Positions 1 to 64,000 of a DNA stretch of 64,000 nt are shown here, one piece after another; positions within the stretch are counted from its first letter, which is position 1; every line of letters begins with the position of its first letter. The DNA lies in the IMG/VR virus record IMGVR_UViG_3300037067_013379, positions 13,497 through 77,496 of that record. One strand, 5' to 3'. The position numbers and the translations under genes are program-made. A model generated the notes under the pieces. That model saw only the letters and a program-made list of their open reading frames with translations. It made no database searches and had not been told where the DNA came from. This DNA is from a virus (Duplodnaviria > Caudoviricetes).

Positions 1-1
1 C

Positions 2-742
2 GCCCGGAACGCCCTCGTCGACATCCTGCACACCTGCCTCCGCGTGAACGACGTCCCCCTCCGCGTCGGAGACCACGTCGTGTCCTCGGCGAACGTCGAA
101 CTCAACACGACCCTCGCCACCGGTAACGACGAGGTGTGCCTCGCAGCGAAGATCCACGGCTGGTGTGAGATCCACCCATGGTTCGAGGAGACCGATCGGG
201 AATGGTTCGCTGACGTCATCGAGTACGCCGTGGCGTCCGGGGTGTACCGCGAGGGCACCTGGCACACTGGCACCACCGGAACCACCGAAGACCGGCAACT
301 GGTCCGGCAGGGCTGGGAGGACGTGATCGCCCTCCTCCGCGACGTCGCCCAACACCCCGGAGAGGTCGTCCTGTCCTACTCGGTGTGCGACGGATTCCCA
401 AACCCCGAGGTGTCGACGACCATGCCACCCTGGCCGGACGGTGTCCCCTACCGATGGGAGGCACTGACCCCCGCCCAGCAGAAGACGCGATCGGACGCAC
501 GGCGTATCTGGTACGACCTCGAACCCGACCAGCGCTGGGAGACCGCCATGGCGGGCCTCCGCTACTCGCGGCCGTGGGCGAACATCACCCCGGAAAACCT
601 CACTACCGCCACGTTCGGCCCGGACGTGACCCTGTTCGACGTGTTCCACCCGGACCGGGTCGAACGGGTCCGGGTGGCGTTCGAGGGGGACGCCCAGGCC
701 GAGGCCGAGGAGGAGGAGCGCCGTGCCACCCAACCCGCCTGA
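2..742 (+). CDS. Hypothetical phage protein, 5'-truncated by the window edge
   Basis: Frame is open from base 2 to TGA at 740-742; codon usage is GC3-rich. Confidence 0.7.
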   Translation, partial: ARNALVDILHTCLRVNDVPLRVGDHVVSSANVELNTTLATGNDEVCLAAKIHGWCEIHPWFEETDREWFADVIEYAVASGVYREGTWHTGTTGTTEDRQLVRQGWEDVIALLRDVAQHPGEVVLSYSVCDGFPNPEVSTTMPPWPDGVPYRWEALTPAQQKTRSDARRIWYDLEPDQRWETAMAGLRYSRPWANITPENLTTATFGPDVTLFDVFHPDRVERVRVAFEGDAQAEAEEEERRATQPA

Positions 743-875
743 CGACGACGAGATCTGCGGCGAGACGTTCGACCACGACGAGGTGATCACCTACGACGGC
801 CCCGACGGGTTGCAGTGGGAGTGTCGGCGTTGTGGTGCGGAGGTGTTCGAGGAGAAGGAGGAAACACCACAATGA
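723..875 (+). CDS. Small 50-aa protein with a possible Zn-binding motif (C..H..CxxC); not in the ORF track
   Basis: GTG at 723 follows GAGGAGGAG. Translates MPPNPPDDDEICGETFDHDEVITYDGPDGLQWECRRCGAEVFEEKEETPQ. Its stop overlaps the next start (ATGA). Confidence 0.6.
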   Translation: MPPNPPDDDEICGETFDHDEVITYDGPDGLQWECRRCGAEVFEEKEETPQ

Positions 876-1237
876 CCAGCATGATCCTCAAGGTCGACCC
901 GGAACCCGGCACCGACCGATACATGATCTGGTCCACCGTGACCGACATGCCCACCGTCATCGGAACCCGCGAGGACATGATCGCGTGGCTACGTCTCCCC
1001 GTGGGCAACGGAACCCTCGAACAGGCGAAACGGGTCATGTGCCGGGTAGACCAAACCGGCACCTCCGACCGCTCTGGCCGTGGCGGTTGGGACGACGTCG
1101 AACCGATCCCGATCGGGGACATCGCACCCGACGACGGCTGGTACCAGATCGGCCGACGTGACCTACCCGCGCTCGCCGACGCGATCGGGCACGGCGACAC
1201 GGCCATGGTGCACCAGTTGCTCGTCCGCTACGCCTGA
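872..1237 (+). CDS. Hypothetical protein
   Basis: ATG at 872 follows a GGAGGAAA RBS and is coupled to the upstream ORF. Confidence 0.7.
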   Translation: MTSMILKVDPEPGTDRYMIWSTVTDMPTVIGTREDMIAWLRLPVGNGTLEQAKRVMCRVDQTGTSDRSGRGGWDDVEPIPIGDIAPDDGWYQIGRRDLPALADAIGHGDTAMVHQLLVRYA

Positions 1238-1585
1238 CTGGCGACCATGGCCAGTGATGCGTTAGGGTTGCGCTAGATGGTCCGCTGCACGAACCAGGGA
1301 GACGACTGACGGCTCACCCCTGGCGTACCGAACGACTGACCGAACGCCTTGCCCCAGATATCCCCTGGGGGCCAACGTCGGATGGTTCTACTAGGGAAAA
1401 CTCGATCCGTCAGGCAACCATCTTGCGGCCCCGGCCAGCCACCGTCGCTGGGGATCAAGGGAACGGTGGGCTCGAACGCTCCGGCACCAGGGGGACTCTG
1501 GACCGCCGGAGCGTTCACCATTCCCCGAGCCACGGTTTGGGGTGACCCGTCGTCACATGGGGTATACGACCACTACCCTGAGGGC

Positions 1586-2002
1586 ATGTTCCGGACAACC
1601 GAAACCTACGGGTTCGACCTGGCATACGACGGGGACGAAGGCCCGGGGCGACTCCCCTGCCGAATCGAGATCACGTCACGGCGCGACCTGCCCGACGTCG
1701 ACCACCACAACCCCGTAATCGACGAGACCACCGACGCACGCCTGTCGATGACAACCCGATCCGTGATCATGAGTCGGATCGTCGAGGAACTCGACGGCCA
1801 GCCACTCGACGGCCCGATCCTTGACCTCGGATCAACGAATCACGCCCCGGAACGCATCGCGGTCTGGGCCTACTGGCTCGCCCGTGACCAGTCCCGGTAC
1901 GAACGGGACCTCACCGGCTGGAACCTCACCGTCGAATCGGCCCGGGTCGTCTCGGATGGCCGGTGGTCGGTCGAGTACGCGCCAACGGCGGGTGATCGGT
2001 GA
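1586..2002 (+). CDS. Divergent QueD/PTPS-like T-fold protein lacking the Zn-binding His motifs
   Basis: MFRTT start, EELDGQPLD, NHAPERIAVWAY and terminal ARVVSDGRWSVEY follow the QueD layout. It abuts a queE-like gene. The H...C...LHGH signature is absent. Confidence 0.5.
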   Translation: MFRTTETYGFDLAYDGDEGPGRLPCRIEITSRRDLPDVDHHNPVIDETTDARLSMTTRSVIMSRIVEELDGQPLDGPILDLGSTNHAPERIAVWAYWLARDQSRYERDLTGWNLTVESARVVSDGRWSVEYAPTAGDR

Positions 2003-2739
2003 TGGGGGCCGAGGACGGGCCGGACCCCGGCCGGGACGCCATCCTCTACGCGAACGAGTTTCGCGTTGACACGATGATCGGGGAGGGGCCGGACGCCGGC
2101 CGGCGTTGCGCCATCATCCGCCTCGCTGGATGCAACCTCACCTGCGACGTGTGCGACCAACCGTCGACGTGGGGGCCGCACACGATGAGCCGGCCGGTAC
2201 GCGTCGGCGTGCTCCTCGATCGTCTCGACCAGGCCGGGCGAACGTTCCCGATCGGCCGGGTCGTCATCACCGGTGGTGAACCGCTGATGCAACAGGAGGG
2301 GCCGGCGTTGCGGTGCCTCGTCGAGGGGTGCGTCGACGTCGGCCGGACGGTGTGCGTGGAAACCAACGGGACGATCACCCCGTGTCCGTGGCTGCGGGAC
2401 CTCGACGAGTGCGGACGGCTCCGCTGGCGGGTCTCCCCGAAACTGTTCGGGGCCTTGGCGTCCGACCCCAGGCAGCGACGGGTGTACCCCCCCGCGCTGC
2501 GTTGGTTCACCCGTAGTCCGAACTCCGACTTCCTGTTCCCGTGCCAGGAGGTGACGGACATCGACGCGATCCGCCTGTTCTGCACCGACTATCACCTACA
2601 CCCCGGCCGGGTGTGGGGGTACCCACTCGGAACGGAGTACACGGACGTCATCCGGGTCGGCCAGCAGTTGGCGCCATCGGTACTTCGTGCCGGGTTCAAC
2701 ATGTCGACCCGGCTAGGCATGATCATGATGGGTAGATAG
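1999..2739 (+). CDS. queE: QueE-like radical SAM protein (7-carboxy-7-deazaguanine synthase family)
   Basis: TMIGEG, RLAGCNLTCDVCD (CxxxCxxC), VVITGGEPL, VETNGT and SPK motifs. Confidence 0.8.
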   Translation: MMGAEDGPDPGRDAILYANEFRVDTMIGEGPDAGRRCAIIRLAGCNLTCDVCDQPSTWGPHTMSRPVRVGVLLDRLDQAGRTFPIGRVVITGGEPLMQQEGPALRCLVEGCVDVGRTVCVETNGTITPCPWLRDLDECGRLRWRVSPKLFGALASDPRQRRVYPPALRWFTRSPNSDFLFPCQEVTDIDAIRLFCTDYHLHPGRVWGYPLGTEYTDVIRVGQQLAPSVLRAGFNMSTRLGMIMMGR

Positions 2740-2762
2740 ACCACCAACTGACGGGAGGGGCC

Positions 2763-4442
2763 GTGGCAAGACTACGAGCGCTCCGCGACCCCTCCAGCAT
2801 GAGCGACGCGGAACTGATGGCGGAGGCCGAGGCCCTCGAAGCGGCCGAGGACCACGCGTCGATGTCGGACCCGGCCGCGTTGCTCCGTCGGATCGTCCCG
2901 CGCTACCGGCTACGCCCCCACCTCGACGTGATCACCACCCAAATGAAACGGATCATGTCGGGGGAAATCGACCGACTATTGATCACCCTCCCCCCGCAGA
3001 CCGGGAAGACGTTGACCGCCGTGGTCGGGGGAGCCGTGTGGTGGTTGGCGAACCGCCCGGACGCGAAGGTCATCATCGGGTCGTACGGTGATTCGCTGGC
3101 CGTGGACCGGGGCCGCGATTCGAAGCGCCTCATCGAGGAACACGGGCACCGGTTCGGATTGTCCCTCGCCCGTGGCTCCGAAGCCGTCCAGGACTGGCAC
3201 CTCACCACCGGGGGCGGGGTCCTGTCAGTCGGGATCGGGGCCGGCGTGACCGGGAAGCCAGGCGACATCGCGTTCATCGACGACCCGCACAAGAGCCGGG
3301 CCGAGGCGGACTCGTTGCGGTTCCGCGACCGGGCGTACCGGTGGTTGAGCGCGGACATCATCAGCCGGTTGTCTCCCGGTGCCCCGATGGTCATGGTCAT
3401 GACCATGTGGCACCCGGACGACCTGGCGGCCCGGGTCATAGCCGACGAGGGGACCACGGCGGAGGGGGGCCGGTGGGAGGTCGTGCGGATGCCGGCGTTC
3501 TGCGACGATCCCGCGCACGACCCGTTGGGTCGGAACCTCGGCGATCCGTTGCCGCACCCGAAGATTCGGGAGGGTGATGTCGCGCGGGCAACAGCCCATT
3601 GGCAGGACAAGCGCCGGGCGTCGACGGTGCAGGACTGGCACGCGTTGTACATGTGCGACCCGAAACCGGCCGAGGGTGCGCTGCTCACCCGTGACCTGTT
3701 GCGTGAGCGCCGGTGCTACACGAAGGGGTCGGCGTGTCATCCGTGCGACGCCGCGCCGGTCCGTGCCGCCGTGGCGGTTGACCCGTCCGGGGGCGGCCGG
3801 GACACGGCTGGGGTCGTCGGCGGATATCTCGGGTCGGACAAGCGCCTGTACCTGGTGCGCGACGCGTCCGGGGCGATGTCGTCGGATGCGTGGGCGCGGG
3901 CAGCGTGTGAAACGGCCGTGGACATCGACGCCGATCTGATCATCTTCGAGAAGAACTTCGGGGGTGACATGGCGGGTCGGATGATCCGAACCGCGTGGTC
4001 GACGTTGCAGACGGAGGAGCGGGAGGCGGCCCGGAACCGGGTGATGGACACGCAGGCGCACCTGACCGCGCGGGAGGTCGAACGGGCCGTCGACCGGACG
4101 ACGCTGCGGTACGGCCGGATGTGCCCCCGGATCAAGGCCGTGACGGCGCGGAAGAACAAGCGGCTGCGGGCAGACCCGATCGCGCAACAGTGGGTCGAGG
4201 ACCGTATCCGCACGGCCGCGTATCTGCCGGAGGTCGAGGAGGAGTGGGCGACGTGGCAGGAGGGATCGTCGGATTCGCCCGGCCGGATCGACGCGTCTAC
4301 CTACCTGGCGTATGCGTTGCTGCCGATCCCGAAGAGCGGGTCGGGGGGTGCCGCCGCGCCCGGTGGTTCGCTGCCAACGACGGGTTCCTCGCCGCTGGAC
4401 CGGGGATCGGGCGGCAGTGGTTTCGGGCCGCTGGCGCGGTAG
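2763..4442 (+). CDS. terL: Terminase large subunit
   Basis: Walker A-like LPPQTGKT, Walker B AFIDDP, and nuclease motifs VAVDPS and SPGRIDA. Confidence 0.92.
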   Translation: MARLRALRDPSSMSDAELMAEAEALEAAEDHASMSDPAALLRRIVPRYRLRPHLDVITTQMKRIMSGEIDRLLITLPPQTGKTLTAVVGGAVWWLANRPDAKVIIGSYGDSLAVDRGRDSKRLIEEHGHRFGLSLARGSEAVQDWHLTTGGGVLSVGIGAGVTGKPGDIAFIDDPHKSRAEADSLRFRDRAYRWLSADIISRLSPGAPMVMVMTMWHPDDLAARVIADEGTTAEGGRWEVVRMPAFCDDPAHDPLGRNLGDPLPHPKIREGDVARATAHWQDKRRASTVQDWHALYMCDPKPAEGALLTRDLLRERRCYTKGSACHPCDAAPVRAAVAVDPSGGGRDTAGVVGGYLGSDKRLYLVRDASGAMSSDAWARAACETAVDIDADLIIFEKNFGGDMAGRMIRTAWSTLQTEEREAARNRVMDTQAHLTAREVERAVDRTTLRYGRMCPRIKAVTARKNKRLRADPIAQQWVEDRIRTAAYLPEVEEEWATWQEGSSDSPGRIDASTYLAYALLPIPKSGSGGAAAPGGSLPTTGSSPLDRGSGGSGFGPLAR

Positions 4443-4468
4443 CTGGTGGTGTCGCGGTGGTGGTCGGT

Positions 4469-4777
4469 TCAGCCGTCCGCGTTGGCCTGTTCGCGCATGG
4501 CCGCTGTCTCGTTCGTCAGCCGCTCGTGCATCACGGCAGCCGCAGCCAACAGCGGGGACGTTCGTGGAATGCCGTTCGTCTGGACGAGGAGGCCGCAGAT
4601 CGTTGCGATGGTCTCGCCGTAGCGGTCCGGGCCGGCTATGGCTGCCGCCGCGCGCCGGATGACCGACGCTAGCGTGTCGTAGGTGTTCTCGTCGCCGGTT
4701 GTGCTGGGCGGGCCGACGTAGTCCTCGACAGTGATTTCCCCGCCACCGGTTTCGATGGTGAGCCTCACGCGTGCCAT
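4469..4777 (-). CDS. Hypothetical protein inserted in reverse orientation
   Basis: ATG at 4777 follows a GGAGG RBS; 102 aa. Confidence 0.6.
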   Translation of the reverse strand: MARVRLTIETGGGEITVEDYVGPPSTTGDENTYDTLASVIRRAAAAIAGPDRYGETIATICGLLVQTNGIPRTSPLLAAAAVMHERLTNETAAMREQANADG

Positions 4778-4900
4778 GTTGTTTACCTCCGTCGTTGCTC
4801 TTACGGTCGCTCGATCGTAGCAGCAGGGCAGGGTGATGGTTCCACTTGATTCCACGGTCGGATAGGACAATAATCCGCCGGCTGCGCCTATGATCACGGC

Positions 4901-5233
4901 ATGATGCCGTCTGTTGCTGTGCTGGCGTTGTACGCCCTGGCGGTAACCCGGGTCACCACGTTGATCACTCATGATGAGATCACCCGTGCGGCCCGCGAGC
5001 ATCTCATTGCGCGGTTTGACCCGTATCGTCGGGTGCATCGGATGCTGGTGTATCTCCTCGGCGCACCGGACGGTGACGCCATCGGCTGCCCGTGGTGCGT
5101 GTCCATCTGGGTCGGCGTGTTCACCGCGCCGATCATCTATTGGTGGTGGGCGGCCCCGATCGTCTCGATCATCGTGCTGGCGCTCGCCGTGTCGCAGGTA
5201 ACCGGAATGATCTACGCATACGGGCGGCAATGA
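4901..5233 (+). CDS. Membrane protein (DUF1360-like)
   Basis: Hydrophobic segments plus the CPWCVSIW motif; lies just upstream of the portal gene. Confidence 0.65.
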   Translation: MMPSVAVLALYALAVTRVTTLITHDEITRAAREHLIARFDPYRRVHRMLVYLLGAPDGDAIGCPWCVSIWVGVFTAPIIYWWWAAPIVSIIVLALAVSQVTGMIYAYGRQ

Positions 5234-7254
5234 TGATAGGTATCCGGCGTAGGAAGCGGCAGCTACGGGCGGTCAGCGAGGCGGACCCAGTCCTCCGCGC
5301 AGAGATCGATGGGCTGTTCTCGCCCCCGGTCCTGTGGCGGTTCCGGGGGGCCGACACCACCACGGCCCGGTTCCGGGAGATCATGACGGCGTCGGCGCGT
5401 CGCGCTATCGGTGACGGGCCGGCCGGTCGGTCGGTGACAGCGGCCGTGTCGCGCCTGTCGATGGACGGCGCGTCGTGGCGCTCGTACCGATTCGGCGATC
5501 GGGCGTGGCAGACGGACGCGTGGCGTTTGTACGACATCACCGGACAGTTGAGGTTCGTTGCGAACTGGGTCGGTAACTCCGTCTCGCGCTGCAACCTGTA
5601 CGTCGCCAAGGCCAAACCGGACGGGTCCCCCGGCGAACGCGTCGAAACCGGTCCGGTAGCGGAACTCGCCTCCGGGCCGCTCGGTACCGGAGACGCGAAG
5701 GCCGAGGCACTGCGCCTCCTCGGAATCGACCTATTCGTTCCCGGCGAGGCGTACGTGGTAGCCCAGTCCGGGGGCGGGGAGGACGGCGAAGACCTCTGGT
5801 GGGTCGTCACATCGAGGCAGATCAAACGACAGGGCGACACGATCACGGTCAGCCGTTCCCCGGTGCACGGGGGCGGGACCATGGAGTACCGCGAGGGCAT
5901 CGACCTGATCCTCCGGGTGTGGACACCGCACCCGGCCGACACGTCCGAACCCGACTCGGCGACCCGGTCCGCGATCCCGGACCTCCGCGAGATGGAGGCG
6001 CTGCGGAAACGCGAGTTCGCCGAGTTGGACTCCCGGCTGTCCGGGGCCGGCGTGTTCGCGATCCCCGAATCGTTGGAACTCCCCCGGGGAGACGACGACC
6101 CGGCCGGGGCCGCTGGGTTCTCCGCGCTCCTCGGCCGGGTCATGTCCCGGTCGTTGCGGGACCGGTCGTCAGCCGAGGCCATGGTGCCGATCATCATCAC
6201 CGGCCCCGGCGACGATATCGAGAAGATCCGACACATCACACTCTGGTCGGAACTGTCCGAACAGATTGGGACGATGCGGGAAGGCGCCCTCCGGTCCCTC
6301 GCCCAGTCGCTGGACATCCCGCCCGAGGTCCTGATCGGGTTGGGTTCGTCGACGAACCACTGGAACGCCTGGGCGATCAGCCGCGAGGCCGTACAGATCC
6401 ACATCAAACCGGTGTTGACCCGCATCGCAGCGGCCCTCACCACCGGCTACCTCGCACCCGCGCTCGAAGCGATGGGCGAGGACCCGAACGGCTACCTCTA
6501 CGCGTTCGACACCTCGCCATTGACCACGAACCCCGACCGTTCCGGGGACGCCAAGGACCTCCACGACCGTATGCTGTTGTCAGACGCCGTAACCCGGGCC
6601 GCGTCGTCGTGGTCCGACGGGGACGCCCCCTCCCCAACCGAGCGCTCCGTGCGACTCGTCGAGAAACTCCTCCTCACGTCCCCCGACGCGGTCCTGTCCG
6701 ACCCGACCCTCCGGGCGCTGATCGGACTACCCGAGGCCCAAACGGTCGCGGCACCGGCCCCCACAACCCCCACGGGCACGGAGGAGACACCGCCCCCCGT
6801 CGAGGAGGAGGAAACCCTCCCCGAAGAAACCGAGGTCGAGGAGGAGGAGGGCGGAGAGGGCCAGGGGCCGCCACCGGCCGGACCACCCACGGCACCACCT
6901 GGATTGTCGTTCGCGGCACAGTTGGCGATCCGACGGGCGCTCGGCCTCGCCGGAACCCGCCTCGTCCCGCACTCGAAACGGCCGACCGGGGTACCCGCCT
7001 ACCAGTTGCACGTTCATCACGGGCCGGTGGTCGGATCACAGAAGATCGCGACGTTCCTCGCCGGATCCTGGCGGGACGAGTTCGCGGGGGTCGGATCGGC
7101 GTTCGGGGTAGACGACCGGTTGTTCGTCGCGCTGGTCGAGGAGCACTGCCGTGACCTGTTGGTCCGTGGAATCGCCTATGACCCCGTCGACGTCGATACC
7201 CTGTTCGCGGCCCCGGCGACCATCAACCGGCTACGGGTGATCTCCTGTGGATGA
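5230..7254 (+). CDS. Portal protein
   Basis: Lies between terL and MuF. WQTDAWRLYDITGQLRF..W and IPIII/LDIPPEVL segments resemble actinophage portals. Acidic, Pro-rich C-terminal tail. Confidence 0.8.
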   Translation: MMIGIRRRKRQLRAVSEADPVLRAEIDGLFSPPVLWRFRGADTTTARFREIMTASARRAIGDGPAGRSVTAAVSRLSMDGASWRSYRFGDRAWQTDAWRLYDITGQLRFVANWVGNSVSRCNLYVAKAKPDGSPGERVETGPVAELASGPLGTGDAKAEALRLLGIDLFVPGEAYVVAQSGGGEDGEDLWWVVTSRQIKRQGDTITVSRSPVHGGGTMEYREGIDLILRVWTPHPADTSEPDSATRSAIPDLREMEALRKREFAELDSRLSGAGVFAIPESLELPRGDDDPAGAAGFSALLGRVMSRSLRDRSSAEAMVPIIITGPGDDIEKIRHITLWSELSEQIGTMREGALRSLAQSLDIPPEVLIGLGSSTNHWNAWAISREAVQIHIKPVLTRIAAALTTGYLAPALEAMGEDPNGYLYAFDTSPLTTNPDRSGDAKDLHDRMLLSDAVTRAASSWSDGDAPSPTERSVRLVEKLLLTSPDAVLSDPTLRALIGLPEAQTVAAPAPTTPTGTEETPPPVEEEETLPEETEVEEEEGGEGQGPPPAGPPTAPPGLSFAAQLAIRRALGLAGTRLVPHSKRPTGVPAYQLHVHHGPVVGSQKIATFLAGSWRDEFAGVGSAFGVDDRLFVALVEEHCRDLLVRGIAYDPVDVDTLFAAPATINRLRVISCG

Positions 7255-9190
7255 CATGTGGTCGTTGGAGTACGCCCGGACCGTGCCGGGTGCGATGGTC
7301 AACGCGGTTGGGGACGTGTTCTACCCGGACGGCCCCGAGGACGCGGCGTGGTTCGCGGTAGAGCACGAAGCGTGGGTGATCACCGGCGCTGACACGGGGC
7401 CGGTGTGGGACGGCGAGGGAACCGACCCGTGGCTGGTTCCCCGGATGGAGGCAGCGGCGGAGGCCGCCGTGGCGGAGGCCGCGATCCGTGAGGCCCTGTG
7501 GGTCGAGTTGTCTGGGTGGCTGGTGACGGTGTCCCGCGCGGTCCTCCACACGGCGCTCCCCGACCCGTTGGCCGTGTTCTCGAAGTCCCCAGCGTGGGCT
7601 GCCGCCGTGGACCGGGTCGTTCGGGGTCCGGTCCGGGACGCGGTCGGTGCGGCCTACCAGACACTGCTGGGACCCGGGTTCCGATTCGATTCGCGTCCGG
7701 CCGTGGTCGAGCACCTGGCGACGGTGTCCAACCGGATGGTTCGCACCGTGGACTCGACGTTTGATCTCGTCGCCCGGCAGGTGTCGATCGGGGCGAACCT
7801 CGGCGAAAGCGCGGCGGAGATCGCGGACCGGGTCGACGGGGTGTTGTCGACCACCCGCACGGAGCGCTGGCCGAACCGGGCGACCGTGGTCGCGCGGACG
7901 GAGACGATGGGGGCGTTGAACGCCGGCCGGCAGGATGCGTTCGCGGCCGTGGCGGAGGAGTTGGCGAAGCCGTTCGAGCAGATGTGGGTGGCGACGATGG
8001 ACAAGCGGGTTCGCCACACCCACCGGCGCGCGGACGGGCAGCGGGTACCGACGGGGCAGCCGTTCATCGTTGGTGGCGCGTCGCTGCGGTTCCCCGGCGA
8101 CCCCATGGGACCGGGCAAAGAGGTCATACAGTGTCTACCGGGAACTACCATGGTCGACTATCGGGCTATACGTTCCGTTATGAGACGTTGGTACGACGGT
8201 GATGTTGTCACGATCCGGTTTGCCAGTGGCGACGATCTCACCATTACACCGAATCACCCGGTATTGCGGGCCGATGGGAGATGGGTTTCCGCTGGTCTCC
8301 TCAACGAAGGAGATCACTGCGTTCGCTGTGGTTTCCGTCGGGACGATTCCGGAGCACCAGACGAAGATGGTGGACCATCCGAGATCGGCGAGGTCTACCG
8401 TTCGGCGTGCGAGTACCAGACGGCGAATCGGATAGCCCTCTCCCCACCAGACCTCCACGGCGACGCGCCCAATGGCGAGGTCGATGTTGTAGCCGTACAC
8501 GGCGGTTTGCGTTTCGACGGTGATCCCGCACGCGAGGAGGAGATCGACAAGTTCGGCCTCACCCTTGCCGACTTTGCGTGTTCGTGTCGTGGCGGTACTG
8601 ATGGTGGGTTGTTCACGGTCAGGATTCCTCTTAGCGAATCTGACGCCGGACTTGCGTCGTTCGGCGTTCGCCGGTGCCGTGAGGAGACGGCGGGCCTCGA
8701 CGTCGGTTCGTCCCATTCTGATTCTGTTGGCCTCACTTCTGGTACGGATGGTGATTCCAGCGGCCTTGAGACGACGGATGATGGTCGGTCGACTAACACC
8801 GGTTGCTGCCGCGATCGCGAGGACGCTGTCGCCGTTGTTGTATCGGGCGATCACGTCGGCCGTGTCGATGTTGACGCCCGTGGCGAGTCGTCCGGCTTCG
8901 GACGCGGTTCGGATTCTGGTACCTACGGCCCGGAGGTTCTTGGTGATGGTGTCCGGGGTGTATCCGAGTTCGGTTGCGAGTTCGACGGTGCTGGCACCGT
9001 TTTCGTAACGACGTCGGAGATCGTTTCGATCGATCGGCACGCGTTCGCGGGTCATGTGTTCAACCTCGACACTGGAGTTGGGTGGTACACCGCCAATTGT
9101 ATACCAGTAAGAAATTGCCGGTGCACCACGATCCTTTTGGAACCGGGGGAGAATGTTGATCTCACGCATCGTCAGTTCAAGAATCACTAG
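7247..9190 (+). CDS. MuF-like head morphogenesis (minor capsid) protein containing an intein
   Basis: RATVVARTET, WVATMDKRVRHTH and LRFPGDP..EVIQ|C...N|CRC are MuF signatures, split by an intein. Confidence 0.88.
   Translation: MDDMWSLEYARTVPGAMVNAVGDVFYPDGPEDAAWFAVEHEAWVITGADTGPVWDGEGTDPWLVPRMEAAAEAAVAEAAIREALWVELSGWLVTVSRAVLHTALPDPLAVFSKSPAWAAAVDRVVRGPVRDAVGAAYQTLLGPGFRFDSRPAVVEHLATVSNRMVRTVDSTFDLVARQVSIGANLGESAAEIADRVDGVLSTTRTERWPNRATVVARTETMGALNAGRQDAFAAVAEELAKPFEQMWVATMDKRVRHTHRRADGQRVPTGQPFIVGGASLRFPGDPMGPGKEVIQCLPGTTMVDYRAIRSVMRRWYDGDVVTIRFASGDDLTITPNHPVLRADGRWVSAGLLNEGDHCVRCGFRRDDSGAPDEDGGPSEIGEVYRSACEYQTANRIALSPPDLHGDAPNGEVDVVAVHGGLRFDGDPAREEEIDKFGLTLADFACSCRGGTDGGLFTVRIPLSESDAGLASFGVRRCREETAGLDVGSSHSDSVGLTSGTDGDSSGLETTDDGRSTNTGCCRDREDAVAVVVSGDHVGRVDVDARGESSGFGRGSDSGTYGPEVLGDGVRGVSEFGCEFDGAGTVFVTTSEIVSIDRHAFAGHVFNLDTGVGWYTANCIPVRNCRCTTILLEPGENVDLTHRQFKNH
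8132..9115 (+). mobile_element. Intein (328 aa) in MuF
   Basis: Starts CLPGTT, has block B TPNHP, and ends VFNLDT..WYTAN.IPVRN followed by Cys+1. Removing it restores EVIQ-CRC. Confidence 0.88.
8135..9055 (-). CDS. HTH-repeat + Vsr/DUF559-like PD-(D/E)xK endonuclease, encoded antisense inside the intein
   Basis: ATG at 9055 follows GAGGT. Two HTH-like repeats (STVELATELGYTPDTI; SVLAIAAATGVSRPTIIRRL) precede GEAEL..ETQ..YNIDLAIGRVAVEV..LADLGWSTIFVW. Confidence 0.75.
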   Translation of the reverse strand: MTRERVPIDRNDLRRRYENGASTVELATELGYTPDTITKNLRAVGTRIRTASEAGRLATGVNIDTADVIARYNNGDSVLAIAAATGVSRPTIIRRLKAAGITIRTRSEANRIRMGRTDVEARRLLTAPANAERRKSGVRFAKRNPDREQPTISTATTRTRKVGKGEAELVDLLLACGITVETQTAVYGYNIDLAIGRVAVEVWWGEGYPIRRLVLARRTVDLADLGWSTIFVWCSGIVPTETTANAVISFVEETSGNPSPIGPQYRVIRCNGEIVATGKPDRDNITVVPTSHNGTYSPIVDHGSSR

Positions 9191-9205
9191 CGTTAGGGGC
9201 TAGGT

Positions 9206-11104
9206 ATGGGTACCGGATGGCGGGGCATGCTCGCCCCCCTCGACGTGTCCACCGGGGACGGCCGGCGTTTCCTGTCGTCCGGGGTGTCGTCACGGCAGTT
9301 GCCGTTGCCGTTGAAGTGGCAACGGGCGGACACCGAGGGTCATGACAACTCGGTGATCGTCGGATCGTTGGAACGGATCGAGTACGGGACGGTCGCGGAG
9401 GCGATCGACGCGGGATGGATCGACGCGAAATGTGTCAAACCATCCAAGTTCTCGAAGGACCTGCGCGCAGCGTGGGGATTCGGACAGATGTTCGACGACA
9501 TCAACCCCAACGACATGCCTCGCCTCCACGAGGACGTCATGGAGTCGAAACACCTCCTCGGCCAACAGGTCATCGGACCGTCGGTCGACGCGGGATCCTG
9601 CGAGGCCGTGATCGCCCTCAAGGGATCCGACGAGGCCCTCACCGAGGAGCAGTTCGACGAACTGTTCTGGGGCGAGGGATCGGAAGACGTCGAACTCGAA
9701 CTCCTGTTCACCGAGTACCAGATCGCGGCAGCGACGTTGGTTCCCATCCCGGCGTTCGCCGAGTGCCGGCCGTTCCAGTTGCTCGCCGAGGAGACGATCA
9801 CAGCCGCTGTCCGGAAGACCGGCTGGTCCGACATGCCCCTCGCCGAACGTGACATGGCTTGGGACGGCACGGCCGCCGAGAAGCGGATCGCCGATAACGC
9901 CGGCATCGGGGGCGACAACCCCGACTGGGGCCGGTACGCGCAGGCGTTCCTCTACCAGAACGACGACGCGAACCCCGAGACCAAGGGGGCGTACGGTTTC
10001 CAGATCGCGGACATGGTCGACGGAACCCAGCGAATCATCCCCCGGGCCGTGTTCGCCGTTGCCGGCGTTCTCCAGGGCGCCCGTGGTGGAACCACGATCC
10101 CCCAGGCAGACCAGGACGCCATGAAGGGTGTGGTCGAGGGGTTGTACAACCGGATGGCGGACGAGTTCCAGGACGACACGATCGTTGTTCCGTGGGCGGA
10201 GGAGACCGCGTCACTCATCGCGGCCGTCACAGCCGCTGCCGGCGTGGCGCTCGGCTACGACCCGGCCCTGTTCGACAACCCGAACCTCAACACCATCACC
10301 CCGATCACGGTCACCGACGACGGCCGGGTGTTCGGACACGTAGCGACCCACGACGTGTGCCACGTTGGCATGCCCGGGATGTGCACCACGGCCCCCGTCG
10401 ACGACGACGGGTACGCGATGTTCCACCGGTACCGGCCGGAGGGTTTCCCCGTCCCGGTCGGCCGGATCACCACCGGGGGCGGGAAGTTCGGCTGCACCTG
10501 CCGGCAGTGCGCGGGAAGGAACGACGACCACGCGTGCCTCAAACTGTCGCTCGGTGGGGCGATCGCACACCACGACCGGCTGTCGACCGTCGCCTGGGTG
10601 CGTGCCGGGGAGGACACCCGGTTGAACGCCGTGTGGGTCTCCGGGGTCGCGAATCCGGCCGCGTCGGTCGAGGACCTCGCCGCGTTGTCCCGGCAGAAGG
10701 TGTCGGGTGACTGGCGACCAACCGGGGGGAAACCGGAACTCGTCGAGATCCTCGCCCTCGCCCGTGAGGAGCCGGGTTTCCCACTGCCACGGTTCCGGGT
10801 CGCGGCCGGGCAGGTTGCCGCGCTGACCGCCGCTGGTGTGGTACTACCGTCGGGGGGCGAGACGCCCGATGGGATGACCATCGATTACGAGCGGTTGGCG
10901 GACCTTCTCGCCGGGCGTCTCGCGTCCCATCTTCGCCCGGTGGTTCCCCCGGCCGGTGGAGACGAGACCGCCGTGACGGCCGCTGACACCACACCACCCA
11001 CCGTTGATGATGATGTTGTACCCGGCCTGCTCGGGGAGGTTGACGACGCGGTGAACGCCGGGGTCGCGATTCGTCTCCGGGCCGAACTCGACGAGGTGTT
11101 CTGA
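9206..11104 (+). CDS. Prohead/capsid assembly protein (putative capsid maturation protease)
   Basis: 632 aa, directly after MuF, with WRGMLAPLDVSTGDGRRF, RVFGHVA and VSGDWR segments typical of actinophage head-assembly genes. Confidence 0.65.
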   Translation: MGTGWRGMLAPLDVSTGDGRRFLSSGVSSRQLPLPLKWQRADTEGHDNSVIVGSLERIEYGTVAEAIDAGWIDAKCVKPSKFSKDLRAAWGFGQMFDDINPNDMPRLHEDVMESKHLLGQQVIGPSVDAGSCEAVIALKGSDEALTEEQFDELFWGEGSEDVELELLFTEYQIAAATLVPIPAFAECRPFQLLAEETITAAVRKTGWSDMPLAERDMAWDGTAAEKRIADNAGIGGDNPDWGRYAQAFLYQNDDANPETKGAYGFQIADMVDGTQRIIPRAVFAVAGVLQGARGGTTIPQADQDAMKGVVEGLYNRMADEFQDDTIVVPWAEETASLIAAVTAAAGVALGYDPALFDNPNLNTITPITVTDDGRVFGHVATHDVCHVGMPGMCTTAPVDDDGYAMFHRYRPEGFPVPVGRITTGGGKFGCTCRQCAGRNDDHACLKLSLGGAIAHHDRLSTVAWVRAGEDTRLNAVWVSGVANPAASVEDLAALSRQKVSGDWRPTGGKPELVEILALAREEPGFPLPRFRVAAGQVAALTAAGVVLPSGGETPDGMTIDYERLADLLAGRLASHLRPVVPPAGGDETAVTAADTTPPTVDDDVVPGLLGEVDDAVNAGVAIRLRAELDEVF

Positions 11105-11106
11105 TC

Positions 11107-11271
11107 ATGTGTTGTGGTAACAAGGTGGTCGCGAACCAGCAGGCCAAGGCCGAGTCGGCTACGACGTGGAAGGTCGTTGACGCGTCCGGGAACGTCGTGT
11201 CGACGAAGACCTCCGAGATCGCGGCGAAACTCGCCGCCGCTCGGATCGGTGGAACGGTCACGCAGGGATAG
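11107..11271 (+). CDS. Small head-region protein (MCCGNK...; 54 aa); not in the ORF track
   Basis: ATG lies 2 nt after the upstream stop, the ORF is clean, and a hairpin follows it. Confidence 0.6.
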   Translation: MCCGNKVVANQQAKAESATTWKVVDASGNVVSTKTSEIAAKLAAARIGGTVTQG

Positions 11272-11285
11272 CGTGCGTACGCGAA

Positions 11286-11322
11286 GACGGGGCCGCATCC
11301 AGATTCCGGGTGCGGCCCCGTC
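11286..11322. terminator. Hairpin terminator between convergent genes
   Basis: GACGGGGCCGCA...TGCGGCCCCGTC inverted repeat. Confidence 0.65.
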
Positions 11323-11331
11323 GACGTTGGC

Positions 11332-12192
11332 CTATCGCGTAGGCCACGCTACGACGTCCGTGACCGGCCCGGCGATCACATTCAGGTCAACGGTCACGTG
11401 GTCCGGGTACGAGTACGCGGCAGCGTTCAACTCGTCGGCCGTCATGGCAAGGAGCCGATTGGCCTGCGTCGACGGATCACCCGGTAGTCGCAGCCCGTCA
11501 CGGTGGTAGCCAATGAACCCGGAATGGTAGGCGCGTGGTGTCCACGGGTAGACAACGCCCGTTCCGCTGGCCTCGACGAGCCGATCGAGTAGCCCATCTT
11601 GTTCCGCGTTCGCCTTCGGTAGTTGACTATAGGGAAACGCGACCCGGCAATATCCGATCGGGTTTCTGAAATAGCCTGGTACCAGGTGTTTCCGAATCGC
11701 CTCCAGCCGGTCTGGCCGGAATGACACACCAAGCGATTGGTACCTGGGCGCCAATGACACACGTCCCGGATGTGGTTCGGGGCTCGGGCCGCATTGTAGA
11801 AACATTTGTGCCTGGCACGCCGATACCGCGAACGCGTCGGGGACTAGCGCGTGCGCCTGGTCGTGGAATTCGAAGTACCCATTGGCGATGAATACGTCTT
11901 CCTCCACCAGGTGGATCAAGTCCGGTGTGGGGTGATGGTCCATCGCGTGTTTGTACATGCACAACAGGTTGTGTGAATTCCCGGCGTACGGGTGGCTATC
12001 GACGAGGATCTCGTACCGTCCTGGCCACTTCGAAGACCACCGTTGAGCGACGGTCATGGAATCCTGGTCGTATCCGCGATCGAGGGCGACCCACACCAAC
12101 AGGTCGGGCCGGTCGCATGCGAACAACCGACGGAGGCACGCCTCCAGGAACCCAGCCCGCTGCCATCCGGGAACGATCACGATCTGCATCAA
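11332..12192 (-). CDS. GT-A fold glycosyltransferase
   Basis: N-terminal IVIVP..R..FLEACL and an LVEEDV acidic motif. Confidence 0.7.
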   Translation of the reverse strand: MMQIVIVPGWQRAGFLEACLRRLFACDRPDLLVWVALDRGYDQDSMTVAQRWSSKWPGRYEILVDSHPYAGNSHNLLCMYKHAMDHHPTPDLIHLVEEDVFIANGYFEFHDQAHALVPDAFAVSACQAQMFLQCGPSPEPHPGRVSLAPRYQSLGVSFRPDRLEAIRKHLVPGYFRNPIGYCRVAFPYSQLPKANAEQDGLLDRLVEASGTGVVYPWTPRAYHSGFIGYHRDGLRLPGDPSTQANRLLAMTADELNAAAYSYPDHVTVDLNVIAGPVTDVVAWPTR

Positions 12193-12740
12193 ACGGCCCC
12201 GAAGCGAGCGATGAGGACCCCGGTCATGTACCCCCCGGCCTCGCGTTGCGTCATCTCGTACAACACGCCCTCACGGTCGAGCCACGGGACCAACTTGTGT
12301 CCCTTGACCACCAGCGCCGATTCGAGGTCGACGTCATCGACGATGAGGATCCCCGGCCGTCCGAGCATCGTCGACGCGATCAGCCACTCGTCGAGGATCA
12401 ACTGCGCGTCGTTGTCGGAGTCCAACAACACGACGTCGAAACGCCGGCCCTCGGCCGCGAGGCGCGTCAACACCTGGATCGAGTGGCCCTGGACGAGTTC
12501 CACGTGCTGACGGAGGCCGCGTTCCGCCAGGACCCGTTCGGCGGTTGTCACGTCCAGGTCGATGGACGTGACCGTTCCGCCGTGGTCGCGGACGTGTTCG
12601 GCGAGCGCTATCGTCGACCAGCCATCACCGGTCCGGTACTCGTCGCCTTGCCCCCGGATCGTTCCGGTCTCGACGATGGTCACCTCGCCCAGTGTGGCGA
12701 GTTCATTCCGAATGATCCCCTGGAAGTCCATGCCTCTCAC
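12189..12740 (-). CDS. Class I SAM-dependent methyltransferase
   Basis: IVETGT, VTSIDLD, GHS and FDVVLLDS motifs. Confidence 0.75.
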   Translation of the reverse strand: MRGMDFQGIIRNELATLGEVTIVETGTIRGQGDEYRTGDGWSTIALAEHVRDHGGTVTSIDLDVTTAERVLAERGLRQHVELVQGHSIQVLTRLAAEGRRFDVVLLDSDNDAQLILDEWLIASTMLGRPGILIVDDVDLESALVVKGHKLVPWLDREGVLYEMTQREAGGYMTGVLIARFGAV

Positions 12741-13648
12741 AATTCCGCTAGTAGTTGCAACGCCCTGGTCTTGAACGCGTCATTGCGCGCGTGGAACCGT
12801 GCGCACGCGCCAGCACCCATGTTCGCCCGTTGTTCCGGTGTCATGTTGGCGACGGTACGGACGGCCCCGGCGATTCCACGCGCGTCGACGCGCCATGTCG
12901 TTGCGAGCCCATGTCTGCTCTTCGCCACCGGTGGTACGAGCATTCCGACGTCCGGGGTGATGTGCTCTGACATCGGTGACGCCTTGGTGGTGACGACAAC
13001 GCCACCGACGGACATGCCCTCGGCGATGTAGTGTCCCCATCCCTCCGTCTCCGATGGGCACACGTGGATCTGTGCGCGGTTCAGTTCGCGCGCTAGTTGG
13101 TCTTCGTCGAGCCGGCTGAGGAGCCGCACACCGGCGGGTACGTCTAGGTGATCATTGGAGATGACCGTCAACGGGGGAAGGTCCGGGCTGGTCGCCCATG
13201 CCTCTAACACGGCGCTGGTGCCCTTGAGTGTCGACTTGCCGCGTAGGTGCACTGCGGCGAGTTCCCTCGGAACGTCGGGGTCGCACATGTCCCGGGACAT
13301 GAACCCGGTGTAGACGCTTTTCCGTAGCCCGAGTTGGTGTGTGAATATGGTTTGGGCTTCTTCCGATTTGGTCCACAGTTGGGTGCAGGCGTGTAGCCCA
13401 ATTGTCCATTGGCGTTGAAACCATTCGATGTTGAATATGCCAACAGTTTTGTTCGCGTAATACATCAGCCGTGGATTCCACAATTCGAGGAAGATCGCTA
13501 TGTCGTGACGCGGCATTGACGGCTGTCGCCAGTCAACCCACGACACGTCATACCCCGCCTCGGTGAGGATCCCATCGAGAAGCCGCATGTCACAGGTCAA
13601 TCCAACGCCGTTGTCGCGGCTCACCAGCGCCACACTCTTACCCATCAA
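12737..13648 (-). CDS. GT-B (GT4-like) glycosyltransferase
   Basis: HVCPSETEGWGHYIAEGMSVG..VVTT matches the EX7E motif. Confidence 0.8.
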   Translation of the reverse strand: MMGKSVALVSRDNGVGLTCDMRLLDGILTEAGYDVSWVDWRQPSMPRHDIAIFLELWNPRLMYYANKTVGIFNIEWFQRQWTIGLHACTQLWTKSEEAQTIFTHQLGLRKSVYTGFMSRDMCDPDVPRELAAVHLRGKSTLKGTSAVLEAWATSPDLPPLTVISNDHLDVPAGVRLLSRLDEDQLARELNRAQIHVCPSETEGWGHYIAEGMSVGGVVVTTKASPMSEHITPDVGMLVPPVAKSRHGLATTWRVDARGIAGAVRTVANMTPEQRANMGAGACARFHARNDAFKTRALQLLAEL

Positions 13649-13779
13649 CGCAGGGTACCTCCCTCGCGGCTCGGTAGATCAACACCTGGGTGAGACCCTA
13701 TGCCCGGTAACCGCCACGTGCCATGATCTACACATGTGGCAGGTTGCGATCCCAATCGTTCCGGCTAGAGGGTGAGATC

Positions 13780-14481
13780 GTGAGTTTAGTTGTGATCGTC
13801 CCATCACGGGGCCGTCCCCATTCCGTTGCCGGGCTCGCCGAGGCGTTCGTCGGCACCACGCACGACCGGGACACCCGACTCTGGATCGCCGTTGACTCCG
13901 ACGACCCGGACCTCGGCCGGTACCGGGACGCGGTTGACCGGGTCGACGATCCACGGGTCACGGTGACGGCGGTCCTCGGCGGGTACATGTCGGTAGCCCT
14001 CAACGAGGCCGCTACGGCTGCCGTGGGCGACCCCACCGTTGACGCCGTGGGCTTCATGGGCGATGACCACCGACCCCGCACCGGGGGCTGGGACATCGCG
14101 TACCGGTCCGCCCTGGCGGAGATGGGAGGGGCCGGGATCGTCTATGGCGACGATGGGTTGCAGTCCGAGGCGCTACCGACCCAATGTGCCATGTCCGCGA
14201 GCATCGTGCGGACACTCGGCTGGATGTGTCCGCCGGTTCTGCGGCACCTGTGGATCGACAACTTCTGGTTGGACCTTGGTCGGGCCGCTGGATGCCTACG
14301 GTACCTACCCGGCATCGTGGTCGAGCACATGCACCCGTACAACGGCAAGGCCGAGATGGATGCCGGATATGAGCGGGTCAACTCCACCGAGATGATCGAC
14401 GCTGACAAGGCCGCGTACGAACGGTACGTGGCCAAGTGCCTTGATCGTGACGTCGAGATGGTGAGGGCGCTCCGTGGCTGA
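13780..14481 (+). CDS. GT2-like glycosyltransferase
   Basis: VIVPSRGRP, GFMGDD, IVYGDD, HLWIDN and VEHMHP motifs. Confidence 0.75.
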   Translation: MSLVVIVPSRGRPHSVAGLAEAFVGTTHDRDTRLWIAVDSDDPDLGRYRDAVDRVDDPRVTVTAVLGGYMSVALNEAATAAVGDPTVDAVGFMGDDHRPRTGGWDIAYRSALAEMGGAGIVYGDDGLQSEALPTQCAMSASIVRTLGWMCPPVLRHLWIDNFWLDLGRAAGCLRYLPGIVVEHMHPYNGKAEMDAGYERVNSTEMIDADKAAYERYVAKCLDRDVEMVRALRG

Positions 14482-15082
14482 ACATCGTCTCCACGATCCC
14501 GCCGTGGTGCCAGAGTGCACGACCCGGCAGTGGTACGCCGGCCGGGAGCACGCTCCGCACCTGGAGCAGCCGACCCACCGGGCGCGGCTGCTCGCAGCGG
14601 CATCTGCTGTCGTCGAGGCTGGGCAGATGCTTGGCGCGTCCACCGTCGTTGACCTCGGGGCCGGGGATGGTGGTCTCCTGTCGCTCCTCGGGCCGGGTCT
14701 CACCGGTTGGGGGTATGACCTGCAACCGACCAACGTCGCAGCGGCGCGGAACCGTAACGTCGACGTGAAACTCGCCGATATCACCACCGATCCGATCGTG
14801 TGGGGTGAAATCGTGGTAGCGACCGAGTTACTGGAACACCTCCGCGACCCCCATGGGCTGGTGATCCAAGCGGCACGTCACGGCCGGGCGCTGGTCTGCT
14901 CGGCGCCATGCGAGGAAACCCGCGAGTCGCACTACGAACACCACGTGTGGGCATGGGACCAGACAGGTTTCGCGGCGATGATCACCAACGGGGGTTGGCG
15001 GATCGTACGCCACGGCACCGTGTCAGCCACCCAGATCGTGTTGGCGGTACCGGAGAGACGGGAGTGGGGATGCGTTCGTTGA
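14474..15082 (+). CDS. Class I SAM-dependent methyltransferase
   Basis: VVDLGAGDG, GYD, ELLEHL motifs. Confidence 0.8.
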   Translation: MAEHRLHDPAVVPECTTRQWYAGREHAPHLEQPTHRARLLAAASAVVEAGQMLGASTVVDLGAGDGGLLSLLGPGLTGWGYDLQPTNVAAARNRNVDVKLADITTDPIVWGEIVVATELLEHLRDPHGLVIQAARHGRALVCSAPCEETRESHYEHHVWAWDQTGFAAMITNGGWRIVRHGTVSATQIVLAVPERREWGCVR

Positions 15083-15993
15083 GGGCGATGGTCACCGGCG
15101 ATTCCGGGTTCATCGGACGGCATATGCGGGTCGCGCTGGAACGGCGGGGCTGGGACGTGGTCGGTTGTGATCTGAGGACCGGCAGCGACGCGAGGGACGT
15201 GTTCCTGTCCGACGACAACGTCTATGACCTGGTGGTGCATTGCGCCTACCACGTCGGGGGCAGAGCGGCCATCGACGGTGAACCCCGGCTCCTGGCCGCG
15301 AACCTAGAACTGGACGCGCGACTATTCGACTGGGCTGTTCGCACCGGACAGCGGCACGTGTTGTACTACTCGTCTTCTGCCGCGTACCCGATCCGCCTCC
15401 AGGAGGCTACCGCTGCCGTTCGGATCCTTGGTGGCGACTACGACCGCAGCCGGCCGTGGGTACCCCTTGACGAGGACATGATCGACAATCGGGCGTTGGA
15501 GCAGCCCGACGCGCGTTACGGATGGGCGAAACTGACGGGTGAGCGGCTTGCCGAGTCAGCACGGCTCTCCGGTCTCCGCGTACACGTCGTCAGACCATTC
15601 AGCGGCTACGGCGAAGACCAAGACCTGACCTACCCATTCCCAGCGATCCTCCGCCGCGTCCTCACCGGCGAACTGTCGGTATGGGGACCGCCCGGACAGT
15701 ACCGGGACTGGGTCCACGTCGATGACGTGATCGGCTGTTCCCTCGCCGTCATAGACCAGGACGTTGACGGGCCGGTGAATATCTGCTCCGGTGTTGGGGT
15801 CGAGATGGGTGATCTCGCGGTTCGTATGGCTGGGATCGCCGGGGTCGCGGTTCCGGGCGAGGTGACCTACCTGCGAGATCGGCCGACGGGTGTCATGGTC
15901 AGGGTCGGATCACCAGCCCGGATGGTCGAGATCTACCGGCCGACGGTTGACCTTGACGAGGGAATCCGTAGGGCGATCGGGGACCGGCGATGA
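15070..15993 (+). CDS. NAD-dependent NDP-sugar epimerase/dehydratase (extended SDR)
   Basis: VTGDSGFIG (GxxGxxG), YSSSAAY, YGWAK (YxxxK) and RDWVHVDD. Confidence 0.9.
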   Translation: MRSLRAMVTGDSGFIGRHMRVALERRGWDVVGCDLRTGSDARDVFLSDDNVYDLVVHCAYHVGGRAAIDGEPRLLAANLELDARLFDWAVRTGQRHVLYYSSSAAYPIRLQEATAAVRILGGDYDRSRPWVPLDEDMIDNRALEQPDARYGWAKLTGERLAESARLSGLRVHVVRPFSGYGEDQDLTYPFPAILRRVLTGELSVWGPPGQYRDWVHVDDVIGCSLAVIDQDVDGPVNICSGVGVEMGDLAVRMAGIAGVAVPGEVTYLRDRPTGVMVRVGSPARMVEIYRPTVDLDEGIRRAIGDRR

Positions 15994-16196
15994 TCCTTCC
16001 TCCGGAGCGGCACCAGATCGAGGCAGGGATCGTGCCGTTGGAGCACGTTCGGAGTTCGCTCGACGTCGCGTCGATCACCGTGTTCGCCCTTGTCGGATAT
16101 ATGACCAATAATGGGATTCCGATGGATGCTCGGATCACGGCCGACACGTTCCACGACCAGCCGTTCCTCGAACTCACCTGGGAGCCGCCATCGTGA
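15990..16196 (+). CDS. Small hypothetical protein
   Basis: Translationally coupled at both ends (ATGA/GTGA overlaps). Confidence 0.6.
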   Translation: MILPPERHQIEAGIVPLEHVRSSLDVASITVFALVGYMTNNGIPMDARITADTFHDQPFLELTWEPPS

Positions 16197-16966
16197 CCGT
16201 GTGGGTCGTGATCCCCTGGCGTGCCGGCTGCCCCTACCGGGAGGCCGCGTTCGACTATGTGACCCGGTGGTGGTCCCGCACCTACCCGGACTGGCCGGTT
16301 GTGGTCGGCCCGTGGCCGGAGGAATGGGGGCCGTGGCGGAAGGGCTGCGCGGTACGCAACGCCGGTGTCCACCCAGGGCCTGACGATGTGGTCGTCGTGT
16401 CGGACGCGGACGTCATCCCGGTGGGGGTCGGGGAGGCCGTTGAATCGGTTGGTTCCGGGGGTTGGGGGCGTCCCGTGGCCAGGTGGGCTATGCCGTTCCG
16501 GATGGTCCACCGGTTGTCCCGGGCCGGATCGGAACTGGTCACGTCGGGGCGGCTTGGGTTGCCGGACGGGCCGGTTCCGAAGATGCCCGGGGTGATCGAG
16601 GAGTCGTATGTGGGGTCGGCCGGGGGCGGGACCGTGGTGTTACGGGGCGATGTGTTCAACGCGGTTCCGATCGATCCGAGGTTCGCCGGGTATGGGCAGG
16701 AGGACCTGTCGTGGTCCCTCGCGCTACACCGGTTGGCCGGTGCGCCAACGATGCGCTCGGCCCCGTTGTGGCACCTGTGGCACCCGCCCCAGGAACGTAT
16801 GCGCCGTGGTGCGACGGTGTCCCGGGGGGTTGGATCGGAGGCGGGGCTGCGGTTGTGGCATCGGTACCGGCAGGCGACCACGCCGGCTGTGATGCGTGTC
16901 CTCCTCGCGGAGACTGGGGACGAGTTCATACGGTTGATGGGAGATGTGGATGTTAGTGCGTGTTGA
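16193..16966 (+). CDS. GT2/GT7-like glycosyltransferase
   Basis: VVIPWR, SDADV (DxD), FAGYGQED and WHLWHP motifs. Confidence 0.8.
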   Translation: MTVWVVIPWRAGCPYREAAFDYVTRWWSRTYPDWPVVVGPWPEEWGPWRKGCAVRNAGVHPGPDDVVVVSDADVIPVGVGEAVESVGSGGWGRPVARWAMPFRMVHRLSRAGSELVTSGRLGLPDGPVPKMPGVIEESYVGSAGGGTVVLRGDVFNAVPIDPRFAGYGQEDLSWSLALHRLAGAPTMRSAPLWHLWHPPQERMRRGATVSRGVGSEAGLRLWHRYRQATTPAVMRVLLAETGDEFIRLMGDVDVSAC

Positions 16967-17216
16967 GGTGGAGTTCGATGACACGGTGATGTCGATCGTT
17001 CAGCAGGACGTGTTGTCGTACTCCAGGGATGTGTGTTCGGGGGCCGCAGTCCTCGCGATGGGCCGGTGTGCGGGTCTGATGATCGCGGCCCTGGGCGCCG
17101 GGTCCCGGACGTCTACCGAGGTGCTGGTGGAGGAGTTCCACGAGGCCGTACTCCGGGCGTCCCGGAGCACGGCCCCAGGTTCGACTCACACCTGCGATGG
17201 GGTCGCGTGTTGTTGA
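16944..17216 (+). CDS. Hypothetical protein
   Basis: Overlaps the upstream gene and closes the operon. Confidence 0.5.
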   Translation: MWMLVRVEVEFDDTVMSIVQQDVLSYSRDVCSGAAVLAMGRCAGLMIAALGAGSRTSTEVLVEEFHEAVLRASRSTAPGSTHTCDGVACC

Positions 17217-17219
17217 TCG

Positions 17220-18284
17220 TTAGCGGGTCGCTGTGGTGCGGCCCCGTGCCCGTTGGAGTGCCGGGATCTGTGCGAACAGGTCCCGTGCCCGTGTCGGGGC
17301 GGACGTCGCGGGGGCGATCGTCGGCCCGTCCGGGGTCGCCCCTCGGCGTTCCCCCTCGCAGCACGCGCAGGACCCGGCAGGTTGGCCAGGGTGACGTCCG
17401 CAGTCGTTCTTGGGGTCCTTGGGTGGGGCTGGTACGAACACGGCGCCAGGGATCCACCAGGGGCCGCGAGCGATGATGCGTTGCGGACCGGCCGTGGTCG
17501 GCCCGTACGTCTTGCCCTCGGCGAGTTCGATGATGACCTGGTAGGCGACCGGGGCGGGTAGTCCATCGGTGATCGCCTGCCGAATCGCTGCCCGGACGAC
17601 TTCCGGTTTCCAGGTGGGTTGGTGGCGGATCGCGTCCATGATCGCTTTGGTTTCCTCGTCGGAGGTTTCCTCCCCCCCCGTTTTGGGGTCGGCTACGACG
17701 GTGGGTGCCGGTGGTGCGGGGGGTAGGGGGGAGTTCTTCTTGGTACTTCTTAAAGCAGGTACTTCTTCCTTTAACGACGGCTGGTTAGGGCCTAAAGATC
17801 CGTCGATGGTGTGACCTGCGGAAACGTTGTCTTTCCGCTGCTCGTCACCGTTGACGTGTTCACCATCGACGGAACCACCATCGACGGTGGATCCGTCGAT
17901 GGTCGGGATATCACCGGCGAACGGGTCGAACCCCTTCGGGCGGGCCTTCATGAATACCCTCCACTCCCAACGGAACCGGCCGTGTCCCATGTTGACGCGT
18001 CGGGTGTACAGGTACCGCTTGTCGCGGAGGCCCTTGAGGATCGACGAGATCTTGTCGCGTCCCAGTTCGGGGGCGAGGTCGTTGATGCCAGCCCGGGACG
18101 TGTTCCACTGCCGGCCGGTTCCGGGGCGGAGGGTGAGGAGCGCGGCGAGCATGCCGCGTTCGTGGAGGGTGAGTCCGGCGTAGTCGTCCTCGCCCCGGTG
18201 GAGGGCGTTCGGGGATATCAGGAAGTGGTCGGCGAGGGACTCGGTGATGATCCCGATCTCGATGTCGGACGTGGTCATGATCAC
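17220..18284 (-). CDS. Replication initiator-like protein (N-terminal wHTH, iteron-bearing linker, C-terminal CxxHP..C..C)
   Basis: LHERGMLAALL...GRDKISSILKGLRDKRYL wHTH. The linker has repeated TIDG codons (CCATCGACGG repeats) and an A-rich tract, like lambda O-type rep genes. AGGAA RBS. Confidence 0.7.
   Translation of the reverse strand: MIMTTSDIEIGIITESLADHFLISPNALHRGEDDYAGLTLHERGMLAALLTLRPGTGRQWNTSRAGINDLAPELGRDKISSILKGLRDKRYLYTRRVNMGHGRFRWEWRVFMKARPKGFDPFAGDIPTIDGSTVDGGSVDGEHVNGDEQRKDNVSAGHTIDGSLGPNQPSLKEEVPALRSTKKNSPLPPAPPAPTVVADPKTGGEETSDEETKAIMDAIRHQPTWKPEVVRAAIRQAITDGLPAPVAYQVIIELAEGKTYGPTTAGPQRIIARGPWWIPGAVFVPAPPKDPKNDCGRHPGQPAGSCACCEGERRGATPDGPTIAPATSAPTRARDLFAQIPALQRARGRTTATR
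17718..17903. other. Candidate replication origin inside rep (CCATCGACGG iterons plus purine/pyrimidine-skewed tract)
   Basis: Four CCATCGACGG copies in both orientations at ~17799-17902, next to an AT-richer GAAGAAGTAC..AAGAAGTACCAAGAAG tract. Confidence 0.55.
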
Positions 18285-18505
18285 GGTTCCTTTTGTGCTA
18301 ATGGAACCGAACAAGGTACGATCCGTGTGCGTGTTGCGGACCTACGAGGTTCGGTTTCCGGCCCGTCACCGGTTGGCCCCGGGGACGGGCCTGATTATTG
18401 ACCTCTACCGGATTGCTGGTCGCGGCGGGTATGCTTGCCGTGGTGAGTGTTTCGCGGCGCTCATTCCGCCTTCTGCGTCGGCGGTTGTGTGTTGACGAGA
18501 GAGCG

Positions 18506-18847
18506 TCACCCTCCGTGGTTGGGGGTGACGCTTTCGTCGTTGGTGGCACCGTTGGCCCGGTTACGGGCCTTGCGGAGGCGGATGGACAGGTACGACGGGT
18601 TCATCCCGAGGTGCTCGACGATCCGCGACTGGGTGCCGCGACCGTCGGGGCCCGCGGCGTCGATGATGTCGAGGATCCTGTCATCCCGCCGTTCGGATGC
18701 GCTGCAGAGCATCTCCCGATATGCGGCCTGGGCCGCGACGATGTCCCTACGGGCCTTCTCCCTGACCGCCTCGTACTCCGCGACGATGTCGTCGAGTTCG
18801 GCGATCTCTGCGTCGTCGAGGCCGCGCCGGTTCGGTGTGTGTTCCAT
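18506..18847 (-). CDS. HTH DNA-binding protein
   Basis: C-terminal TQSRIVEHLGMNPSYLSIRLRK HTH; lies directly upstream of rep. Confidence 0.65.
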   Translation of the reverse strand: MEHTPNRRGLDDAEIAELDDIVAEYEAVREKARRDIVAAQAAYREMLCSASERRDDRILDIIDAAGPDGRGTQSRIVEHLGMNPSYLSIRLRKARNRANGATNDESVTPNHGG

Positions 18848-19070
18848 GCCGACAGGCTATGTCCCTTGATCGGGGAACACAACTTTGTTCTCCTGCATTT
18901 AGCAGCACACAGAATATCGTGACCAATCTTCAAGATCGTGATACTTTGCCGGTACAGGTCAACTCCCCGGTGCTGCCACGGTCCGGCCGGGTCGAGGGAC
19001 CGACATCGACACGCACCGGTGCCGCCGCGGTCCGGCCGGGCGTTCCCTAACACTGCAAAGGCAGACGATC

Positions 19071-20891
19071 ATGGGATACGAGTTCCCGTTCGCGGTGCCG
19101 GAGGATTTGTCCACCGCGACCGACGACGAACTGACCACGCTACTGACCAGCGTCCGCGAACACGCCGGAACGTTCTCCGGCGTCACCCCAAACCGCGACG
19201 TCATCGACGCCCTCACCGCATGCCGCGACCTCGCACGCAGCGTCACCGACACCCTGTCCGTGCGCAGTGAGGCACGCGCGCTCGCCGCCGACATCGACAC
19301 CACCACGGCCCCGGCCCCGGCCCAGGCGGCGGCGGCGGCCGACGCCGACGGTGGTGGCGCTTCCGACACCGACGCCGACACCGACGAGGGCGGCACCGAC
19401 GCCGACGAGGGCGGCACCGACGCCGACGGGGGCGGTGCCGTCACGGCTGCGGCGAAGACCCGGAACCCGTCCGTCCGCGACATCGCCGCCCGACGCGCCG
19501 GAACCCCCGACCTCCCCGACAACATCCTCCACACCACCGTGACGATGCACGCGGCAGCCGACGTACCCGGCCGGTTCTCCACCGGCCAGACCCTCGAAGG
19601 GTTCGGCGACGCGGTCAAGGCCCTGTCGTACCAGGTCGACCGGTACCCCCGGGCGCGCGATGCGGGCGCCACGATCGTCCGCAGGGGCGCTGACATCGAG
19701 ACGATGATCGTCGCCGAGGACGGAACGGCACGATTCGAGATGCGGACCTTCACCCGTCACGGCGGGGTCGAGTTCCGGCGGCAGTTCCCGAAGGAACTTC
19801 GCGTTCCGGACGGTGCCGACGGGTATCCGGTCGCGCAGTTCGCGGCGTCGGAGCGGCGCCTCCCGGGCGGTTCCCTCGCCGCGTCGTTCGCACAGCAGGT
19901 GAAGGGCGGCCGGCCGATCACGGCCGCCGCGGGATGGTGCGCGCCGTCCGAGCCGATCTACGACCTGTGCGAACTGTCGACGCTCGACGGCATCCTCGAC
20001 GTCCCGGAGCTCCAGACCGAGCGGGGCGGTTGGCAGATCCCGACCGGCGGCGGCCCCAACTTCGCCACCGTGTGGTCCGGGATCGGCAACTCCGGCACCA
20101 CGCACCTCACCGAGGCGGAGGTGATCGCCGAGTCGCCGTCGAAGTACTGTTTCGACATCCCGTGTCCGGGATTCACCGACACGCGTCTGGGTGTCGACTA
20201 CTTCTGTCTCACCGGGTCGTTGCTGCAGCGTCGCGGGTATCCAGAGGTTGTGCGGTGGTTCAGCAACCAGGCAATGATCGCCCTCCCACACAAGATCAAC
20301 ATGGGTTTCATTGCCGCGATCGTCGCCGCGTCCGGCGCCGCCACGGTCATCCCGACCGACGCGACGTGTGACGACGCGATCTCCAGCCTCCTCGGCGCCG
20401 TCGACCTCGCCATCGCCGACGCCAAGTACCGCAACCGCATGGCATTCAACGGCACCCTCGAGGTCGTGCTGCCGATGTGGGTCCTGACGCAGTTGCGCGC
20501 GGCCGGCACGCGCCGTACGGGCGTCGACATGGTCGGGATCACCGACGCGCAGATCGTCGAGTGGTTCACGATCCGTAAGGCCGTGCCGCGGTTCGTGTAC
20601 GACTGGCAGGACGCGTTCAGCGGCGTGTCGGCCGGTCCCGGTGGCGCCACCCCGCTGTCCGCCCTTCCCCTCACGGCCGACTTCCTGATCTACCCGGCCG
20701 GCACGTGGGTCAAGGCGGTGCAACCGGTCGTATCCCTGGACACGGTGTACGACTCGACCAAACTCCTGACGAACGAGTACACGGCGATGTTCGTCGAGGA
20801 CGGCTGGGCGGCGCTGCAGATGTGCCCGCTCTCCCGCCTCTACACCACCTCGGTCGACCCGGGTTGCATGTGCATCTGCGCCCACTCCTGA
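19071..20891 (+). CDS. Major capsid protein (hexamer-type) with N-terminal scaffold-like region
   Basis: 606 aa; acidic, Ala-rich N-terminus, then TAAAGWCAPSEPIYDL and RGGWQIP motifs of actinophage capsids. Confidence 0.85.
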   Translation: MGYEFPFAVPEDLSTATDDELTTLLTSVREHAGTFSGVTPNRDVIDALTACRDLARSVTDTLSVRSEARALAADIDTTTAPAPAQAAAAADADGGGASDTDADTDEGGTDADEGGTDADGGGAVTAAAKTRNPSVRDIAARRAGTPDLPDNILHTTVTMHAAADVPGRFSTGQTLEGFGDAVKALSYQVDRYPRARDAGATIVRRGADIETMIVAEDGTARFEMRTFTRHGGVEFRRQFPKELRVPDGADGYPVAQFAASERRLPGGSLAASFAQQVKGGRPITAAAGWCAPSEPIYDLCELSTLDGILDVPELQTERGGWQIPTGGGPNFATVWSGIGNSGTTHLTEAEVIAESPSKYCFDIPCPGFTDTRLGVDYFCLTGSLLQRRGYPEVVRWFSNQAMIALPHKINMGFIAAIVAASGAATVIPTDATCDDAISSLLGAVDLAIADAKYRNRMAFNGTLEVVLPMWVLTQLRAAGTRRTGVDMVGITDAQIVEWFTIRKAVPRFVYDWQDAFSGVSAGPGGATPLSALPLTADFLIYPAGTWVKAVQPVVSLDTVYDSTKLLTNEYTAMFVEDGWAALQMCPLSRLYTTSVDPGCMCICAHS

Positions 20892-20929
20892 CCGTCGACC
20901 CCGGTCGACATGAAGGGAGGTGAGCGACC

Positions 20930-21730
20930 ATGGTGATCACGCCACCGCAGGTGGTGCCGCCACCGCAGCCCCTCGGCCTCCGCTACGGACTCCTGAAGGT
21001 TGCGGGCCCGATCGACCTGCCAACCCACGCGCTGGCGGGCGGGATCGTATACGAACCGGTGTCGTGCGGATTCGCCAGAACATACGCGACGCTGTGTCAC
21101 ACCGATGAACGAATCGAACAAAAGGAGTTTGACCCGGACGACACGCCCATCACTCGCGAATCGTTCGTGATCTACGCGTCCCTCGCCTGCGGAAGCGCCG
21201 GGAAGACGTCGGCGGACCTCGAAGCCAAGGTGCGCCGACGGCTGGCCAACGGCGAACAGTCCCAGGCGGAGGCCGGAATGGCGACGATCCTCGCCGCCGG
21301 TGCCACCCCGCTGATCCCACCGGGACTAACCCTCGCGGACACGGTCGGCGAACTGGAGCAGTGGCTATACGGATCCGACGTGTTGCCGGCCCCGGCCGAC
21401 GCGCAGTACGGAAACGTCGGCTACCTCCACGCCTCACCGCGGATCGCCGCCCATGCGATGGACGCGGACCTCATCGTTCCCGACGGTCCGCTCCTGCGTA
21501 CCCGCATGGGCACGATCTGGTCGTTCGGCGGCGGATACCCGGACGACGGCACCATCTACATCTCGGGCAACGTCACCGTGTGGCGGGCCCCAGACGTGTT
21601 CGTGTCGCCGCCACAGCAACTCCTCAACCAGGCAACGAACCAATATCATCTGATAGCGGAACGTGAATATGTGGTGTCGTACGACTGCGTCGCCGCATCC
21701 GCCATCTACAACTGGGGCATCCCAACATGA
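20930..21730 (+). CDS. Second capsid protein (putative pentamer-type)
   Basis: Follows the MCP; 266 aa with PLGLRYGL..GIVYEPVSCG and AEREYVV. The position matches the hexamer/pentamer gene pair of cluster B-like actinophages. Confidence 0.55.
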   Translation: MVITPPQVVPPPQPLGLRYGLLKVAGPIDLPTHALAGGIVYEPVSCGFARTYATLCHTDERIEQKEFDPDDTPITRESFVIYASLACGSAGKTSADLEAKVRRRLANGEQSQAEAGMATILAAGATPLIPPGLTLADTVGELEQWLYGSDVLPAPADAQYGNVGYLHASPRIAAHAMDADLIVPDGPLLRTRMGTIWSFGGGYPDDGTIYISGNVTVWRAPDVFVSPPQQLLNQATNQYHLIAEREYVVSYDCVAASAIYNWGIPT

Positions 21731-22017
21731 CGATCATCATCAAGGACGTCCCGGGACTGACCACCCGCGAACTCCTCGACGCGCTCATGGACATCACCGG
21801 TTCGGTCACCACCGGACACGGCGGGTTTGTGGTCGAGGAGGAGGTAGCCGAGCAGTTCCTCTCGGCCTACCTCGTCGCATCCGGGCAACGACCCGCCACG
21901 GCCGGTACGCCGGCCGTGGCCGGGCCGCCCGATGGTCCATCCAGGGACGTCGACGCACCCGGGCCGGAACCGGCCCGGACGACAACCCGCCGTGCGGGCA
22001 GACGAAAGGAGGCGTAG
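21727..22017 (+). CDS. Small virion-region protein
   Basis: Coupled overlaps on both sides. Confidence 0.65.
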   Translation: MTIIIKDVPGLTTRELLDALMDITGSVTTGHGGFVVEEEVAEQFLSAYLVASGQRPATAGTPAVAGPPDGPSRDVDAPGPEPARTTTRRAGRRKEA

Positions 22018-22715
22018 TGGCAACCTGCGTGAGTTACCTGCAAGGACTCGTGATCCGGGCGACGAAACTGGACACGTGCGGAGCCCCGGTCGCCGGCACG
22101 TGCTCCACCGTGACCAGCAAAGGCTTCATCTCGATGGAGATCGAGGCCGACGAGGCGAGCGGAAACGAGATCGCCCCGACGCTCGCCGACGGCACACGCT
22201 GCTACTACCACCTGACCCCGAAGCAGCTCAACGGCATCAAGGTCAACATCGAGTTGTGCCAGGTCGACCCGGAACTCGTCAACCTGGTAACCGGATCGCC
22301 GCTCGTCGTCGACGACACGTCACCGACCCCGGCGTCGATCGGGTTCACCACCGACAGCGCGGCGTACGGCCTCGCCAACGTCGCCATCGAGTTGTGGATG
22401 AACATCGCCGGTGGCGGCTGCTCGTCCGCATCCGGGCGCAAGTGGGGTTACTACCTCCTGCCCTGGCTGCACCAGGGAACCGTGGGGAAGCCCACGGTCG
22501 AGAATGACGCGGTCAACTTCACGATCAACGAGGCGATCACGCGGGACGGCAACCAGTGGGGTGTCGGCCCGTACAACATCCAGAACACCGCCCTCGGCGT
22601 CCCCTCGCCGCTCTTCACGGCGCTGTCCAGCACGGCGCACGACCTGCTCATGCCCGTCAACCTTGCACCGCCGAGCGCGGTGTGCGGCTGCCAGACCCTC
22701 GTCATCCCAACCTGA
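22017..22715 (+). CDS. Major tail protein
   Basis: GTG follows AAGGAGG. LQGLVIRATKLDTCG..GF, ELCQVDPEL and WGVGPY segments; a terminator follows. Confidence 0.75.
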   Translation: MATCVSYLQGLVIRATKLDTCGAPVAGTCSTVTSKGFISMEIEADEASGNEIAPTLADGTRCYYHLTPKQLNGIKVNIELCQVDPELVNLVTGSPLVVDDTSPTPASIGFTTDSAAYGLANVAIELWMNIAGGGCSSASGRKWGYYLLPWLHQGTVGKPTVENDAVNFTINEAITRDGNQWGVGPYNIQNTALGVPSPLFTALSSTAHDLLMPVNLAPPSAVCGCQTLVIPT

Positions 22716-22723
22716 CCGAAACC

Positions 22724-22758
22724 CCGGGCCGGCCCCACATCCGTCGGGGCCGGCCCGG
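22724..22758 (+). terminator. Hairpin terminator after the major tail gene
   Basis: CCGGGCCGGCCCC...GGGGCCGGCCCGG. Confidence 0.65.
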
Positions 22759-22841
22759 CGATCGGAGGTCCCCGTGGCGCTTCCCATCGACGTCAACACG
22801 TGGCGACGCGCCACCCTCAACACCTTCTGAGGAGCACCACC

Positions 22842-23282
22842 ATGACGATTCGCCTCCCGGTCGCGTCGCGGAACGCCGCAGCCGACGCGATAGCCGCGCG
22901 GACTGATGCCGGTGCCGGCTCGGGCCTCGTGCGGGTCTACACCGGTAGCCAGCCGGCATCGGCCGACCTCGCCGCCACCGGAACCCTCCTCGCCGCGTTC
23001 ACCACCAACGACCCGGCGTTCGCGGCGGCCGGTTCCGGCACCGCGACCCTCGATGTCACCCCCGCGTTGTCCACGGTCGGGGTAGCGGCCGGCGACGCCG
23101 GATGGTTCCGCGTCGTCGACTCCACCGGCGCCACCGTCATCGACTCCACCGGCGCCACCGTCATCGACGGGTCCGTCTCGGCGTCCGGCGGCGGAGGTGA
23201 CCTGATCATGAGTACGATCACGGTCAGTGTCGGCCTGACCCTCCAACTGACCGCCGGAACGATGACCATGCCTGCGTCATGA
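22842..23282 (+). CDS. Virion structural protein (beta-rich)
   Basis: ATG follows GAGGAG. RNAAADA..YTGSQP..GWFRV..DGSV pattern seen in phage structural genes. Confidence 0.7.
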   Translation: MTIRLPVASRNAAADAIAARTDAGAGSGLVRVYTGSQPASADLAATGTLLAAFTTNDPAFAAAGSGTATLDVTPALSTVGVAAGDAGWFRVVDSTGATVIDSTGATVIDGSVSASGGGGDLIMSTITVSVGLTLQLTAGTMTMPAS

Positions 23283-24157
23283 GCCGTCACTTCACCGGGG
23301 CGTCGGGCGACTACGTCGACCTCGGGCCCGGCAACGCCGCGAACGTCGACGGCGGACCCGGGACGATCATGGCGTTGTGGAGGCCGACGACCGTCCACGA
23401 GGGATGGTTGATCGACTCGGAAACCGCCACGAACCTCCACGCCTTCTCCATCAACCCGTACAGCGACGGCGCGCTGTGGCACACCATGGTCGGGTTCCGG
23501 TCGACCATGACGTACACGGCTGCGGACGGCTGGCGCCTTGACCTGTGGACCAAACCCACGGGAACCGTCGCGGTCCGTGGCCACACCCTGCTCCTGTCCG
23601 GTGGAGGCTGGACCCATACCGACTACGGGTCGTCCGCCGACTCCACCAACGTCCCGACCGCGCACTTCCGCGTCGGCCGGCACTTCACCTCCGGTGGCGC
23701 CCTCAACGCCGACGTCGCGGCGATGGCCGTGATCGGCGCGAACTGGTCCGACGCGACGATCGAGGCCGCGTCGCTGTCCACCGGCCTCGCCCAATGGATC
23801 ACGGCTATCGGGGCCGACCCGGCCGTGGTGTGGGCGTTCAACCAGGCCATGGTGTCCGACCCGGTCCTCGACGTCACCGGCGGCGGCGGCGACCAGTTGG
23901 CGATCAGTGGGACATCGATCGGCGCCGACCCGCCCGGGTTCTCCTACGTGCTGTCGCCCCCGACGGATTGCGCCTTCACCGCCACCCTCCCCGCCATGTC
24001 CGGTGCGTTCGCGGAGACGTCGACGGCGACTGGGGCGTTCACGGCCGGCCTACCGGCACTGGACGCGCACCTGTTGATCGGGGCGAACATCCCCCCGCCG
24101 CTCATGGCCGGTACCGCCGTGGTGCGTGCCCTGTCCGGTACCGCCACGGCGACGTGA
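23279..24157 (+). CDS. Putative ConA/LamG-like minor structural protein
   Basis: Beta-rich, with YVDLG, W..H and IG...VAAMAV..W pattern. Confidence 0.5.
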   Translation: MSRHFTGASGDYVDLGPGNAANVDGGPGTIMALWRPTTVHEGWLIDSETATNLHAFSINPYSDGALWHTMVGFRSTMTYTAADGWRLDLWTKPTGTVAVRGHTLLLSGGGWTHTDYGSSADSTNVPTAHFRVGRHFTSGGALNADVAAMAVIGANWSDATIEAASLSTGLAQWITAIGADPAVVWAFNQAMVSDPVLDVTGGGGDQLAISGTSIGADPPGFSYVLSPPTDCAFTATLPAMSGAFAETSTATGAFTAGLPALDAHLLIGANIPPPLMAGTAVVRALSGTATAT

Positions 24158-24167
24158 GGAGGCCAGC

Positions 24168-24518
24168 GTGGCGACGTTAGTTCCGTTGACGATGCACGAG
24201 GACAACGACGAGGTTATCGACCTGGTCATCACACCGGTCGTGTCGACCGACGATCTGTCCCTCGTCACGGCCCTCAAGTTCTATCTGAAGCCGGACGTGT
24301 GTACGGCGGACACCGACGCGTCGACGACCGTGTTGACGTCGGCCGTGCCGGCACAGATCACGATCACGGCCCAGGCGGCGGCGCGGATCGACGCGACGGT
24401 GTACGTGCCGGCCGCCGCCCTCGCAGACCCGTACACGCGTACGTGGCGCGTCGACGCCTACGTTGGCACCACGCATCGGACCGCGATGTACGGTCCTGTC
24501 ACGGTCGTTGATCTGTAG
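24168..24518 (+). CDS. Small beta-sandwich structural protein
   Basis: GTG follows GAGGAGG; lies in the structural operon. Confidence 0.6.
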   Translation: MATLVPLTMHEDNDEVIDLVITPVVSTDDLSLVTALKFYLKPDVCTADTDASTTVLTSAVPAQITITAQAAARIDATVYVPAAALADPYTRTWRVDAYVGTTHRTAMYGPVTVVDL

Positions 24519-24529
24519 GGGGTGCCGAC

Positions 24530-25312
24530 ATGTCCGGTCCATGCGGATGGGAGATCACTACGTGCGGGTGCGGGTCCTGTTGGAACACCTACACCCCGGA
24601 GGTGCGGGAGACGGCGGCGGCCCTCGCGATCGGCGTGATGTGGATGGCCACGGCCCGCCGCTACGGGCTGTGTGACGTGGTGGTGCAGCCGTGCGCGAAG
24701 CCGGTGCTGTTGCGGGAGTACCAGACGTATCCGGTCGACCGCGCCGACTACGGGGGTGCGTACATCCGGGAGGGCCAGTGGTACAACGGGTGCACCGGGC
24801 AGGATGAGGATGCCGGGTGTTGCTCCGGCTGCGAACTCGACCTCGAGGGGCCGACGACGACGGCCGGGATCACCGAGGTCACGATCGACGGCGTGATCCT
24901 TCCTCCGGCGTCGTACGAGGTCATGAACGGTCACATTCTGGTGCGTACCGATGGGGTGTGCTGGCCAACGTGCACCAACTACTCGGTGCAGAGTCCTCCG
25001 GCGCTGCAGGTCGAGTACAAGAAGGGGATTGCGATCCCGACGCATGTGCAGAAGGCGACCGAGCGCCTTGCGTGTGAGTGGGCGAAGGCCTGCGCGGGGA
25101 ACGCTGCATGCGCGCTTCCCCGCCGTCTCCGGTCGCTGACGCGGCAGGGGGTGGAGGCCGTGGTGGAGGAACTGTCGACGAGCGACCCGGGGCGTGTCCG
25201 GACCGGGGTGCCCGAGGTTGACATAATCATTGCGTTGGAGAATCCACACGGCCGGCCGATGGCGTCGATCGTGTGGAGTCCGGACGAACGTCCACCTAGG
25301 GTGCTCTCATGA
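24530..25312 (+). CDS. Head-to-tail adaptor (Cys-rich)
   Basis: A...LW.ATARRYGLC..RP, LACEWAKAC..C.LP..L.SLTRQGV and TGVPEVD..I...NP pattern. Confidence 0.7.
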   Translation: MSGPCGWEITTCGCGSCWNTYTPEVRETAAALAIGVMWMATARRYGLCDVVVQPCAKPVLLREYQTYPVDRADYGGAYIREGQWYNGCTGQDEDAGCCSGCELDLEGPTTTAGITEVTIDGVILPPASYEVMNGHILVRTDGVCWPTCTNYSVQSPPALQVEYKKGIAIPTHVQKATERLACEWAKACAGNAACALPRRLRSLTRQGVEAVVEELSTSDPGRVRTGVPEVDIIIALENPHGRPMASIVWSPDERPPRVLS

Positions 25313-25866
25313 CCACCCCGATCGTCGATCCGCTGGTTGCCCCGATTGCCGCCGAACTCGTCGCCTGCCTGACGGCCGAGGCCGCGAAGATCCCGAATCC
25401 GCCGGCTAGTCCCCGGGTCGTGTGCCTGCGTCCAGGGGACCGCGTCGATCTGTTGATCTCCCAAACCGAGGACGAATGCTGTTCCGGTTTGATGTGGGTT
25501 CGGTGGGTTCGGTCCTATCCGTCCGGACAGCAGACGTTCCCGACGCAGGACGATCGGGCAACCCCGTGCGGCGTCCTCCGGTGGGCGGTGCAGTTCGAAC
25601 TGGGCGCCGTCCGGTGCGCACCCACTACCGACACGGAGACCATCCCGACGTGTGACGAGTGGACGGACACGGCCCTCGGTGTCTACGACGACGGCGCCGC
25701 CATCCGGCGCGCGTTGTGCTGCTACGCCGAGAGCCACGAGTATGACGCGACGGTCCTGCAGGAGGAGGGCGCGCCGCTGACCACCGAGGGCGGGTGCGTC
25801 GGGGCCGCGTACCTTGCGACCATCAGCGGCCCCGCCTGCGACTGCGAAGGAGCGTCAACGCTGTGA
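25309..25866 (+). CDS. Head-tail joining / tail terminator-like protein
   Basis: Position after the adaptor; DECC.GLMWVR, ELGAVRCAP and EGGCVG motifs. Confidence 0.55.
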   Translation: MTTPIVDPLVAPIAAELVACLTAEAAKIPNPPASPRVVCLRPGDRVDLLISQTEDECCSGLMWVRWVRSYPSGQQTFPTQDDRATPCGVLRWAVQFELGAVRCAPTTDTETIPTCDEWTDTALGVYDDGAAIRRALCCYAESHEYDATVLQEEGAPLTTEGGCVGAAYLATISGPACDCEGASTL

Positions 25867-26195
25867 CGACCAGACCGCGACGGACGTCGGGCACCCGCGC
25901 CGACGGCGTCCCGACCGAACAAGCACCAGCACCAGCACCAGCACCGGCACCTGAACCGGCGGAGACCATGACGGCCCCGTCGCCGGTGCTGCCCGGCCCC
26001 ATACCCGTCGTCGACCGGTTGGTGATCCTCGACGCCTACGCCGGCCCGGACGGCCTACTCCCCGTCGTCGTCGTCGTGTCGCACGACGCCGTGTTCGCCG
26101 GTCAGCACATCCGGGTACCGATCACCGACCGGGTGGCCGGCCTGATCGAGAAGGGGTTCCTCGAGGTCGACCTCCCCGACACGGACCCGCAATGA
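25863..26195 (+). CDS. Hypothetical protein (Pro/Ala linker)
   Basis: GTGA and ATGA overlaps with its neighbours. Confidence 0.55.
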   Translation: MTTRPRRTSGTRADGVPTEQAPAPAPAPAPEPAETMTAPSPVLPGPIPVVDRLVILDAYAGPDGLLPVVVVVSHDAVFAGQHIRVPITDRVAGLIEKGFLEVDLPDTDPQ

Positions 26196-26632
26196 TCATC
26201 CGTCTGTACGCCAAGAGGATCAAGGGGACAGTGGACCGGGAGGCTGCGAACGCGGCGGCAGCGAAGGTCGGACTGATCGAGGTCACGGACCTGACCCGGA
26301 AGATCACGAATCAGGCGACGATCGATGCGCCCGTCAACACCGGGTTCCTCCGCGGCCAGCACACGATGACCGTGAAGGTCTTGAAGACCCGGGTGAAGGG
26401 AACGGTGGTCAACCGGGCGAAATACGCGTCTGCCGTCCATGACGGATCGGGACCCCACATCATCCGGGCCCGGAAGAAGAAGGTACTTCGATTCGAAGTT
26501 GCCGGGAAAGTCGTATTCGCACGTTCTGTGCGACATCCAGGGACCAGCGCCAACCCGTGGTTGCTCAACGCCGCCGAACGGACCGCCGTAAACGCGGGGT
26601 TCCGGTTCACACGGACGGTAGTCTCCGGATAG
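26192..26632 (+). CDS. HK97 gp10-like tail completion protein
   Basis: APVNTGFLR, YASAVHDG and HPGT..NPWL motifs. Confidence 0.8.
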   Translation: MIIRLYAKRIKGTVDREAANAAAAKVGLIEVTDLTRKITNQATIDAPVNTGFLRGQHTMTVKVLKTRVKGTVVNRAKYASAVHDGSGPHIIRARKKKVLRFEVAGKVVFARSVRHPGTSANPWLLNAAERTAVNAGFRFTRTVVSG

Positions 26633-26653
26633 ATCACGAGGAGGGATGATCGT

Positions 26654-27634
26654 ATGGGCACTGCCCGCTCTACGAGCAGCACCGCGACGACGCCGCGGAA
26701 ACGGGCGCCTCGCAAGGCCACGGCCGGCACGGTGAAACCGGCCACGGACGAACCGGCCGTCGTCGACACGCCGCCACAGCCGCGGAAACGGGGACCGCGC
26801 AAGGCCGCGGGCCGCACGGCGAAACCGGCCGTCGACGCCGCCACGGCCGCGACCGTCGACACGCCACCAGCCCCGGCGCCGACACCGGCCGACCCGGGCG
26901 CGGATCGCATCGCGAAACTCCGACAGATGATCGCCGACGAGGGCCTGGACCCCGACAAGGTCCTCGCCGGCACACAGACCGGCCCCGACGCGGAACCGGC
27001 CCGGGTGGTCGACGGCACGGTCGTCGACGCCGCCGGGTATCCCGACGGGTTTGAGCCGATCCCGGGCGTCGACCTCGCCGGCATACGGCAGATCGTGGTC
27101 GACGCGCGCCGGAACCCGGCGACCGCAGACGTCGTGATCGGCGGCCTGCGAAGCCTCATCGCCGAGAACGGGCACGACCCGGACGCCGTCATCGCCGCCG
27201 CGACGGGTGAGGGAGCCGGCGGCGGCCCGGCGACCAACCCCAACGGGCTCGTCAACGCCATCGTCGACTTCCGCGACCGGAGGATCGAGGTGACGGCGCC
27301 GGAGATCGAGCAGGTCATGGTGATCCGGCGCATGCAGTCGCTGTTCGCGAACGCCGCGAAGATGAAAACGATCACAGCCGACGAGGCGATCCGACTCATG
27401 GACCGGGCGTTGAAGGCCGTGTGTTCGGTCGTCGTCAACCCGGACGACGTCGAATACCTCGAGGATCTTCTACTCACCCGTGAGGCGAAGATCGAGGACA
27501 CGTTGCCGCTGCTCCGCGAGTCGTTGAAGGCCCTCGAACGGGCGAACGCCGACAACGGGAACCGGGCCGCGCGGCGTAAGGCCGCGAAGTCGTCGGGCCG
27601 TGCGGGTCGTGCCGCCCTGGTCACGGCCGAGTAG
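26654..27634 (+). CDS. Tail assembly chaperone with a long N-terminal extension
   Basis: Upstream of the tape measure gene; C-terminal NRAARRKA signature. Confidence 0.65.
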   Translation: MGTARSTSSTATTPRKRAPRKATAGTVKPATDEPAVVDTPPQPRKRGPRKAAGRTAKPAVDAATAATVDTPPAPAPTPADPGADRIAKLRQMIADEGLDPDKVLAGTQTGPDAEPARVVDGTVVDAAGYPDGFEPIPGVDLAGIRQIVVDARRNPATADVVIGGLRSLIAENGHDPDAVIAAATGEGAGGGPATNPNGLVNAIVDFRDRRIEVTAPEIEQVMVIRRMQSLFANAAKMKTITADEAIRLMDRALKAVCSVVVNPDDVEYLEDLLLTREAKIEDTLPLLRESLKALERANADNGNRAARRKAAKSSGRAGRAALVTAE

Positions 27635-27639
27635 CGGCC

Positions 27640-28179
27640 ATGAAGGGCAACGGGATTGCCGCCCTCCGGGCATGGCCGATCACCGTTGACCTCGGTGGGA
27701 CGGACTACCGGATCGCTCCCTATCCGGCGATCCGGTGGGTCGTCCCGATCATCGACGACGACTGGTTCGCCATCGTCCCCGGCATGATCGACCCATCCGA
27801 TCACGGCGTCGACGACGCCCTCGACGCCGGTGCGATCACGCACGAGGACTGCGTCCGGGCAGCCCGTGACGCGGTTGGTGTCGCGGCCGGGGTGCCGTGG
27901 TGGTCGGCAGTCAGGTTGGTGCAGTCGGTGCTCGCGGCCCCGGACGTCACGGGCGAGTTGTTGATCTGCGGGATCGACGTTCAGATCGTGTCCCTCGGCG
28001 CGTTCGTGCAGGCCGCGTATCGGGTGTTCACGCGGGACGCCGACAAGAAGCAGCGGGCGAGGATCGACCGGGACATCGAAGCGGTGCCGCCAGAATTGAC
28101 ACTCGCGGACCGGTGGGAGCCGGAGGCAGAGGCGTCTGGGTTTGAGGCGATGATGCGTCAGCGGGGCGGCAGGGTGTGA
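27640..28179 (+). CDS. Second tail assembly chaperone-like protein
   Basis: Pre-TMP position; LRAWPITV and PWWSAVRL motifs. Confidence 0.6.
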   Translation: MKGNGIAALRAWPITVDLGGTDYRIAPYPAIRWVVPIIDDDWFAIVPGMIDPSDHGVDDALDAGAITHEDCVRAARDAVGVAAGVPWWSAVRLVQSVLAAPDVTGELLICGIDVQIVSLGAFVQAAYRVFTRDADKKQRARIDRDIEAVPPELTLADRWEPEAEASGFEAMMRQRGGRV

Positions 28180-28661
28180 TTGCGGCGGGTTCGGCCGGTC
28201 ACGGCCACGGCCCGTTTGAGCCAGCGGTAGGCGGTCGGGTTCCGGGCGACGTGCCACATGTCCGCTACGGCCTGGGGGCCGCCGCCGGGCCGGCCGGTGG
28301 CGATCGCCCAGTCGTAGACGTCGAGGACCTCATCCCAATGATCACGGCCCCATGACCGGACGCCGACCGGTTTCGGGGCGACGTTGGCGTGCCAGAGTGC
28401 GTCGTTCGGGTGCGTCCCGGACGCTACCGCGACGTGCCGTATCTGCACGAGGGGGAGACGGGCGAGGCCCGCGGAACTGATCCGCGCGGACGGGTGCCGG
28501 GCGATCACGGTCAGTTCGACGATCCGAGCCGGTTCGGTGGTGGTGTCGGTGCGCACGCGCAGGAGGAGGGGCGAGTCGGGGTCGTCGATGGTGACCACGC
28601 CGCTCCTGTCGCGGCTGATTTGCGCGGCCCCGAGGTCGACCAGCGGGGTTGTCATGACCAC
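28158..28661 (-). CDS. Putative DNA-binding protein (C-terminal HTH, DUF6214-like)
   Basis: PQAVADMWHVARNPTAYRWLKRA resembles an HTH; in reverse orientation. Confidence 0.5.
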   Translation of the reverse strand: MVMTTPLVDLGAAQISRDRSGVVTIDDPDSPLLLRVRTDTTTEPARIVELTVIARHPSARISSAGLARLPLVQIRHVAVASGTHPNDALWHANVAPKPVGVRSWGRDHWDEVLDVYDWAIATGRPGGGPQAVADMWHVARNPTAYRWLKRAVAVTGRTRRNHTLPPR

Positions 28662-28717
28662 GGAATGACTATACCCGGATCTTCCATGCCGATCGTGTCA
28701 CTACGCATGATCCGGTC

Positions 28718-31700
28718 ATGGCGAAATCCGGGCAGGCATCAGTCGAAATTTTGGCTGACTTTGCCCGATTCGCGTCGACGTTCCAGCGGGATCTGAACGC
28801 GGCCCTCCGCGGCGTCACCCTCGACATGAGCGGGATCTCGGACCAAATCGCGAACGGGGTCCGCCGCGGGGTCGACGAGGCGAACCACGAGTTCCGGCGA
28901 CTAGGCGACCAGGCCGGCGACTCGTTCAACATCATCACACAGCAGTCGTCGCAGGCGGGCCGGTCGATGGCCGCGTCGTTCGCCGCCGCGGGTCGGCAGA
29001 TGTCGGGCATCGGCGACGACATGACGTTGGCGATCAGCCTCCCGATCGCCGCCGCGGGTACCGCGACCGTGCATACGGCCGGCGACTTCGAACAGGCCAT
29101 GAACAAGGTGAAGGCCGCGACGGAGTCGTCCGGGAAGGAGTTCACGGACCTCCGCAACCTGGCCATCGACCTCGGGTCGACCACGGCGTTCAGTGCGTCC
29201 GAAGCCGCGTATGCCATGAACGAGTTGGCGACGGCCGGTTTCGACACGAACGAGATCATGGGGGCGTTGCCGGGTGTCCTCGACATGGCCGCCGCCGGGT
29301 CGGTGTCGCTGTCGGACGCGGCCGAGATCGCATCGGGGATCCTGAACGGGTTCGGGTTCGCCGCCACCGACCTGTCGTACGTCAACGACGTTCTCGCGCG
29401 CGACTTCCTGGCCACCGCAACAAACCTGTCAGATTTGGGCGAGTCGTTCAAATATGTAGGGCCTACAGCGAAATCAGCGGGTTTGACGTTCACGGAGGTC
29501 GCGGCGGCGATCGGCCTGATGGGTAACGCCGGAATCAAAGGCTCGATGGCCGGCACCGCCCTCAACGCCTCCATCTCCCGCCTGCTCAAGCCGACGGGCG
29601 AGGTCGAGACGACCCTGCGGAACCTCGGCGTGACCGTCACAAACTCGTCAGGGAAACTCCTGCCCCTCGTCGACATCATGCGGCAGTTGGAGGCGGCGGG
29701 GGCCGACACCACCGACATGATCACCCTGTTTGGGCTCGAGGCCGGCCCGGACATGATGGCGTTGTTGTCCCAGGGATCCGCGGCCCTCGCCAACCTCGAC
29801 CAGCAACTACAGAACGCCGGTGGCACGGCCAAGAAGGTTGCCACGACGCAGATGGCGGGCTTCAACGGCTCGATGGACGAACTGTCGTCGTCCGCCGAGG
29901 GCCTGATGATCGCGATCGGTGACGCCGGCCTCCTCGGGTGGATGACGTCGCTCGTCGACGAGCTCACGCAGTTGACGATGAAGGCGTCGAAACTGTCCCC
30001 GACGCTGCTAAACATCGCGGTGATCGTCGCGGCCATCACTGCGGCGATCGGCCCGTTCCTCGCGATCTTCGGCCGGATGGCCACCGCGATCGGCGAGGGG
30101 ATCCTGGCGTTCAAGAAGTTCGGGTCGTGGGCGGTTCGGGTTGCGCCGTGGCTGGCGACGCTGTCCGGGCCGATCGGCTGGGTGATCGCCGCCGTCATCG
30201 CCCTCGCGATCGCCGCGGTGGTCGCGTACAACAAGTGCGAGGCGTTCCGGGTCGTCGTCGACCGGGCGTTCCGGGCCGTGGCCACGGCGGCCGTGTGGAT
30301 GTGGCAGAACGCGATTATGCCCGCGTTCAACTGGATCGTCGCGAACGCGAAGGTCGTTGGGGCCGCGATCGCCCGACTGTGGCAACAGTCTCAGCCGGTG
30401 TTCGCGGCATGGGGTGCGGCCATCCTCCGCATCTGGAACTCGGCGATAAAGCCGGCGCTCGGGCCGATCGGCGAGTCGTTCAAGACGGCCGGATCGGCGA
30501 TCTCGGCATTCTGGTCCGGCACGGCCCGGCCCGCCCTGGTGTCCCTGCTGGCGTTGTTCGCACGGGTCGCCGTGGCGGTCCGGGCATGGTGGGCGGGTAA
30601 CGGCGACACGGTCATGCGCTCGGCTGCGGCCGTCGTGACGTGGTTCGGTGGCGTGGCGTTCCAGGCGTGGACGCGGTTCATGGCGGTGCTGCGGGCGGTC
30701 GCCGCAGTGATCACGTGGGTGATCGTCAACGTCACGATCCCCCTTGCGAAGGCGCTGATATCGGTCATCCGGACCGTGGTCACGACCGTGATGTCGATGA
30801 AGAACGTGTGGATCGTGGTCGGCGCTGTGATCGTCGCGGCCGTGCTGGTCGTGGTCGCGATCGTCAAGGTTCTGTGGACGGCGTTCAACACGATCGTTCC
30901 GGCGGTTGCCGCCATCGTCACCTGGCTGGTCACCACGATCGTCGTCCCGATGTTCACCGCGCTGGGTGTGGCGGTCAAGGCGTTCGTCGCGGTGCTGACG
31001 TGGATGTGGACGTCGGTGATGTCCCCGGTGTTCTCGGCCCTCGGCGCGGCCCTGAACGTCGTCGGTGGCGTGGTCATCTGGCTGTGGACGTCGGTGTTTG
31101 TTCCGGCGTTCCGGGCGGTCGCGGCCGTGGTGTCGTGGATGTGGAACACGGTCCTGATGCCGGTGTTTACCGCGATCGCGGTAGCGATCGGCGCGGTCGT
31201 TGCTGTCGGCATATGGTTTTGGACCACGTTCGGTCCGATTTGGTTGGCTATTGGTAGCCTGATCTGGTCGTTGTGGTCCGGCGTCATTTCTGTCGTTTTT
31301 TCCCTGTTCAAACTTGCATTCACGGTGCTCGTTGCCGCCGCACAGGTCTGGTGGACGGTCGTCGGGGCGGTGTTCATGGCCGTCGCAGCCGTCATCGTCG
31401 CCGTGTGGTCCGGCGTGATCGCCCCGATCCTGAACGCGATCGGCGCCCTGTTCACCTGGCTATGGTCCGCGGCGATCCAGCCGGCCCTGACCGCTATCGG
31501 CGCGTTCTTCATGTGGCTGTGGACCGCGGCCATAGCCCCGGTCGTATCCGGCATCTCAAGCGCCTTCATGTCGATGTGGGCCGTGATCCAGGCCGTGTTC
31601 AACGCGGCCGTGTCGTTCATTCGCGCGGCGATCTCCCAGATCGTGGCGGCAGCCTCCGGCGTCGTCGGCTTCGTCAACACGATCTCCTCCCACTTCCAAA

Positions 31701-32299
31701 ACGCGGTCAACGCGATACGCGACAAGATCAACGCCGCTGTCGGGGTCGTCCGCGGCCTCCCCGGACAGATCACCTCCGCGGTCGGCAACCTCGGATCCCT
31801 GCTCTACAACGCCGGACAGAACGTCATCGACGGCCTCATCAGCGGAATCTCGAGCCGCATCGGATCCCTACGGGCGAAGATCGGGGAGGCGGCCGGGGCC
31901 ATCCGCGATTCGCTGCCGTTCAGTCCGGCGAAGGAAGGGCCGCTGTCGGGTTCCGGCGACCCCACCATCTCCGGCGGCAAGATCGTGCGGATGATCGGCC
32001 AGGGCATGGAGGCCCGGATACCAGACCTCCGGTACTCGGTCGACCGTGTCCTGGCCACCATGCCCGAACAACTCGTCGACATGAAGACACTGGCACCGGC
32101 CACCGCGACACTCACCCCGACGTCGACCCGCGTCCTCGTTCCGGCAACCGCCACCACAGCCGCAACCGCCGCCGGTGCCGGAACCACGGTCAACTACCAA
32201 ATCACGGTCAACGCACTCGACCCGCAGGCGGCGGCACGGGCCGTCATCGACGCAATCCAGACCTACGAGAGACGCAACGGCAAGGGGTGGCGGGCATGA
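28718..32299 (+). CDS. Tape measure protein (TP901-like)
   Basis: 1193 aa; FEQAMNKVKA, LGSTTAFSASEAA, GIKGSMAGT, Trp/Ala-periodic repeats and FSPAKEGPL. Confidence 0.95.
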   Translation: MAKSGQASVEILADFARFASTFQRDLNAALRGVTLDMSGISDQIANGVRRGVDEANHEFRRLGDQAGDSFNIITQQSSQAGRSMAASFAAAGRQMSGIGDDMTLAISLPIAAAGTATVHTAGDFEQAMNKVKAATESSGKEFTDLRNLAIDLGSTTAFSASEAAYAMNELATAGFDTNEIMGALPGVLDMAAAGSVSLSDAAEIASGILNGFGFAATDLSYVNDVLARDFLATATNLSDLGESFKYVGPTAKSAGLTFTEVAAAIGLMGNAGIKGSMAGTALNASISRLLKPTGEVETTLRNLGVTVTNSSGKLLPLVDIMRQLEAAGADTTDMITLFGLEAGPDMMALLSQGSAALANLDQQLQNAGGTAKKVATTQMAGFNGSMDELSSSAEGLMIAIGDAGLLGWMTSLVDELTQLTMKASKLSPTLLNIAVIVAAITAAIGPFLAIFGRMATAIGEGILAFKKFGSWAVRVAPWLATLSGPIGWVIAAVIALAIAAVVAYNKCEAFRVVVDRAFRAVATAAVWMWQNAIMPAFNWIVANAKVVGAAIARLWQQSQPVFAAWGAAILRIWNSAIKPALGPIGESFKTAGSAISAFWSGTARPALVSLLALFARVAVAVRAWWAGNGDTVMRSAAAVVTWFGGVAFQAWTRFMAVLRAVAAVITWVIVNVTIPLAKALISVIRTVVTTVMSMKNVWIVVGAVIVAAVLVVVAIVKVLWTAFNTIVPAVAAIVTWLVTTIVVPMFTALGVAVKAFVAVLTWMWTSVMSPVFSALGAALNVVGGVVIWLWTSVFVPAFRAVAAVVSWMWNTVLMPVFTAIAVAIGAVVAVGIWFWTTFGPIWLAIGSLIWSLWSGVISVVFSLFKLAFTVLVAAAQVWWTVVGAVFMAVAAVIVAVWSGVIAPILNAIGALFTWLWSAAIQPALTAIGAFFMWLWTAAIAPVVSGISSAFMSMWAVIQAVFNAAVSFIRAAISQIVAAASGVVGFVNTISSHFQNAVNAIRDKINAAVGVVRGLPGQITSAVGNLGSLLYNAGQNVIDGLISGISSRIGSLRAKIGEAAGAIRDSLPFSPAKEGPLSGSGDPTISGGKIVRMIGQGMEARIPDLRYSVDRVLATMPEQLVDMKTLAPATATLTPTSTRVLVPATATTAATAAGAGTTVNYQITVNALDPQAAARAVIDAIQTYERRNGKGWRA

Positions 32300-33672
32300 G
32301 CATGACCCTGTTCGCGGACTGCGGCGACTCGGTCGAGATGACCGTGAACATCGGCATGATCTCGGAGGCCACCACAGCCGGGATCTGGGACGTGGCGCTG
32401 TGGGACACCGGCACGTGGGGAACCGGAATCGTCCCGGTCGACGTGTCGGCGTGGGTTCGGTCATTCACTAGCTCACGGTCGTTCCAGTCCGGACAGGACG
32501 TGTGGAACGCCGGATCACTCACCCTCGTATTGGACAACCGCGACGGCCGCTTCTCCCCCGACAACGTCGCTACGACTCCGACTCCGGCGCCGTACGCGTC
32601 CGGTGGGATCAGTGGCGTTCGGCCGGGGTGCCCGATCAGCGTTCTTATGACGTACGCCGGAATCGAATATCCGGTATTCACCGGGTATGTCACGTCATGG
32701 GGTGAGTCGTGGACCGAGCACGGAACGGTGTTCAACCCGTCCGACTGCAACAACGACCCCGAGAACCTGGACCGCGTCGGTGACGCGTTCATGACCGTCA
32801 CGGCAACGGACGTGTGGGGCCGCCTCGGCGCACAGCGGCGCCGCGTGCCGGTCTCCCCGGCCGTCGGGGCCGGTGACGACTACGGCCAGAGGATCGCCCG
32901 TCTCCTCGTAGCTGCCGACTTCTCCGGCTCGATGTACCTGTCGGCCGGGGCCGTCACGTTCCAGGAAACCACCCTCGAGTCGGAAACCATCGGCGAGATC
33001 AACAAGGTGGTGCAGTCCGAGGGCGGGGTGTGTTACGCCGACGCCGACGGAACGATCGTTGCGCGTGGCCGCTACGACCCACTCACCGATCCTCGTTCCA
33101 CGACGCCGCAGATCTATTTCGGTGACAAGGCCGGCGAGACGCTGTGGTCAACGCTGACGGTTGCCCCCGTGTCGGACGACCGGATCGTTAACCATGCCGT
33201 TTTCGCGTGCTCCGGGGGGACCGACCAGGAAGCGTCAGATCCTGTGTCTATATCCATCCATGGCATCCATGACGATGACCAACAGCCGACGGACCTTCTA
33301 TGTCAAACGGATGCACAGGTCCTCGGCCTCGCACAATGGGCCGTGCTCGTCGGCGCCTATCCCGAGGCGACGGTAGAGCAAATCGAATTGAAGCCCCGTT
33401 GTGACTTGGCAACGCTCGCCCCGCTGGCGCTCGGATCGAAAATCCGTGATCTGGTTTCAATTCGCGTACGTCCACCATCGGCCCAGTACCACTATCTCGA
33501 CCGCGAATGCTTCATTTCCGGAATTACGCACACCGTCAGCGAAAACGATTGGACGTTCAAGATAAATACGTCGACGGCGAAGCAGTATCGGCGATTCGCC
33601 GGATCACGCTGGGACGAGGGCGTATGGGGCAGTAGTGACATCGATCCTAATGCGGCGTTGTGGTTCCTGTGA
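32296..33672 (+). CDS. Minor tail protein
   Basis: ATGA overlap with the TMP gene; LVLDNRDGRF, YPVFTGYV and ITHTV..DW motifs. Confidence 0.8.
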   Translation: MSMTLFADCGDSVEMTVNIGMISEATTAGIWDVALWDTGTWGTGIVPVDVSAWVRSFTSSRSFQSGQDVWNAGSLTLVLDNRDGRFSPDNVATTPTPAPYASGGISGVRPGCPISVLMTYAGIEYPVFTGYVTSWGESWTEHGTVFNPSDCNNDPENLDRVGDAFMTVTATDVWGRLGAQRRRVPVSPAVGAGDDYGQRIARLLVAADFSGSMYLSAGAVTFQETTLESETIGEINKVVQSEGGVCYADADGTIVARGRYDPLTDPRSTTPQIYFGDKAGETLWSTLTVAPVSDDRIVNHAVFACSGGTDQEASDPVSISIHGIHDDDQQPTDLLCQTDAQVLGLAQWAVLVGAYPEATVEQIELKPRCDLATLAPLALGSKIRDLVSIRVRPPSAQYHYLDRECFISGITHTVSENDWTFKINTSTAKQYRRFAGSRWDEGVWGSSDIDPNAALWFL

Positions 33673-33687
33673 TTGGGAAGGTATGAA

Positions 33688-34323
33688 ATGGCGTTTATCA
33701 ATGACGTTGCACCGGGACAGGTCATTTCATCTGCCACCTGGGGAAATCGTATCCGCGACCAGGTCATTAGTACCGTAGCGAACCTCGCGGCGGCCCCGGC
33801 AACCCCGGTCGAGGGGCAGCACATTTACACGCAGGACACCGATCGTGTCTACTACTACAACGGCACGTCATGGTGCCCGGTAGCTGGTCAATGCATCGCG
33901 CGGGGAAACCGAACGACGAGTTCGAGCACCACGACCAGCGAAATTGGGGTCATCAGCGTAGCGGTGGACCTCAAGGCCGGCCAGATGATCATTATCAAGC
34001 TCTCGCCGTTGCTGCTCTACTCCAACACGTTCGGCGACTTCGTGTTCGGGCGGTTGCGCTACACCACTGACGGCTCGACGCCGGGCACGTCCAGCACGAT
34101 CCTCGCCACCGTAGCGGGCTACACGGGCGCCGCCCAGTCGGTTACCCCGCTCGTGGCCAAGTACGTCCCCGGCAGTGACATCACGTTCGGGTTGCTGCTG
34201 ACGACAGGGCGAGGCTCAGGGACCGGGACGGTCGGGCTTGTCGTCAACTCCAACGTTCCGGACATCGACCTTATGATCATGGCCGCTGGGGCCGACCCCG
34301 GCGACACCGGCGTCGACATCTAA
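33688..34323 (+). CDS. Minor tail protein
   Basis: V.PGQVISSATWGN.IRDQV and P.EGQ..Y..DT motifs. Confidence 0.7.
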   Translation: MAFINDVAPGQVISSATWGNRIRDQVISTVANLAAAPATPVEGQHIYTQDTDRVYYYNGTSWCPVAGQCIARGNRTTSSSTTTSEIGVISVAVDLKAGQMIIIKLSPLLLYSNTFGDFVFGRLRYTTDGSTPGTSSTILATVAGYTGAAQSVTPLVAKYVPGSDITFGLLLTTGRGSGTGTVGLVVNSNVPDIDLMIMAAGADPGDTGVDI

Positions 34324-34334
34324 AGGGAGGAACC

Positions 34335-34739
34335 ATGATCGAGCAGCGTCCGACCAATCCGGACGGAACCACGGGACTATGGGACACCGAACAACCTGGC
34401 TACGTCGAGCGCGAACGCCGGTGGAGTGCCATGGTTATGGGGCCGGACATGGCCGTCGTCGTGCGCTGGGAGCCGGTGCTCGGGCCGAACGAGGACTGGT
34501 CCGGGTACCCTCCGACGTACGAGTTGACGTGGTCGGAGTGGCAGGCGAACCACGAGACGCAGTATCAACTGTCGCTCGACGGCACGCCGATCACGGTCGT
34601 CACCGAACGCAAGGCGGCATGGCGGCACGTACGCAGGCTCGCGAACGGCACGGACGCGTACACAGAGGAGAACGTCCGTCGGGCCTTCGGATCCCTCCTC
34701 CGCATCATCTCGGACCAGATTCCGGAGGTTCCGGACTGA
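34335..34739 (+). CDS. Hypothetical tail-region protein
   Basis: GGAGGAA RBS; in operon. Confidence 0.65.
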   Translation: MIEQRPTNPDGTTGLWDTEQPGYVERERRWSAMVMGPDMAVVVRWEPVLGPNEDWSGYPPTYELTWSEWQANHETQYQLSLDGTPITVVTERKAAWRHVRRLANGTDAYTEENVRRAFGSLLRIISDQIPEVPD

Positions 34740-34740
34740 T

Positions 34741-34890
34741 CTACGCCAGCATCCCGGCGACTATCATCGCGATCGCCGCGACGGCCAGGGCGACGACGGC
34801 AACGACTGCCATCGGCGAGAAGTCCGGAGTTCGCGGAACGTAGGTCTCGATGTCGTCGTCTGCGCTAGTCAACGTCGGCGTCATACCCAT
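34741..34890 (-). CDS. Small single-pass membrane protein (49 aa)
   Basis: MGMTPT...MAVVAVVALAVAAIAMIVAGMLA, with a hydrophobic C-terminus. Confidence 0.4.
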   Translation of the reverse strand: MGMTPTLTSADDDIETYVPRTPDFSPMAVVAVVALAVAAIAMIVAGMLA

Positions 34891-34969
34891 ATCATCACAC
34901 CCCACCATGGCGGCCCGTCCTGGCCGGTCCAGGTGGGTCGTAGCGCGACAAATCGAGTAAGGAGGCCCG

Positions 34970-35971
34970 ATGGGACACTGGACCGACCTACCGGCCGTGT
35001 GGCACCAGGCGGCCGACAACTTTGGCGATGGCGACTACGTACCGAACGAGCCGGCCGACCGGATGGCGGCCGTCAACGGCATCGCCCTACACATCGCGCA
35101 GGGATCAGGCGCCGGAACCGTCTCCTGGTGCGCTAACCCGTCGTCGGACGTCGGCCCCCATTTCGTCGTCGACGAGTCCGGAAACATCACGCAAATGGTC
35201 GACACCGACGACTATTCGTGGTGCCAGGCCGCGGGAAACCGATACTGGTTGTCCGTCGAGAACGCCGGCTGGTCCGGCAACCCGTTGACGGCCGGGCAGA
35301 TCGAGGCAAACGCCAGGATCCTTGCCCGCGCACACCAGGTGTACGGAGTCCCGCTGCAGGCGACCGACAGCACGTCCGGGCGCGGTCTCGGCTGGCACGG
35401 CATGGGCGGCGCGGACTGGGGCGGCCACTACGACTGCCCCGGAGAGCCGATCAAGGCACAGCGCGGGGCAATCATCGCCCGAGCACAACAGATCATCGAT
35501 GGAGGGGGAAGTACGACCATGTCTGAACTTACCGGGTACGACCGCCGGGCCCTGGACAGCATCCTGTACATGCTGTACACGACCTTGGCCACCGATTCGG
35601 ACCCGATTATCTCCGTCCACGTCGTGGACGGCGCACAGAAAACGTGGCCGAACAAGCTCCGGCAGCGGCTGGTAGCGATCGCCTCCGACGCGGAGACGAT
35701 CAAGGCTGGGGTCGCCGACCTCCAGGCGCGGCCAGCCCCCACCGCGACGCTCACCGCGGGGGATCGGGCAGCCATCGCCACGGCTGCCGGCACGTCTGCG
35801 GCTGCGGTGATCGGCGCGCGGATCGACGACCTCGATGGGCAGATCGAGGTGGTACGCGGACTGGTCGGGGCTCTGATCACGGCGCTTGGTGGCGTCGGCG
35901 GTGTCCTGCAGACGCTGCAGTCCGTGCCGGCCCTGTCTACGGATGACGGGTCCGACGCGTCGGCGTCGTGA
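34970..35971 (+). CDS. Endolysin, N-acetylmuramoyl-L-alanine amidase (Amidase_2)
   Basis: IALH, PHFVVD, SVENAG and GLGWH..HYDCPG Zn-amidase motifs; AAGGAGG RBS. Confidence 0.9.
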   Translation: MGHWTDLPAVWHQAADNFGDGDYVPNEPADRMAAVNGIALHIAQGSGAGTVSWCANPSSDVGPHFVVDESGNITQMVDTDDYSWCQAAGNRYWLSVENAGWSGNPLTAGQIEANARILARAHQVYGVPLQATDSTSGRGLGWHGMGGADWGGHYDCPGEPIKAQRGAIIARAQQIIDGGGSTTMSELTGYDRRALDSILYMLYTTLATDSDPIISVHVVDGAQKTWPNKLRQRLVAIASDAETIKAGVADLQARPAPTATLTAGDRAAIATAAGTSAAAVIGARIDDLDGQIEVVRGLVGALITALGGVGGVLQTLQSVPALSTDDGSDASAS

Positions 35972-36035
35972 CGTGAGGCCGCGGGGCCGTACCTACCAGG
36001 CTGGTACGGCCCCCGCTCTCGAGGGGGTGGCACTG

Positions 36036-36290
36036 ATGATCAAGGGTGGGTGGCGTTCCGTCGGGTTCCTCGCGGCCACGGCGGCCTTGGTCGGTTGGGA
36101 GTGTTTTGCGTCGTGGGACGGCGATCCCGGGACGTCGCCATGGACCGATCTGATCGTGACGTACGTGCCGGGGGAGGTCGCGGCCGTTCTGCTGGGCGCG
36201 TTGATCGCGTGGTTGCCAGTGCACTTCGGACTGCGCTACTACCGGAAGGCCCGGGGCCGGCAGGACGACGGCGGGGGGAACGGGTCGTGA
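36036..36290 (+). CDS. Putative holin (two TM segments)
   Basis: Directly after the lysin; two hydrophobic segments and a basic tail. Confidence 0.45.
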   Translation: MIKGGWRSVGFLAATAALVGWECFASWDGDPGTSPWTDLIVTYVPGEVAAVLLGALIAWLPVHFGLRYYRKARGRQDDGGGNGS

Positions 36291-36655
36291 TCCATGGCGG
36301 GTCGGTGACGATCACGTTCCGGGACGTGCCGGTTGAGTTGATCGATGTTCTATTTGGAGGGATCGTGCTGGGCGAGGTCGGCTACAAGGCGTATGGCGAT
36401 TCGGTGGGGTGGAAGAACTACCTCGGCCGACCCATGCCGGAGTGGGGGGAGTTGCCGGAGGCGATCCGTGGCGCGTGGATCGCTGCGGCCGGGGCGATCG
36501 TGTCCGCAGCGACGAGGTTCTACGACGAGGGCACGGCCGCTGGTTGGTCGGGATGTTCGTGTGGGCACCTGGCGACGATGCATGACGTGGAGGAGGCGTC
36601 CGGGGAGGGGCCGGTGTGTTGCGTCGACGGTTGCGGTTGCGGGTCTGGCGGTTAG
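36287..36655 (+). CDS. Hypothetical protein
   Basis: GTGA overlap; YKAYG..VGWKNYLGRPMPEW motif. Confidence 0.6.
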   Translation: MIHGGSVTITFRDVPVELIDVLFGGIVLGEVGYKAYGDSVGWKNYLGRPMPEWGELPEAIRGAWIAAAGAIVSAATRFYDEGTAAGWSGCSCGHLATMHDVEEASGEGPVCCVDGCGCGSGG

Positions 36656-36750
36656 GATCACGGGACGGCTGTCGTTTTATGCGACTGGGCGGCAGCCGGT
36701 TTCCGTTATCTGGGCCGGTGCGTACGCTGGGTGGATCGCAACGACCAGCG

Positions 36751-36787
36751 CGAAGGCCCCCACCATGGGCTACGGTGGGGGCCTTCG
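36751..36787. terminator. Bidirectional terminator at the end of the late operon
   Basis: CGAAGGCCCCCACC...GGTGGGGGCCTTCG between convergent genes. Confidence 0.75.
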
Positions 36788-36797
36788 TCATGTCGGG

Positions 36798-37487
36798 TCA
36801 CCAGCGTGTGATGTCCGTCCCGTACTTGCCGATCATCTCCTCGGCGATCGCGGTGAGGTGTCGGTGGACGTCCGCGACGGTGGCGCGTTCCAGTGGGCAG
36901 TGGTCCCAGGTGTAGTGGTTGTCGTAGGTGTACCCCCACCAGCCGCCCTCGGTCTCGATGCTCGTGACCCGGTGGCAGGTGGCGATGTGAACTACGGGGT
37001 CTCCCCACCGGTCGATGTTTTGGTTTCCCCTGATGCGCAAGCCGTTTGGGTCGCCCTCTCCGATGATGAGTTGGTAGCTGTACCCGGTGTTGACGATCCG
37101 GGGGCCGGTGTGGACCGGGGGGTATCCGATGATCTGGCCGGTTCGGGTGTCGCTGTCTCGGCGGGTCTGGTAGTTCCGGACGCCGGCCTTCCGGCCGTGT
37201 CGGGTGATGTGGATCTCGAAGATGGTGTTGTTGTCGTAGACCCGGAAGTAGGCGACGTACCGGGAGCCCTGGGTGCGCTGGCCGGTGTTGGGGTCGCGGT
37301 GTCGGATGACGGGGAGGCCGGTTTCGGGGTCGATGATTTTGCCGGTCTTGACCAACTCGTAGGTGTTGACGACGTCGGAGATCCGGTCGGTGCGTCGGCA
37401 TGCCTCGGCTCCGACGAATGAGGTTCCGATAGTGATCCACAGTTCGTTGTGGTTCGCGTCGTATGCGGTGATCGTATAGCGCTTCAT
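36798..37487 (-). CDS. Hypothetical protein
   Basis: 229 aa; AGGAA RBS; strong codon bias. Confidence 0.75.
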   Translation of the reverse strand: MKRYTITAYDANHNELWITIGTSFVGAEACRRTDRISDVVNTYELVKTGKIIDPETGLPVIRHRDPNTGQRTQGSRYVAYFRVYDNNTIFEIHITRHGRKAGVRNYQTRRDSDTRTGQIIGYPPVHTGPRIVNTGYSYQLIIGEGDPNGLRIRGNQNIDRWGDPVVHIATCHRVTSIETEGGWWGYTYDNHYTWDHCPLERATVADVHRHLTAIAEEMIGKYGTDITRW

Positions 37488-37533
37488 GGTTCCTGCCTGT
37501 CTGCGTCGTTTGTCTTGGTTCCCCCAGAAAATA

Positions 37534-37572
37534 CCACACCCGTTAGGGGTTGCGATCCCCTAACGGGTGTGG
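37534..37572. promoter_or_regulatory. Palindromic operator (two CCCCTAACG half-sites)
   Basis: Perfect 16-bp arms CCACACCCGTTAGGGG-N7-CCCCTAACGGGTGTGG. Confidence 0.65.
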
Positions 37573-37577
37573 GTGGT

Positions 37578-37766
37578 CTATCGGGTCTTCCACGTCTCGA
37601 CGATGATCGACCCGGGATGCCTCTCGCGGAGCATGGAGCGGAGGTCGCGGAGGCCGGGGCCGTACTGGCACGTCATCGGATCGCCCTCGACGACGTAGTT
37701 GTAGGCCCAGCGCGGAGCGCGTCCCGGATTGATGAGGCGGTAGCGCGTGACGGTGATGGTCTTCAT
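37578..37766 (-). CDS. Small hypothetical protein (62 aa)
   Basis: MKTITVTRY... follows a GGAG RBS. Confidence 0.6.
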   Translation of the reverse strand: MKTITVTRYRLINPGRAPRWAYNYVVEGDPMTCQYGPGLRDLRSMLRERHPGSIIVETWKTR

Positions 37767-37770
37767 GTGA

Positions 37771-38141
37771 TCACTCCGTGGTGGCGTGTTGACGGTGGTA
37801 GGCGCGGAGGGCGGTGATGACGTCGTCGAGACGACCGGCCTCGACCGAGGTGACGAGGCGCTCGAACCGGGTCGGCTCGTTGTCCTTAAGGAGGGAGCGT
37901 GCCAGGACGTCTCGGTCTCGATGGGGCCGTTGCGGTAGCCGTCGAGTTCTGTCGCTCGGGTGCGGATCGCGTCGATGACGGCCGCACGCTGGGCTGGGGT
38001 GACGTTGTGCCGGGGGAAGGTCTTCGGGGTTGGGGTGGTGAAGCCGGCCCCGTGGCAGTTGAAGCACGCGCCGTGGGCGAACTGGCCGGTTCCGCCACAA
38101 CGCCGGCAGCGCCTGGCGCCCTTGGGTGTCGTGATGATCAC
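37771..38141 (-). pseudogene. DnaJ-like CxxCxGxG Zn-finger protein with an apparent 1-bp frameshift near 37903
   Basis: CRRCGGTG..CFNCHGAG. A protein-like C-terminus (ARSLLKDNEPTRFERL...) continues in another frame. Confidence 0.55.
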
Positions 38142-38172
38142 GGTTCCTCCTCGTTCGTCTTGGTTCACCCCG

Positions 38173-38215
38173 AACATACCAAGGGCGTTAGGGATACGCA
38201 ACCCCTAACGCCCTT
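38173..38215 (-). promoter_or_regulatory. SigA-type promoter TTGCGT-N17-TATGTT overlapping a palindromic CCCTAACGC operator
   Basis: Read from the sequence upstream of the GTG at 38141. Confidence 0.6.
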
Positions 38216-38233
38216 GTAGGTGGAGTGGATCGT

Positions 38234-38782
38234 TCAAGCGAATATGGCGAACACGGCCGACGTCATGAACATCGACATCGCCCAGACGAGGGCGAGGGGG
38301 TAGACGACCCGGACCTCGACAGGACCCCCGCACTCGATGCGGTAGCCGTAGGGGAGGCGGACCGGGTCGCGGTTGAACGGCCCGTACGCGGGGGCTCCCC
38401 GGTAGGTGCAGCAGTCCCCGGCGATGTGGACGAGCCACCCGACCATGACGGCGAGGCCGATCCACCACAACGACGGGTGGATGAGACAGGCCAGTAACCC
38501 GAGGAGAAGGCCGTTGACGATTCCGGTGCTGATCCAGTGGGTGAGGCCCCTGTGCCCGAACGCGGCCTCGATCACGTCGGACATGCCGGGGATCAATCTG
38601 TTGATCTGTCGCCCTGGACGGCTGTCTGGGTTGTCGACGTCCGGGGCCTTCGCGGCGGCCCAGGTGAGGAGGGCACCGGCGACGGTCACGTAGTAGGGGT
38701 GGTTGAGGTCGAGCGCGCGGGCGAGTGTGTCACCGGACATCCACACGGCGAGGCCGGTCACGCCGTGGGTCTGCGTCATCAT
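38234..38782 (-). CDS. YdjM/DUF457-like membrane-bound metal-dependent hydrolase
   Basis: TH, PDVD, GHRGLTH and HIAGD motifs with TM segments. Confidence 0.85.
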   Translation of the reverse strand: MMTQTHGVTGLAVWMSGDTLARALDLNHPYYVTVAGALLTWAAAKAPDVDNPDSRPGRQINRLIPGMSDVIEAAFGHRGLTHWISTGIVNGLLLGLLACLIHPSLWWIGLAVMVGWLVHIAGDCCTYRGAPAYGPFNRDPVRLPYGYRIECGGPVEVRVVYPLALVWAMSMFMTSAVFAIFA

Positions 38783-39024
38783 GGCTGGTTGCTCCTTCGG
38801 TTGCCGCTCCCGGTCATCGACTCGATCGCGGCGAGGACGTGTTGGCGCTGGTACCGGCGGGTGTCCCGGGGGCCGTAGCGGGGGAGCGCGGGGACCTTGT
38901 AGCGGGTGAGCATCTCCCGGACGGTCCACCGGCTGAGGCCGGTCACGGCCACGAGGTCAGCGATCGTGACGATCGGGTTGACGTTCGTGGCCGTGACCCG
39001 GTTCCACCCTTTCGGGTTGGTCAC
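38779..39024 (-). CDS. Excisionase/MerR-like HTH protein
   Basis: VTIADLVAVTGLSRWTVREML...RRY; overlaps both neighbours. Confidence 0.6.
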   Translation of the reverse strand: MTNPKGWNRVTATNVNPIVTIADLVAVTGLSRWTVREMLTRYKVPALPRYGPRDTRRYQRQHVLAAIESMTGSGNRRSNQP

Positions 39025-39851
39025 TTGCTGTCGCCGGGGTCGGTGTTCCCGGTGGTTTCCTCGCGCTTGTCGTGCCCGATGCCCATGGCACGGCGGTAGG
39101 CGAGGTTGATGGTGATGGGGTCGTGGGGGATGTCGGGGGCGATGATCCCGATTCCCAGGTCGTTGGCGACGTCGAGGGTTACGACGAGCATCACCTGGCC
39201 GTCTTCGAGCGCTGGTACGCCCATCATCTGGCAGGCGGTTTCGTACTGGTCGCGGGTGAAGTGGTCGAGCATGAGTCCGGCCGCTTCGAGTGCCTCGGCG
39301 CGCTCGTTCTGTTCGGTGATCTCCTCGACGTGGATGCCGACGGACCGGCGGTAGTTGAGGCGCATCTTGACGGCCTCGGCCGGTTCGATGTCCTCGGGGA
39401 CGTACTGGCCGTGTCCGCAGTCGCAGAATTCGTCTTTGATCGATTCGTCGGTGTCGGGTTCGACCTCGGCGATTCGGCACGCGGTCTCGTAGAGGTCGCG
39501 GGTGTAGACGTTGATCTGGATGTAGCCGGTGGGGTCGGGGTTGACGACCCGTACGGCCTCGTCGTCGGTGCGGTAGGGCTCGGTGAGGAGCCAGGAGGGT
39601 TCGGTGTCGGTGCCGTGGTTGACGCACGTCGCGCCGTAGGGCCACGGGGTGTCCTTGAGTGCCTCGGCGATTCGGGTTTCGATGGCGAAGACCCCGCCCC
39701 AGAGGTTGCTGGCGTTGAGGAGTTTCTCGGCGATACGCCGGGCTGCCTTCGCTGTGCGGTAGGGGATGTTTCGCGTGATGTCCCCGTCGATCACTACGTA
39801 CCAGGTTCCGGATTCCTCGGCTACGTCGTAGGTGTGGTTGATCACGGTCAT
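39021..39851 (-). CDS. Hypothetical protein
   Basis: 276 aa; AAAGGA RBS; strong codon bias. Confidence 0.75.
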   Translation of the reverse strand: MTVINHTYDVAEESGTWYVVIDGDITRNIPYRTAKAARRIAEKLLNASNLWGGVFAIETRIAEALKDTPWPYGATCVNHGTDTEPSWLLTEPYRTDDEAVRVVNPDPTGYIQINVYTRDLYETACRIAEVEPDTDESIKDEFCDCGHGQYVPEDIEPAEAVKMRLNYRRSVGIHVEEITEQNERAEALEAAGLMLDHFTRDQYETACQMMGVPALEDGQVMLVVTLDVANDLGIGIIAPDIPHDPITINLAYRRAMGIGHDKREETTGNTDPGDSK

Positions 39852-39991
39852 CCTTTCGTTGTGTTGACCTCGCCTGATTGTACGCCATGATGGCGTGTCT
39901 TGTCATGCGTGCGTTACCCCTATCGACCATCTGGCACGGTTGTCATCATAGGTAAATGGCGCACGTCGTACCCCAGGCGTACCCTGGCGGT

Positions 39992-40180
39992 ATGACAACC
40001 ACCGACCGCGAGCGCCAGCGCGTCATCGACGCTGTGACCATGGCGGCTCTCGATGGCATCGACGAGGCGGAGATGTACCGGCTCGTCCGTGCCGGTCTGG
40101 ACGCGGCCGGTCGGATCGAGGCGGCCCGTGTGCCGATCGACTGGGACAACCTCCCGACGATCGGATCTTTAGCCGCGTAG
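39992..40180 (+). CDS. Small hypothetical protein
   Basis: Short ORF followed by a terminator. Confidence 0.55.
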   Translation: MTTTDRERQRVIDAVTMAALDGIDEAEMYRLVRAGLDAAGRIEAARVPIDWDNLPTIGSLAA

Positions 40181-40189
40181 ACCACGACA

Positions 40190-40226
40190 CGACGAAGGCC
40201 CCGGGATAACCCCGGGGCCTTCGTCG
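40190..40226. terminator. Bidirectional terminator ending the transfer operon
   Basis: Perfect 16-bp arms CGACGAAGGCCCCGGG-N5-CCCGGGGCCTTCGTCG. Confidence 0.8.
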
Positions 40227-40235
40227 TTCATCCGG

Positions 40236-42485
40236 TCAGACGAGCGTCCGGTGGTAGTACCGGTCGTCGACCTTGTCCAACTCGCCGTACTTGGTGGTCA
40301 TGGCCTTCAATACCTCGAACAGGTTCCCCCGGCTGTACCGGAACCCCTCGGCGCGGAGGTTGGTCTCGATCTCCCCGGCCCGGAGGCCATTCGGATAGAT
40401 GTCGGTCAACATCAGGTTGAGGCGCTCGCGGAGCGTCGTGGTTGGCGCCTCGGGGATGGTCTCCCCAATATCGGGCATAACGGTCGGGGTGGTGGTGCCG
40501 GCCGGCTCGACGTCGACGGGGCAGTGCCCTTCGAGCATCATGTGCTGCCCGCTGGTCAACGCCTCGAAGATGTCCGTGTCGGACGGGGTCGCGGTTTGGG
40601 TGGTGGTCCGGGCCTCCGCCGCTGGTTTCCGCCCGGTTCCCAACCGGTCGACCTGGTTGAGTAGGTTCGCCGTGGCGGACCCGGCTCGTGGTGCGGCCGG
40701 GGCCTCGGTGGTTGTGGTGGCCGAGCGTCGTCCGGCCTGGGTGTCGGGGTCCTCGCCCCGTTCGATGGCCGCGAGGCGCTCGGCGCGTCGCTGGTGCCTG
40801 CGGGTGTAGGCGGTTCCGTTGGTGACATCGACGAGCGCCGGGTGGTCCAGGAGTTCCTCGTAGTTCTCCGGGTCGCGTCCGGCGAACACGTCAACGAGTT
40901 TGATATTGGCGCAGATCGCCTGTCCGGCCTGGTCGAGTTCGGGGCGGAGGTTCGCGCAGTCGATCGCGTGCCGTTCGACGAACACGGGGGGGACGTCGAC
41001 GGATCGGCCGACGACCGGCCGGTAGTCCTGCGTGGTCCGGTAGACCCACGCGGAGCCGGTATGCATGAGGCGGACCCGGCCGGGGTTCCGGCCGAGGACG
41101 TGATCGTATTCGCCTTCCTCGTCCATCCGGAGGCATACCCGGATGGAGCACACGGCGCGGAGGGCCTTGTCCAACAGGTCGGCCGTGCCGCGTAGGACGC
41201 TCATGATGACCCGGACGCCGGTTTCCCGGCCGATCTGGGCGAGGCTGGAGATCTGGGAGCAGACGATCTGGCCGAGGACGCTGGCGGCCTGGCGGACCTC
41301 CCCGCCCTCGTCGGTGATGACGACGACGGCTGGTTTCTTGGGGGACACGGGGAGGACGTTGGTTCCCGCGTCGCGGCGCATCTGGACGGCTTCGCGGTCG
41401 GTCTTGCGGCCCTTCGCGATACCCTTCGCGCACGCCATGATCACGGCAGATTCCTCTTCGGTGTCGCCCAACCAGTCGATGATCGGCTTGGACACCTTGC
41501 CTTCCTCGAACGGCCGGTTCCACGGTGCGCCGAGTCCGCCACCGTTGAAGTCGATGACCCAGATCAGGGCGTCCGTGCACCGGGCGAGGTACGCGATGAT
41601 GCGGTTCAGGAGGGTGGTCTTACCGCTGCCCGTGGTACCACCAATGATCATGCAGAAGATGCGGAGGCAGACCATGAACCAGTTGCCCTGCGGTGAGCGC
41701 ATGAGCGGGAAGGGGTCGTTGATCGACGCGGGTGCCGGGGTCTCGTGGTCGTCGAGAAGGATGTGGTCCTTCAGGCAGTCGCGGAGCATGACCCGGATGA
41801 CGGCCTCACACTGGTAGTCCCCGTCGAGGACGGTGACGACGCAGCCCTGTGGGAGTCGCAACTGTGGGGACGACTGGATCTTTCCGCACAGGTCGACGAG
41901 GTCCCGGGGTTCCATGCCCTCGACCAACGACACCCGGATGTCGATACCGTCGTCGGGGGTTTCCCACGGCTCGATCTTGATGACGGAGATGCTGGTCTTC
42001 GACAATCGGCGGAGGAGGGCCTGCATGTCTTCCTCCTGCCGGGTGCGTCCGGGGGGCAGGCCGTAGTTCGGGTCTGCCGCTGCGGCTGCCGCCTCGGCCT
42101 CGGCCCGTGCGGCTTTCTCCGCTGCCGCTGCCGCCTCCAGTTCCTCCTTGGTTGGGGGGATTGGGAGGGCGAGCATGACGGTGGTGCCGGTGGCGACGCC
42201 CACGGCGAGGACGACGACTCCGAGGGCCGTGACTCCGGCCGCTGCCGCGACGCTGGCCCAGATCGAGCCGGCCGCGACGAACAGGGCCGTCACGGCGGCT
42301 CGGGGTGCCGTGGTGCGGGTGTACCGGGCCTCGTACGTGGCGATGGCGAGGAGCATGCCGGCCGCTGCTGGTACCACGGCCGGGATGCCTGGGATGGTGC
42401 GGCATGCGAGTGCTGTGACGACCGGACCGAGGAGGCCGATCGTCGCGTAGGACGGGACGTGGTTGCTTGTGGTGGTGTGTTTCAC
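40236..42485 (-). CDS. traB: FtsK/SpoIIIE-family DNA translocase, Streptomyces TraB/Tra-type conjugation protein
   Basis: N-terminal TM helices, Walker A GGTTGSGKT, Walker B VVITDE, GRETGVR and C-terminal wHTH: the TraB architecture. Confidence 0.8.
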   Translation of the reverse strand: MKHTTTSNHVPSYATIGLLGPVVTALACRTIPGIPAVVPAAAGMLLAIATYEARYTRTTAPRAAVTALFVAAGSIWASVAAAAGVTALGVVVLAVGVATGTTVMLALPIPPTKEELEAAAAAEKAARAEAEAAAAAADPNYGLPPGRTRQEEDMQALLRRLSKTSISVIKIEPWETPDDGIDIRVSLVEGMEPRDLVDLCGKIQSSPQLRLPQGCVVTVLDGDYQCEAVIRVMLRDCLKDHILLDDHETPAPASINDPFPLMRSPQGNWFMVCLRIFCMIIGGTTGSGKTTLLNRIIAYLARCTDALIWVIDFNGGGLGAPWNRPFEEGKVSKPIIDWLGDTEEESAVIMACAKGIAKGRKTDREAVQMRRDAGTNVLPVSPKKPAVVVITDEGGEVRQAASVLGQIVCSQISSLAQIGRETGVRVIMSVLRGTADLLDKALRAVCSIRVCLRMDEEGEYDHVLGRNPGRVRLMHTGSAWVYRTTQDYRPVVGRSVDVPPVFVERHAIDCANLRPELDQAGQAICANIKLVDVFAGRDPENYEELLDHPALVDVTNGTAYTRRHQRRAERLAAIERGEDPDTQAGRRSATTTTEAPAAPRAGSATANLLNQVDRLGTGRKPAAEARTTTQTATPSDTDIFEALTSGQHMMLEGHCPVDVEPAGTTTPTVMPDIGETIPEAPTTTLRERLNLMLTDIYPNGLRAGEIETNLRAEGFRYSRGNLFEVLKAMTTKYGELDKVDDRYYHRTLV

Positions 42486-42512
42486 GGCGTCCTCCTCTCC
42501 GGGTTGGTTTGG

Positions 42513-43853
42513 TCAGGTGTCCTTTTGGGCTTCGCCGACGTCGGAGCGCTTCTCGCGTTCGACCCCGCCCCTCATTCCGGCGAGGCGGTCTTCGTCGCCG
42601 GTGTGTTCGGTGCGGTATAGGGGGCCGAGGGCGTTCGCGTTGCTGGCGATACGTCCGATGACCTCGGAGATCTTCGGCAGTTTGCTCAGGGACGCCTGGA
42701 CGTCTGCCAGGAGGGCGACGAGTTTCGGCGAGGCTGGCAGTTCCTGCTCGCCTTGGGTGTGGAGGCGGACGACGGCCTGGGCGATGTTTTCCAGGTCGGC
42801 TTCGACGCGTCGGAGTTCGCGCTGCTTCTCCAGGAGCGCTTGTTCGATGGATGGGAGGCACCGGCCCCATGCTTGCAGGCTCGGGGTGCCGTGGGTTTTG
42901 ACCATCTTGGTTGATCCTCCTTGGGGGTTGGCCGGTGTGTCGGGCGTTTCCTGACCGGCCGGTTCTTCTTCGTCGGTGTCGTCGGTGTCTTCGGGTTCGG
43001 TGTTGTTGGGGTCGTCCTCCTCGTCTTTGTCCTTGGGGCCGGCTGCGTCCCAGCCCTTCTTGATTTCTTCGGCGGTTCGGGTGAGGAATCCGGGGCGGTC
43101 GGAGTCGTCGTCGTTGCCCTTGTTCTTGCTTCGGTGGTCCTTGTCGCGGCCGTGGTGGTCCTTGTCGCGTCCGCCTCCAGGGCCGAAGAGGTCTCCGAGC
43201 CCGTTGCCGCGTCCTCCGGTTCCGTTGCCGCGTCCCCGGCCTCCGTTGGTGCCGGTGCCTCGTCCGCCTCCGGTGCCTCCGAAGAGACCGCCGAGGCCGC
43301 GTCCGCGTCCGCGTCCTCCGCCGGTGCCGTGTCCGCCGGTGCCGGTGCCGCGTCCGCGTCCTCCGAGGATGTTTCCGAGGCCGCGTCCCCGGCCGGTGCC
43401 GGTGCCGTGTCCGCTGGTGCCGGTGCCGCGTCCGCGTCCTCCGAGGAGTCCGGCGAGCCCGCGTCCCCGGCCGGTGCCGGTGCCGTGTCCGCTGGTGCCG
43501 GTGCCGCGTCCGCGTCCTCCGAGGATGTTTCCGAGGCCGCGTCCCCGGCCGGTGCCGGTGGCGCCTCTGCGGTTCCGTCCGAACTTGGCGAGGAACACGA
43601 TCAGGGCGATCACGGCGATCGCGGCGTGGATGATGAGCCATCGTGTCCAGGAGCCGAGGGCTGCGACGAGGGCGAGTTCGGCCGTGGCTACGACCAGCGC
43701 GATCACGATCACGGTCTCGCGGTTGATCTTCGGACGGCGACGCTGTGTAGTTGGTTTTGGGGTGGTGGTTGGGTCGGTTGGGGTTGGTGTGGGTGCGACC
43801 GGTGGGGTCGGTGGTGGTGGTGTGGGGGCGGGTGGTGGTGTCGGCGTAGTCAT
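42513..43853 (-). CDS. Membrane-anchored Gly/Arg-repeat protein with a helical C-terminal domain (transfer/spread accessory)
   Basis: Two TM segments, 26-aa GR/GT repeats, acidic linker; directly upstream of traB. Confidence 0.7.
   Translation of the reverse strand: MTTPTPPPAPTPPPPTPPVAPTPTPTDPTTTPKPTTQRRRPKINRETVIVIALVVATAELALVAALGSWTRWLIIHAAIAVIALIVFLAKFGRNRRGATGTGRGRGLGNILGGRGRGTGTSGHGTGTGRGRGLAGLLGGRGRGTGTSGHGTGTGRGRGLGNILGGRGRGTGTGGHGTGGGRGRGRGLGGLFGGTGGGRGTGTNGGRGRGNGTGGRGNGLGDLFGPGGGRDKDHHGRDKDHRSKNKGNDDDSDRPGFLTRTAEEIKKGWDAAGPKDKDEEDDPNNTEPEDTDDTDEEEPAGQETPDTPANPQGGSTKMVKTHGTPSLQAWGRCLPSIEQALLEKQRELRRVEADLENIAQAVVRLHTQGEQELPASPKLVALLADVQASLSKLPKISEVIGRIASNANALGPLYRTEHTGDEDRLAGMRGGVEREKRSDVGEAQKDT
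43200..43570. repeat. 78-bp-period in-frame tandem repeat
   Basis: About 3-4 units encoding GGRGRGTGTSGHGTGTGRGRGLGNIL variants. Confidence 0.85.
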
Positions 43854-43874
43854 CGTTCCTCACTGTGTGTGACG

Positions 43875-43996
43875 TGTCTGGGGTGAGTGGTGTCTGGGTG
43901 TACTGGCGGTTTGGAGAAGGCCGGTTTCCAGGGATTTCGCGGCTGTCGGGGGGGTGTCGGGGTGACTGTCACCCCGTACACCCTGACACCCTGACA
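43875..43996. repeat. Cluster of TGTCNGGG octamers (4 direct, 2 inverted)
   Basis: Direct copies at 43875, 43891, 43944 and 43955; inverted CCCTGACA at 43981 and 43989. Confidence 0.6.
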
Positions 43997-44023
43997 ATAA
44001 CACTGTGTAGATGGTGGCGCGTT

Positions 44024-44236
44024 TTAGAATGCGGACGCGATCCAGTTGATGAACGTGGTGACGCCGGAGACGACTCCGGCGATCCAGCCTCCGAATGCGG
44101 TGTCGGTGTCCCCGGCGATGTAACCGAGGGTGACGAACGCGAGGACCATCGCGCCGGTGGCGAGTCGTCTTGCGGAGAAGAAGATGTAGAGGCCGGCTGC
44201 TATGGCGAGGAGCGCGGCGAAGACGGACGAGGTCAC
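44024..44236 (-). CDS. Small hydrophobic membrane protein (Spd/pilin-like size)
   Basis: 70 aa, almost entirely hydrophobic; GGAGG RBS; in the transfer operon. Confidence 0.7.
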   Translation of the reverse strand: MTSSVFAALLAIAAGLYIFFSARRLATGAMVLAFVTLGYIAGDTDTAFGGWIAGVVSGVTTFINWIASAF

Positions 44237-44532
44237 GGTTTTGCCTCCAGATCGACGGTGTAGCGGGTGGTGGTGCCGTTGCGCATGGTTTCGACCTCGA
44301 ACGTCGTGTGGTTGCGGAGGAGTTCGAGGGTCCAGACGCGGGCCTGGTCACGGGCGGGCTGCTCGGTGACGAACGTCGCGGGTTCGCGGAGTCGTCGGGT
44401 GTAGCAGTCGATGGCTGTGACGCGGTACGCCTGGGTGTTTCGGTAGAGGGTGATCTGCGCTCCCATGGGGGTCCGAACGGTGATCCACTCGTTGGTGTCG
44501 AGTGGGGTCTTGTTGTTCGGATGTTCCGTCAT
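44233..44532 (-). CDS. Hypothetical protein, first gene of the transfer operon
   Basis: GGGGAG RBS; GTGA overlap with the next gene. Confidence 0.7.
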   Translation of the reverse strand: MTEHPNNKTPLDTNEWITVRTPMGAQITLYRNTQAYRVTAIDCYTRRLREPATFVTEQPARDQARVWTLELLRNHTTFEVETMRNGTTTRYTVDLEAKP

Positions 44533-44559
44533 CGCGCTCCCCCTAAATGGTCTCCCGTC

Positions 44560-44588
44560 AGTATACAGGCATGCCAGGAAATAGCCAA
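44560..44588 (-). promoter_or_regulatory. SigA/HrdB-type promoter of the transfer operon
   Basis: TTGGCT-N17-TATACT on the minus strand. Confidence 0.7.
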
Positions 44589-44613
44589 CCTAGGGGGGCA
44601 GACTTGCGCGGGT

Positions 44614-45370
44614 CCCGTACGGCGTACGGGAACACGCCCCGTACGCCCCGTACGCCGAACCCCCGTACCAGGCAACCCCGTACGCCCCCGTACGCCCGTA
44701 CGCCGTACGGGTCGGCCGTACGCCCCCGTACGCCCCGTACGCGAACACCGGGGACCCCGTACGCCCCGTACGTCGACACCCCGTACGGCCCCGGGCCGCG
44801 ACTCCCCGTACGCCCCGTACGCCCGTACGCCCGCGCACCGTACGACCCCGCCTGTACGCCCATGCCCGTACGCCCCCCGCCCGTACGGGGACGGTTGGTG
44901 GGTACGCCGTACGGGCTGTACTGGTTGGCGTCCCCGTACGGGGCCGTACGCCCGCACGGCCCCGTACGGGGTACGGCCCAGGGCAACGGTTGGTGTACGG
45001 CCGCGTACGGCCCGGCCGTACGGGAATCGCGTACGGGTACCGATCCGCGTACGGGCGGGTACGCCGTACGGCCCGTACGCCCGTACGGCGGTCGGACCGT
45101 ACGCCCCGATCCCGTACGCCCCGTACACCAACCCCCGTACGGCCGCGTACGCCCCCGTACACCAACCACCCCGTACGCGTACCCCGTACGGCCCGTACGC
45201 CCGTACGCCGGCCCCCGTACGGGCCGTACGGTCGGGATCGCGCCGTACGGGAAACCGCCCCGAACCATGATCGGATCGGGGCGTACGGGGCGTGCCGTAC
45301 GGGGTCGTACGGGACCCGGACATGCGTACGCCCCCCGGTGGGTACGGGGGGCGTACGGGCCGTACGGGGT
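44614..45370. repeat. Dense array of ~60 GTAC-core repeats (mostly CCGTACG / CGTACGG)
   Basis: Manual count of about 60 GTAC in ~750 bp with irregular spacing; no consistent reading frame. Confidence 0.95.
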
Positions 45371-45383
45371 GGTGTGGCGCACC

Positions 45384-45581
45384 TCACCATCCATCGGGAT
45401 TGGTCAACATGTCGAGTGCCTCGGAGACGATCGTCTTCTCGTCGAGCCACGCGCGGGCCTGTTCGATGCCCTCGGCGACGAGTTCCCGGACCCGGGCCTC
45501 CGGCTCGTCCTGGCCGTAGAACGCGGCGTACTCGGCGATCGCTCGGGCGGCCCGGTATCCGGGGCGGCTGATGTCACTCAC
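45384..45581 (-). CDS. Small hypothetical protein
   Basis: AGGAGG RBS; 65 aa. Confidence 0.6.
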   Translation of the reverse strand: MSDISRPGYRAARAIAEYAAFYGQDEPEARVRELVAEGIEQARAWLDEKTIVSEALDMLTNPDGW

Positions 45582-45635
45582 GATGTCCTCCTACGGGGCG
45601 GCCCCCGGTGGTGTGCCGGGGGCCGGTGGGTGGTG

Positions 45636-45986
45636 TCACGCGGCACGGAGCGCCGTGGCGAGGTCCTCCGGGGTGGTGTCCTCGGTGAGGATGCGCGTGC
45701 GGTTCCGGAGGGTGGTGATGGCGGCCCGGACGCGGGTCTCGGTCGTGGCCGTCCGGACGGTCGCCATGAACTTGATGATCGTGTCGTACAACCGGGCGTC
45801 CGCCTTCGCGGCCCGTTCCACGGCAGCGGCCGTGGTGTACCGCTGGCCGGCTACCCGCGTGGGGCGGTTGGTGTTAGCGGCGAGGATCTTGTTGACGAGG
45901 CGGAACGCCGTCCGGTTCGCGTCGATCGGGCCGATCGCGGTGTAGAGGTCGTTGATGGTGGTGAGGTGGTTCGTCGTCTGCGTCAT
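45636..45986 (-). CDS. Hypothetical protein (probably leaderless)
   Basis: ATG 7 nt after a -10 box; a hairpin follows the stop. Confidence 0.7.
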   Translation of the reverse strand: MTQTTNHLTTINDLYTAIGPIDANRTAFRLVNKILAANTNRPTRVAGQRYTTAAAVERAAKADARLYDTIIKFMATVRTATTETRVRAAITTLRNRTRILTEDTTPEDLATALRAA

Positions 45987-45993
45987 GCCCCAT

Positions 45994-46022
45994 ACGCTAC
46001 CCGTGGCGTTAGGGGTTGTCGA
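45994..46022 (-). promoter_or_regulatory. Promoter TCGACA-N17-TAGCGT with a CCCCTAACGC operator in the spacer
   Basis: Nearly identical to the promoter at 62581-62609. Confidence 0.7.
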
Positions 46023-46066
46023 GCTATAACGCTCATACCTTTGGGCTTGATGCTGCGGAGTCTTCT

Positions 46067-46119
46067 GCCACCCATCCACCGGCCCCCGGTGGTGTGCCTG
46101 GGGCCGGTGGATGGGTGGC
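46067..46119 (-). terminator. Long hairpin after the Spd-like gene
   Basis: 20-bp arms GCCACCCATCCACCGGCCCC...GGGGCCGGTGGATGGGTGGC. Confidence 0.75.
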
Positions 46120-47378
46120 TAGTTCTGGCCGTTGGCGATCATCGTGATCGCCGTGGTGACCCGCTCCGCGACCGGCAGACCGGCGTCGAGCGAGTGAGCG
46201 CAGGTGACGATGTCCAGTACGCGCTTCGCCTGCCGGGCGAGGACCTTGTCGTCTCCGACGGTGCAGGCGCGCTCGATCGCGGACCGGCACAGGGACCCGG
46301 CCTGGATCAGACCGGTCAGGGCGTCCCAGTGGCGAACGACGATGTCCGCGTCGCGCTCGGCCGTGGTCATGGCGAGTGCCGTGACGGTCCGGCGTGCCGG
46401 GGTGCTGGTGATCGCGGGCTGGTTGCCGTTGTGCCGGTGGCCGTTGATCGGGGTGGTCGGGAGGTCGAGGACGGGGTTGCCGTTGGTCCGGTGGCCGTTG
46501 GGGGCCGCTGGTAGGGCCTCGACGTCGACGGTGGTCTCGACGGCCGGGTGCTCGATGGTGGGGGCCTCGGTGTCGCTGGCGACCCGTACGGCCTCGGTGC
46601 CGGTCTTGGTGACGGCCGCGATGCGGGCCTCGATCCCGTAGGCCAGTTCGAGGTGTGCGATCACGGCGGCTGCGGTTGTGGGGTCGGCCTTGAGCATCAT
46701 GCGACGGACCCGGCGACGCTTGCGCTCCTTGAACCACCGGGCGGAGGCGAGCATGTACGCGGCGTTCGTCAACTTCTCCTCGAACCGCTTGGCCTCGGCC
46801 TCGTCGACGGTTGTCTTCCCGGGCTTCCACGCGCCGAGGCGAATCAGGAGGTTGAGGGGGGTCCACATGAACCGGCCCCGGTTCTCCTCGCTCTGCTCCG
46901 CCGTCAACTTGATCCAGTGGAGGAGCGCGACCCCGAGGGGGAGGAGGATACGTAGTGCGATCTCGACGATGTTGGTGGACGCGAGGGCTACCAGGGTGCC
47001 CTCGGCCACGGCGACGATCCAGAACGCGGTTCCGAATGGTCCGGGTCGGCCGTGGCGGTCTTGGAAGTCCTTGGCGAGCCGGAAGAAGTTGACCATCAAG
47101 CCTTCGGCCACGGCGCATACGAAGATCGCGAGCCACCAGGGCAGGGGCATGGACAACTTGGTTGTGAGGACCCAGAACATGCCCTCGGCGGTGAGGGCCA
47201 GGACCATGAGGGTTACGGCGTTGCTGAGGACGTCGCGGTCTTTGGTGGTGGTCTTGCGGCCGGTGACGCGTCGGATGGTGGCGATGAGGAGGGCGAGGGC
47301 GAGGCCGAGGGCCGCGATGATCGCGTAGTGTCCGTACTCCCCCCACATGTCGATGATGGTGTTGATGTCTAGGTTCAC
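46119..47378 (-). CDS. SpdB2/DUF2637-like multi-TM plasmid spread protein
   Basis: Several TM helices, then a helical region, a Pro/Thr-rich linker and a possible C-terminal HTH; clustered with traB. Confidence 0.55.
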   Translation of the reverse strand: MNLDINTIIDMWGEYGHYAIIAALGLALALLIATIRRVTGRKTTTKDRDVLSNAVTLMVLALTAEGMFWVLTTKLSMPLPWWLAIFVCAVAEGLMVNFFRLAKDFQDRHGRPGPFGTAFWIVAVAEGTLVALASTNIVEIALRILLPLGVALLHWIKLTAEQSEENRGRFMWTPLNLLIRLGAWKPGKTTVDEAEAKRFEEKLTNAAYMLASARWFKERKRRRVRRMMLKADPTTAAAVIAHLELAYGIEARIAAVTKTGTEAVRVASDTEAPTIEHPAVETTVDVEALPAAPNGHRTNGNPVLDLPTTPINGHRHNGNQPAITSTPARRTVTALAMTTAERDADIVVRHWDALTGLIQAGSLCRSAIERACTVGDDKVLARQAKRVLDIVTCAHSLDAGLPVAERVTTAITMIANGQN

Positions 47379-47533
47379 GGCTTCTCCCCGGTGTGTGTCG
47401 CGGCGTGTTTGTGCGTCCCCCGGAGTCTACCGTGCCCAATATAAATCCGCAACTTCATGGTGAGCATTTATTCGGGTGGTGACACGGGACGGCCCGACCC
47501 ATCGTCGTGACCGGGTCGGGCCGTCGTGGTCGG

Positions 47534-48130
47534 TTAGAAGACCAGGCACCGCATCGTGTCGGACCGGGACCGCTTGACCTCGTACATCGCCACGTCGGCA
47601 TCGTGGATCATCTGGTGGAGGTCGATGCCGTCCTCGACCACCCTCGCTCCACACGACACGACGACCGTGATCTCGCCGTCCCGGGTCGGGATCGGGCAGG
47701 CCGCGATGTCCGAGACGATCCGGTTGAGGGTGCCCAGGACGTCCCAGCCGGACGGAATGAGGAGAAGGAACTCGTCGCCCCCGTACCGAACGCCGTAGCA
47801 CCCGGACGCGATCAGGACGGACGCGACGTGGGTGATCACCCGGTTGCCGGTCTTGTGCCCGTAGGTGTCGTTGATCCGCTTCAGGAAGTCGACGTCGAGG
47901 AACGCCACGGCCCCGACCATCGCGGTCGGCTGGCGAAGGCCAGACCAGAACTCTCTGAGCCAGCGCAAGTTGTGCAGGCCGGTCAGTTCGTCGATGTCGC
48001 GGCATCGCAGTTCCTGGTGCAATTCGTCGATCGTCTTCTCAAGGGAGTCGATCACGGTGTCACGGCGGGCGAGGTCGGCTCGTAGCGCGTCGATGGTGAC
48101 CTGGAGTCTGGTGATGTCGTTGGTGGTCAT
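47534..48130 (-). CDS. GGDEF diguanylate cyclase with an N-terminal coiled coil
   Basis: DELTGLHN, FLDVDFLKRINDTYGH..G, RYGGDEF and ADVAMYEVK. Confidence 0.93.
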   Translation of the reverse strand: MTTNDITRLQVTIDALRADLARRDTVIDSLEKTIDELHQELRCRDIDELTGLHNLRWLREFWSGLRQPTAMVGAVAFLDVDFLKRINDTYGHKTGNRVITHVASVLIASGCYGVRYGGDEFLLLIPSGWDVLGTLNRIVSDIAACPIPTRDGEITVVVSCGARVVEDGIDLHQMIHDADVAMYEVKRSRSDTMRCLVF

Positions 48131-48241
48131 CGGTACCTCCGTGGGGGGACTTGGCTGGTCCTAAAATGCGAACCCTTGAGTTGCGCGTTTCGAGACTATC
48201 AACTAAACTCGGGGTCACACAACAGCGACCGGGGAGTGAAA

Positions 48242-48694
48242 ATGAGCGAGATCTGGGACGTCGAGATGGGGTACGTGACCAACCGACGCGGAGCGCGCCT
48301 GCACCTCGTCATCGCTGGTGGAAGGTCCTATTGCAAGTCCTGGTCTGGCGTGGTCATCCGATCCCGCAAGGCCCAGGGAAGCGACGCCCCGAACGTCTGC
48401 AAGAAGTGCCGCGAGGCGCTGCGCACCACGCTCGTCAACGTCCTCAACATCCGGACCCGTCGGGCCGCCCCCGGATACGACCTCCACGGCGTACCCGGCA
48501 ACCTGTCGATCATCGCCGGGTGCGAGGAACTCATCGAGGGCATGATGACCCCGGCCGAGCGCGCCGAGCGGGACGAGATGCTGGACACCATCCAGCGGAA
48601 CCTGCGCGCCTCGTACGAGGCCGCGATCGCCCCGAAACCGATCCGCCCCATGGCAACCTCCCCGGAGAGTGACGACCAGCTAACGCTTTTCTAA
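48242..48694 (+). CDS. Hypothetical protein (H/C..CxxC)
   Basis: GGGGAG RBS; divergent from the GGDEF gene. Confidence 0.65.
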   Translation: MSEIWDVEMGYVTNRRGARLHLVIAGGRSYCKSWSGVVIRSRKAQGSDAPNVCKKCREALRTTLVNVLNIRTRRAAPGYDLHGVPGNLSIIAGCEELIEGMMTPAERAERDEMLDTIQRNLRASYEAAIAPKPIRPMATSPESDDQLTLF

Positions 48695-48810
48695 CGAGGT
48701 TGGTCAACCACCCGAACCGGTACGTCCGGCCGGAACGCGCGACCGGACGTACAAGCGAAACCGTGTAGAGTCCATTTCCGCAGCACACACGAACCAGAGA
48801 GGTACCACCC

Positions 48811-49197
48811 ATGTTTGACGTCCGAACCCTCGACGACACCGCGATCATGGCGATCGCCAACGACCCCGACACTGTCCGCCGGATACTCGGCGCGGTTGAC
48901 CTGTTGACCATGGAGGGGGTTGGGGACCGGGTCGGTATCTCCTACTACCGGGTCAAGATCCTGCGCGGGAAGCGCGTTCGCCTCGAATCGGAGGGTGCCG
49001 GGGACGAGACCATGCCGCGCTCCGACGCGCTACCACCGTCCCTGCCATTGCCGGGCGACCCGGTGTGGCACCCGATGGAGATCGAGACGTGGGGGCGACA
49101 GACGGGCCGGCTCGATCAGGAGGGAAACCCACAGCGAGCCCGGCCGACCGGTCGTCCGAGACGGCAGCGAGCGCGGACGACGACGAAGGCCGCGTAG
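48811..49197 (+). CDS. AlpA/excisionase-like regulator
   Basis: LLTMEGVGDRVGIS...LPP...PVWHPMEIETW pattern. Confidence 0.55.
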   Translation: MFDVRTLDDTAIMAIANDPDTVRRILGAVDLLTMEGVGDRVGISYYRVKILRGKRVRLESEGAGDETMPRSDALPPSLPLPGDPVWHPMEIETWGRQTGRLDQEGNPQRARPTGRPRRQRARTTTKAA

Positions 49198-49400
49198 CAC
49201 GCGGGAATACGAACGGCCCCCGGTTCGCCAGCCGGGGCCGTTCGCACGCAAGGACCAGCCAAGTTCCCGCGTCACCACCAGCATAGATGACGACGTCGAT
49301 CTATGCGGTTCGCGAGGGATGAGTGAACCGCGAGGGATGTCCACCGACCCGTGACGGGTTATCCACAGGCCAGCGTCGTACGCACGAATCGGACAAAGCA

Positions 49401-49589
49401 CGTTTCCGCAGGTCGCACCATCGACGGATTTTCAGGGCATGGTAAATCCGTCAACGGGCGTGACCTGCGGAAAGGGGGTGTTTCCGCAGGTCGCACCATC
49501 GACGGCTGGTTAGGGCCTAACCAGCCGTCGTTAAAAGAAGAAGTACCTCTTTTAAGAAGTACCAAGAAGAAAAACCCCCCTACCCCCCG
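49401..49589 (+). repeat. Intergenic inverted copy of the rep-internal origin-like region, with a 31-bp palindrome
   Basis: Matches the reverse complement of 17718-17860. TTTCCGCAGGTCGCACCATCGACGG occurs twice. CGACGGCTGGTTAGG-G-CCTAACCAGCCGTCG lies at 49500-49530. Confidence 0.9.
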
Positions 49590-49730
49590 TGATCCGTAAC
49601 GGTTCCGGCGCGTCGTGGTCGGGGCCGTGTCGTTGGGGGGGGGATATCTCGAAACACAAAACCTAGAGTTGTGCATTTCTAGCCCAACACCTATGCTGTG
49701 AGGTGCGACCAGCCAAGGGAGGGCAACGAC

Positions 49731-50138
49731 ATGACGATCACACTTCCCCTCGGAGCGCGCCTCGCAGCCGAGCGCGCGTACAACGACCTGCCACGCGAAC
49801 ACCGGCGCGACCCCGGCCGGGTGGCCGAGGCGCTCCTCACAGCGGCGGTTCCGTTCATGGCACCAGCCGTGGCGCAGTTGGGCCGGGGACGGATCACCCC
49901 AGACGGCGCTGCCGACATCCTTCGCTACTGGCTCTCCGGCCAGACCACGGCCGCGCTCGCCGACCGATTCGCCGTGACACCACAGACGATCAACAAGTAC
50001 GTCCAGCGTGGCCTGCTCCGCACCCGGAAACGCCTCGCCGCTGGTACCCCGATCGGGACGATCGCGGCCGAGAACCAGGTCACCCCGACCGCGCTCCGCG
50101 CCGTGCTCGACAACGAGGAGGCCCGCCGTGCCGCGTGA
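49731..50138 (+). CDS. Protein with two HTH-like motifs
   Basis: TTAALADRFAVTPQTINKY and IGTIAAENQVTPTALR. Confidence 0.65.
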   Translation: MTITLPLGARLAAERAYNDLPREHRRDPGRVAEALLTAAVPFMAPAVAQLGRGRITPDGAADILRYWLSGQTTAALADRFAVTPQTINKYVQRGLLRTRKRLAAGTPIGTIAAENQVTPTALRAVLDNEEARRAA

Positions 50139-50565
50139 GACCGCCATACCGGCCCTGAAACAGATCAACTGCCAGTGCGGGTCGATGGTGACCCTCGTCC
50201 CGTTCTCGGGCGACCACACCGTGATGATCCCGGTGGACGTCGATCGTGATCCGGACGGTGGGCTCGTCGTCGTTGGGAGCAAGGCGGGGTACACGATCCG
50301 GCCGGTCGCCGAGGGTGAGGAGCCGGAGGGGCGGTTCCGTCGCCGGGCGCACTGGGACACCTGCCCGCATATCTCCCGGTGGCGGGACGCGATGCGAGCG
50401 GCCGGGGTGGTCGGGCACGCCCCGACGAGTGATCCGATGAGGGCCGGGCCGTGTGCCCGGTGTCGGGAGCGTCACCCGTGGCACTACGGCGGCCCGGTCG
50501 CGTCGCCGGTGTGTGACCGGTGTCGAGCCAAGGACGGCATGCCCCTGATGGGCGAGTATGACTAA
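50128..50565 (+). CDS. Cys/His-rich hypothetical protein
   Basis: CxC, HWDTCP and CxxC..CxxC; overlaps the upstream gene. Confidence 0.6.
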   Translation: MPRETAIPALKQINCQCGSMVTLVPFSGDHTVMIPVDVDRDPDGGLVVVGSKAGYTIRPVAEGEEPEGRFRRRAHWDTCPHISRWRDAMRAAGVVGHAPTSDPMRAGPCARCRERHPWHYGGPVASPVCDRCRAKDGMPLMGEYD

Positions 50566-50615
50566 CCCTGTGGTATCGTATATCCAAGCAACACGCGAAA
50601 CGCTAAGGAGACACT

Positions 50616-51295
50616 GTGAACGACCACACCGAGCCCCTGGTCACCCTCGCCCTCGGCGACCCGGCGATCGTCCCCCCGACATTCGCCGACGTCATCGACA
50701 CGATCATCGCGATCGACCCCGGGCTGAGCCTCGACGGACACACGACCACCATCGACCGAATCGTTGACGAACTCAACGACACCCAGATGGACGTCGTCAA
50801 GACCATCGCGGCCCTCATCACCCTCCGACAGGCCGCGACCAGCCACCAGACGTTCACCGAGTGGCTCGCCACCACGCCGGCCCGTAGGATCTCCCACTCG
50901 CACGTGATCGCACAGATCATGGACGAGAACGAGGACTGGCCCCGGGACGCCCGTAGCTACGGGGAGTATCGGGACTACATCGCCGAGAACCACCCCGGGG
51001 CCTCCCATGTCCTCGACCACGCCTGGGACCACTACCGGGCGATGGCCCTCGCCCCGTACGGCGACGCGGAGACGGTTCGAACCGAAACCCAGTACGCGGC
51101 TCGGATCTCCTGGGACACCGGATACGACGAGATCCACCCGAAGACGGCCGACGGTACGAGGCGGAACAGCACGCCCAGCGCTACAACGAGGACGTCACGA
51201 TGTCGGCACGTCGCGGACGCCCGGAACTTGGGGAGTCCGCGTCCGCGTCGGTGGTCCGGCGCACCGTGGTCTACGGGCCGTGGTACGCGGTCTGA
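50616..51295 (+). pseudogene. Hypothetical protein with a YozE-like segment and an apparent 1-bp frameshift near 51152
   Basis: The C-terminus reads protein-like (YEAEQHAQRY...VVRRTVVYGPWYAV*) only in a shifted frame. Confidence 0.5.
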
Positions 51296-51396
51296 CCGAT
51301 CCGATCAACGCCAGCGGCCGGGGTTACCCCCGGCCGTTTGGTGTGTCGGGGGTACTGCGGGTTGACCACCCCGCAGGCGAAGTTGACCATAACGGT

Positions 51397-51681
51397 GTGT
51401 TGCGTAACTTCTACGAGCCGGCCGACGAGTGGACGGACGACGAGCCGGCCGACGAGCCGGAGCCGGAGCGACCACAGCGGCCGGGGCAACGGCGTCCCCG
51501 GCGAGGGTCCCGGCCGACCACGCCGGCCCCGGTCGCTACCCACCGGTTCGCGCTCGACCCGGAGGTGCCCGGGGTGTGTAAGGCCTGTTGGTGCCCGAAG
51601 GCGAACCGTCGGCACGATGACGGCCCGGTCCTGGTGTCGGATGATTCCACGATGCGGGGGTTCACCCCGGACGACACGTAA
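51397..51681 (+). CDS. Small protein with a C-terminal H..CxxC..H motif
   Basis: HRF..CKACWCPKANRRH; the start is uncertain. Confidence 0.45.
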   Translation: MLRNFYEPADEWTDDEPADEPEPERPQRPGQRRPRRGSRPTTPAPVATHRFALDPEVPGVCKACWCPKANRRHDDGPVLVSDDSTMRGFTPDDT

Positions 51682-51746
51682 ATGGTCGACCCCATGTACC
51701 GCATTTTCCCGGGAAATGCTACACTACGTGTGCAGGAAGGAGTGAG

Positions 51747-52151
51747 ATGGTCGACCAAGAAGCGACCACAGACGACCCCATGACAACGGAAGCGCCAACG
51801 GCGGTCGGAACCGCGCCGGTCCCGACCACAACCCCAAACCCCGACCCGGAACCACCCCAGGCCCCGGTACCCCCGCCCCCCATCACGGCCCCCGTCGACG
51901 AGGTACTCCGCTGGCTCGCGAACGTCGCGACCATGGCGGGATCCCCGGACGGAATCGACGTCTCGACCACCACCCGGCAGATCGACATCGCCACCCCGAA
52001 CCAGCACCTGTTCACCCGCTGGCAGGCGATCATCGGTGCCGTGGCGCAGCCGACCCGGCACGATGCCCTCGGGGCGACCATCGGTGCCGTGACCGTCTAC
52101 CCCGGCCTGTGGTCCGTCTCGATCCACGCGCACGTGAGGACGACACAATGA
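51747..52151 (+). CDS. Hypothetical protein
   Basis: AAGGAG RBS. Confidence 0.65.
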   Translation: MVDQEATTDDPMTTEAPTAVGTAPVPTTTPNPDPEPPQAPVPPPPITAPVDEVLRWLANVATMAGSPDGIDVSTTTRQIDIATPNQHLFTRWQAIIGAVAQPTRHDALGATIGAVTVYPGLWSVSIHAHVRTTQ

Positions 52152-52531
52152 TGATCACCATGTGGGTTGATGGGCAGGACTATGAGGTTCCGGCCGACCA
52201 GGTGATCCCGTGGGTCTGCGGTATCCACGGCACCCTCGAAAGCGTTGACCTCGGCATGGACCGTCCGATCACCGTCGACGTCGACCCGGCCGCGTCGGAC
52301 CGTCCGGGAACCACGTACATCATCGAGATCGATGGGGTTCGTCACGAACTCGCCGAGTCCTGGGTGCTGCCCTGGATGCGGGGTCTCGCGATCCGCCACG
52401 GGATCGCCGACCGGTCCGTGTGCGACCCGAGCGCGGCCGAGCGCGCGCAGCGCGTCCAGGCGCTCATGGTCGGGCACCAGTTCGGCCTGTTCAGTTACAC
52501 CGGTTTCACGCACAAGAAGGAGACGTCATGA
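52148..52531 (+). CDS. Hypothetical protein with an internal domain repeat
   Basis: VDGQDYEVPADQVIPWVCG is echoed by IDGVRHELAESWVLPWMRG; ATGA overlaps. Confidence 0.65.
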   Translation: MMITMWVDGQDYEVPADQVIPWVCGIHGTLESVDLGMDRPITVDVDPAASDRPGTTYIIEIDGVRHELAESWVLPWMRGLAIRHGIADRSVCDPSAAERAQRVQALMVGHQFGLFSYTGFTHKKETS

Positions 52532-52794
52532 GCCAGACAGCGACCCATCGACCCGAGACGATTACGCGCATGGATGAATCAAACCAGCACGACGACGGCG
52601 AAGACCTCACGTGGAGTCGGTTCTGGCTCGGCATCGGGTGCGTGCTCGCCTTCGTGATCTCGTCGATCCTGCTCGTCATCGCGATCGGTGGCGCGCACGC
52701 CGGGGCCGACTACGGCCTCCTGATCCTGATCGTGACCCTGTTCGCCGGAATCGTCGACGGGATCGTTCTCGCCCGTCGACGTCGGAACCGTTAG
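52528..52794 (+). CDS. Two-TM membrane protein
   Basis: AAGGAG RBS; two hydrophobic helices and an Arg-rich tail. Confidence 0.65.
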   Translation: MSQTATHRPETITRMDESNQHDDGEDLTWSRFWLGIGCVLAFVISSILLVIAIGGAHAGADYGLLILIVTLFAGIVDGIVLARRRRNR

Positions 52795-52804
52795 GAGACG
52801 CGCC

Positions 52805-53014
52805 GTGAAGACACTCACCAAGATTGACGTCAATGTTGACCTCGTCCGCGACGACCGGCAGGCCCCATCGTTCCTGTCCATGATGATCAAGATGGTTGGG
52901 ACGGTCTGGATGTCCTCGTTCCTCGTCGGGATGACCGGGGACGTGTGGCTCGCCGCCGTGATCCTGGTGGGCTACCCGGCCGCGTGGTCGGTCGCGTGGC
53001 TCATCTCGAAGTAG
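52805..53014 (+). CDS. Small membrane protein
   Basis: AGGAG RBS; hydrophobic C-terminal half. Confidence 0.6.
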   Translation: MKTLTKIDVNVDLVRDDRQAPSFLSMMIKMVGTVWMSSFLVGMTGDVWLAAVILVGYPAAWSVAWLISK

Positions 53015-53116
53015 CCCCAACGAGGGGAGTCCTCAATTGGGAAATCAGAAACTTAGGGTGTATGATTGGGTGGTCGCCGACGCAGGGCGACCACCCAATC
53101 ATCGTTTGGAGCGCAC

Positions 53117-54157
53117 ATGACTCACCCAGCCACCCCGATGATCCACCCGAACCGCCTCCTCCTCCCCTACGACGGCCCCCGAAACATCGCCGACCAGATG
53201 CAACTCGCCGCGCTCCTGTCCAAGGCCGAGGTCGGCCTCCCCCCCGCCTTCCGCAACGACTCCGGCGGAGTCCTCGCCCTCATGTACCGCGCGATGTCCC
53301 TCGACATCCCCCTCATGGTCGCGGCGGACAACCTCGTCTTCGACCACCGGGGTAACTGCGCCATGCGAGCCAGGTTGATGAAGGCCCTCGTCACCGTCCG
53401 AGCCGGTCACCGACTGGTCCCAGTCGAAACCACCGACAAGCGCGCCGTGGTCCGCCTCGAATACTCCGACGGACGAGACCCGTTCATCGCCGAGTGGACG
53501 ATCGCCACGGCGGTAGCGGCCGGACTCGTCAAGGACAAGTCGCCGTGGGTCAACTACGCGGCGAACATGCTGTACTGGCGTGCCATGGCCAAGGCCGTAG
53601 CCCTCGGCTGCCCCGAGGCCACCCTGGGCATAGCTATCGTCGAGGCCCTCGACGACGACGACCCCAACGACGACGACCCCGACACCAGCACCAAACCCGC
53701 CCCGATCCCCGAGGAGATCATCGTCACCGACATGGAGGGCCGACCGGTCCCCGACGGTTCCGTGACCGACATCCTGAACGAGATCGCCGAACCCGAACCC
53801 GGCACCGGCCGACCCCTCGCCCGATCGGAGACCACCATCCAGAACCTCCGCGACGCGTGGGGACGCGCGAACCGGCAACCCGACGACGGAACGACCCGAC
53901 CCCTCAAGCGCTTCGCCTGGGCCAAGGGCGACGACCGATTCACCCTGGAGCACGTCATCGGTGATCTCGTCGAGCAGGTCACGGCCCGTGACAAGGCCAA
54001 GGCCACGGCCGAGGCCGAGGCGGCAGCCACCGAGGCAGCGAAGAACCCCGGGGCGGAGACCATGACGGCCCCGGCCGGAGTCGGCACCCTCCCCTGCGGC
54101 TGCGACGCGGCCAGCGTCGCCATCACCGGCGCGCACCTCGAAGGGTGCGCCAGGTGA
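53117..54157 (+). CDS. RecT-like single-strand annealing protein
   Basis: LP.AFRND...EWTI..A..AGL..K.PW..Y...ML..RA motif. Confidence 0.7.
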   Translation: MTHPATPMIHPNRLLLPYDGPRNIADQMQLAALLSKAEVGLPPAFRNDSGGVLALMYRAMSLDIPLMVAADNLVFDHRGNCAMRARLMKALVTVRAGHRLVPVETTDKRAVVRLEYSDGRDPFIAEWTIATAVAAGLVKDKSPWVNYAANMLYWRAMAKAVALGCPEATLGIAIVEALDDDDPNDDDPDTSTKPAPIPEEIIVTDMEGRPVPDGSVTDILNEIAEPEPGTGRPLARSETTIQNLRDAWGRANRQPDDGTTRPLKRFAWAKGDDRFTLEHVIGDLVEQVTARDKAKATAEAEAAATEAAKNPGAETMTAPAGVGTLPCGCDAASVAITGAHLEGCAR

Positions 54158-55233
54158 CCAACCTCGCCCGGCTCAACCTCGACGGGGTCCTCGACCCCGC
54201 CGAGGTCGCCGGGATCGTCCAGGCCGCCGTGGGGCGGGCCTTCTCCGCCGAGTCCGCGACCCGGCAACGCGACCCACACCACCTCGGCATCTCCGCCCTC
54301 TCCGGCTGCACCCGATTCGCCGCGTACGCGGTAGCCGGAACCCCGGCAAGCGACCAGATCGACGCGGGGGAGGGCCGAGCGGCGAACCTCGGCACCTGGG
54401 AACACAACGGTCTGCTACCCCGCCTCGCCGACGAGTTCACGGAAGGCGCCATCGAGACCAACGTGACCCTCAAGGCTGCCGGGCTCAACATCCCCGGACA
54501 CATCGACCTCGACGTTCCGTTCATGGTCCTCGACCTCAAGACCGTCGGCGAGTGGCGGTTGCAGGCCGTACGCCAATCCGGGGCGTTCTACGACCACGTG
54601 ATGCAGGTCGCGTCCTACGCCGTGGCGAAGTTGCAAGCTGGCCAGCCCCCCCGCTGGCTGGTGATCCTCTACCTCGACCGGGCGAATGGCGACGAACAGG
54701 CGTTCGTGATCCCCTTCACGAACGAGCACGTCATGATGGTCATCGATCGGGTTGCCGAGATCCGCCGGTGGGCGGAGGGCGACCCGGACGACGCGCCACG
54801 CCGGGACGCGTCCGGGGTCGCCATGTCCGGCCCCGGCTACTCGTTCAAGTGCAACGAGTGCCCGTGGCTTCGCCGCTGCTGGGGACCGGACGCCCAACCC
54901 GGACAGCGCTACCGCCACGACCACGACGACGCGGAGGTCGAGGCGCTCCTGTTGGAATACATCGAGGTCAACGCGGTCGAGGGACCGGCGAAACGTCGGA
55001 AGGCCGAGATCGCCGAGATGCTCGAAACCGCGAAGTACGGCACGTACGGGGCGGCCCGATACCACCGGTCGCCAGACACGATCGTCGACGACCCACACGC
55101 CGCGTTGAAGATCCTCAAGACGTTGGGGTACGACGTGCCGCAGCGCCCGAAGCGCGGGACGCTGTCGATCCGACTCAACACCACCACGACCGCCAAGAAA
55201 CGCAAACCACGGAAGAAGGAAGACCCGAAATGA
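54154..55233 (+). CDS. Cas4/RecB-like PD-(D/E)xK exonuclease
   Basis: ISALSGC, LGT..H, GHID..LDLKT, Q...Y and CNECPW..RC; paired with the RecT-like gene. Confidence 0.8.
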   Translation: MTNLARLNLDGVLDPAEVAGIVQAAVGRAFSAESATRQRDPHHLGISALSGCTRFAAYAVAGTPASDQIDAGEGRAANLGTWEHNGLLPRLADEFTEGAIETNVTLKAAGLNIPGHIDLDVPFMVLDLKTVGEWRLQAVRQSGAFYDHVMQVASYAVAKLQAGQPPRWLVILYLDRANGDEQAFVIPFTNEHVMMVIDRVAEIRRWAEGDPDDAPRRDASGVAMSGPGYSFKCNECPWLRRCWGPDAQPGQRYRHDHDDAEVEALLLEYIEVNAVEGPAKRRKAEIAEMLETAKYGTYGAARYHRSPDTIVDDPHAALKILKTLGYDVPQRPKRGTLSIRLNTTTTAKKRKPRKKEDPK

Positions 55234-55589
55234 CCACCATGACCAGCTACCGGAACACGCCCCCGGACACGATCGGCGCGTTCATCCCGGCGAACCGAAC
55301 CCCCAGGATCAGCGACCTCGTCCCCGGTGCCGTGATCTTCCGGTGGGCGACCCCCCGCACCCTCATCCTGGTGTCCGAACTCCCCTGCCACTCCGACCAG
55401 ATGGCCAGTGTCACCTTCGATCCGGCCAACCGGAACGTCGAGGTCGACCAGCCGGTTGTGTGCCGACGGTGCTTCGCCACCTACGCCGCTACCCCGGTCC
55501 CGGCCGCGTCCGACGACGACCACCCGAAGATCGTGTACCGGCACACCGGTCGGGTCACGATGTCGAGGCCGAAGAGGTCTGGCGAGTAG
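55230..55589 (+). CDS. Hypothetical protein
   Basis: ATGA overlap; ends before a hairpin. Confidence 0.6.
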   Translation: MTTMTSYRNTPPDTIGAFIPANRTPRISDLVPGAVIFRWATPRTLILVSELPCHSDQMASVTFDPANRNVEVDQPVVCRRCFATYAATPVPAASDDDHPKIVYRHTGRVTMSRPKRSGE

Positions 55590-55599
55590 CGACACCGAC

Positions 55600-55630
55600 A
55601 ACGGCCCCCGGTGGCGTGCCGGGGGCCGTT
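55600..55630 (+). terminator. CGGCCCCCGG-family hairpin terminator
   Basis: AACGGCCCCCGG-N7-CCGGGGGCCGTT. Confidence 0.75.
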
Positions 55631-55740
55631 GTCGTGTAGACGACACCCCTATCTCGTCGCTCTATGTATTTTTACGTATTTCCATCTGTGATCTTGGCGG
55701 ATAGTGGTGTTACCAGCGAAAACACCACCAGGGGGAAGCA

Positions 55741-56142
55741 ATGGAAGCACGTTTCGCGGCCCTGTTCGCGATGCTCTACGTAGCCCACACGATCGCCGAC
55801 TACTGGATTCAGACCGATTGGCAGGCCACGACGAAGGGCGCGGTCGGCTGGGTCGGCCGGGTCGCCTGTGTGGCGCACGTCGCCACGTACACCATGGCCC
55901 TCACGGTCGTCACCATGGGGGTCTCCTACCGCCTCGATATGGACCTGTCGCCGGTCCAGGTGGCCGTGGCGCTGGCCGTGTCGGCGATTACGCACTACCT
56001 CGCGGACCGGCGTACCCCGCTCCGTCGTCTCGCCGTGGCGTGCCGGCATTCCGGCGCGTGGTTGGACGGTGAGGGGCTCGCCCTGGTCGACCAGGCGTGG
56101 CACGTGGGGTGGTTGGGGGTCGCGGCCCTCATCATGACCTAA
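55741..56142 (+). CDS. DUF3307-like membrane protein
   Basis: H..ADYW.Q, H..TY, THY..DRR and DQAWH. Confidence 0.8.
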   Translation: MEARFAALFAMLYVAHTIADYWIQTDWQATTKGAVGWVGRVACVAHVATYTMALTVVTMGVSYRLDMDLSPVQVAVALAVSAITHYLADRRTPLRRLAVACRHSGAWLDGEGLALVDQAWHVGWLGVAALIMT

Positions 56143-56232
56143 CCTATGTCGTATCCCCCTACCGTACGGGTTGACAACCTATGGCGCACATGGGACGGTA
56201 GGGGCAGTCAACACACACGGAAGGACAAAAAC

Positions 56233-56730
56233 GTGACAACCCTCCCGATCCGCCTCGGACTCGCCCAGGTCTCCCTCGTCGGCACCCACTACGGCAAGAC
56301 CGGGACCCGATGGACCCTCGGCCCCACCTGGTACGACGACCACCAGCACGACGAGGACATCCTGCCGTACTACGACGACGGCAACCGCGACCTCGAACTC
56401 TCGTCCGGAACCGCCCCCGAACCGGTCCGGAACTGGGCGACCCAGATGATCGCCAAGACCACGAACTACCGCGTCGTCGGCTGGAACGGCACCGTCCCGG
56501 CCCTCGAACAGGAGAACCACGGCTTGGAGTTCTGGACCATGGCCGGTGTTCGCGCGTCCTACGCGGTTGATGGCATGAACGTGCCATGGATCCTCGGCCG
56601 GCTCGGCGACCCCGACGACGTCATCGTGATACCCCGCCCGGAACTCCCCAACACCACGACCCACATCCCCGTACGCGCGATCGCGACGATCAATCACACG
56701 ATCCACCGGGTCAAGGTCACGAACGCCTGA
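56233..56730 (+). CDS. Hypothetical protein
   Basis: AAGGA RBS; a hairpin at 56744-56772 follows. Confidence 0.65.
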   Translation: MTTLPIRLGLAQVSLVGTHYGKTGTRWTLGPTWYDDHQHDEDILPYYDDGNRDLELSSGTAPEPVRNWATQMIAKTTNYRVVGWNGTVPALEQENHGLEFWTMAGVRASYAVDGMNVPWILGRLGDPDDVIVIPRPELPNTTTHIPVRAIATINHTIHRVKVTNA

Positions 56731-56891
56731 CCACCCCGACCACGCGGCCCCCGGTGGTATGCCGGGGGCCGCGTCATGTCCGAATTGCCCTCCCCGCGTC
56801 GGTGCCACACCAACCGCGAGATCGACGGATGGTGACATAATCGGGGGGCGGGGAACGGTGCCTGTGGGCTACCGTACGAAGGTCATCATCG

Positions 56892-57947
56892 ATGCCTACA
56901 AGGACGTTCCGTCACACTACCGAGGAAAACGACATGGAAGCCACGGACACAAAGAAAACCGGACAGATGGCTATCAACCATGCTGCCCGGATAGACCGCG
57001 CGCTCACCGTTGGCGGGTACCTCACCTCGGCCGACGGCCGGTACAAGGAATCAACGGCGAACCTGTACGCGGCAGCATGGAGCGCGTTCGTTGACTGGTG
57101 CCAAAGCGCCGGTCGAACCGCCATGCCCGCGACCCCCGAGACGATAGCCACGTACGCCGTTCATCTGCTCGACGCCGGATATGTACCCGACACGATCAAG
57201 TGTCGGATCACGGCGATCAGGGCACGGCACCGAATCATGGGCCACCCCGTACCGGACAACGTCCCGGCCTGGACCGTGCTCTGTGGGGCGGAGTCTAGTC
57301 GCGTCCGGCCCGTGGTCAATGGCATCACCCGAACGGATCTCCTGACGGCAATTCGGTCATGCCCGAACACCACCCTCGGTATCCGGAACCGGGCGCTCGC
57401 CCTCCTCACCTGGGACGTCCTACTCCCCCTCCCGGACATCGTCGCCCTCGACGTCGACGACATCACCGACCCATGGGACGAGACCCCGATGACGATCCGA
57501 ACCACCCCGGCACGCGACATCGCCCACGACCACACCACGGCCCTCGACGTCGAGTGCCAGCGCTGCCACGCCGGCCGTGAACGGGCCGCAGGCGACACGT
57601 CGGCGTGCCCAGCGTGCGCGATACGCGCATGGGTCCGGGAACTCCACCTCGCCGGTATCCGCCATGGCGCACTGTTCCGCCCGGTCGACCGGTTGGGTGT
57701 GATCGCCGGGTCCGGGATACGCAGGTCGGGAAGCACCGCGCCGGACGCCCGGCTCACCGTCCGCTCGGTGCACCGCGTCTGGGCGCGTCTCGTAGCCGAC
57801 TCCGGCATCACCCCATGTACCCCACGGGCACTCCGCCTCGGCGGAGCCCGGGACCGGGTCGACCGGGGCGAACCCGTCCGGTCCGTCATCGACCGGGCCT
57901 CGTGGTCCCCGAACACGGCCTCGGTCGTAACTCGTCTCGCGATGTAA
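56892..57947 (+). CDS. Cre-like tyrosine recombinase homolog lacking catalytic residues
   Basis: SAM-like N-domain (TANLY..AW..F..WC, PATPETI..Y), GIRNRAL, CPACAIRAW and LFRPVD. The expected catalytic R, H and Y are replaced. The true start may be ~56932. Confidence 0.75.
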   Translation: MPTRTFRHTTEENDMEATDTKKTGQMAINHAARIDRALTVGGYLTSADGRYKESTANLYAAAWSAFVDWCQSAGRTAMPATPETIATYAVHLLDAGYVPDTIKCRITAIRARHRIMGHPVPDNVPAWTVLCGAESSRVRPVVNGITRTDLLTAIRSCPNTTLGIRNRALALLTWDVLLPLPDIVALDVDDITDPWDETPMTIRTTPARDIAHDHTTALDVECQRCHAGRERAAGDTSACPACAIRAWVRELHLAGIRHGALFRPVDRLGVIAGSGIRRSGSTAPDARLTVRSVHRVWARLVADSGITPCTPRALRLGGARDRVDRGEPVRSVIDRASWSPNTASVVTRLAM

Positions 57948-58137
57948 TCTTGTCCCGCCCATCAACGCGACCGGCCCCGGAACCCTGGGGCCGGTCGTTC
58001 GCGTAGGGGATGATGTTGCCGGGCCTCCTTGGTCCGGCCGGTCGCCGGTGTCGGGCAGTGACGTGGCGACCGGCCCCACACCACTAGCGCAACACCTACG
58101 CTTGCCCTAACGCTCATGGTGTGGCACCATCAACGCC

Positions 58138-58503
58138 ATGGAAACCGCGACGAACACCCAGACGATTCCCCAGCCGGAGACGGTCACCCCGATCGAGGTC
58201 GACATCACCACCGGGGCCGAGTATCCAGACCACCTGTGGCGCGACGTCACGGCCACGATCGACGCGGCCGAGGCCGAGGTCATCAAGGCCAGGACGATCA
58301 AGCGGCAGGCCGACGCTGCCTATGAGGCCGCGATGGCGCAGCGCGAAGCCGTCCAGGCCCCCCGTGACCAGATGATCGCCACGGACCGGCGCACGCCGGC
58401 CCAGGTCGGCCGTCTCGCCGGGATCGGCCGTGCCCGGTGCTCCCAGATCCGTATGGCCATTCTGCGGAAGACGGCGGAGACCACGGCTGGGGTAGCCGAG
58501 TGA
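58138..58503 (+). CDS. Hypothetical protein with a C-terminal HTH
   Basis: TPAQVGRLAGIGRARCSQI; probably leaderless. Confidence 0.6.
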   Translation: METATNTQTIPQPETVTPIEVDITTGAEYPDHLWRDVTATIDAAEAEVIKARTIKRQADAAYEAAMAQREAVQAPRDQMIATDRRTPAQVGRLAGIGRARCSQIRMAILRKTAETTAGVAE

Positions 58504-58922
58504 GCCTCCTCGTCGCTACCCGTGGCCTGCCCGGGTCCGGTAAGACCACCCGTGCCCGGTTGTGGGTCGCGGAGAGTCCCCGTACCCGGTGCCGGGTCAA
58601 CCGTGATGACTTTCGGGTGATGTTCCACGCGATGCGCTTCTCCGGCATGCCGGAGTGCGAGCGCGCCGTGACGGAGGCCCAGTACCCGGTGATCCGCGCG
58701 CTTCTGACGGCCGGGTTCGATGTCGTCTCCGATGACACCTGGTTGAACGAGGAGCAGTTCCAGGTGCTCACGACCCTGGCGGACAACGTCGGGGCGGACG
58801 TCGAGGTGTGGGACATGCGGGATGTCCTGCCAGATGTGTGCATCGAGCGGGACGCGGCCAGGGGTGCGTTGGTCGGGTCGGAGGCGATCATCGACATGTA
58901 CCGGCGGTACATCCACGAGTAG
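58500..58922 (+). CDS. AAA_33 / polynucleotide kinase-like P-loop kinase
   Basis: GLPGSGKT, VNRDDFR, VSDDT and CIERDAAR. Confidence 0.8.
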   Translation: MSLLVATRGLPGSGKTTRARLWVAESPRTRCRVNRDDFRVMFHAMRFSGMPECERAVTEAQYPVIRALLTAGFDVVSDDTWLNEEQFQVLTTLADNVGADVEVWDMRDVLPDVCIERDAARGALVGSEAIIDMYRRYIHE

Positions 58923-59065
58923 ACGGATTGGACGTCGAGGGGGCATTTCATGGTGGGATGTCCCCTTTCATCTACCCAAAAACGTTAGGGGGTACGAACC
59001 TATTGCGCGCGGGGTTGCGCAACCCTTACACTAGGGGGGTCAACACGCGAACCCGGGAGGAAACC

Positions 59066-59593
59066 ATGTCGAACACAACCGCCACCCAGTACCTCGCCAA
59101 GGCCCGCCAGCACGAGCAGGACGCCATCGACTCCTTCGATCGCTGCGACACGGACGGCTGCGTCTCCCAGTGGGCGTCCGGTGTCATGGCCGAGGAGGCC
59201 CGCCTCAACGCCTACCTCGCCGACCGGGACGGCAAGGACGACTTCGCCGCGCTGTTCGACCTCGACGGCAACCTCGTCGCGGCGAAACTCATCCCCACCA
59301 AGTACGGCCTGTGCTGGGGAATCCTCACCACCGACGACCCGTCGTCCAGCATCACCCAGTTCATCGGGGCCTTCCCGAAGCGCGCCGCGACCATGACCCG
59401 CAAGGGCTTCTACGAGGGCACCGTCCGCTGCCCCGCCCACGTCGCGATGTCCGGCTCCGGAACCGGCCTCTCTGGCGCGCTCACCGTCCGCCCCTACACC
59501 ACCCGGAACGACCGGGGCTTCTCCAGCGACGTCGAGATCATCGACAACGGGCACGGGTCGAAGCCCGAGCGTCCCGGCTGGCACCGGTCCTGA
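59066..59593 (+). CDS. Hypothetical phage protein
   Basis: GGGAGG RBS; strong codon bias. Confidence 0.75.
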   Translation: MSNTTATQYLAKARQHEQDAIDSFDRCDTDGCVSQWASGVMAEEARLNAYLADRDGKDDFAALFDLDGNLVAAKLIPTKYGLCWGILTTDDPSSSITQFIGAFPKRAATMTRKGFYEGTVRCPAHVAMSGSGTGLSGALTVRPYTTRNDRGFSSDVEIIDNGHGSKPERPGWHRS

Positions 59594-59938
59594 CCCCCAC
59601 CGACCACGACGGCCCCCGGCGACCCCGGGGGCAGTTCGCACGCAGTCCGAAAGGATGAGCGCTACAACTTGCGACCCCCTAACGCACCGGGTAACGTGTT
59701 CCATGTCAACACAAACCGGCACGAACAAGGGAGAACAGACATGCTCGCCATTACCGCCAGCGCCTTCGACCCGATCGCCTTCGTCACCCAGACCCGCCAG
59801 TTCGCGATGCTCGTCGACGACTACGCGGCCCTCGACGTCGACACCACCTCCGCCGTTGCCTGGGCCGGTCAGGGCTTCACCCCGGACGAGGCCCGCCCAT
59901 GGATCGACCACGGCTTCACCCCGGAGCGCGCCGGTCAC

Positions 59939-61302
59939 CAGTTACCTCCAAGGAAGCCCCTGGATTTATCCATGGGGAGGAATTGGACTTCCCGCGTCAG
60001 CGGGATCTGAATAGGCGACCGCGAAAGCGGTAGCCGTTCCTTAGCCGTGATCTCGCACCTTGGTAAAATTGGTGCATGCGAACGGCGTACAAATGTCGGG
60101 CCTACCCGACCCCCGACCAGGTGGCGGTACTCAACCGCACCTTCGGGTGTGTGCGCTACGTGTGGAACAACGTCCTGAACTGGCGCCACCAGCGCTGGCA
60201 CGTCGAGCACCAGTCGACCTCGTACGCGGAATCCGACCGGCACCTGACCGAACTCAAGAAATTGCCGGACTCCGCGTTTCTGGGTGAGGTGTCGTCGGTT
60301 CCGTTGCAGCAGACCCTGCGACACCAGCACACGGCGATGACCGCGTTCTGGCAGAAACGCGCCCGCTACCCAAGGTTCAAGTCCCGCCATGGTCGGCAGT
60401 CCGCGTCGTACACCCGCTCTGGTTTCCGGTGGCGTGGTGGGGAGTTGTTCCTGGCGAAGACCAGCGGGGCCCTGCCGTTTGTGTGGTCCTGGCCGAACAT
60501 TGACCCCGCCACCCTTGATCCGACGATGGTGACCGTGTCCCGCGACCCGGATGGCCGCTGGTATGTGACCCTCGCCGTGGACGTCGACGCCCCCGAACCA
60601 GTGGAGCCGACAGCTGGCCCGGTTGGGGTCGACCTCGGGTTGAAGCACTTCGCGGTGCTGTCGACCGGGGAGAAGATCGCGCACCCGAGGCACATGGAGG
60701 CCCGGGAACGCAGGTTGAAGCACTACCAGCGGATCCTGGCCCGCAAACAGCGCGGTTCGAACAACCGGCGGAAGGCCAAGCAGCGGGTGGCCCGCGCCCA
60801 CTCCCGGGTTCGTGACGCCCGCCGGGACTTCCTCCACCAAACCAGCACTCGTCTGGTTCGCACGCACATGGCGATCGCCGTGGAGGACCTGAACGTCGCG
60901 GGTATGGTCCGCAACCACTGCCTGGCGAAAGCCATCTCGCGTACGGGTTGGGCCGAGTTCCGGGGGATGCTCGCGTACAAGGCCCACCGTGACGGCCGCA
61001 CCCTCGCCGTGGTGGACCGCTGGTACCCCAGCTCGAAAACCTGCTCGAACTGTGGGCACCTGTTGGCCCACCTCAGCTTGAGTACGAGGACGTGGCAGTG
61101 CCCGTCCTGCGGCACCCGGCACGACCGGGACCACAACGCCGCTCGGAACATCATGGTCGCGGCCGGGCTGGTCGAGACTGGAAACGCCTGCGGAGCTGGT
61201 GTAAGACACGACGGGAGACCGTCTGTGCGACCGGCTGTGAACCAGGAAACCCAACCTGTGAAGGTGGGAATCCCCCGGCTTTAGCCGTGGGGAGCAAGTC
61301 AA
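59939..61302 (+). mobile_element. Non-autonomous IS200/IS605-family (IS1341-type) element inserted 3' of TCAC
   Basis: Left-end hairpin GAAG-CCCCTGG..CCATGGGG; right-end GAAT-CCCCCGGC..GCCGTGGGG..TCAA; no tnpA; no target duplication. Confidence 0.85.
60076..61284 (+). CDS. tnpB: TnpB RNA-guided endonuclease
   Basis: HTH AYKCRAYP, RuvC GVDLG / AVEDL / DRDHNAA, and Zn finger CSNCG..CPSCG. Confidence 0.95.
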   Translation: MRTAYKCRAYPTPDQVAVLNRTFGCVRYVWNNVLNWRHQRWHVEHQSTSYAESDRHLTELKKLPDSAFLGEVSSVPLQQTLRHQHTAMTAFWQKRARYPRFKSRHGRQSASYTRSGFRWRGGELFLAKTSGALPFVWSWPNIDPATLDPTMVTVSRDPDGRWYVTLAVDVDAPEPVEPTAGPVGVDLGLKHFAVLSTGEKIAHPRHMEARERRLKHYQRILARKQRGSNNRRKAKQRVARAHSRVRDARRDFLHQTSTRLVRTHMAIAVEDLNVAGMVRNHCLAKAISRTGWAEFRGMLAYKAHRDGRTLAVVDRWYPSSKTCSNCGHLLAHLSLSTRTWQCPSCGTRHDRDHNAARNIMVAAGLVETGNACGAGVRHDGRPSVRPAVNQETQPVKVGIPRL

Positions 61303-61527
61303 CACGCGAACAACTTCCGCGACCCCGAGGACGCGGCCCGGCGTGACGCGCTTCGCGCCGCTGGCTGGGTCGGCTACCGTTACTAGCACCTGTCCCGCGT
61401 CAACCGGCCCCCGGCACACACCGGGGGCCGTTGGCGTTCCGGTGGTACGGTCGCGGCCGGTAGGTCACACCGGTCGTGTCCCCCGGGAATCTACGGCCCC
61501 GGGGGACACCACCAGGCGCGTAAGGGC

Positions 61528-61556
61528 TTGTAACCCCCTAGCGCACCGGGTAGTCT
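61528..61556 (+). promoter_or_regulatory. Promoter TTGTAA-N17-TAGTCT with a CCCCCTAGCGC operator
   Basis: ATG lies 6 nt downstream (leaderless). Confidence 0.65.
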
Positions 61557-61562
61557 GCCGGT

Positions 61563-61862
61563 ATGACGCAGACAAGCACCAGCCCGGCAGACCGCGCGAA
61601 GGCCCGGGTCGCCACGTACCCCACACCCCAACTCGTCGAGGCGCTCGTCACGGTCGACGCGGCCCCGTCGAGCCCGGAGAACTCCACCGTCCGGCACTGG
61701 CTCATCGCCGAGGTGGAGCGCCGGTTCCCGGCCGCGTCGGACGCTGTCGAGGCCGCGTTCCTGGCCAGCGAGTTGGAGGAGGAGCGGACCGGCGAACCGG
61801 CCCCGGCCGTGGACTACGTCGCCGTGCTCGTCGCGAACATCCCGGCGTCCTCCCTGATCTGA
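61563..61862 (+). CDS. Hypothetical protein
   Basis: Promoter upstream; hairpin at 61877-61905 downstream. Confidence 0.7.
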   Translation: MTQTSTSPADRAKARVATYPTPQLVEALVTVDAAPSSPENSTVRHWLIAEVERRFPAASDAVEAAFLASELEEERTGEPAPAVDYVAVLVANIPASSLI

Positions 61863-62037
61863 CCAGTCCGACAACGACGGCCCCCGGCACGCGACCGGGG
61901 GCCGTTGCCATATCCGGCGGAAGGCCAGTACGAATCAGACCAAAAGGACCACGCTAGAACTTGTGACCCACTAGCGTTAGGGGGTACGGTGGTATTACGC
62001 AACGGGGGGCGACCCCCACGAACGAAGGAGACCAGCC

Positions 62038-62427
62038 ATGGCCGCTCGCCCAACCACCGTCCAGGAAACCGCCCTCGTCAACGCCATGAACACCAACCGC
62101 CTCGGCGACGCGACCATCTACGCCGACCGCACCCTCGCCACCATGCAACGCAACGGCTGGATCACCCGCCCCGACACCTACACCTACCGCGTCACCCCGA
62201 GCGCGGCCCTCGTCCTCGGCCGCTTCACCCTCGCCGACCAGTACCGGCGTGAAGACCTCCTCGCCACCGACCCCAAGGCCCAGCGCCAGGCCACCATCAT
62301 CGACCAGGCCCGCGAGTCCGGCATCCACGCGTTCGCCCAGGCCGGAATCACCGAGACCGTGTCGATCAGCGTCGAGGACCTCGCCCGCCTCCTCGCCGCG
62401 ACCCGCACCCAGGCATACGCCGCGTAG
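62038..62427 (+). CDS. Hypothetical protein
   Basis: AAGGAG RBS; hairpin at 62446-62474. Confidence 0.75.
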   Translation: MAARPTTVQETALVNAMNTNRLGDATIYADRTLATMQRNGWITRPDTYTYRVTPSAALVLGRFTLADQYRREDLLATDPKAQRQATIIDQARESGIHAFAQAGITETVSISVEDLARLLAATRTQAYAA

Positions 62428-62580
62428 ACCACCACCAACCCGCCCACGGCCCCCGGCACTCCACCGGGGGCCGTTGCCACACCCAACGACACCAGCACAC
62501 CCCGAACGACCCGCAGCGGCCCCGTGGGACATCCCCGAGAAGACCCCCCGCTGTAAGCCCAAACGTATGAGTGCTACAAC

Positions 62581-62609
62581 TCGACAACCCCTAACGCCAC
62601 GGGTAGCGT
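62581..62609 (+). promoter_or_regulatory. Promoter TCGACA-N17-TAGCGT with a CCCCTAACGC operator
   Basis: ATG lies 7 nt downstream; near-identical copy at 45994-46022. Confidence 0.7.
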
Positions 62610-62616
62610 ATGGGGC

Positions 62617-63414
62617 ATGACGCAGAACACGAACGACATCGCCCGGACCGTCGGCAACCTCACCGCCCTGATCCGCCGGACCACCGGCGTCATCCGCGAC
62701 AACCACGCCCGCGCGCTCACCGACCACGTCTCCCTCGACCTGGTCTGCCTACTCGTCGCGGCATCCGACCGCTACCACGCGGCCGAGCGCGCCCTGGACG
62801 AGGCCGACGCGACCATGTCCCGCGCGATGGACGCGGTACGCGACGCGGCCCGAACCGACACCGGCCGGAACCGACACCGGCCGGAACGTCTCCTACGCGA
62901 TCGCGACGATCGCGACCACGGCGCGTACGTACGTGATCGCCCTCAACCGGGGAAGAGACAAGGAACGGGCACTGGCCCAGGAGTTGTTCATCGAGGCGAC
63001 CAGCGACGTCACCGACCTGATGTACACCACCGAGGGCCGCGCCGAGGTGCCGACCCCGGCCCCGGGACGGTCACGTACCACACCATGGAGATCAACACGG
63101 TGCGGACCGGGTTCGACCCGGCCTGGACCGACGACCCCGAGATCATGTTCGCCCGGGACTGGTGCGTTCACCTGGTCGGCCCCGATGACCTCATCCCCAT
63201 GCCCGACTACGCCACGGCGGACCGGGCCGCGACCCGCTTCAACCGCTGGTGGCAGGACTACCGGGCACGGCGCAAGGAACAGGAAGACGTCGACCTCCCC
63301 GAGACCCCCGCGATCGTCCGCCCGTGGCCGTACGACGCGGACGACCCGAACGGGCACGCCAAGGCCCTGTCCGACCTCCGCGCGGACGACCCGGAGGGGT
63401 GGTTGTCGGCATGA
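62617..63414 (+). CDS. Hypothetical protein with an internally frameshifted segment
   Basis: 16-bp tandem duplication at 62852-62887. The shifted frame reads protein-like until ~63065. Confidence 0.55.
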   Translation: MTQNTNDIARTVGNLTALIRRTTGVIRDNHARALTDHVSLDLVCLLVAASDRYHAAERALDEADATMSRAMDAVRDAARTDTGRNRHRPERLLRDRDDRDHGAYVRDRPQPGKRQGTGTGPGVVHRGDQRRHRPDVHHRGPRRGADPGPGTVTYHTMEINTVRTGFDPAWTDDPEIMFARDWCVHLVGPDDLIPMPDYATADRAATRFNRWWQDYRARRKEQEDVDLPETPAIVRPWPYDADDPNGHAKALSDLRADDPEGWLSA

Positions 63415-63671
63415 CCGAGCGCGGGTTCACGTCATTCCGCACCGAGGCGGACGTCACCGAGGAACTCCTCGACATCGTCCGGTCGGTGGTTCGGTGCCAC
63501 TACCAACCCGGCACCGGCTGCATGAACATGGTCGACGTCGCTGACCGGGTCGAGGATCACGTCCTTGACAACGGCACACACCCGGATCTCGGCGACAACA
63601 TGGTGTCCCCAGCGATGAAGAGGATCACGGACTTCGCCCTCCGGGCACGCCGTGACCTCGTAGGGACCTGA
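63411..63671 (+). CDS. Hypothetical protein
   Basis: ATGA overlap. Confidence 0.6.
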   Translation: MTERGFTSFRTEADVTEELLDIVRSVVRCHYQPGTGCMNMVDVADRVEDHVLDNGTHPDLGDNMVSPAMKRITDFALRARRDLVGT

Positions 63672-63675
63672 CGCC

Positions 63676-63858
63676 GTGGCGACCGGGCGTTCCTGGGGTA
63701 ACCGTCGGATCACCCCGGCGAAGGCACAACACGCGATCGATGCCCTGATGGCGCTGGTCGAGACCGGCGACTGGGCGGGCCTCGACCCAGACGTCAAGAC
63801 CGCGATCAACGACGCGTGCGAGGCGCTCACGGCGGTTCGCGAGTCGACAAGGATCTGA
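63676..63858 (+). CDS. Small hypothetical protein
   Basis: Followed by a hairpin at 63877-63905. Confidence 0.5.
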   Translation: MATGRSWGNRRITPAKAQHAIDALMALVETGDWAGLDPDVKTAINDACEALTAVRESTRI

Positions 63859-64000
63859 CACCCTGCCCTTCCCCGTACGGCCCCCGGTTCGCCCCCGGGG
63901 GCCGTCGTCGTATTGGGGCCACGGGCGGCCCCAGCGTCCCGCCACGGCCCGAACGGGGGGGTCCGCGTATGTCCGGACCCCCCGGTATTTCGTGACGCCA

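Follow-up and report, generated by a model that had tools for sequence, protein, structure and literature searches.

The muF gene of an uncultured IMG/VR phage, contained in the 64,000-nucleotide stretch of DNA analysed here (the window), very probably carries a mobile class-1 intein just before the CRC motif of its product, with the homing endonuclease encoded as a separate opposite-strand gene nested within the intein in exact codon register. The evidence comprises both open reading frames and their predicted folds, an insertion with exact ends, a double frame that relatives conserve, constraint specific to each frame, and close relatives that differ in whether they carry the intein. This antisense-nuclease arrangement of MuF inteins is confirmed as real and widespread. 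It is not a new kind of element, because MuF-like minor capsid inteins with a ‘VSR -1 ORF’ have already been listed from actinobacteriophages (Gosselin, Arsenault, Gogarten, bioRxiv 10.1101/2025.01.02.630785), namely in Malisha gp5, Vivi2 gp14, Angelicage gp15, Affeca gp15 and Fosterous gp12. The window element is thus a further instance of the kind described in that 2025 preprint, bearing out the suspicion of an earlier note on this DNA that the arrangement, given reports of out-of-frame intein nucleases in actinophages, may be rare rather than new.

According to the ORF list, Pfam and alignment, the precursor gene occupies positions 7247–9190 of the plus strand (647 codons plus stop) and encodes a MuF-like minor capsid or head morphogenesis protein that matches Pfam Phage_Mu_F (PF04233; E 3e-10, 41 bits against a cut-off of 29.6). 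Alignment with intein-free alleles divides it into an N-extein of 295 codons (7247–8131) ending in ...GPGKEVIQ, with a GC3 of 0.89 that is usual for genes of this phage, an intein of 328 codons (8132–9115) running from Cys1 through TPNH and GHVFNLD to VRN, and a C-extein of 24 codons (9116–9187), which opens with the codon for the +1 Cys, part of the CRC motif in MuF. Four alleles without the intein (P0170, P0171, P0173 and P0175; 316–319 aa, 82–84% identical) align without gaps across ...KEVIQ|CRCTT..., and the intein boundaries are therefore exact; subtracting 328 from 647 leaves 319 aa, the length of P0170. The same insertion site, [N/Q]|C[R/K]C, is common to all 18 intein-bearing loci with a mapped junction. 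A split or fractured muF of the type reported by Dassa et al. (2009) is ruled out, as the plus frame runs through the intein without a break.

The splicing ends are normal, just as the earlier note had read them. Intein residues 1–68 form the N-terminal splicing lobe (8132–8335; pLDDT 72–93), which begins with the block A Cys (TGT, 8132–8134; Cys in 12/12 aligned inteins) and contains the block B TxxH motif as TPNH (8246–8257; likewise invariant in 12/12), while residues 290–328 form the C-terminal lobe (8999–9115; pLDDT 76–89), with block F, GHVFNLD, at 9050–9070 and the terminal Asn (AAT, 9113–9115) directly before the +1 Cys (TGC, 9116). Across the 12 aligned inteins, C1, T39, P40, N41, H42 and P43 are invariant in the first lobe and G307, V309, T314, G317, W318, Y319 and N328 in the second. 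The penultimate residue is indeed Arg instead of His; it is best regarded as a family trait, because R, K, S and H all occur at this position among relatives. Between the two lobes lies a linker (8336–8998, plus strand; residues 69–289) that is predicted to be mostly disordered (pLDDT mostly <50) and accompanies the nuclease gene as its antisense passenger. Structure prediction and structure matches revealed no endonuclease fold in this plus-frame middle; the intein protein matched HINT domains only, and its model has the HINT fold. The view that the intein centre resembles no homing endonuclease accordingly holds.

The minus strand of the same DNA encodes a protein of 306 codons (8135–9055; ATG at 9055–9053, stop TAG at 8137–8135), identified from the ORF list, Pfam and an AlphaFold 2 (AF2) model; the query used for the nuclease searches (8138–9058) has one extra leading codon relative to this ORF. 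Direct reading shows that the nuclease and intein frames share codon boundaries, in agreement with the exact register and coordinates proposed before. The overall AF2 model is confident (pLDDT 87) and has an HTH-HTH-Vsr fold, so that structure prediction of the two frames gave the outcome anticipated for both. Two helix-turn-helix DNA-binding modules of three helices each occupy 8759–9037 (minus strand; helices at 11–44 and 66–99 in the predicted model, query numbering), the region matching HTH_58, HTH_38, HTH_23 and HTH_7 above the Pfam cut-offs and, in a profile comparison, the structure 2lvs (E 1e-10). A Vsr-like, EDxHD-type nuclease domain follows at 8222–8575 (minus strand), with its Glu encoded at 8558–8560, its Asp at 8480–8482 and the invariant Glu of EVWWG at 8453–8455; the model has the Vsr-type fold, and the Vsr alignment extends to residue 279. 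The profile also matches the DUF559-like structure 3hrl (E 3.6e-5). Since PF18741 (REase_MTES_1575) scored only 16.6 bits against a cut-off of 38.2 and no DUF559 match was obtained, sequence comparison points to a related fold rather than to a member of DUF559 or REase_MTES_1575. In PHROGs, the nuclease drew weak HTH matches only and has no family of its own.

The residues that are invariant or nearly so in the family—E167, N191, D193, E202 and R219—are all present in the window nuclease. E167 (63/65 family sequences) and D193 (64/65) correspond to the conserved Glu and metal-binding Asp of Vsr (E25 and D51), as judged by the 3hrl profile alignment and the fold, and D225 is a candidate second Asp (Vsr D97, I-Bth0305I D222; D in 40/65, N in 13/65) by alignment. 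E202 is invariant and followed by V-[H/F/W]. The earlier note had doubted activity on account of the penultimate Arg of the intein and of EVWWG standing where EVDG is usual; EVWWG is there, but EVDG is not the motif of this nuclease family, and both doubts become weaker without disappearing. The equivalents of Vsr His64 and His69 (the proposed general base), a correspondence inferred from alignment, are W204 and Y209 in the window subfamily, which leaves the catalytic mechanism, or activity itself, uncertain. At position 209 (Vsr H69, I-Bth0305I H213), both the window protein and those of its 10 closest relatives carry Tyr in place of the catalytic His, and the wider family has His in 29/65, Asn in 12/65 and Tyr in 11/65 sequences; His is the commonest residue at the equivalents of both 204 (21/65) and 209.

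These substitutions, set against the preference for His in the wider family, favour an alternative that we regard as rather improbable: the intein is real, but the protein antisense to it has lost its nuclease activity and persists, in a now vertically inherited intein, as a decaying homing endonuclease or as one domesticated for DNA binding. At one related locus (L014), a stop codon interrupts the nuclease frame within the first HTH while the intein frame is still open, meaning that the nuclease can decay, and some VSR-type inteins show vertical inheritance (Gosselin et al., bioRxiv 10.1101/2025.01.02.630785). Yet neither Y209 nor P210 varies in the 11 closest relatives, as would be expected under selection and not under decay, and the pattern of substitution is that of a maintained minus frame. 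In the linker region, the window and L006 diverge by 37–46% in the plus frame and by 19–26% in the minus frame, and in the comparison of the window, L006 and L007 the differences peak at plus codon position 1, the wobble position of the minus frame; at both intein ends, the plus frame is the better conserved of the two. Moreover, the three closest inteins share a length of exactly 984 nt and are free of indels, even though up to 50% of their residues differ, and the presence of the intein varies among MuF alleles that are 82–90% identical.

A chance origin of the antisense ORF, as an open frame such as high-GC DNA often contains, in an intein whose in-frame endonuclease has degenerated beyond recognition, has a negligible probability, although in the window alone an in-register antisense frame would stay open over ~300 codons with a chance of ~0.08–0.12 given phage codon usage. 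Because ~0.1 is not improbable at this high GC, the case for two frames rests on the family. Both frames are open and in register at all of the ~25 loci of intein-bearing relatives examined, the one nuclease with an in-frame stop being that of L014; the MuF frame is open across the nuclease, in register, in 21/21 loci of one set and 3/4 of another, at GC contents down to 0.42. The antisense ORF is thus conserved among homologous inteins, and two of the earlier note's own grounds for rejecting it, lack of conservation and a recognised endonuclease fold in the plus-strand middle, do not apply. For relatives at GC 0.42–0.53, the chance of a double open frame is 1e-4 to 1e-9 (e.g. 3e-6 to 2e-9 in Aaphi23 and 1e-4 to 1e-5 in L020). 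These estimates rely on the window, with codon usage from chosen known genes, and on the low-GC loci; for several high-GC loci the reference codon usage came from long minus-strand ORFs, possibly spurious frames, and these were not relied on. Four Pfam HTH families above cut-off, a confident Vsr-like fold and a plus-frame middle that is predicted to be disordered and evolves faster than the minus frame also speak against chance, as do the homologues of the nuclease, which fall into 2599 representative clusters at E <= 1e-3 and 1142 at E <= 1e-10 (50%-identity clusters, tallied with or without an intein). The intein-bearing relatives are phages of Gordonia, Pseudomonas, Klebsiella, Vibrio, Edwardsiella, Salmonella and Aggregatibacter. 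They were reached by protein-level searches only, with a single protein leading to two loci and an 11-sequence alignment to 14, as megablast with the entire gene gave no match in the phage collection.

How intimately the two genes are joined becomes apparent at the ends of the intein. The nuclease stop TAG is the reverse complement of the second intein codon, CTA, and so adjoins the first, as had been pointed out. Approximately 66 nuclease codons (8138–8335) overlap the N-terminal splicing lobe, close to the ~65 codons counted earlier for splicing domain and nuclease tail, and ~19 more (8999–9055) overlap the C-terminal lobe. At the core of the overlap (8222–8335, both strands), a C-terminal helix (residues 242–255) and β-hairpin (residues 266–279, query numbering) of the nuclease lie on the codons of N-lobe strands of the intein, and both predicted models are confident there; the YRVIR hairpin (8263–8249, minus) is the antisense of block B PNHPV (8249–8263, plus), within TPNHP.

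A sceptical reading would take this dual coding as nominal, the last ~65 nuclease codons being a roleless read-through and the conservation of YRVIR and its surroundings a mere shadow of block B. The last 21 nuclease residues (8138–8200, minus), which lie over intein residues 3–23 just after block A, are in fact predicted to be disordered (residues 287–307, pLDDT <50), and the nuclease stop drifts in relatives from intein residue 2 to about residue 14. DUF559-like 3hrl and I-Bth0305I stop short of the hairpin, and shadow conservation does exist in the other direction, from the nuclease to the intein frame, where plus-frame LSPPDLHGD mirrors VAVEVWWGE of the minus frame. We nonetheless consider this reading unlikely. 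Nuclease residues 242–282 have a pLDDT of 85–98, in a region largely covered by the Vsr alignment, and the wobble divergence of the intein frame drops from 0.66 in codons 1–14 to 0.43 in codons 25–66, where the folded nuclease overlaps; values from an extein control, which had been aligned gaplessly outward from the junction and is out of register in several loci, were set aside. Furthermore, a free-standing homologue in Acinetobacter phage vB_AbaM_IME285 (L029) keeps a similar C-terminal stretch (GYFKVLTIRS...) even though no intein overlaps it there.

The start signals of the nuclease appear to be similarly embedded. Its ATG lies antisense to the His codon of block F, and a Shine–Dalgarno-like GAGG (9064–9067, minus), antisense of the block F Asn311–Leu312 codons, lies 8 nt upstream of the ATG, in line with the claim that the gene has its own ribosome-binding site; GAGG or GAGA is found at the equivalent position in 13/15 loci. 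A candidate -10 hexamer, TACAAT (9096–9101, minus), precedes the ATG by 40 nt and lies antisense to the Asn-Cys-Ile codons of block G, and a TAnnnT-type hexamer recurs at this position in most relatives. A consensus scan of 7900–9500 detected no full sigma-70 promoter on either strand, which says little for an actinophage. In an RNA-library run (X10), contigs of a ~96%-identical relative bridge the extein–intein junction, but these are unstranded and show transcription of neither strand; no intein-free joints occurred in any contigs of the four sequencing runs searched, which carry no strand information.

With regard to mobility, close relative P0170 has no intein in exteins of 88.5% nucleotide identity, and other relatives carry a second intein at ARTE|T, which is absent from the window. 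The IME285 locus mentioned above adds a possible evolutionary perspective. Its nuclease belongs to the same family as that of the window (29.5% identity, E 1e-15), is encoded on the strand opposite to muF and abuts the CKC end of that gene; unlike in the window, there is no intein, muF (258 aa) has no interruption and the nuclease gene is situated downstream of it in convergent orientation. A homologue beside an intein-free muF fits a nuclease that targets muF, and the locus resembles a free-standing precursor that could have given rise to the nested form.

We infer minus-strand transcription, splicing, cleavage and homing along the following lines. A late plus-strand message would be translated through all 328 intein codons, whereupon residues 1–68 and 290–328 would fold into a HINT domain, with the ~220-residue middle as a tolerated, largely disordered linker, and splicing via Cys1, TPNH, the terminal Asn and the +1 Cys would release the 319-aa MuF protein. 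A minus-strand transcript, its start codon, ribosome-binding site and possibly -10 element built from block F and block G codons, would give rise to the 306-aa protein of two HTH modules and a Vsr-like nuclease, for which the earlier note's domain assignment stands. This nuclease would cut intein-free muF alleles near ...EVIQ|CRC..., and repair from the intein-bearing copy would carry intein and nuclease together into the new allele.

Several known systems share parts of this design. In tblastn searches, the window nuclease matched Malisha, Fosterous, Affeca, Vivi2 and Angelicage with E 1e-32 to 1e-21, and like the members listed by Gosselin et al., the window combines a MuF-like extein with a Vsr-like ORF in frame -1 inside the intein; it differs in stemming from an uncultured phage and in having only about a third of the nuclease residues in common. 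In the window and every relative checked, the antisense ORF extends from block F as far as block A. I-Bth0305I and the EDxHD family are Vsr-like homing endonucleases as well (Taylor et al. 2011, PMC3239194; Dassa et al. 2009, PMC2677866), but these are encoded in a group I intron or free-standing between split-intein halves, whereas the window nuclease is antisense inside a contiguous intein, has Tyr in place of the EDxHD His and is recognisably related to them by fold only. Antisense LAGLIDADG endonucleases inside inteins have been described for Synechocystis DnaX and a Chloroflexus SpoVR-like protein (Gorbalenya 1998, Gogarten et al. 2002); compared by description, they resemble the window in reading a homing endonuclease from the opposite strand and differ in nuclease superfamily and exteins.

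The window therefore contributes a further example with some anatomical detail, not a new principle. Two aspects may be new, namely the extension to phages of Gammaproteobacteria, Salmonella Jerseyviruses and Aaphi23 among them, and the interlock with the splicing blocks: the survey of Gosselin et al. covered actinophages only, and the literature found describes the nested antisense MuF nuclease only for a handful of these. For practical annotation, it matters that gene callers usually report a single frame of the pair and that the antisense shadow ends up in profile families such as phrog_15127. More generally, inteins and homing nucleases can be encoded as separate opposite-strand genes on shared codons, ~85 of which serve structured parts of both proteins, apart from the nuclease tail predicted to be disordered. 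This bears on how inteins acquire endonucleases, namely by capture of a free-standing nuclease already targeting the same gene, and agrees with a ‘splicing first’ origin. At the MuF [N/Q]|C[R/K]C site, the same interlock occurs in phages of Actinobacteria and Gammaproteobacteria, and we give roughly even chances to the nested form being one ancient, obligately interlocked element—start, ribosome-binding site and perhaps promoter in blocks F and G, hairpin in block B, stop in block A—instead of a loose lodger. If so, it would rank among the largest and oldest antisense dual-coding gene families in phages and offer a natural system for studying the co-evolution of two folded domains on shared codons.

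The 77.5-kb IMG/VR virus record carries, at 7247-9190 of the window (+), a muF precursor ORF of 647 residues, in which Pfam recognises Phage_Mu_F at residues 175-274 and Intein_splicing as a weak match. Four metagenomic MuF alleles of 316-319 aa (82-84% identical, alignment A2) match the MuF of the window end to end; the sole gap, a clean one, takes up 328 residues, with ...GPGKEVIQ before it and CRCTTILLE... after it. The intein therefore spans 8132-9115 (+) exactly, the limits drawn in the earlier note. Direct reading places Cys1 at TGT 8132, TPNH at 8246-8257 and the +1 Cys at TGC 9116, with GHVFNLD and the terminal VRN both present; family members have R, K, S or H in the penultimate position. 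G+C drops from ~0.70 outside to 0.58-0.62 within the insert, where the strong third-position bias of the exteins (GC 0.89) is gone: by composition, the insert is foreign. Contigs ~96% identical to 7929-9148, spanning the extein-intein junction, occur in a sediment metatranscriptome library (run X10), although they carry no strand or expression information, and across several studies the same stretch also turns up in metagenomes of wastewater, groundwater and landfill.

On the opposite strand, an ORF of 306 aa runs from ATG 9055 to the stop TAG 8137-8135, its codon boundaries shared with the intein frame (residue numbers used here follow the query window:8138-9058, which has one extra leading codon, and exceed those of the real protein by 1). 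Pfam matches above cut-off come from four HTH families. The AlphaFold model, built on a 65-sequence alignment with a mean pLDDT of 87, shows a pair of HTH modules of three helices each, a helical linker and a nuclease domain of alpha/beta type whose fold reaches to about residue 282; residues 287-307 are disordered. Foldseek places I-Bth0305I (3r3p) at the top, followed by Vsr; profile searches also find 3hrl, a DUF559-like structure (E 3.6e-5), and 2lvs, an HTH-repeat protein. The plus-frame model, from an alignment of 12 homologous inteins, is confident at residues 1-68 and 290-328 only, with pLDDT mostly <50 at residues 69-289. Positions 244-574 of the 602-position PHROG profile phrog_15127 (‘head protein’) align with the whole plus-frame intein (8132-9115, +), including the middle that shadows the antisense frame, at E 1.6e-23, while no PHROG family was found for the nuclease itself; annotation resources have taken in the plus frame and overlooked the nuclease frame.

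The earlier note had questioned nuclease activity because the protein has EVWWG where EVDG is usual. The consensus of the nuclease family is VAVE-V-[H/F/W]-x-G rather than the DUF559 motif EVDG, and the doubt therefore moves to missing histidines, the positions equated with Vsr His64 and His69 being Trp and Tyr in the window and most commonly His in the wider family. E202, invariant in the family, is present, as are the near-invariant E167, N191, D193 and R219. With Tyr-Pro invariant across the 11 closest relatives, the Tyr looks like a selected residue of a putative nuclease.

Could the double open frame be due to chance? An in-register antisense stop requires TTA, CTA or TCA in the opposite frame, codons that high-GC DNA seldom uses. 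Given the codon usage of the window phage, the chance of either frame remaining open is ~0.08-0.12, so the open antisense frame is unconvincing in the window alone; in the family, it is convincing. Searching with the nuclease by tblastn matched 124 phage records, with hosts including Gordonia, Mycobacterium, Salmonella (Jerseyviruses), Pseudomonas, Klebsiella, Vibrio, Edwardsiella, Acinetobacter and Aggregatibacter/Haemophilus, and 2599 clusters of a representative library match at E <= 1e-3 (1142 at E <= 1e-10). In nine inspected phage records, the Acinetobacter one being treated apart, the match lies antisense to a gene annotated as MuF or head morphogenesis, or to an unnamed gene of the head region. 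Across the nuclease, the MuF frame is open in exact register at all 21 loci of a set drawn from phage records and metagenomes, and at 3 of 4 further loci. For the low-GC phage Aaphi23 (GC 0.42), the chance of this is 3e-6 to 2e-9, and for locus L020 (GC 0.51-0.53) 1e-4 to 1e-5. One related locus (L014:2384-3373, +) has a single in-frame stop in the first HTH of the nuclease frame, between RRRYEAGQ and TPAIAK, despite which its MuF-intein frame is open for 615 aa; the nuclease could be in early decay or restart downstream, or the assembly could be wrong here.

Substitution patterns bear on both frames. The inteins of the window and of the related loci L006 and L007 are each 984 nt long, though their residues differ by up to half. 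In intein codons 67-290, differences concentrate at plus position 1, the wobble position of the minus frame, which is the better conserved (19-26% divergence between window and L006, versus 37-46% in the plus frame). At the ends (codons 1-22 and 291-328), they fall on plus position 3 and the plus frame is better conserved, while in codons 23-66 positions 1 and 3 are equal and position 2 is nearly fixed (2/44), both frames being constrained. Over 55 pairs among 11 inteins, intein-frame wobble divergence declines from 0.66 in codons 1-14, past most nuclease stops, to 0.53 in codons 15-24 and 0.43 in codons 25-66, beneath the folded nuclease C-terminus. This stepwise fall is suggestive, being what one would expect if these codons were under a second constraint. 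What the earlier note had observed, boundaries and an in-register antisense ORF, is confirmed, and its reading as an intein with an antisense-encoded nuclease is supported by folds, family conservation and frame-specific constraint.

The nuclease is interlocked with the splicing blocks themselves. By direct reading, its ATG is CAT 9053-9055, the His codon of block F, read on the minus strand; relatives start with ATG or GTG opposite CAT or CAC. GAGG (9067-9064, -) lies opposite the Asn-Leu codons of block F, and TACAAT (9101-9096, -), a candidate promoter hexamer, opposite the Asn-Cys-Ile codons of block G; 13 of 15 loci have GAGG or GAGA at the equivalent spot, and most relatives a TAnnnT-type hexamer. 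The conserved nuclease strand YRV[I/V]R is encoded opposite PNHP[V/I] of block B, and the stop falls at intein residues 2 to ~14 in the family (codon 2, CTA, in the window). About 66 nuclease codons lie over the N-lobe (8138-8335), where the ~65 double-coding codons of the earlier note proved right, and ~19 over the C-lobe (8999-9055). Conservation shadows go both ways, plus-frame LSPPDLHGD mirroring VAVEVWWGE, and conservation alone is therefore no proof of a functional nuclease tail. A real role for residues 242-282 is nonetheless favoured: they are confidently modelled, the Vsr alignment extends to residue 279, and a free-standing homologue in Acinetobacter phage vB_AbaM_IME285 keeps a similar C-terminal stretch with no intein opposite it.

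Antisense VSR-like endonucleases in full actinophage inteins have been described (Gosselin, Arsenault and Gogarten, bioRxiv 10.1101/2025.01.02.630785), and the antisense-nuclease MuF intein is of this kind. In their supplementary table, Malisha gp5, Vivi2 gp14, Angelicage gp15, Affeca gp15 and Fosterous gp12 are labelled ‘minor capsid, MuF-like ... VSR -1 ORF’; these phages are the top phage matches of the window nuclease. According to the preprint, the splicing domain is typically free of such ORFs, whereas those of the window and its relatives systematically overlap the splicing blocks. Neither this overlap, nor the combination of MuF intein and antisense nuclease in gammaproteobacterial phages, nor a free-standing relative beside an intein-free muF was found in that preprint or in the open-access/bioRxiv literature searched. 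For the window element, we infer expression, splicing, cleavage and homing.

Close MuF alleles without the intein exist, one of which (P0170/L024) has 88.5% nucleotide identity to the window over the exteins. Compared over 8971-9190, identity dips from ~0.9 to 0.73 in a 60-nt span around the insertion site (CRCTTILLEP in the window, CRCSLILLES in L024), which could reflect a target variant that resists cleavage or the margin of a co-conversion tract. L006 and L007 carry, besides the intein of the window, a second one at ARTE/TMGALN, a site uninterrupted in the window, with a paralogous antisense HTH-Vsr ORF of its own (326 aa, EIWF motif) at L006:4327-5307 (+), within MuF L006:2980-5991 (-), and likewise within MuF at L007:4354-5334. 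For these relatives, the gene caller gave the two antisense ORFs but no 1003-aa MuF precursor. In IME285, the nuclease homologue (L029:413-1348, +) and an intact intein-free muF ending ...PM/CKCRAK (L029:1342-2118, -) are convergent with a 7-nt overlap, an arrangement that may represent the ancestral, un-nested state of the nuclease. Together, the intein-free close alleles, the second intein and the free-standing homologue are consistent with capture, in reverse orientation, of a nuclease family aimed at the MuF CRC region by an intein residing at that site, nuclease capture by an intein being a route proposed by Gosselin et al. (bioRxiv 10.1101/2025.01.02.630785).

Follow-up and report, generated by a model that had tools for sequence, protein, structure and literature searches.

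The minus strand of the window (the whole 64,000-nucleotide stretch of viral DNA that was analysed) encodes, at 40236–42485, a TraB-type DNA translocase of the FtsK/SpoIIIE kind, 749 amino acids long, with an N-terminal membrane anchor, a motor and a C-terminal winged helix. Three hydrophobic segments are predicted at the N-terminus (residues 31–105), where the structure model has helical hairpins, and both Walker A (GGTTGSGKT) and Walker B (ITDEGGE) are intact. The protein matches the PHROG FtsK/SpoIIIE-like family with E 5e-46 and has the FtsK motor fold by structure; its match to Pfam FtsK_SpoIIIE stayed below the family cut-off, and in Pfam and NCBIfam scans no family of the TraB, TraA or Spd type passed its cut-off. 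In the model the C-terminus is a helix-helix-helix-wing, the listed fold matches to it are of winged-helix type, each weak (E≥0.09), and HTH_33 was found in two TraB homologues. An earlier reading of the sequence alone (hereafter the sequence-only reading) had described an FtsK ATPase with a membrane anchor and a winged helix-turn-helix at its C-terminus, and all three parts were borne out.

That reading had also proposed profile searches and a phylogeny, and both place the protein further. The TraB profile matches pZL12.71c (E 9e-38), which we take to be the tested tra gene of pZL12 and which is also the sole FtsK-like gene in that record, indicating that TraB is homologous to the Tra protein of a characterised conjugative element. 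A maximum-likelihood tree places TraB, with full support, in a group from phage contigs, and nests this group in a Micromonosporaceae clade whose further members include integrated prophages and integrative elements without terminase. As the tree was built without a chromosomal FtsK outgroup and its branches to pZL12, pJV1 and pIJ101 are long, it supports the Micromonosporaceae clade and not deep relationships. TraB is under purifying selection (dN/dS 0.13–0.18, against 0.13–0.16 for the capsid), and the other genes of the module have values of 0.14–0.32.

Directly upstream of traB, as in nearly all loci, lies a gene for a TraA-like partner of 446 amino acids (42513–43853, minus strand), with two transmembrane segments, a Gly-rich repeat linker and a conserved C-terminal helical domain. 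The family of this domain is joined between clades by hhalign at 96%, and its profile reaches pZL12.72c at E 1e-7 among 13,000 decoys; pJV1 TraA, tried as a further homologue, gave no significant match. Next come, on the same strand, a 70-amino-acid membrane protein (44024–44236; one transmembrane segment called), Spd-like by size and position only, and a soluble protein of 99 amino acids (44233–44532), for which no family was found but which is conserved in the phage family. The latter is the first gene behind a sigma-70-type promoter, TTGGCT-N17-TATACT (44560–44588, minus strand), conserved in four relatives. Beyond a non-coding repeat array and a two-gene insert, the minus strand encodes a multi-membrane-spanning protein of 419 amino acids and 4–5 transmembrane segments (46119–47378). 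This protein has no direct Pfam match, but a feature search linked it to DUF2637 clusters (0.95) and to SpdB_N clusters (0.83), and a DUF2637 protein occupies the same position in relatives, suggesting an SpdB2/DUF2637-type spread protein; pZL12.73c, considered as its homologue, showed no sequence link. A GGDEF protein of 198 amino acids follows (47534–48130, minus strand; E 2e-23), conserved in the phage family. We rejected it as a part of the transfer system, as the gene did not turn up at the other TraB loci that were tested, and regard it as lineage cargo. On the other side of traB are a gene for a YdjM-family membrane hydrolase (38234–38782, minus strand), whose usual place in this clade is immediately downstream of traB, and an excisionase/MerR-like helix-turn-helix gene (38779–39024).

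The sequence-only reading had joined these genes into one minus-strand operon. Its gene content (FtsK, membrane proteins, array and GGDEF) stands, but the block is two transcription units, because a GGCCCCCGG hairpin after the spdB-like gene (46081–46105), the two-gene insert, the array and the separate promoter at 44588–44560 divide it. The insert (65 and 116 amino acids; 45384–45986, minus strand) has its own phage-type promoter and hairpin, is variable among relatives (absent in G001, replaced in G002) and is not part of the transfer module. Hairpins of the GGCCCCCGG type number nine in the genome versus 0.1 in shuffles, and one of them, at 40197, directly follows traB. The CCCCTAACG-type promoter motif occurs about 15 times in the genome. 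Shared promoter and terminator motifs (45980–46047 matching 62555–62625) had been taken to argue that the module is integrated among the phage genes; the match is real (45937–46048 versus 62555–62666, 112 nt, 81%, inverted, covering a phage-type promoter and gene start), but as evidence of integration it is weak because it belongs to the variable insert, and synteny and selection are better guides. The genome's own hairpin type directly after traB and after the spdB-like gene is also more telling than the shared promoter.

The non-coding array (44616–45366, about 750 bp) holds 48 CGTACG cores, mostly within CGTACGG(G). The density of CGTACGG is 81 words per kb in the array versus 0.37 per kb elsewhere in the genome, about 220-fold. 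Of the 48 cores, 23 are forward, 12 reverse, 4 palindromic and 9 neither, an orientation that is mixed, whereas classic clt loci are direct 8-bp repeats of one polarity. We scanned 20-kb loci for the most over-represented non-codon 7-mer cluster in each; the pJV1 clt word known from the literature, CCGCACA, served as a positive control and was found again. In 24 of the 41 loci the top cluster fell within the zone 1.5–4.5 kb upstream of Walker A, versus 6.1 expected; the limits of this zone were chosen once the loci had been looked at, and the loci are in part related, so that the simulated p is too favourable.

Every lineage has a repeat word of its own, which is linked to the type of helix 3 in the winged helix. 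SRGNLF(E/A)VL is found with CGTACG, SRGNLFNIL with CGGACG, the RETV/RQTI types with CGGATC or CGGACC, HAATIGRW with CGC(C/T)AC, and the SRSAV/SRQTV types with GGAACC. Twice the word tracks the helix against the motor tree. By their ATPase, loci L032 and L043 belong with L023 and L039 (supports 100/99), yet they have the HAATIGRW helix and CGCTAC; L024 lies elsewhere in the ATPase tree, yet has the helix type and the GGAACC word common to L023 and L039. This match between helix and word supports a clt role for the array, as judged by sequence. It also agrees with the recognition of 8-bp repeats by TraB helix 3 that has been reported, as PMC3583192 summarises.

The array bears directly on whether the ATPase has anything to do with moving phage DNA between cells. 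It could instead act in host takeover, in superinfection exclusion by a Kil-type pore, or as a help in DNA entry or packaging; PHROG files such proteins under moron/host takeover, and unregulated traB is toxic in plasmids, while no TraR was found here. A lineage-specific array that adjoins the gene and is matched to its DNA-binding helix, however, implies action on the phage's own DNA, and we regard a role of this other sort as quite improbable.

The module lies in a complete, closed siphophage genome. At its two ends the viral record of 77,496 bp has, apart from one mismatch, the same 168 bp in direct repeat, so that the genome is closed at 77,328 bp. The head, tail and lysis genes recognised from the sequence alone were confirmed: a plus-strand virion and lysis block (2763–35971) includes TerL (2763–4442), portal (5230–7254), major capsid (19071–20891), tape measure (28718–32299) and amidase (34970–35971), and major tail and head-tail adaptor genes were also identified, so that a complete virion gene set is present on a circular replicon. 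Among cultured phages the capsid is closest to that of Actinoplanes phage phiAsp2 (50%), and the nearest named relatives of TraB come from Micromonospora, Polymorphospora, Plantactinospora and Actinoplanes; on these grounds the host is probably a mycelial member of the Micromonosporaceae. Near-identical DNA is present in groundwater, wastewater and landfill runs. A DNA search of 401 Micromonosporaceae genomes gave only traB-level and short generic matches, and no spacer, prophage or copy of the element.

The module could be a chance neighbour, either through misassembly or as a separate AICE inserted in a phage, and TraB proteins of the same clade do occur on non-phage integrative elements. 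However, in contigs from two studies (20.2 and 14.2 kb; one may be the source sample) the sequence runs unbroken and at flat depth from the tape-measure gene through traB into the gene for the TraA-like partner. The gene order is common to at least five relatives down to 55% TraB identity, and relatives at 85% and 55% keep GGDEF, spdB, the array gap, the 99- and 70-amino-acid proteins, the partner, traB, YdjM and the tail genes. Of the integrase, excisionase and att sites of an AICE, only the excisionase/MerR-like gene and a degenerate Cre were found, with no integrase, and hairpins of the phage type follow traB and spdB. Misassembly and an inserted AICE were therefore both rejected; a chance association, already largely refuted, is very improbable. 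Single contigs from two studies, the order kept in relatives and purifying selection near that of the capsid show the module to be native to the phage, as the sequence-only reading had held. Its place in the tree, the kept order and the dN/dS values therefore indicate that the module moves between plasmids, ICE-like elements and phages, yet has long been resident in this lineage.

The genes for replication and maintenance present a mixed picture. The rep-type initiator proposed earlier was confirmed as a minus-strand ORF at 17220–18284 (phrog_270, E 3e-5; HTH_36-like), a helix-turn-helix protein whose gene has internal iteron-like repeats, a type also common in integrating phages. It has no match among the plasmids searched, nor in the 401 Micromonosporaceae genomes when searched at reduced sensitivity. 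An inverted, free-standing copy of the iteron segment (49416–49587, 172 nt, 78%), also seen in two relatives, is a candidate second origin or copy-control site. The earlier claim that the window has no intact integrase, polymerase or helicase holds, for integrase genome-wide; the PHROG matches listed for the other ORFs include no polymerase or helicase family. A Cre-like tyrosine-recombinase homologue is encoded on the plus strand at 56934–57947, but it lacks the equivalents of Cre R173, H289 and Y324, as do all homologues listed, although the gene is under purifying selection. Judged by these residues, the protein cannot resolve dimers by known chemistry. A 36% homologue of it is a neighbour of parA on a contig of 132.6 kb from a Micromonospora isolate, which hints at extrachromosomal elements. 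Searches of the closed genome turned up no tyrosine integrase, serine recombinase, ParA, ParB_N or XRE repressor, and thus neither ParA/ParB partition nor an active dimer-resolving recombinase; nor did we find a GntR/TraR repressor (PF00392, KorA type) that would make a Kil-Kor pair.

The absence of ParAB leaves room for a narrower function, in which TraB, much like FtsK/SpoIIIE, would only partition an extrachromosomal prophage across septa and into spores, without crossing to other strains. The FtsK motor fold fits such a function, and clt-type repeats would be needed either way. We consider it unlikely, since the homology to a pZL12 transfer gene and the SpdB-type pore protein point to transfer and spreading, and the TraB proteins studied so far are conjugative.

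Comparison with known elements supports the assignment to a Streptomyces-type conjugation module of the TraB/clt/Spd kind, although not its implied novelty: pZL12, several deposited plasmids and cultured phages already combine virion and transfer genes. Plasmid-phage pZL12 (phage ZL12, NC_013420) is the one studied in the laboratory in Streptomyces, according to accounts of Zhong et al. (2010) in PMC3583192, PMC4487206 and PMC7157519. It shares with our phage the virion genes and a three-part locus in the same order (a membrane protein of about 400 amino acids, a transmembrane/low-complexity partner and an FtsK-like Tra), with homology shown for the partner (72c) and TraB (71c) only. It differs in that motor identity is only 26%, the capsid family and Rep are other ones, the host is Streptomyces and not, as is probable here, a member of the Micromonosporaceae, and it has ParA, ParB, a Cre-like recombinase with the first catalytic Arg and a GntR regulator, none of which was found working in our phage. 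Plasmids pSVH1, pJV1, pIJ101 and pWTY27 share the membrane-motor-winged-helix TraB, adjoining short-word repeats, multi-spanning SpdB-type proteins and small membrane ORFs (PMC4447253, PMC3583192). In contrast to these, the phage TraB belongs to a distant subfamily with long branches, no TraR accompanies it, and the module is embedded in a siphophage and has a far larger array (48 copies, 750 bp), with a palindromic core and mixed orientation.

A search for further genomes with both terminase and TraB, suggested by the sequence-only reading, was productive. Circular Streptomyces plasmids of 87–99 kb (NZ_CP108279 from S. atratus, NZ_CP108469) have been deposited in which a GntR-DUF2637-partner-TraB locus adjoins genes for terminase and capsid. 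The capsid of NZ_CP108279 is of the same family as that of our phage, but this plasmid has a GntR gene, which was not found in the phage, and these plasmids differ in being known as extrachromosomal in cultured hosts. The nearest host-named TraBs (39–45%), with the partner gene, are from M. costi, Polymorphospora rubra, Micromonospora NPDC006766, Plantactinospora B6F1 and G326; unlike our phage, these prophages and ICE-like elements integrate through intact tyrosine or other integrases, and two have no terminase nearby. Among the non-phage integrative elements of the same clade, one was assembled on its own as well, as a contig of 20 kb, and small non-phage plasmids carry members of the wider TraB family. 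The traA-like/traB pair is present, at about 30% identity, in the cultured Streptomyces phages Hiyaa, Spocter, Keanu and Galactica and in Thermobifida phage P1312. They differ from our phage in host family and capsid type, and P1312 has an integrase; Hiyaa, like our phage, has an upstream membrane protein (423 amino acids). Our literature search found no study of the module in these five phages. New here, then, are the code that links helix and word, and a Micromonosporaceae-type family in which the genes usual for maintenance and control are missing.

We consider a persistent, conjugative plasmid prophage like pZL12, in a mycelial Micromonosporaceae host, the single most likely reading, and give it slightly less than an even chance. 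Virions would be made, and the circular genome would also persist outside the chromosome, with host enzymes replicating it from the iteron-bearing Rep. TraB, as a hexamer anchored in the membrane, would load on the CGTACGG array through its winged helix and pump the intact double-stranded circle into a neighbouring hypha. Together with the SpdB-like and small membrane proteins, TraB might also move the circle across cross-walls, which, by analogy with small multicopy Streptomyces plasmids, could replace ParAB. Speaking for this reading are the homology to pZL12 transfer genes, the occurrence of same-clade TraB on non-phage integrative elements and of the wider family on small plasmids, the deposited circular plasmids, the array position and the word that follows the recognition helix, the lack of any integrase, polymerase or helicase family found, and the parA-adjoining homologue of the dead Cre. 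Against it are the missing ParA, ParB_N, XRE repressor and GntR/TraR, when pZL12 has ParA, ParB, a recombinase and GntR, the Cre-like protein without catalytic residues, the Rep without a plasmid match, the lack of any copy in the 401 genomes and the mixed orientation of the array, unlike classic clt. Host, array binding and transfer are inferred, and so above all is the plasmid state proposed from the sequence alone, because no ParA/ParB, GntR/TraR, XRE repressor or active recombinase was found.

Close behind stands, as a possibility, spread through hyphae without stable lysogeny, and after it segregation alone. In the former, the phage would be lytic or a transient carrier, and TraB, clt and SpdB would push replicating genomes through cross-walls and into touching hyphae before lysis, enlarging the infection. 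All standard lysogeny markers are missing, the gene pair is shared by the plaque-isolated phages Hiyaa, Spocter, Keanu and Galactica, and searches of the Hiyaa record gave no match to tyrosine integrase, serine recombinase domain or ParA. SpdB2 homologues on some actinophages have been suggested to assist the spreading of phage DNA (Thoma et al. 2015, PMC4447253). The sister TraBs, however, sit in integrated prophages, ICE-like elements and plasmids, the family being mostly tied to persistent elements, and an unrecognised repressor may be among the small helix-turn-helix proteins. Moreover, it is temperate phages that more usually rely on the host for replication and carry cargo such as GGDEF. 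It is possible, although we would not bet on it, that a phage lineage without the classical lysogeny apparatus (integrase, ParAB, repressor, TraR) has domesticated a plasmid conjugation pump for moving its genome from cell to cell within the mycelium, while infecting or being carried, so that receptors and lysis are bypassed, perhaps with the dead Cre as a DNA-binding regulator or segregation factor. The module is intact and native and, summed over the three models in which DNA is moved (plasmid prophage, spread during infection and segregation), it is very likely that the DNA on which it acts is the phage's own.

Phage-plasmid surveys look for relaxase/T4SS conjugation (PMC7969092) and so overlook transfer of the TraB type on phages, and pZL12 has so far been treated as a singleton (PMC7157519). 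The module is kept under selection in a family of 70–83 kb Micromonosporaceae-type phages that is common in landfill, wastewater and groundwater metagenomes. The phage may thus also spread without virus particles and, as the whole family keeps the module, virion-free spread may be regular in the phage biology of mycelial bacteria. If so, phage DNA would evade receptor-based resistance, host DNA bearing clt-like words could be mobilised, and cultured Streptomyces phages of the Hiyaa type would share the strategy of a domesticated pump. The helix/word pairs provide ready specificity predictions for TraB.

The gene for the helix-turn-helix replication initiator Rep (17220-18284) runs opposite to the head genes that surround it, midway through their block and immediately ahead of the capsid gene. 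Its placement within this block is identical in three related phage genomes, G001, G002 and G004. The iteron segment inside rep (17718-17889) has an inverted copy of 172 nt at 49416-49587, which is kept in G001 and G002. This copy is a candidate for a second origin or a copy-control site.

A Cre-like protein that lacks the catalytic Arg, His and Tyr is encoded on the plus strand at 56934-57947. It belongs to a family of at least 41 members without these residues, which is conserved despite their loss (dN/dS of about 0.2), and one homolog adjoins parA on a contig of Micromonospora WMMC273. The product is a candidate DNA-binding pseudo-recombinase.

Directly downstream of traB we found a small antisense ORF (39992-40180, plus strand); a small antisense gene recurs at a similar place in many loci of the TraB clade. 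With the repressor TraR being absent, this ORF is a candidate regulator. A sister TraB is carried in a Micromonosporaceae genome by an integrative element without a terminase (G326 contig C1, 6918118-6955344), and a separate contig of 20,191 bp (C3) represents the same element with both ends joined and the middle 17 kb missing. The cultured Streptomyces phage Hiyaa has a TraA-like gene upstream of its FtsK gene (L001 9405-11468) that appears to be mis-annotated: gene 100 of the record is an ORF on the opposite strand, and gene 101 covers just the C-terminal piece.

Three sequencing runs carry an extra C at 37901; a sequence error in the window probably accounts for the interrupted ORF at 37771-38201. 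Positions 35755 and 35760 vary between runs as well. A glycosyltransferase/methyltransferase-like cluster (11332-16966) separates the prohead and capsid genes, and an HTH/endonuclease-like ORF (8135-9055, minus strand) lies antisense within the MuF gene (7247-9190, plus strand), in a stretch that is AT-richer.

A gene for an IS605-type, Cas12f-like TnpB (60076-61284; 54% identity to TnpB of Thermobifida phage P1312) is absent from the window's matches to G001 and G002. Two further genes outside the virion block, on the coordinates of the whole phage record (L003), are one for an additional wall hydrolase of the GH25 type (2038-3150) and one that is rubrerythrin/ferritin-like (7035-7904). The genome start, to the left of the window, encodes a 777-aa protein in which a DNA methylase domain is fused to one of a PLP-dependent enzyme (L003 4645-6978); it is 94% conserved in G002. 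This protein and the product of a QueE-like radical SAM gene, which lies inside the window at 2002-2739, may take part in DNA hypermodification.

What the first reader, a model, noticed from the sequence alone, without database searches (positions are those of the whole stretch)
44614..45370. ~750-bp array of about 60 CGTACG-core repeats directly upstream of the transfer operon promoter
Seen: about 60 GTAC (manual count), mostly as CCCGTACGC in the left part and GCGTACGGG towards the right end, at irregular 7-20 bp spacing, so no reading frame is preserved. The array ends ~25 bp from the TTGGCT-N17-TATACT promoter. Inference: it is the best candidate for a clt-like TraB loading site, but the palindromic core and convergent polarity differ from the direct 8-bp repeats of characterised clt loci. 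Alternatives are a centromere-like partition site, a repressor array, or a decoy sponge for a GTAC-recognising restriction enzyme or methyltransferase.
Basis: partly seen in the sequence, partly recalled or inferred. Interest (0 to 1): 0.8.

Follow-up and report, generated by a model that had tools for sequence, protein, structure and literature searches.

The report
Protein-docking repeat array of phage DNA-transfer module
A tailed phage of high-GC mycelial bacteria keeps about 60 copies of the short DNA word CGTACG in a 750-bp non-coding stretch beside its plasmid-style DNA-pump genes, most likely as the landing pad that brings the phage DNA to that pump.

Summary
In detail: there are exactly 60 GTAC (48 CGTACG) at window 44617-45365, against about 4 per kb elsewhere. 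Spacing is irregular and the three phases are equally used, so the array is non-coding.

The array lies between a 419-aa membrane-protein gene and the promoter of an operon that ends in a TraB/FtsK-like DNA translocase. At least seven distinct relatives with sequence at this position, down to 45-49% protein identity, keep a 740-950 bp array of 46-60 copies there. Individual copies are not positionally conserved, so selection acts on the word itself.

One relative has CGTCCG instead. Its TraB recognition helix is unchanged, but the C-terminal domain of its membrane protein is altered.

CGTACG-dense arrays in unrelated actinobacterial viral contigs also sit inside or beside homologous DUF2637-like membrane-protein genes. 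All but one of these are also next to a TraB-like gene.

Best reading (0.62): a clt-like, multi-site docking array of the transfer/spread module. The reader protein is unresolved: the membrane protein is slightly favoured, and the TraB wHTH is the alternative.

This is a new variant of a known kind. The scan has noted similar arrays on other phage-plasmid DNA (e1-3782669, e1-3299135).

The parts
44614..45368 (.). Non-coding array of 60 GTAC-core repeats. The oriented consensus is GsCGTACGGg on the minus (operon-sense) strand.
   Evidence: Relatives L004, L005, L187, L209-L211 and L216 have an array at the same place.
45260..45279 (.). Non-repeat island CCGAACCATGATCGGATCGG inside the array, at its largest gap.
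   Evidence: It is positionally conserved in L004 and L005. ATCATGGT is also present inside the CGTCCG array of L186. Its function is unknown.
44560..44588 (-). Promoter-like site TTGGCT-N17-TATACT of the TraB operon, 26 bp from the array.
   Evidence: The sequence and its distance from the array are conserved in L004, L005, L187, L211 and L216.
44233..44532 (-). First gene of the operon, 99 aa, with no known family.
   Evidence: Homologues hold the same position in L187 and L189.
44024..44236 (-). Small hydrophobic protein of 70 aa.
   Evidence: Translation. A 70-aa gene is called at the same position in L187 and L189.
42513..43853 (-). 446-aa protein with a TM segment, (GTGRGRG)n repeats, an acidic stretch and a coiled coil; TraA-like position upstream of TraB.
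   Evidence: Equivalents occur upstream of the translocase gene in Hiyaa, L191, L203 and L204.
40236..42485 (-). 749-aa membrane-anchored FtsK/TraB-like ATPase with a C-terminal wHTH-like region (helix SRGNLFEVLKAM).
   Evidence: PHROG FtsK/SpoIIIE-like at 5e-46. tblastn matches plasmid 'DNA translocase FtsK' genes and the FtsK-like genes of phages Hiyaa and P1312. C-terminal alignment.
46119..47378 (-). 419-aa membrane protein whose N-terminal domain is related to DUF2637-like proteins. Its C-terminal helical domain is the candidate reader of the array.
   Evidence: hhalign to the array-bearing proteins gives 96.8% probability. BLAST to the L040, L194 and L014 proteins gives 3e-10 to 7e-6. 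Family alignment. The C-terminal model has pLDDT 83.
45384..46079 (-). Two small genes (65 aa and 147 aa) between the 419-aa gene and the array. The alignment suggests L004 lacks them, leaving its array about 170 bp from the gene.
   Evidence: A 65-aa homologue is present in L186.
47534..48130 (-). GGDEF diguanylate cyclase gene, syntenic upstream neighbour of the 419-aa gene.
   Evidence: Pfam GGDEF at 2e-23. Same neighbour in L186, L187 and L188.

Best explanation
The array is the cis-acting DNA handle of the phage's plasmid-type (TraB/Spd-like) double-stranded-DNA transfer or spread module. It works like a clt locus.

Proposed mechanism:
1. Some 50-60 closely spaced copies of one short word (core CGTACG, oriented GsCGTACGGg) bind many copies of a sequence-specific protein encoded by the module.
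2. This holds the phage genome at the membrane where the TraB-like hexameric pump assembles.
3. The pump then moves the DNA across a septum or into a neighbouring hypha.

The reader protein is not settled. My odds within this explanation are:
- about 45% the C-terminal helical domain of the adjacent 419-aa DUF2637-like membrane protein, acting as a membrane tether that hands DNA to TraB;
- about 40% the C-terminal wHTH of TraB itself, as in classical clt;
- about 15% another module protein.

Because the array abuts the operon promoter at a fixed distance, the same binding may also tune expression of the TraB operon.

Shown here: the array itself, its conservation at the level of the word, its synteny, and its association with these two gene families.

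For: 1. The array is real and non-coding.

2. It holds the same position, between the 419-aa gene and the TTGGCT..TATACT promoter, in every relative with sequence there: L004, L005, L187, L208-L211 and L216, with the start of one in L217. These relatives reach down to 40-49% identity of the 419-aa protein and 55% of TraB. Arrays are 742-955 bp long with 46-60 GTAC. The copies do not align one-to-one, so the word is selected, not a particular sequence.

3. An independent search of IMG/VR for clustered CCGTACG found five more dense arrays:
- Four (L014, L015, L017, L040) lie inside genes for DUF2637-like membrane proteins next to divergent FtsK/TraB-like ATPases.
- One (L065) is non-coding and 2.2 kb downstream of such a gene.
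- In the four genes the word is written in mixed phases, and the rare codon CGT supplies 20-46% of Arg codons against 2-11% in the neighbouring translocase genes. That indicates selection at the DNA level.

4. Most other TraB-like loci carry their own word in an array within about 3 kb: GGTCCGG in phage P1312, GGACCA in L194, CTGGCG in L201, CGCAGC in L192.

5. There are two published precedents:
- TraB binds repeated 7-9-bp words in clt through helix alpha-3 of its wHTH (PMC4447253, PMC3583192).
- SpdA2 binds palindromes inside its own gene (PMC4170104).

6. Evidence for the membrane protein as reader:
- The relative L186/L189 has CCCCGTCCG instead of CCCCGTACG.
- Its TraB helix SRGNLF is identical to the window's.
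- Its 419-aa homologue alone changes GDDKVLARQAKRVL to DAYRVTARPAARIL and C to S in the preceding helix. That segment is otherwise conserved down to 40% identity.
Against: - No binding has been shown for any protein.
- The C-terminal domain of the 419-aa protein folds confidently (pLDDT 83), but no solved DNA-binding fold was recovered as a clear match, and by my count of its residues its net charge is about -1.
- That domain is not detectably homologous to the 'SWCEK' HTH of the other CGTACG-bearing proteins (hhalign probability 0.1%). Under the membrane-protein reading, two different domains would therefore read the same word.
- The motif switch is a single lineage and a single base, so a subtle change in TraB (E/A to N next to SRGNLF) is not excluded.
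- Sixty sites is far more than the 3-9 of any characterised clt.
- Some in-gene 'arrays' in other loci, such as AEAEA or GSG runs, may be protein-level repeats.
- The IMG/VR search was for CGTACG itself, so the recurrence of that word is ascertained, not independent.
Confidence: 0.62

Rival explanations
1. Classical clt in the strict sense: the TraB wHTH alone reads the words and hexamers load directly on the array, while the membrane protein plays no sequence-specific part.
For: There is experimental precedent in pSVH1, pJV1 and pWTY27 (PMC4447253, PMC3583192). TraB here keeps a conserved C-terminal wHTH-like domain. Arrays lie within 0-3 kb of a TraB-like gene in nearly all loci. The array has a 65% directional bias, like direct repeats.
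Against: L186/L189 changed the word without changing helix SRGNLF. The TraB-like proteins next to other CGTACG arrays have unrelated C-termini. In the 137-kb phage L065 the only FtsK-family gene found is 67 kb from the array.
Confidence: 0.27
2. Stability or segregation site rather than transfer site: a centromere-like membrane tether of the SpdA2-sps type that keeps the extrachromosomal phage genome distributed along hyphae and into spores.
For: SpdA2-sps affects segregational stability, not transfer (PMC4170104). The arrays track the membrane-protein gene more closely than they track TraB. No integrase was seen by the first-stage notes (e1-5891213, unchecked).
Against: No ParA-type partner lies beside the array. 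The fixed placement against the TraB operon promoter, and the co-occurrence with TraB in 8 of 9 cases, argue for a link with transfer.
Confidence: 0.15
3. Regulatory array: a giant operator or titration sponge for a repressor controlling the toxic TraB operon (kil-kor logic).
For: The array ends 26-30 bp from the -35 hexamer in all relatives, and the promoter-proximal pair of repeats is positionally conserved. traB is repressor-controlled in plasmids (PMC4447253).
Against: Fifty to sixty sites over 750 bp is out of scale for an operator. Related arrays lie inside coding regions far from promoters. No repressor gene (GntR/TraR-like) was found next to the array.
Confidence: 0.1
4. Target or decoy for a host factor or a restriction-modification enzyme that recognises GTAC or CGTACG.
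For: The same word recurs in unrelated elements. Small GTACG microsatellites occur in Streptomyces chromosomes.
Against: GTAC and CGTACG are not depleted elsewhere in the phage: 334 GTAC against about 238 expected, and 51 CGTACG against about 26. Sister elements use quite different words. The recurrence of CGTACG is an effect of how I searched.
Confidence: 0.05
5. Neutral slippage product (degenerate microsatellite) or a purely structural element (G-quadruplex or i-motif tract).
For: There are locally imperfect 7-10-bp periods. Three of the nine canonical G4 motifs in the window fall in the array.
Against: The array is kept at one position, with similar length and copy number, across lineages with only 45-49% protein identity while its copies turn over. 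Only three G4 motifs sit among 60 repeats.
Confidence: 0.03

Closest known systems
[quoted passage not shown]
   Same: Both are arrays of a short element-specific word beside a membrane-anchored FtsK-like TraB gene with a C-terminal wHTH. Both are mostly directly oriented, and both lie in or next to coding sequence of the transfer module.
   Different: - Size: this array has 46-60 copies over 740-950 bp, against 3-9 copies in 200 bp or less.
- Core: the core here is palindromic.
- Position: it lies upstream of the operon and next to a membrane-protein gene rather than at the 3' end of traB.
- Host element: it sits in a tailed-phage genome.
- Covariation: the one natural word change does not track the TraB recognition helix.
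sps palindromes bound by SpdA2 of pIJ101 (Thoma et al. 2014, PMC4170104)
   Same: Both are short palindromic words placed inside or beside the gene of a spread-module protein. In relatives here they are likewise written into the coding sequence against codon preference.
   Different: sps is a 12-bp palindrome in 2-3 copies, and SpdA2 is a small soluble protein. Here there are tens of copies of a 6-10-bp word, and the candidate binder is a 419-aa multi-pass membrane protein. No homology to SpdA was shown.
Transfer loci of Streptomyces plasmid-phages such as pZL12 (cited in PMC3583192, PMC4487206), and earlier scan notes on phage-borne TraB modules with repeat arrays (e1-3782669, e1-3299135)
   Same: All are tailed phage or phage-plasmid genomes carrying a TraB-type module. 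One scan note reports about 60 copies of another word (TGTCCCG), and another reports a 13-copy array inside a DUF2637/SpdB2-like gene.
   Different: The word, the phage lineage and probably the host family differ: the TraB relatives are in Micromonosporaceae. I could not read the pZL12 paper itself, and the scan notes are unchecked AI notes.
KOPS/SRS polar sequences read by the FtsK/SpoIIIE gamma domain
   Same: Both are short words that could be read by the wHTH of an FtsK-family motor, and both have a directional bias.
   Different: KOPS are dispersed genome-wide with strand bias. Here the word is at background frequency outside one 750-bp block.

Membership tests
clt of TraB-type conjugation | Lies beside a TraB/FtsK-like translocase gene of the same module | tested here: met
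   The array is 2.1 kb upstream of the 749-aa TraB-like gene and directly upstream of its operon promoter. The synteny is conserved.
clt of TraB-type conjugation | Several copies of one short (7-9 bp) word, mostly as direct repeats | tested here: met
   There are 60 copies with oriented consensus GsCGTACGGg, and 65% point one way. The copy number is an order of magnitude above known clt loci.
clt of TraB-type conjugation | The word co-varies with the recognition helix of the TraB wHTH | tested here: not met
   L186/L189 has CGTCCG, but its helix SRGNLF is identical to those of the window and L187. This is a single lineage, so the test is weak.
clt of TraB-type conjugation | Bound by TraB and required in cis for transfer | not testable with these tools
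   This needs EMSA or footprinting and mobilisation assays.
SpdA2-sps type site | Palindromic word inside or next to the gene of its binding protein | tested here: inconclusive
   The core is palindromic and lies beside the 419-aa gene, and inside the homologous genes in L014, L015, L017 and L040. That the protein binds it is inferred only.
SpdA2-sps type site | The binder is an SpdA-family protein | not tested
   No SpdA sequence was available for comparison. Pfam, PHROGs and NCBIfam give no family for the 419-aa protein.
DUF2637-like membrane protein family (for the 419-aa neighbour) | Homology of the membrane domain | tested here: met
   hhalign gives 96.8% probability (E 2.7e-10) to the array-bearing proteins. 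BLAST links to L040 and L194 are at 3e-10 and 5e-12. L017 and L201 members hit Pfam DUF2637. The window protein itself does not reach Pfam's threshold.
parS/centromere | Adjacent ParA/ParB-type partition genes | tested here: not met
   None is found among the ten genes flanking the array. A ParB-methyltransferase fusion elsewhere in the genome is known only from a first-stage note.
Replication-origin iterons | Adjacent initiator gene and an AT-rich unwinding region | tested here: not met
   There is no rep-like gene next to the array. The array is 74% G+C.
KOPS-like polar sequences | Genome-wide, strand-biased distribution | tested here: not met
   There are 25 CCGTACG matches outside the array, against 21 expected for the whole window.

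The most novel reading that the evidence does not exclude
The sequence-specific reader of these arrays is the DUF2637-like membrane protein, not TraB. Actinomycete dsDNA-transfer modules, in plasmids, AICEs and tailed phages alike, would then share an unrecognised component. This would be a membrane-anchored DNA tether with a swappable C-terminal DNA-binding domain. Its binding-site array is written into, or placed just after, its own gene. The tether would deliver the element's DNA to the TraB pore, and the 60-copy non-coding array in this phage clade would be the extreme, coding-free form.
Probability: 0.3. Interest if true: 0.8.

Novelty: new variant of a known kind. Interest (0 to 1): 0.6.

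Why it matters
FtsK/TraB-like genes are widespread in actinophages, and their role is unexplained (bioRxiv 10.1101/2024.02.16.580700).

A conserved, very large cis array tied to that module gives a concrete handle for experiments. It can be cloned, deleted or swapped to ask whether tailed phages move naked dsDNA between hyphal compartments.

The natural CGTACG/CGTCCG pair offers a direct test of which protein reads clt-like sites.

There is also a practical point. Short-read assemblies break at these arrays, so such modules are under-sampled in metagenomes.

Tried and rejected
- **Similar DNA in phage and plasmid collections.** The only hit was a simple (GGCCGCGTAC)16 tandem repeat on an Embleya plasmid, which is unrelated.
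- **Rfam.** Only sub-threshold chance matches.
- **Structure searches with the model of the 419-aa C-terminal domain.** Foldseek against PDB found nothing at E <= 0.001. VIA-align wide gave a best Z of 5.5, inside the noise for helical domains. Scattered HTH proteins (Mu transposase I-beta, IscR, StbA, small terminase) appeared among many unrelated rows.
- **hhalign of that domain against the 'SWCEK' HTH of other CGTACG-bearing proteins.** No homology.
- **Pfam, PHROGs and NCBIfam on the neighbouring genes.** Only the translocase and the GGDEF protein were named.
- **Genome-contig scan for the word.** It returned mostly small GTACG microsatellites and Tyr-rich coding repeats.
- **Attempts to get more motif-switch lineages.**
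  - Contigs for P0057, P0062 and P0063 break just upstream of TraB.
  - P0033 has no DNA on hand.
  - P0028 ends in adapter sequence.
  - Records of L186 and L187 are not held for whole-record search.
- **G-quadruplex idea.** Only 3 canonical motifs lie in the array.
- **Hiyaa's CCGGACC run.** It is best explained as Gly-Ser coding repeats, not a DNA site.
- **pZL12 paper (PMC2897331).** It is not held.

Full report
**1. The observation**

Window 44617-45365 holds exactly 60 GTAC, and 48 of them are CGTACG. C precedes the core in 52 of 60 copies and G follows it in 54 of 60.

The rest of the window has 4.1 GTAC per kb. CCGTACG gives 88 matches in the window, against 21.4 +/- 5.2 in dinucleotide-preserving shuffles. 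Of these, 63 sit in the array and the other 25 are at background level.

Several measures show the array is non-coding:
- Spacing is 6-38 bp with a median of 10.
- The three phases are used 20/22/18 times.
- Tandem Repeats Finder finds only short, imperfect local periods.
- The six frames are open only because the word has no stop codon. None of them passes a GC3 coding filter.

The array ends 26 bp from TTGGCT-N17-TATACT on the minus strand.

After an orientation-refining fit over 360 copies from seven arrays, the word is GsCGTACGGg, and about 65% of copies point towards the operon. There is a reversed block at the distal end and another in the middle.

**2. The setting**

The window is most of a 77.5-kb IMG/VR virus record that CheckV rates 96% complete. 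Its ends repeat about 168 bp.

To the left of the array a minus-strand operon runs from the promoter. It encodes, in order:
- a 99-aa protein;
- a 70-aa hydrophobic protein;
- a 446-aa protein with a TM segment, RG repeats and a coiled coil;
- a 749-aa membrane-anchored FtsK/TraB-like ATPase.

The ATPase matches a PHROG FtsK/SpoIIIE-like family at 5e-46. It is about 30% identical to 'DNA translocase FtsK' genes of Streptomyces plasmids and to the FtsK-like genes of phages Hiyaa and P1312.

To the right, also on the minus strand, lie a GGDEF gene, a 419-aa multi-pass membrane protein and two small genes.

**3. Conservation**

Every relative for which DNA at this position could be obtained has an array between the 419-aa gene and the same promoter:
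- L004 and L005 (TraB 85% identical);
- L208-L211;
- L187 and L216 (419-aa protein 45-49%, TraB 55%);
- the first copies of an array at the end of L217 (40%).

Array length is 742-955 bp and copy number is 46-60. The gap to the -35 hexamer is constant.

Aligned arrays agree at their two ends and at one internal non-repeat island (window 45260-45279). Otherwise the copies do not correspond one to one. What is kept is the word, its density and its place. That rules out a neutral microsatellite and points to a multi-site binding platform.

**4. A natural change of the word**

One 83-kb contig is circular and broke inside the array, giving loci L186 and L189. It carries CCCCGTCCG and its complement at the same place.

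Its TraB is 56% identical to the window's and has the same presumptive recognition helix, SRGNLF, as the window and L187. The wHTH shows no lineage-specific divergence.

Its 419-aa homologue is 57% identical overall. Yet it alone replaces GDDKVLARQAKRVL by DAYRVTARPAARIL, and C by S in the preceding helix. That segment is otherwise conserved down to 40% identity, including in L187, L216 and L217, which keep CGTACG.

This is the only covariation signal available, and it favours the membrane protein. It rests on one lineage and one base, so it is suggestive only.

**5. The same word elsewhere**

A scan of IMG/VR for three close CCGTACG found the window's relatives plus five other dense arrays in high-GC viral or proviral contigs.

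Four of these (L014, L015, L017, L040) lie inside genes for membrane proteins. These proteins share a nearly invariant C-terminal HTH-like motif, W.PDY..L...G..S.CEK.V..A.
- The word is written mostly as Arg-Thr, but also in the other two phases.
- CGT supplies 20-46% of Arg codons, against 2-11% in the neighbouring genes. That shows selection on the DNA.
- Each gene is next to a very divergent FtsK/TraB-like ATPase.

The fifth array (L065, from a 137-kb phage) is non-coding. It lies 2.2 kb downstream of such a membrane-protein gene and 67 kb from the only FtsK-family gene found.

The membrane domains of these proteins are homologous to that of the window's 419-aa protein. hhalign gives 96.8% probability, and BLAST links are at 3e-10 to 7e-6. 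Two family members hit Pfam DUF2637.

The C-terminal domains are not detectably related.

Because I searched for CGTACG, its recurrence is ascertained. The informative result is where the arrays lie.

**6. Other words, same architecture**

Most TraB-like loci fetched with a family profile have a locally enriched word within about 3 kb of the translocase gene:
- GGTCCGG in P1312;
- GGACCA in L194, inside a 419-family homologue;
- CTGGCG in L201, inside a DUF2637 protein;
- CGCAGC in L192;
- others.

Some runs look like protein-level repeats, for example GSG in Hiyaa and AEAEA in L197.

The window's array is by far the largest, and it is free of coding constraint.

**7. What is known**

TraB of Streptomyces plasmids is a membrane FtsK-like hexamer. 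Its wHTH helix alpha-3 reads repeated 8-bp words in clt. Known clt loci hold 3-9 repeats in at most about 200 bp (PMC4447253, PMC3583192).

SpdA2 of pIJ101 binds 12-bp palindromes inside its own gene, and it affects stability rather than transfer (PMC4170104).

FtsK-like genes are noted as common, and unexplained, in actinophages (bioRxiv 10.1101/2024.02.16.580700).

Earlier notes of this scan describe comparable arrays in other phage-plasmids. I did not check them.

**8. Interpretation**

The array is best read as the cis-acting docking site of the phage's TraB/Spd-like module. It works like a clt, at 0.62 confidence.

- The arrays follow that gene family, lying inside it, just after it, or near it even where TraB is far away.
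- The L186 switch changes that protein and not the TraB helix.
- SpdA2-sps is a precedent for sites placed in the binder's own gene.

Three points count against the membrane protein:
- Its C-terminal domain folds confidently (pLDDT 83), but no clear DNA-binding fold match was recovered.
- The domain is not basic.
- It differs from the domain found with the other CGTACG arrays.

TraB remains a strong alternative, because its wHTH must read something.

A stability role, a regulatory role at the abutting promoter, or both, may coexist with the docking role.

A restriction decoy, a KOPS-like signal, replication iterons and a G-quadruplex tract find no support.

**9. Verdict**

The feature is real and strongly selected. 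I class it as a new variant of a known kind of element: clt-like repeat loci.

It is remarkable for its size and its palindromic core, for sitting in tailed phages, and for the hint that a membrane protein rather than TraB reads it. Nothing about binding or transfer has been shown.

Noticed in passing
genome record ends (window 63833-64000 and 13.5 kb before the window start): The first and last ~168 bp of the 77.5-kb record are the same sequence apart from one mismatch. The genome is therefore circularly closed or terminally redundant, and essentially complete.
   Followed up: partly
window 45260-45279: A non-repeat island, CCGAACCATGATCGGATCGG, sits inside the array. It is positionally conserved in close relatives, and ATCATGGT recurs inside the CGTCCG array of L186. 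It could be a second protein's site.
   Followed up: partly
window 42513-43853 (-): The 446-aa protein has a TM segment, long (GTGRGRG)n repeats, an acidic stretch and a coiled coil. Equivalents upstream of TraB-like genes in other phages carry their own short-word runs (GGTACC, GCAACG, GTAGCG). These may be protein-level, DNA-level or both.
   Followed up: partly
L003 (Thermobifida phage P1312) 10518-12344: The record annotates two overlapping ORFs on opposite strands across a GGTCCGG array. Only the + strand ORF looks real: an HTH, a repeat linker and a multi-TM region that looked DUF2637-like by eye (no Pfam hit). The array sits in its linker, next to the FtsK gene.
   Followed up: partly
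L114 1536-1600; L125 6427-6515 (Streptomyces genomes): These are small perfect GTACG-containing microsatellites, (GTACGGGC)8 and (GTACGTATGCC)7, in intergenic DNA.
   Followed up: no
L001 (Embleya plasmid NZ_CP108787) 4080-4400 and 6003-6160: There is a (GGCCGCGTAC)16 tandem repeat. About 1.5 kb away are runs of CGCACA-type words that resemble the pJV1 clt repeat CCGCACA. No genes are annotated there.
   Followed up: no
L218 1640-1807: The most distant 419-aa homologue (37% identity, shortened helix ISARQAARIL) is followed by a ~50-bp tandem repeat instead of a CGTACG array. The contig ends there.
   Followed up: no
L187 11225-11300; L216 1190-1260: In the 45-49% relatives, a strong GC hairpin (cacagggggggtgtccgcc ... 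ggcggacaccccccctgtg) lies between the membrane-protein gene and the array, with a GTAC in its loop. It is probably a terminator, which would mean the array is not read through from upstream.
   Followed up: no
L186/L189, L190, L219, L220: Metagenome contigs of this phage group end inside the array or inside the RG-repeat gene. Short-read assemblies therefore break systematically at these repeats.
   Followed up: partly
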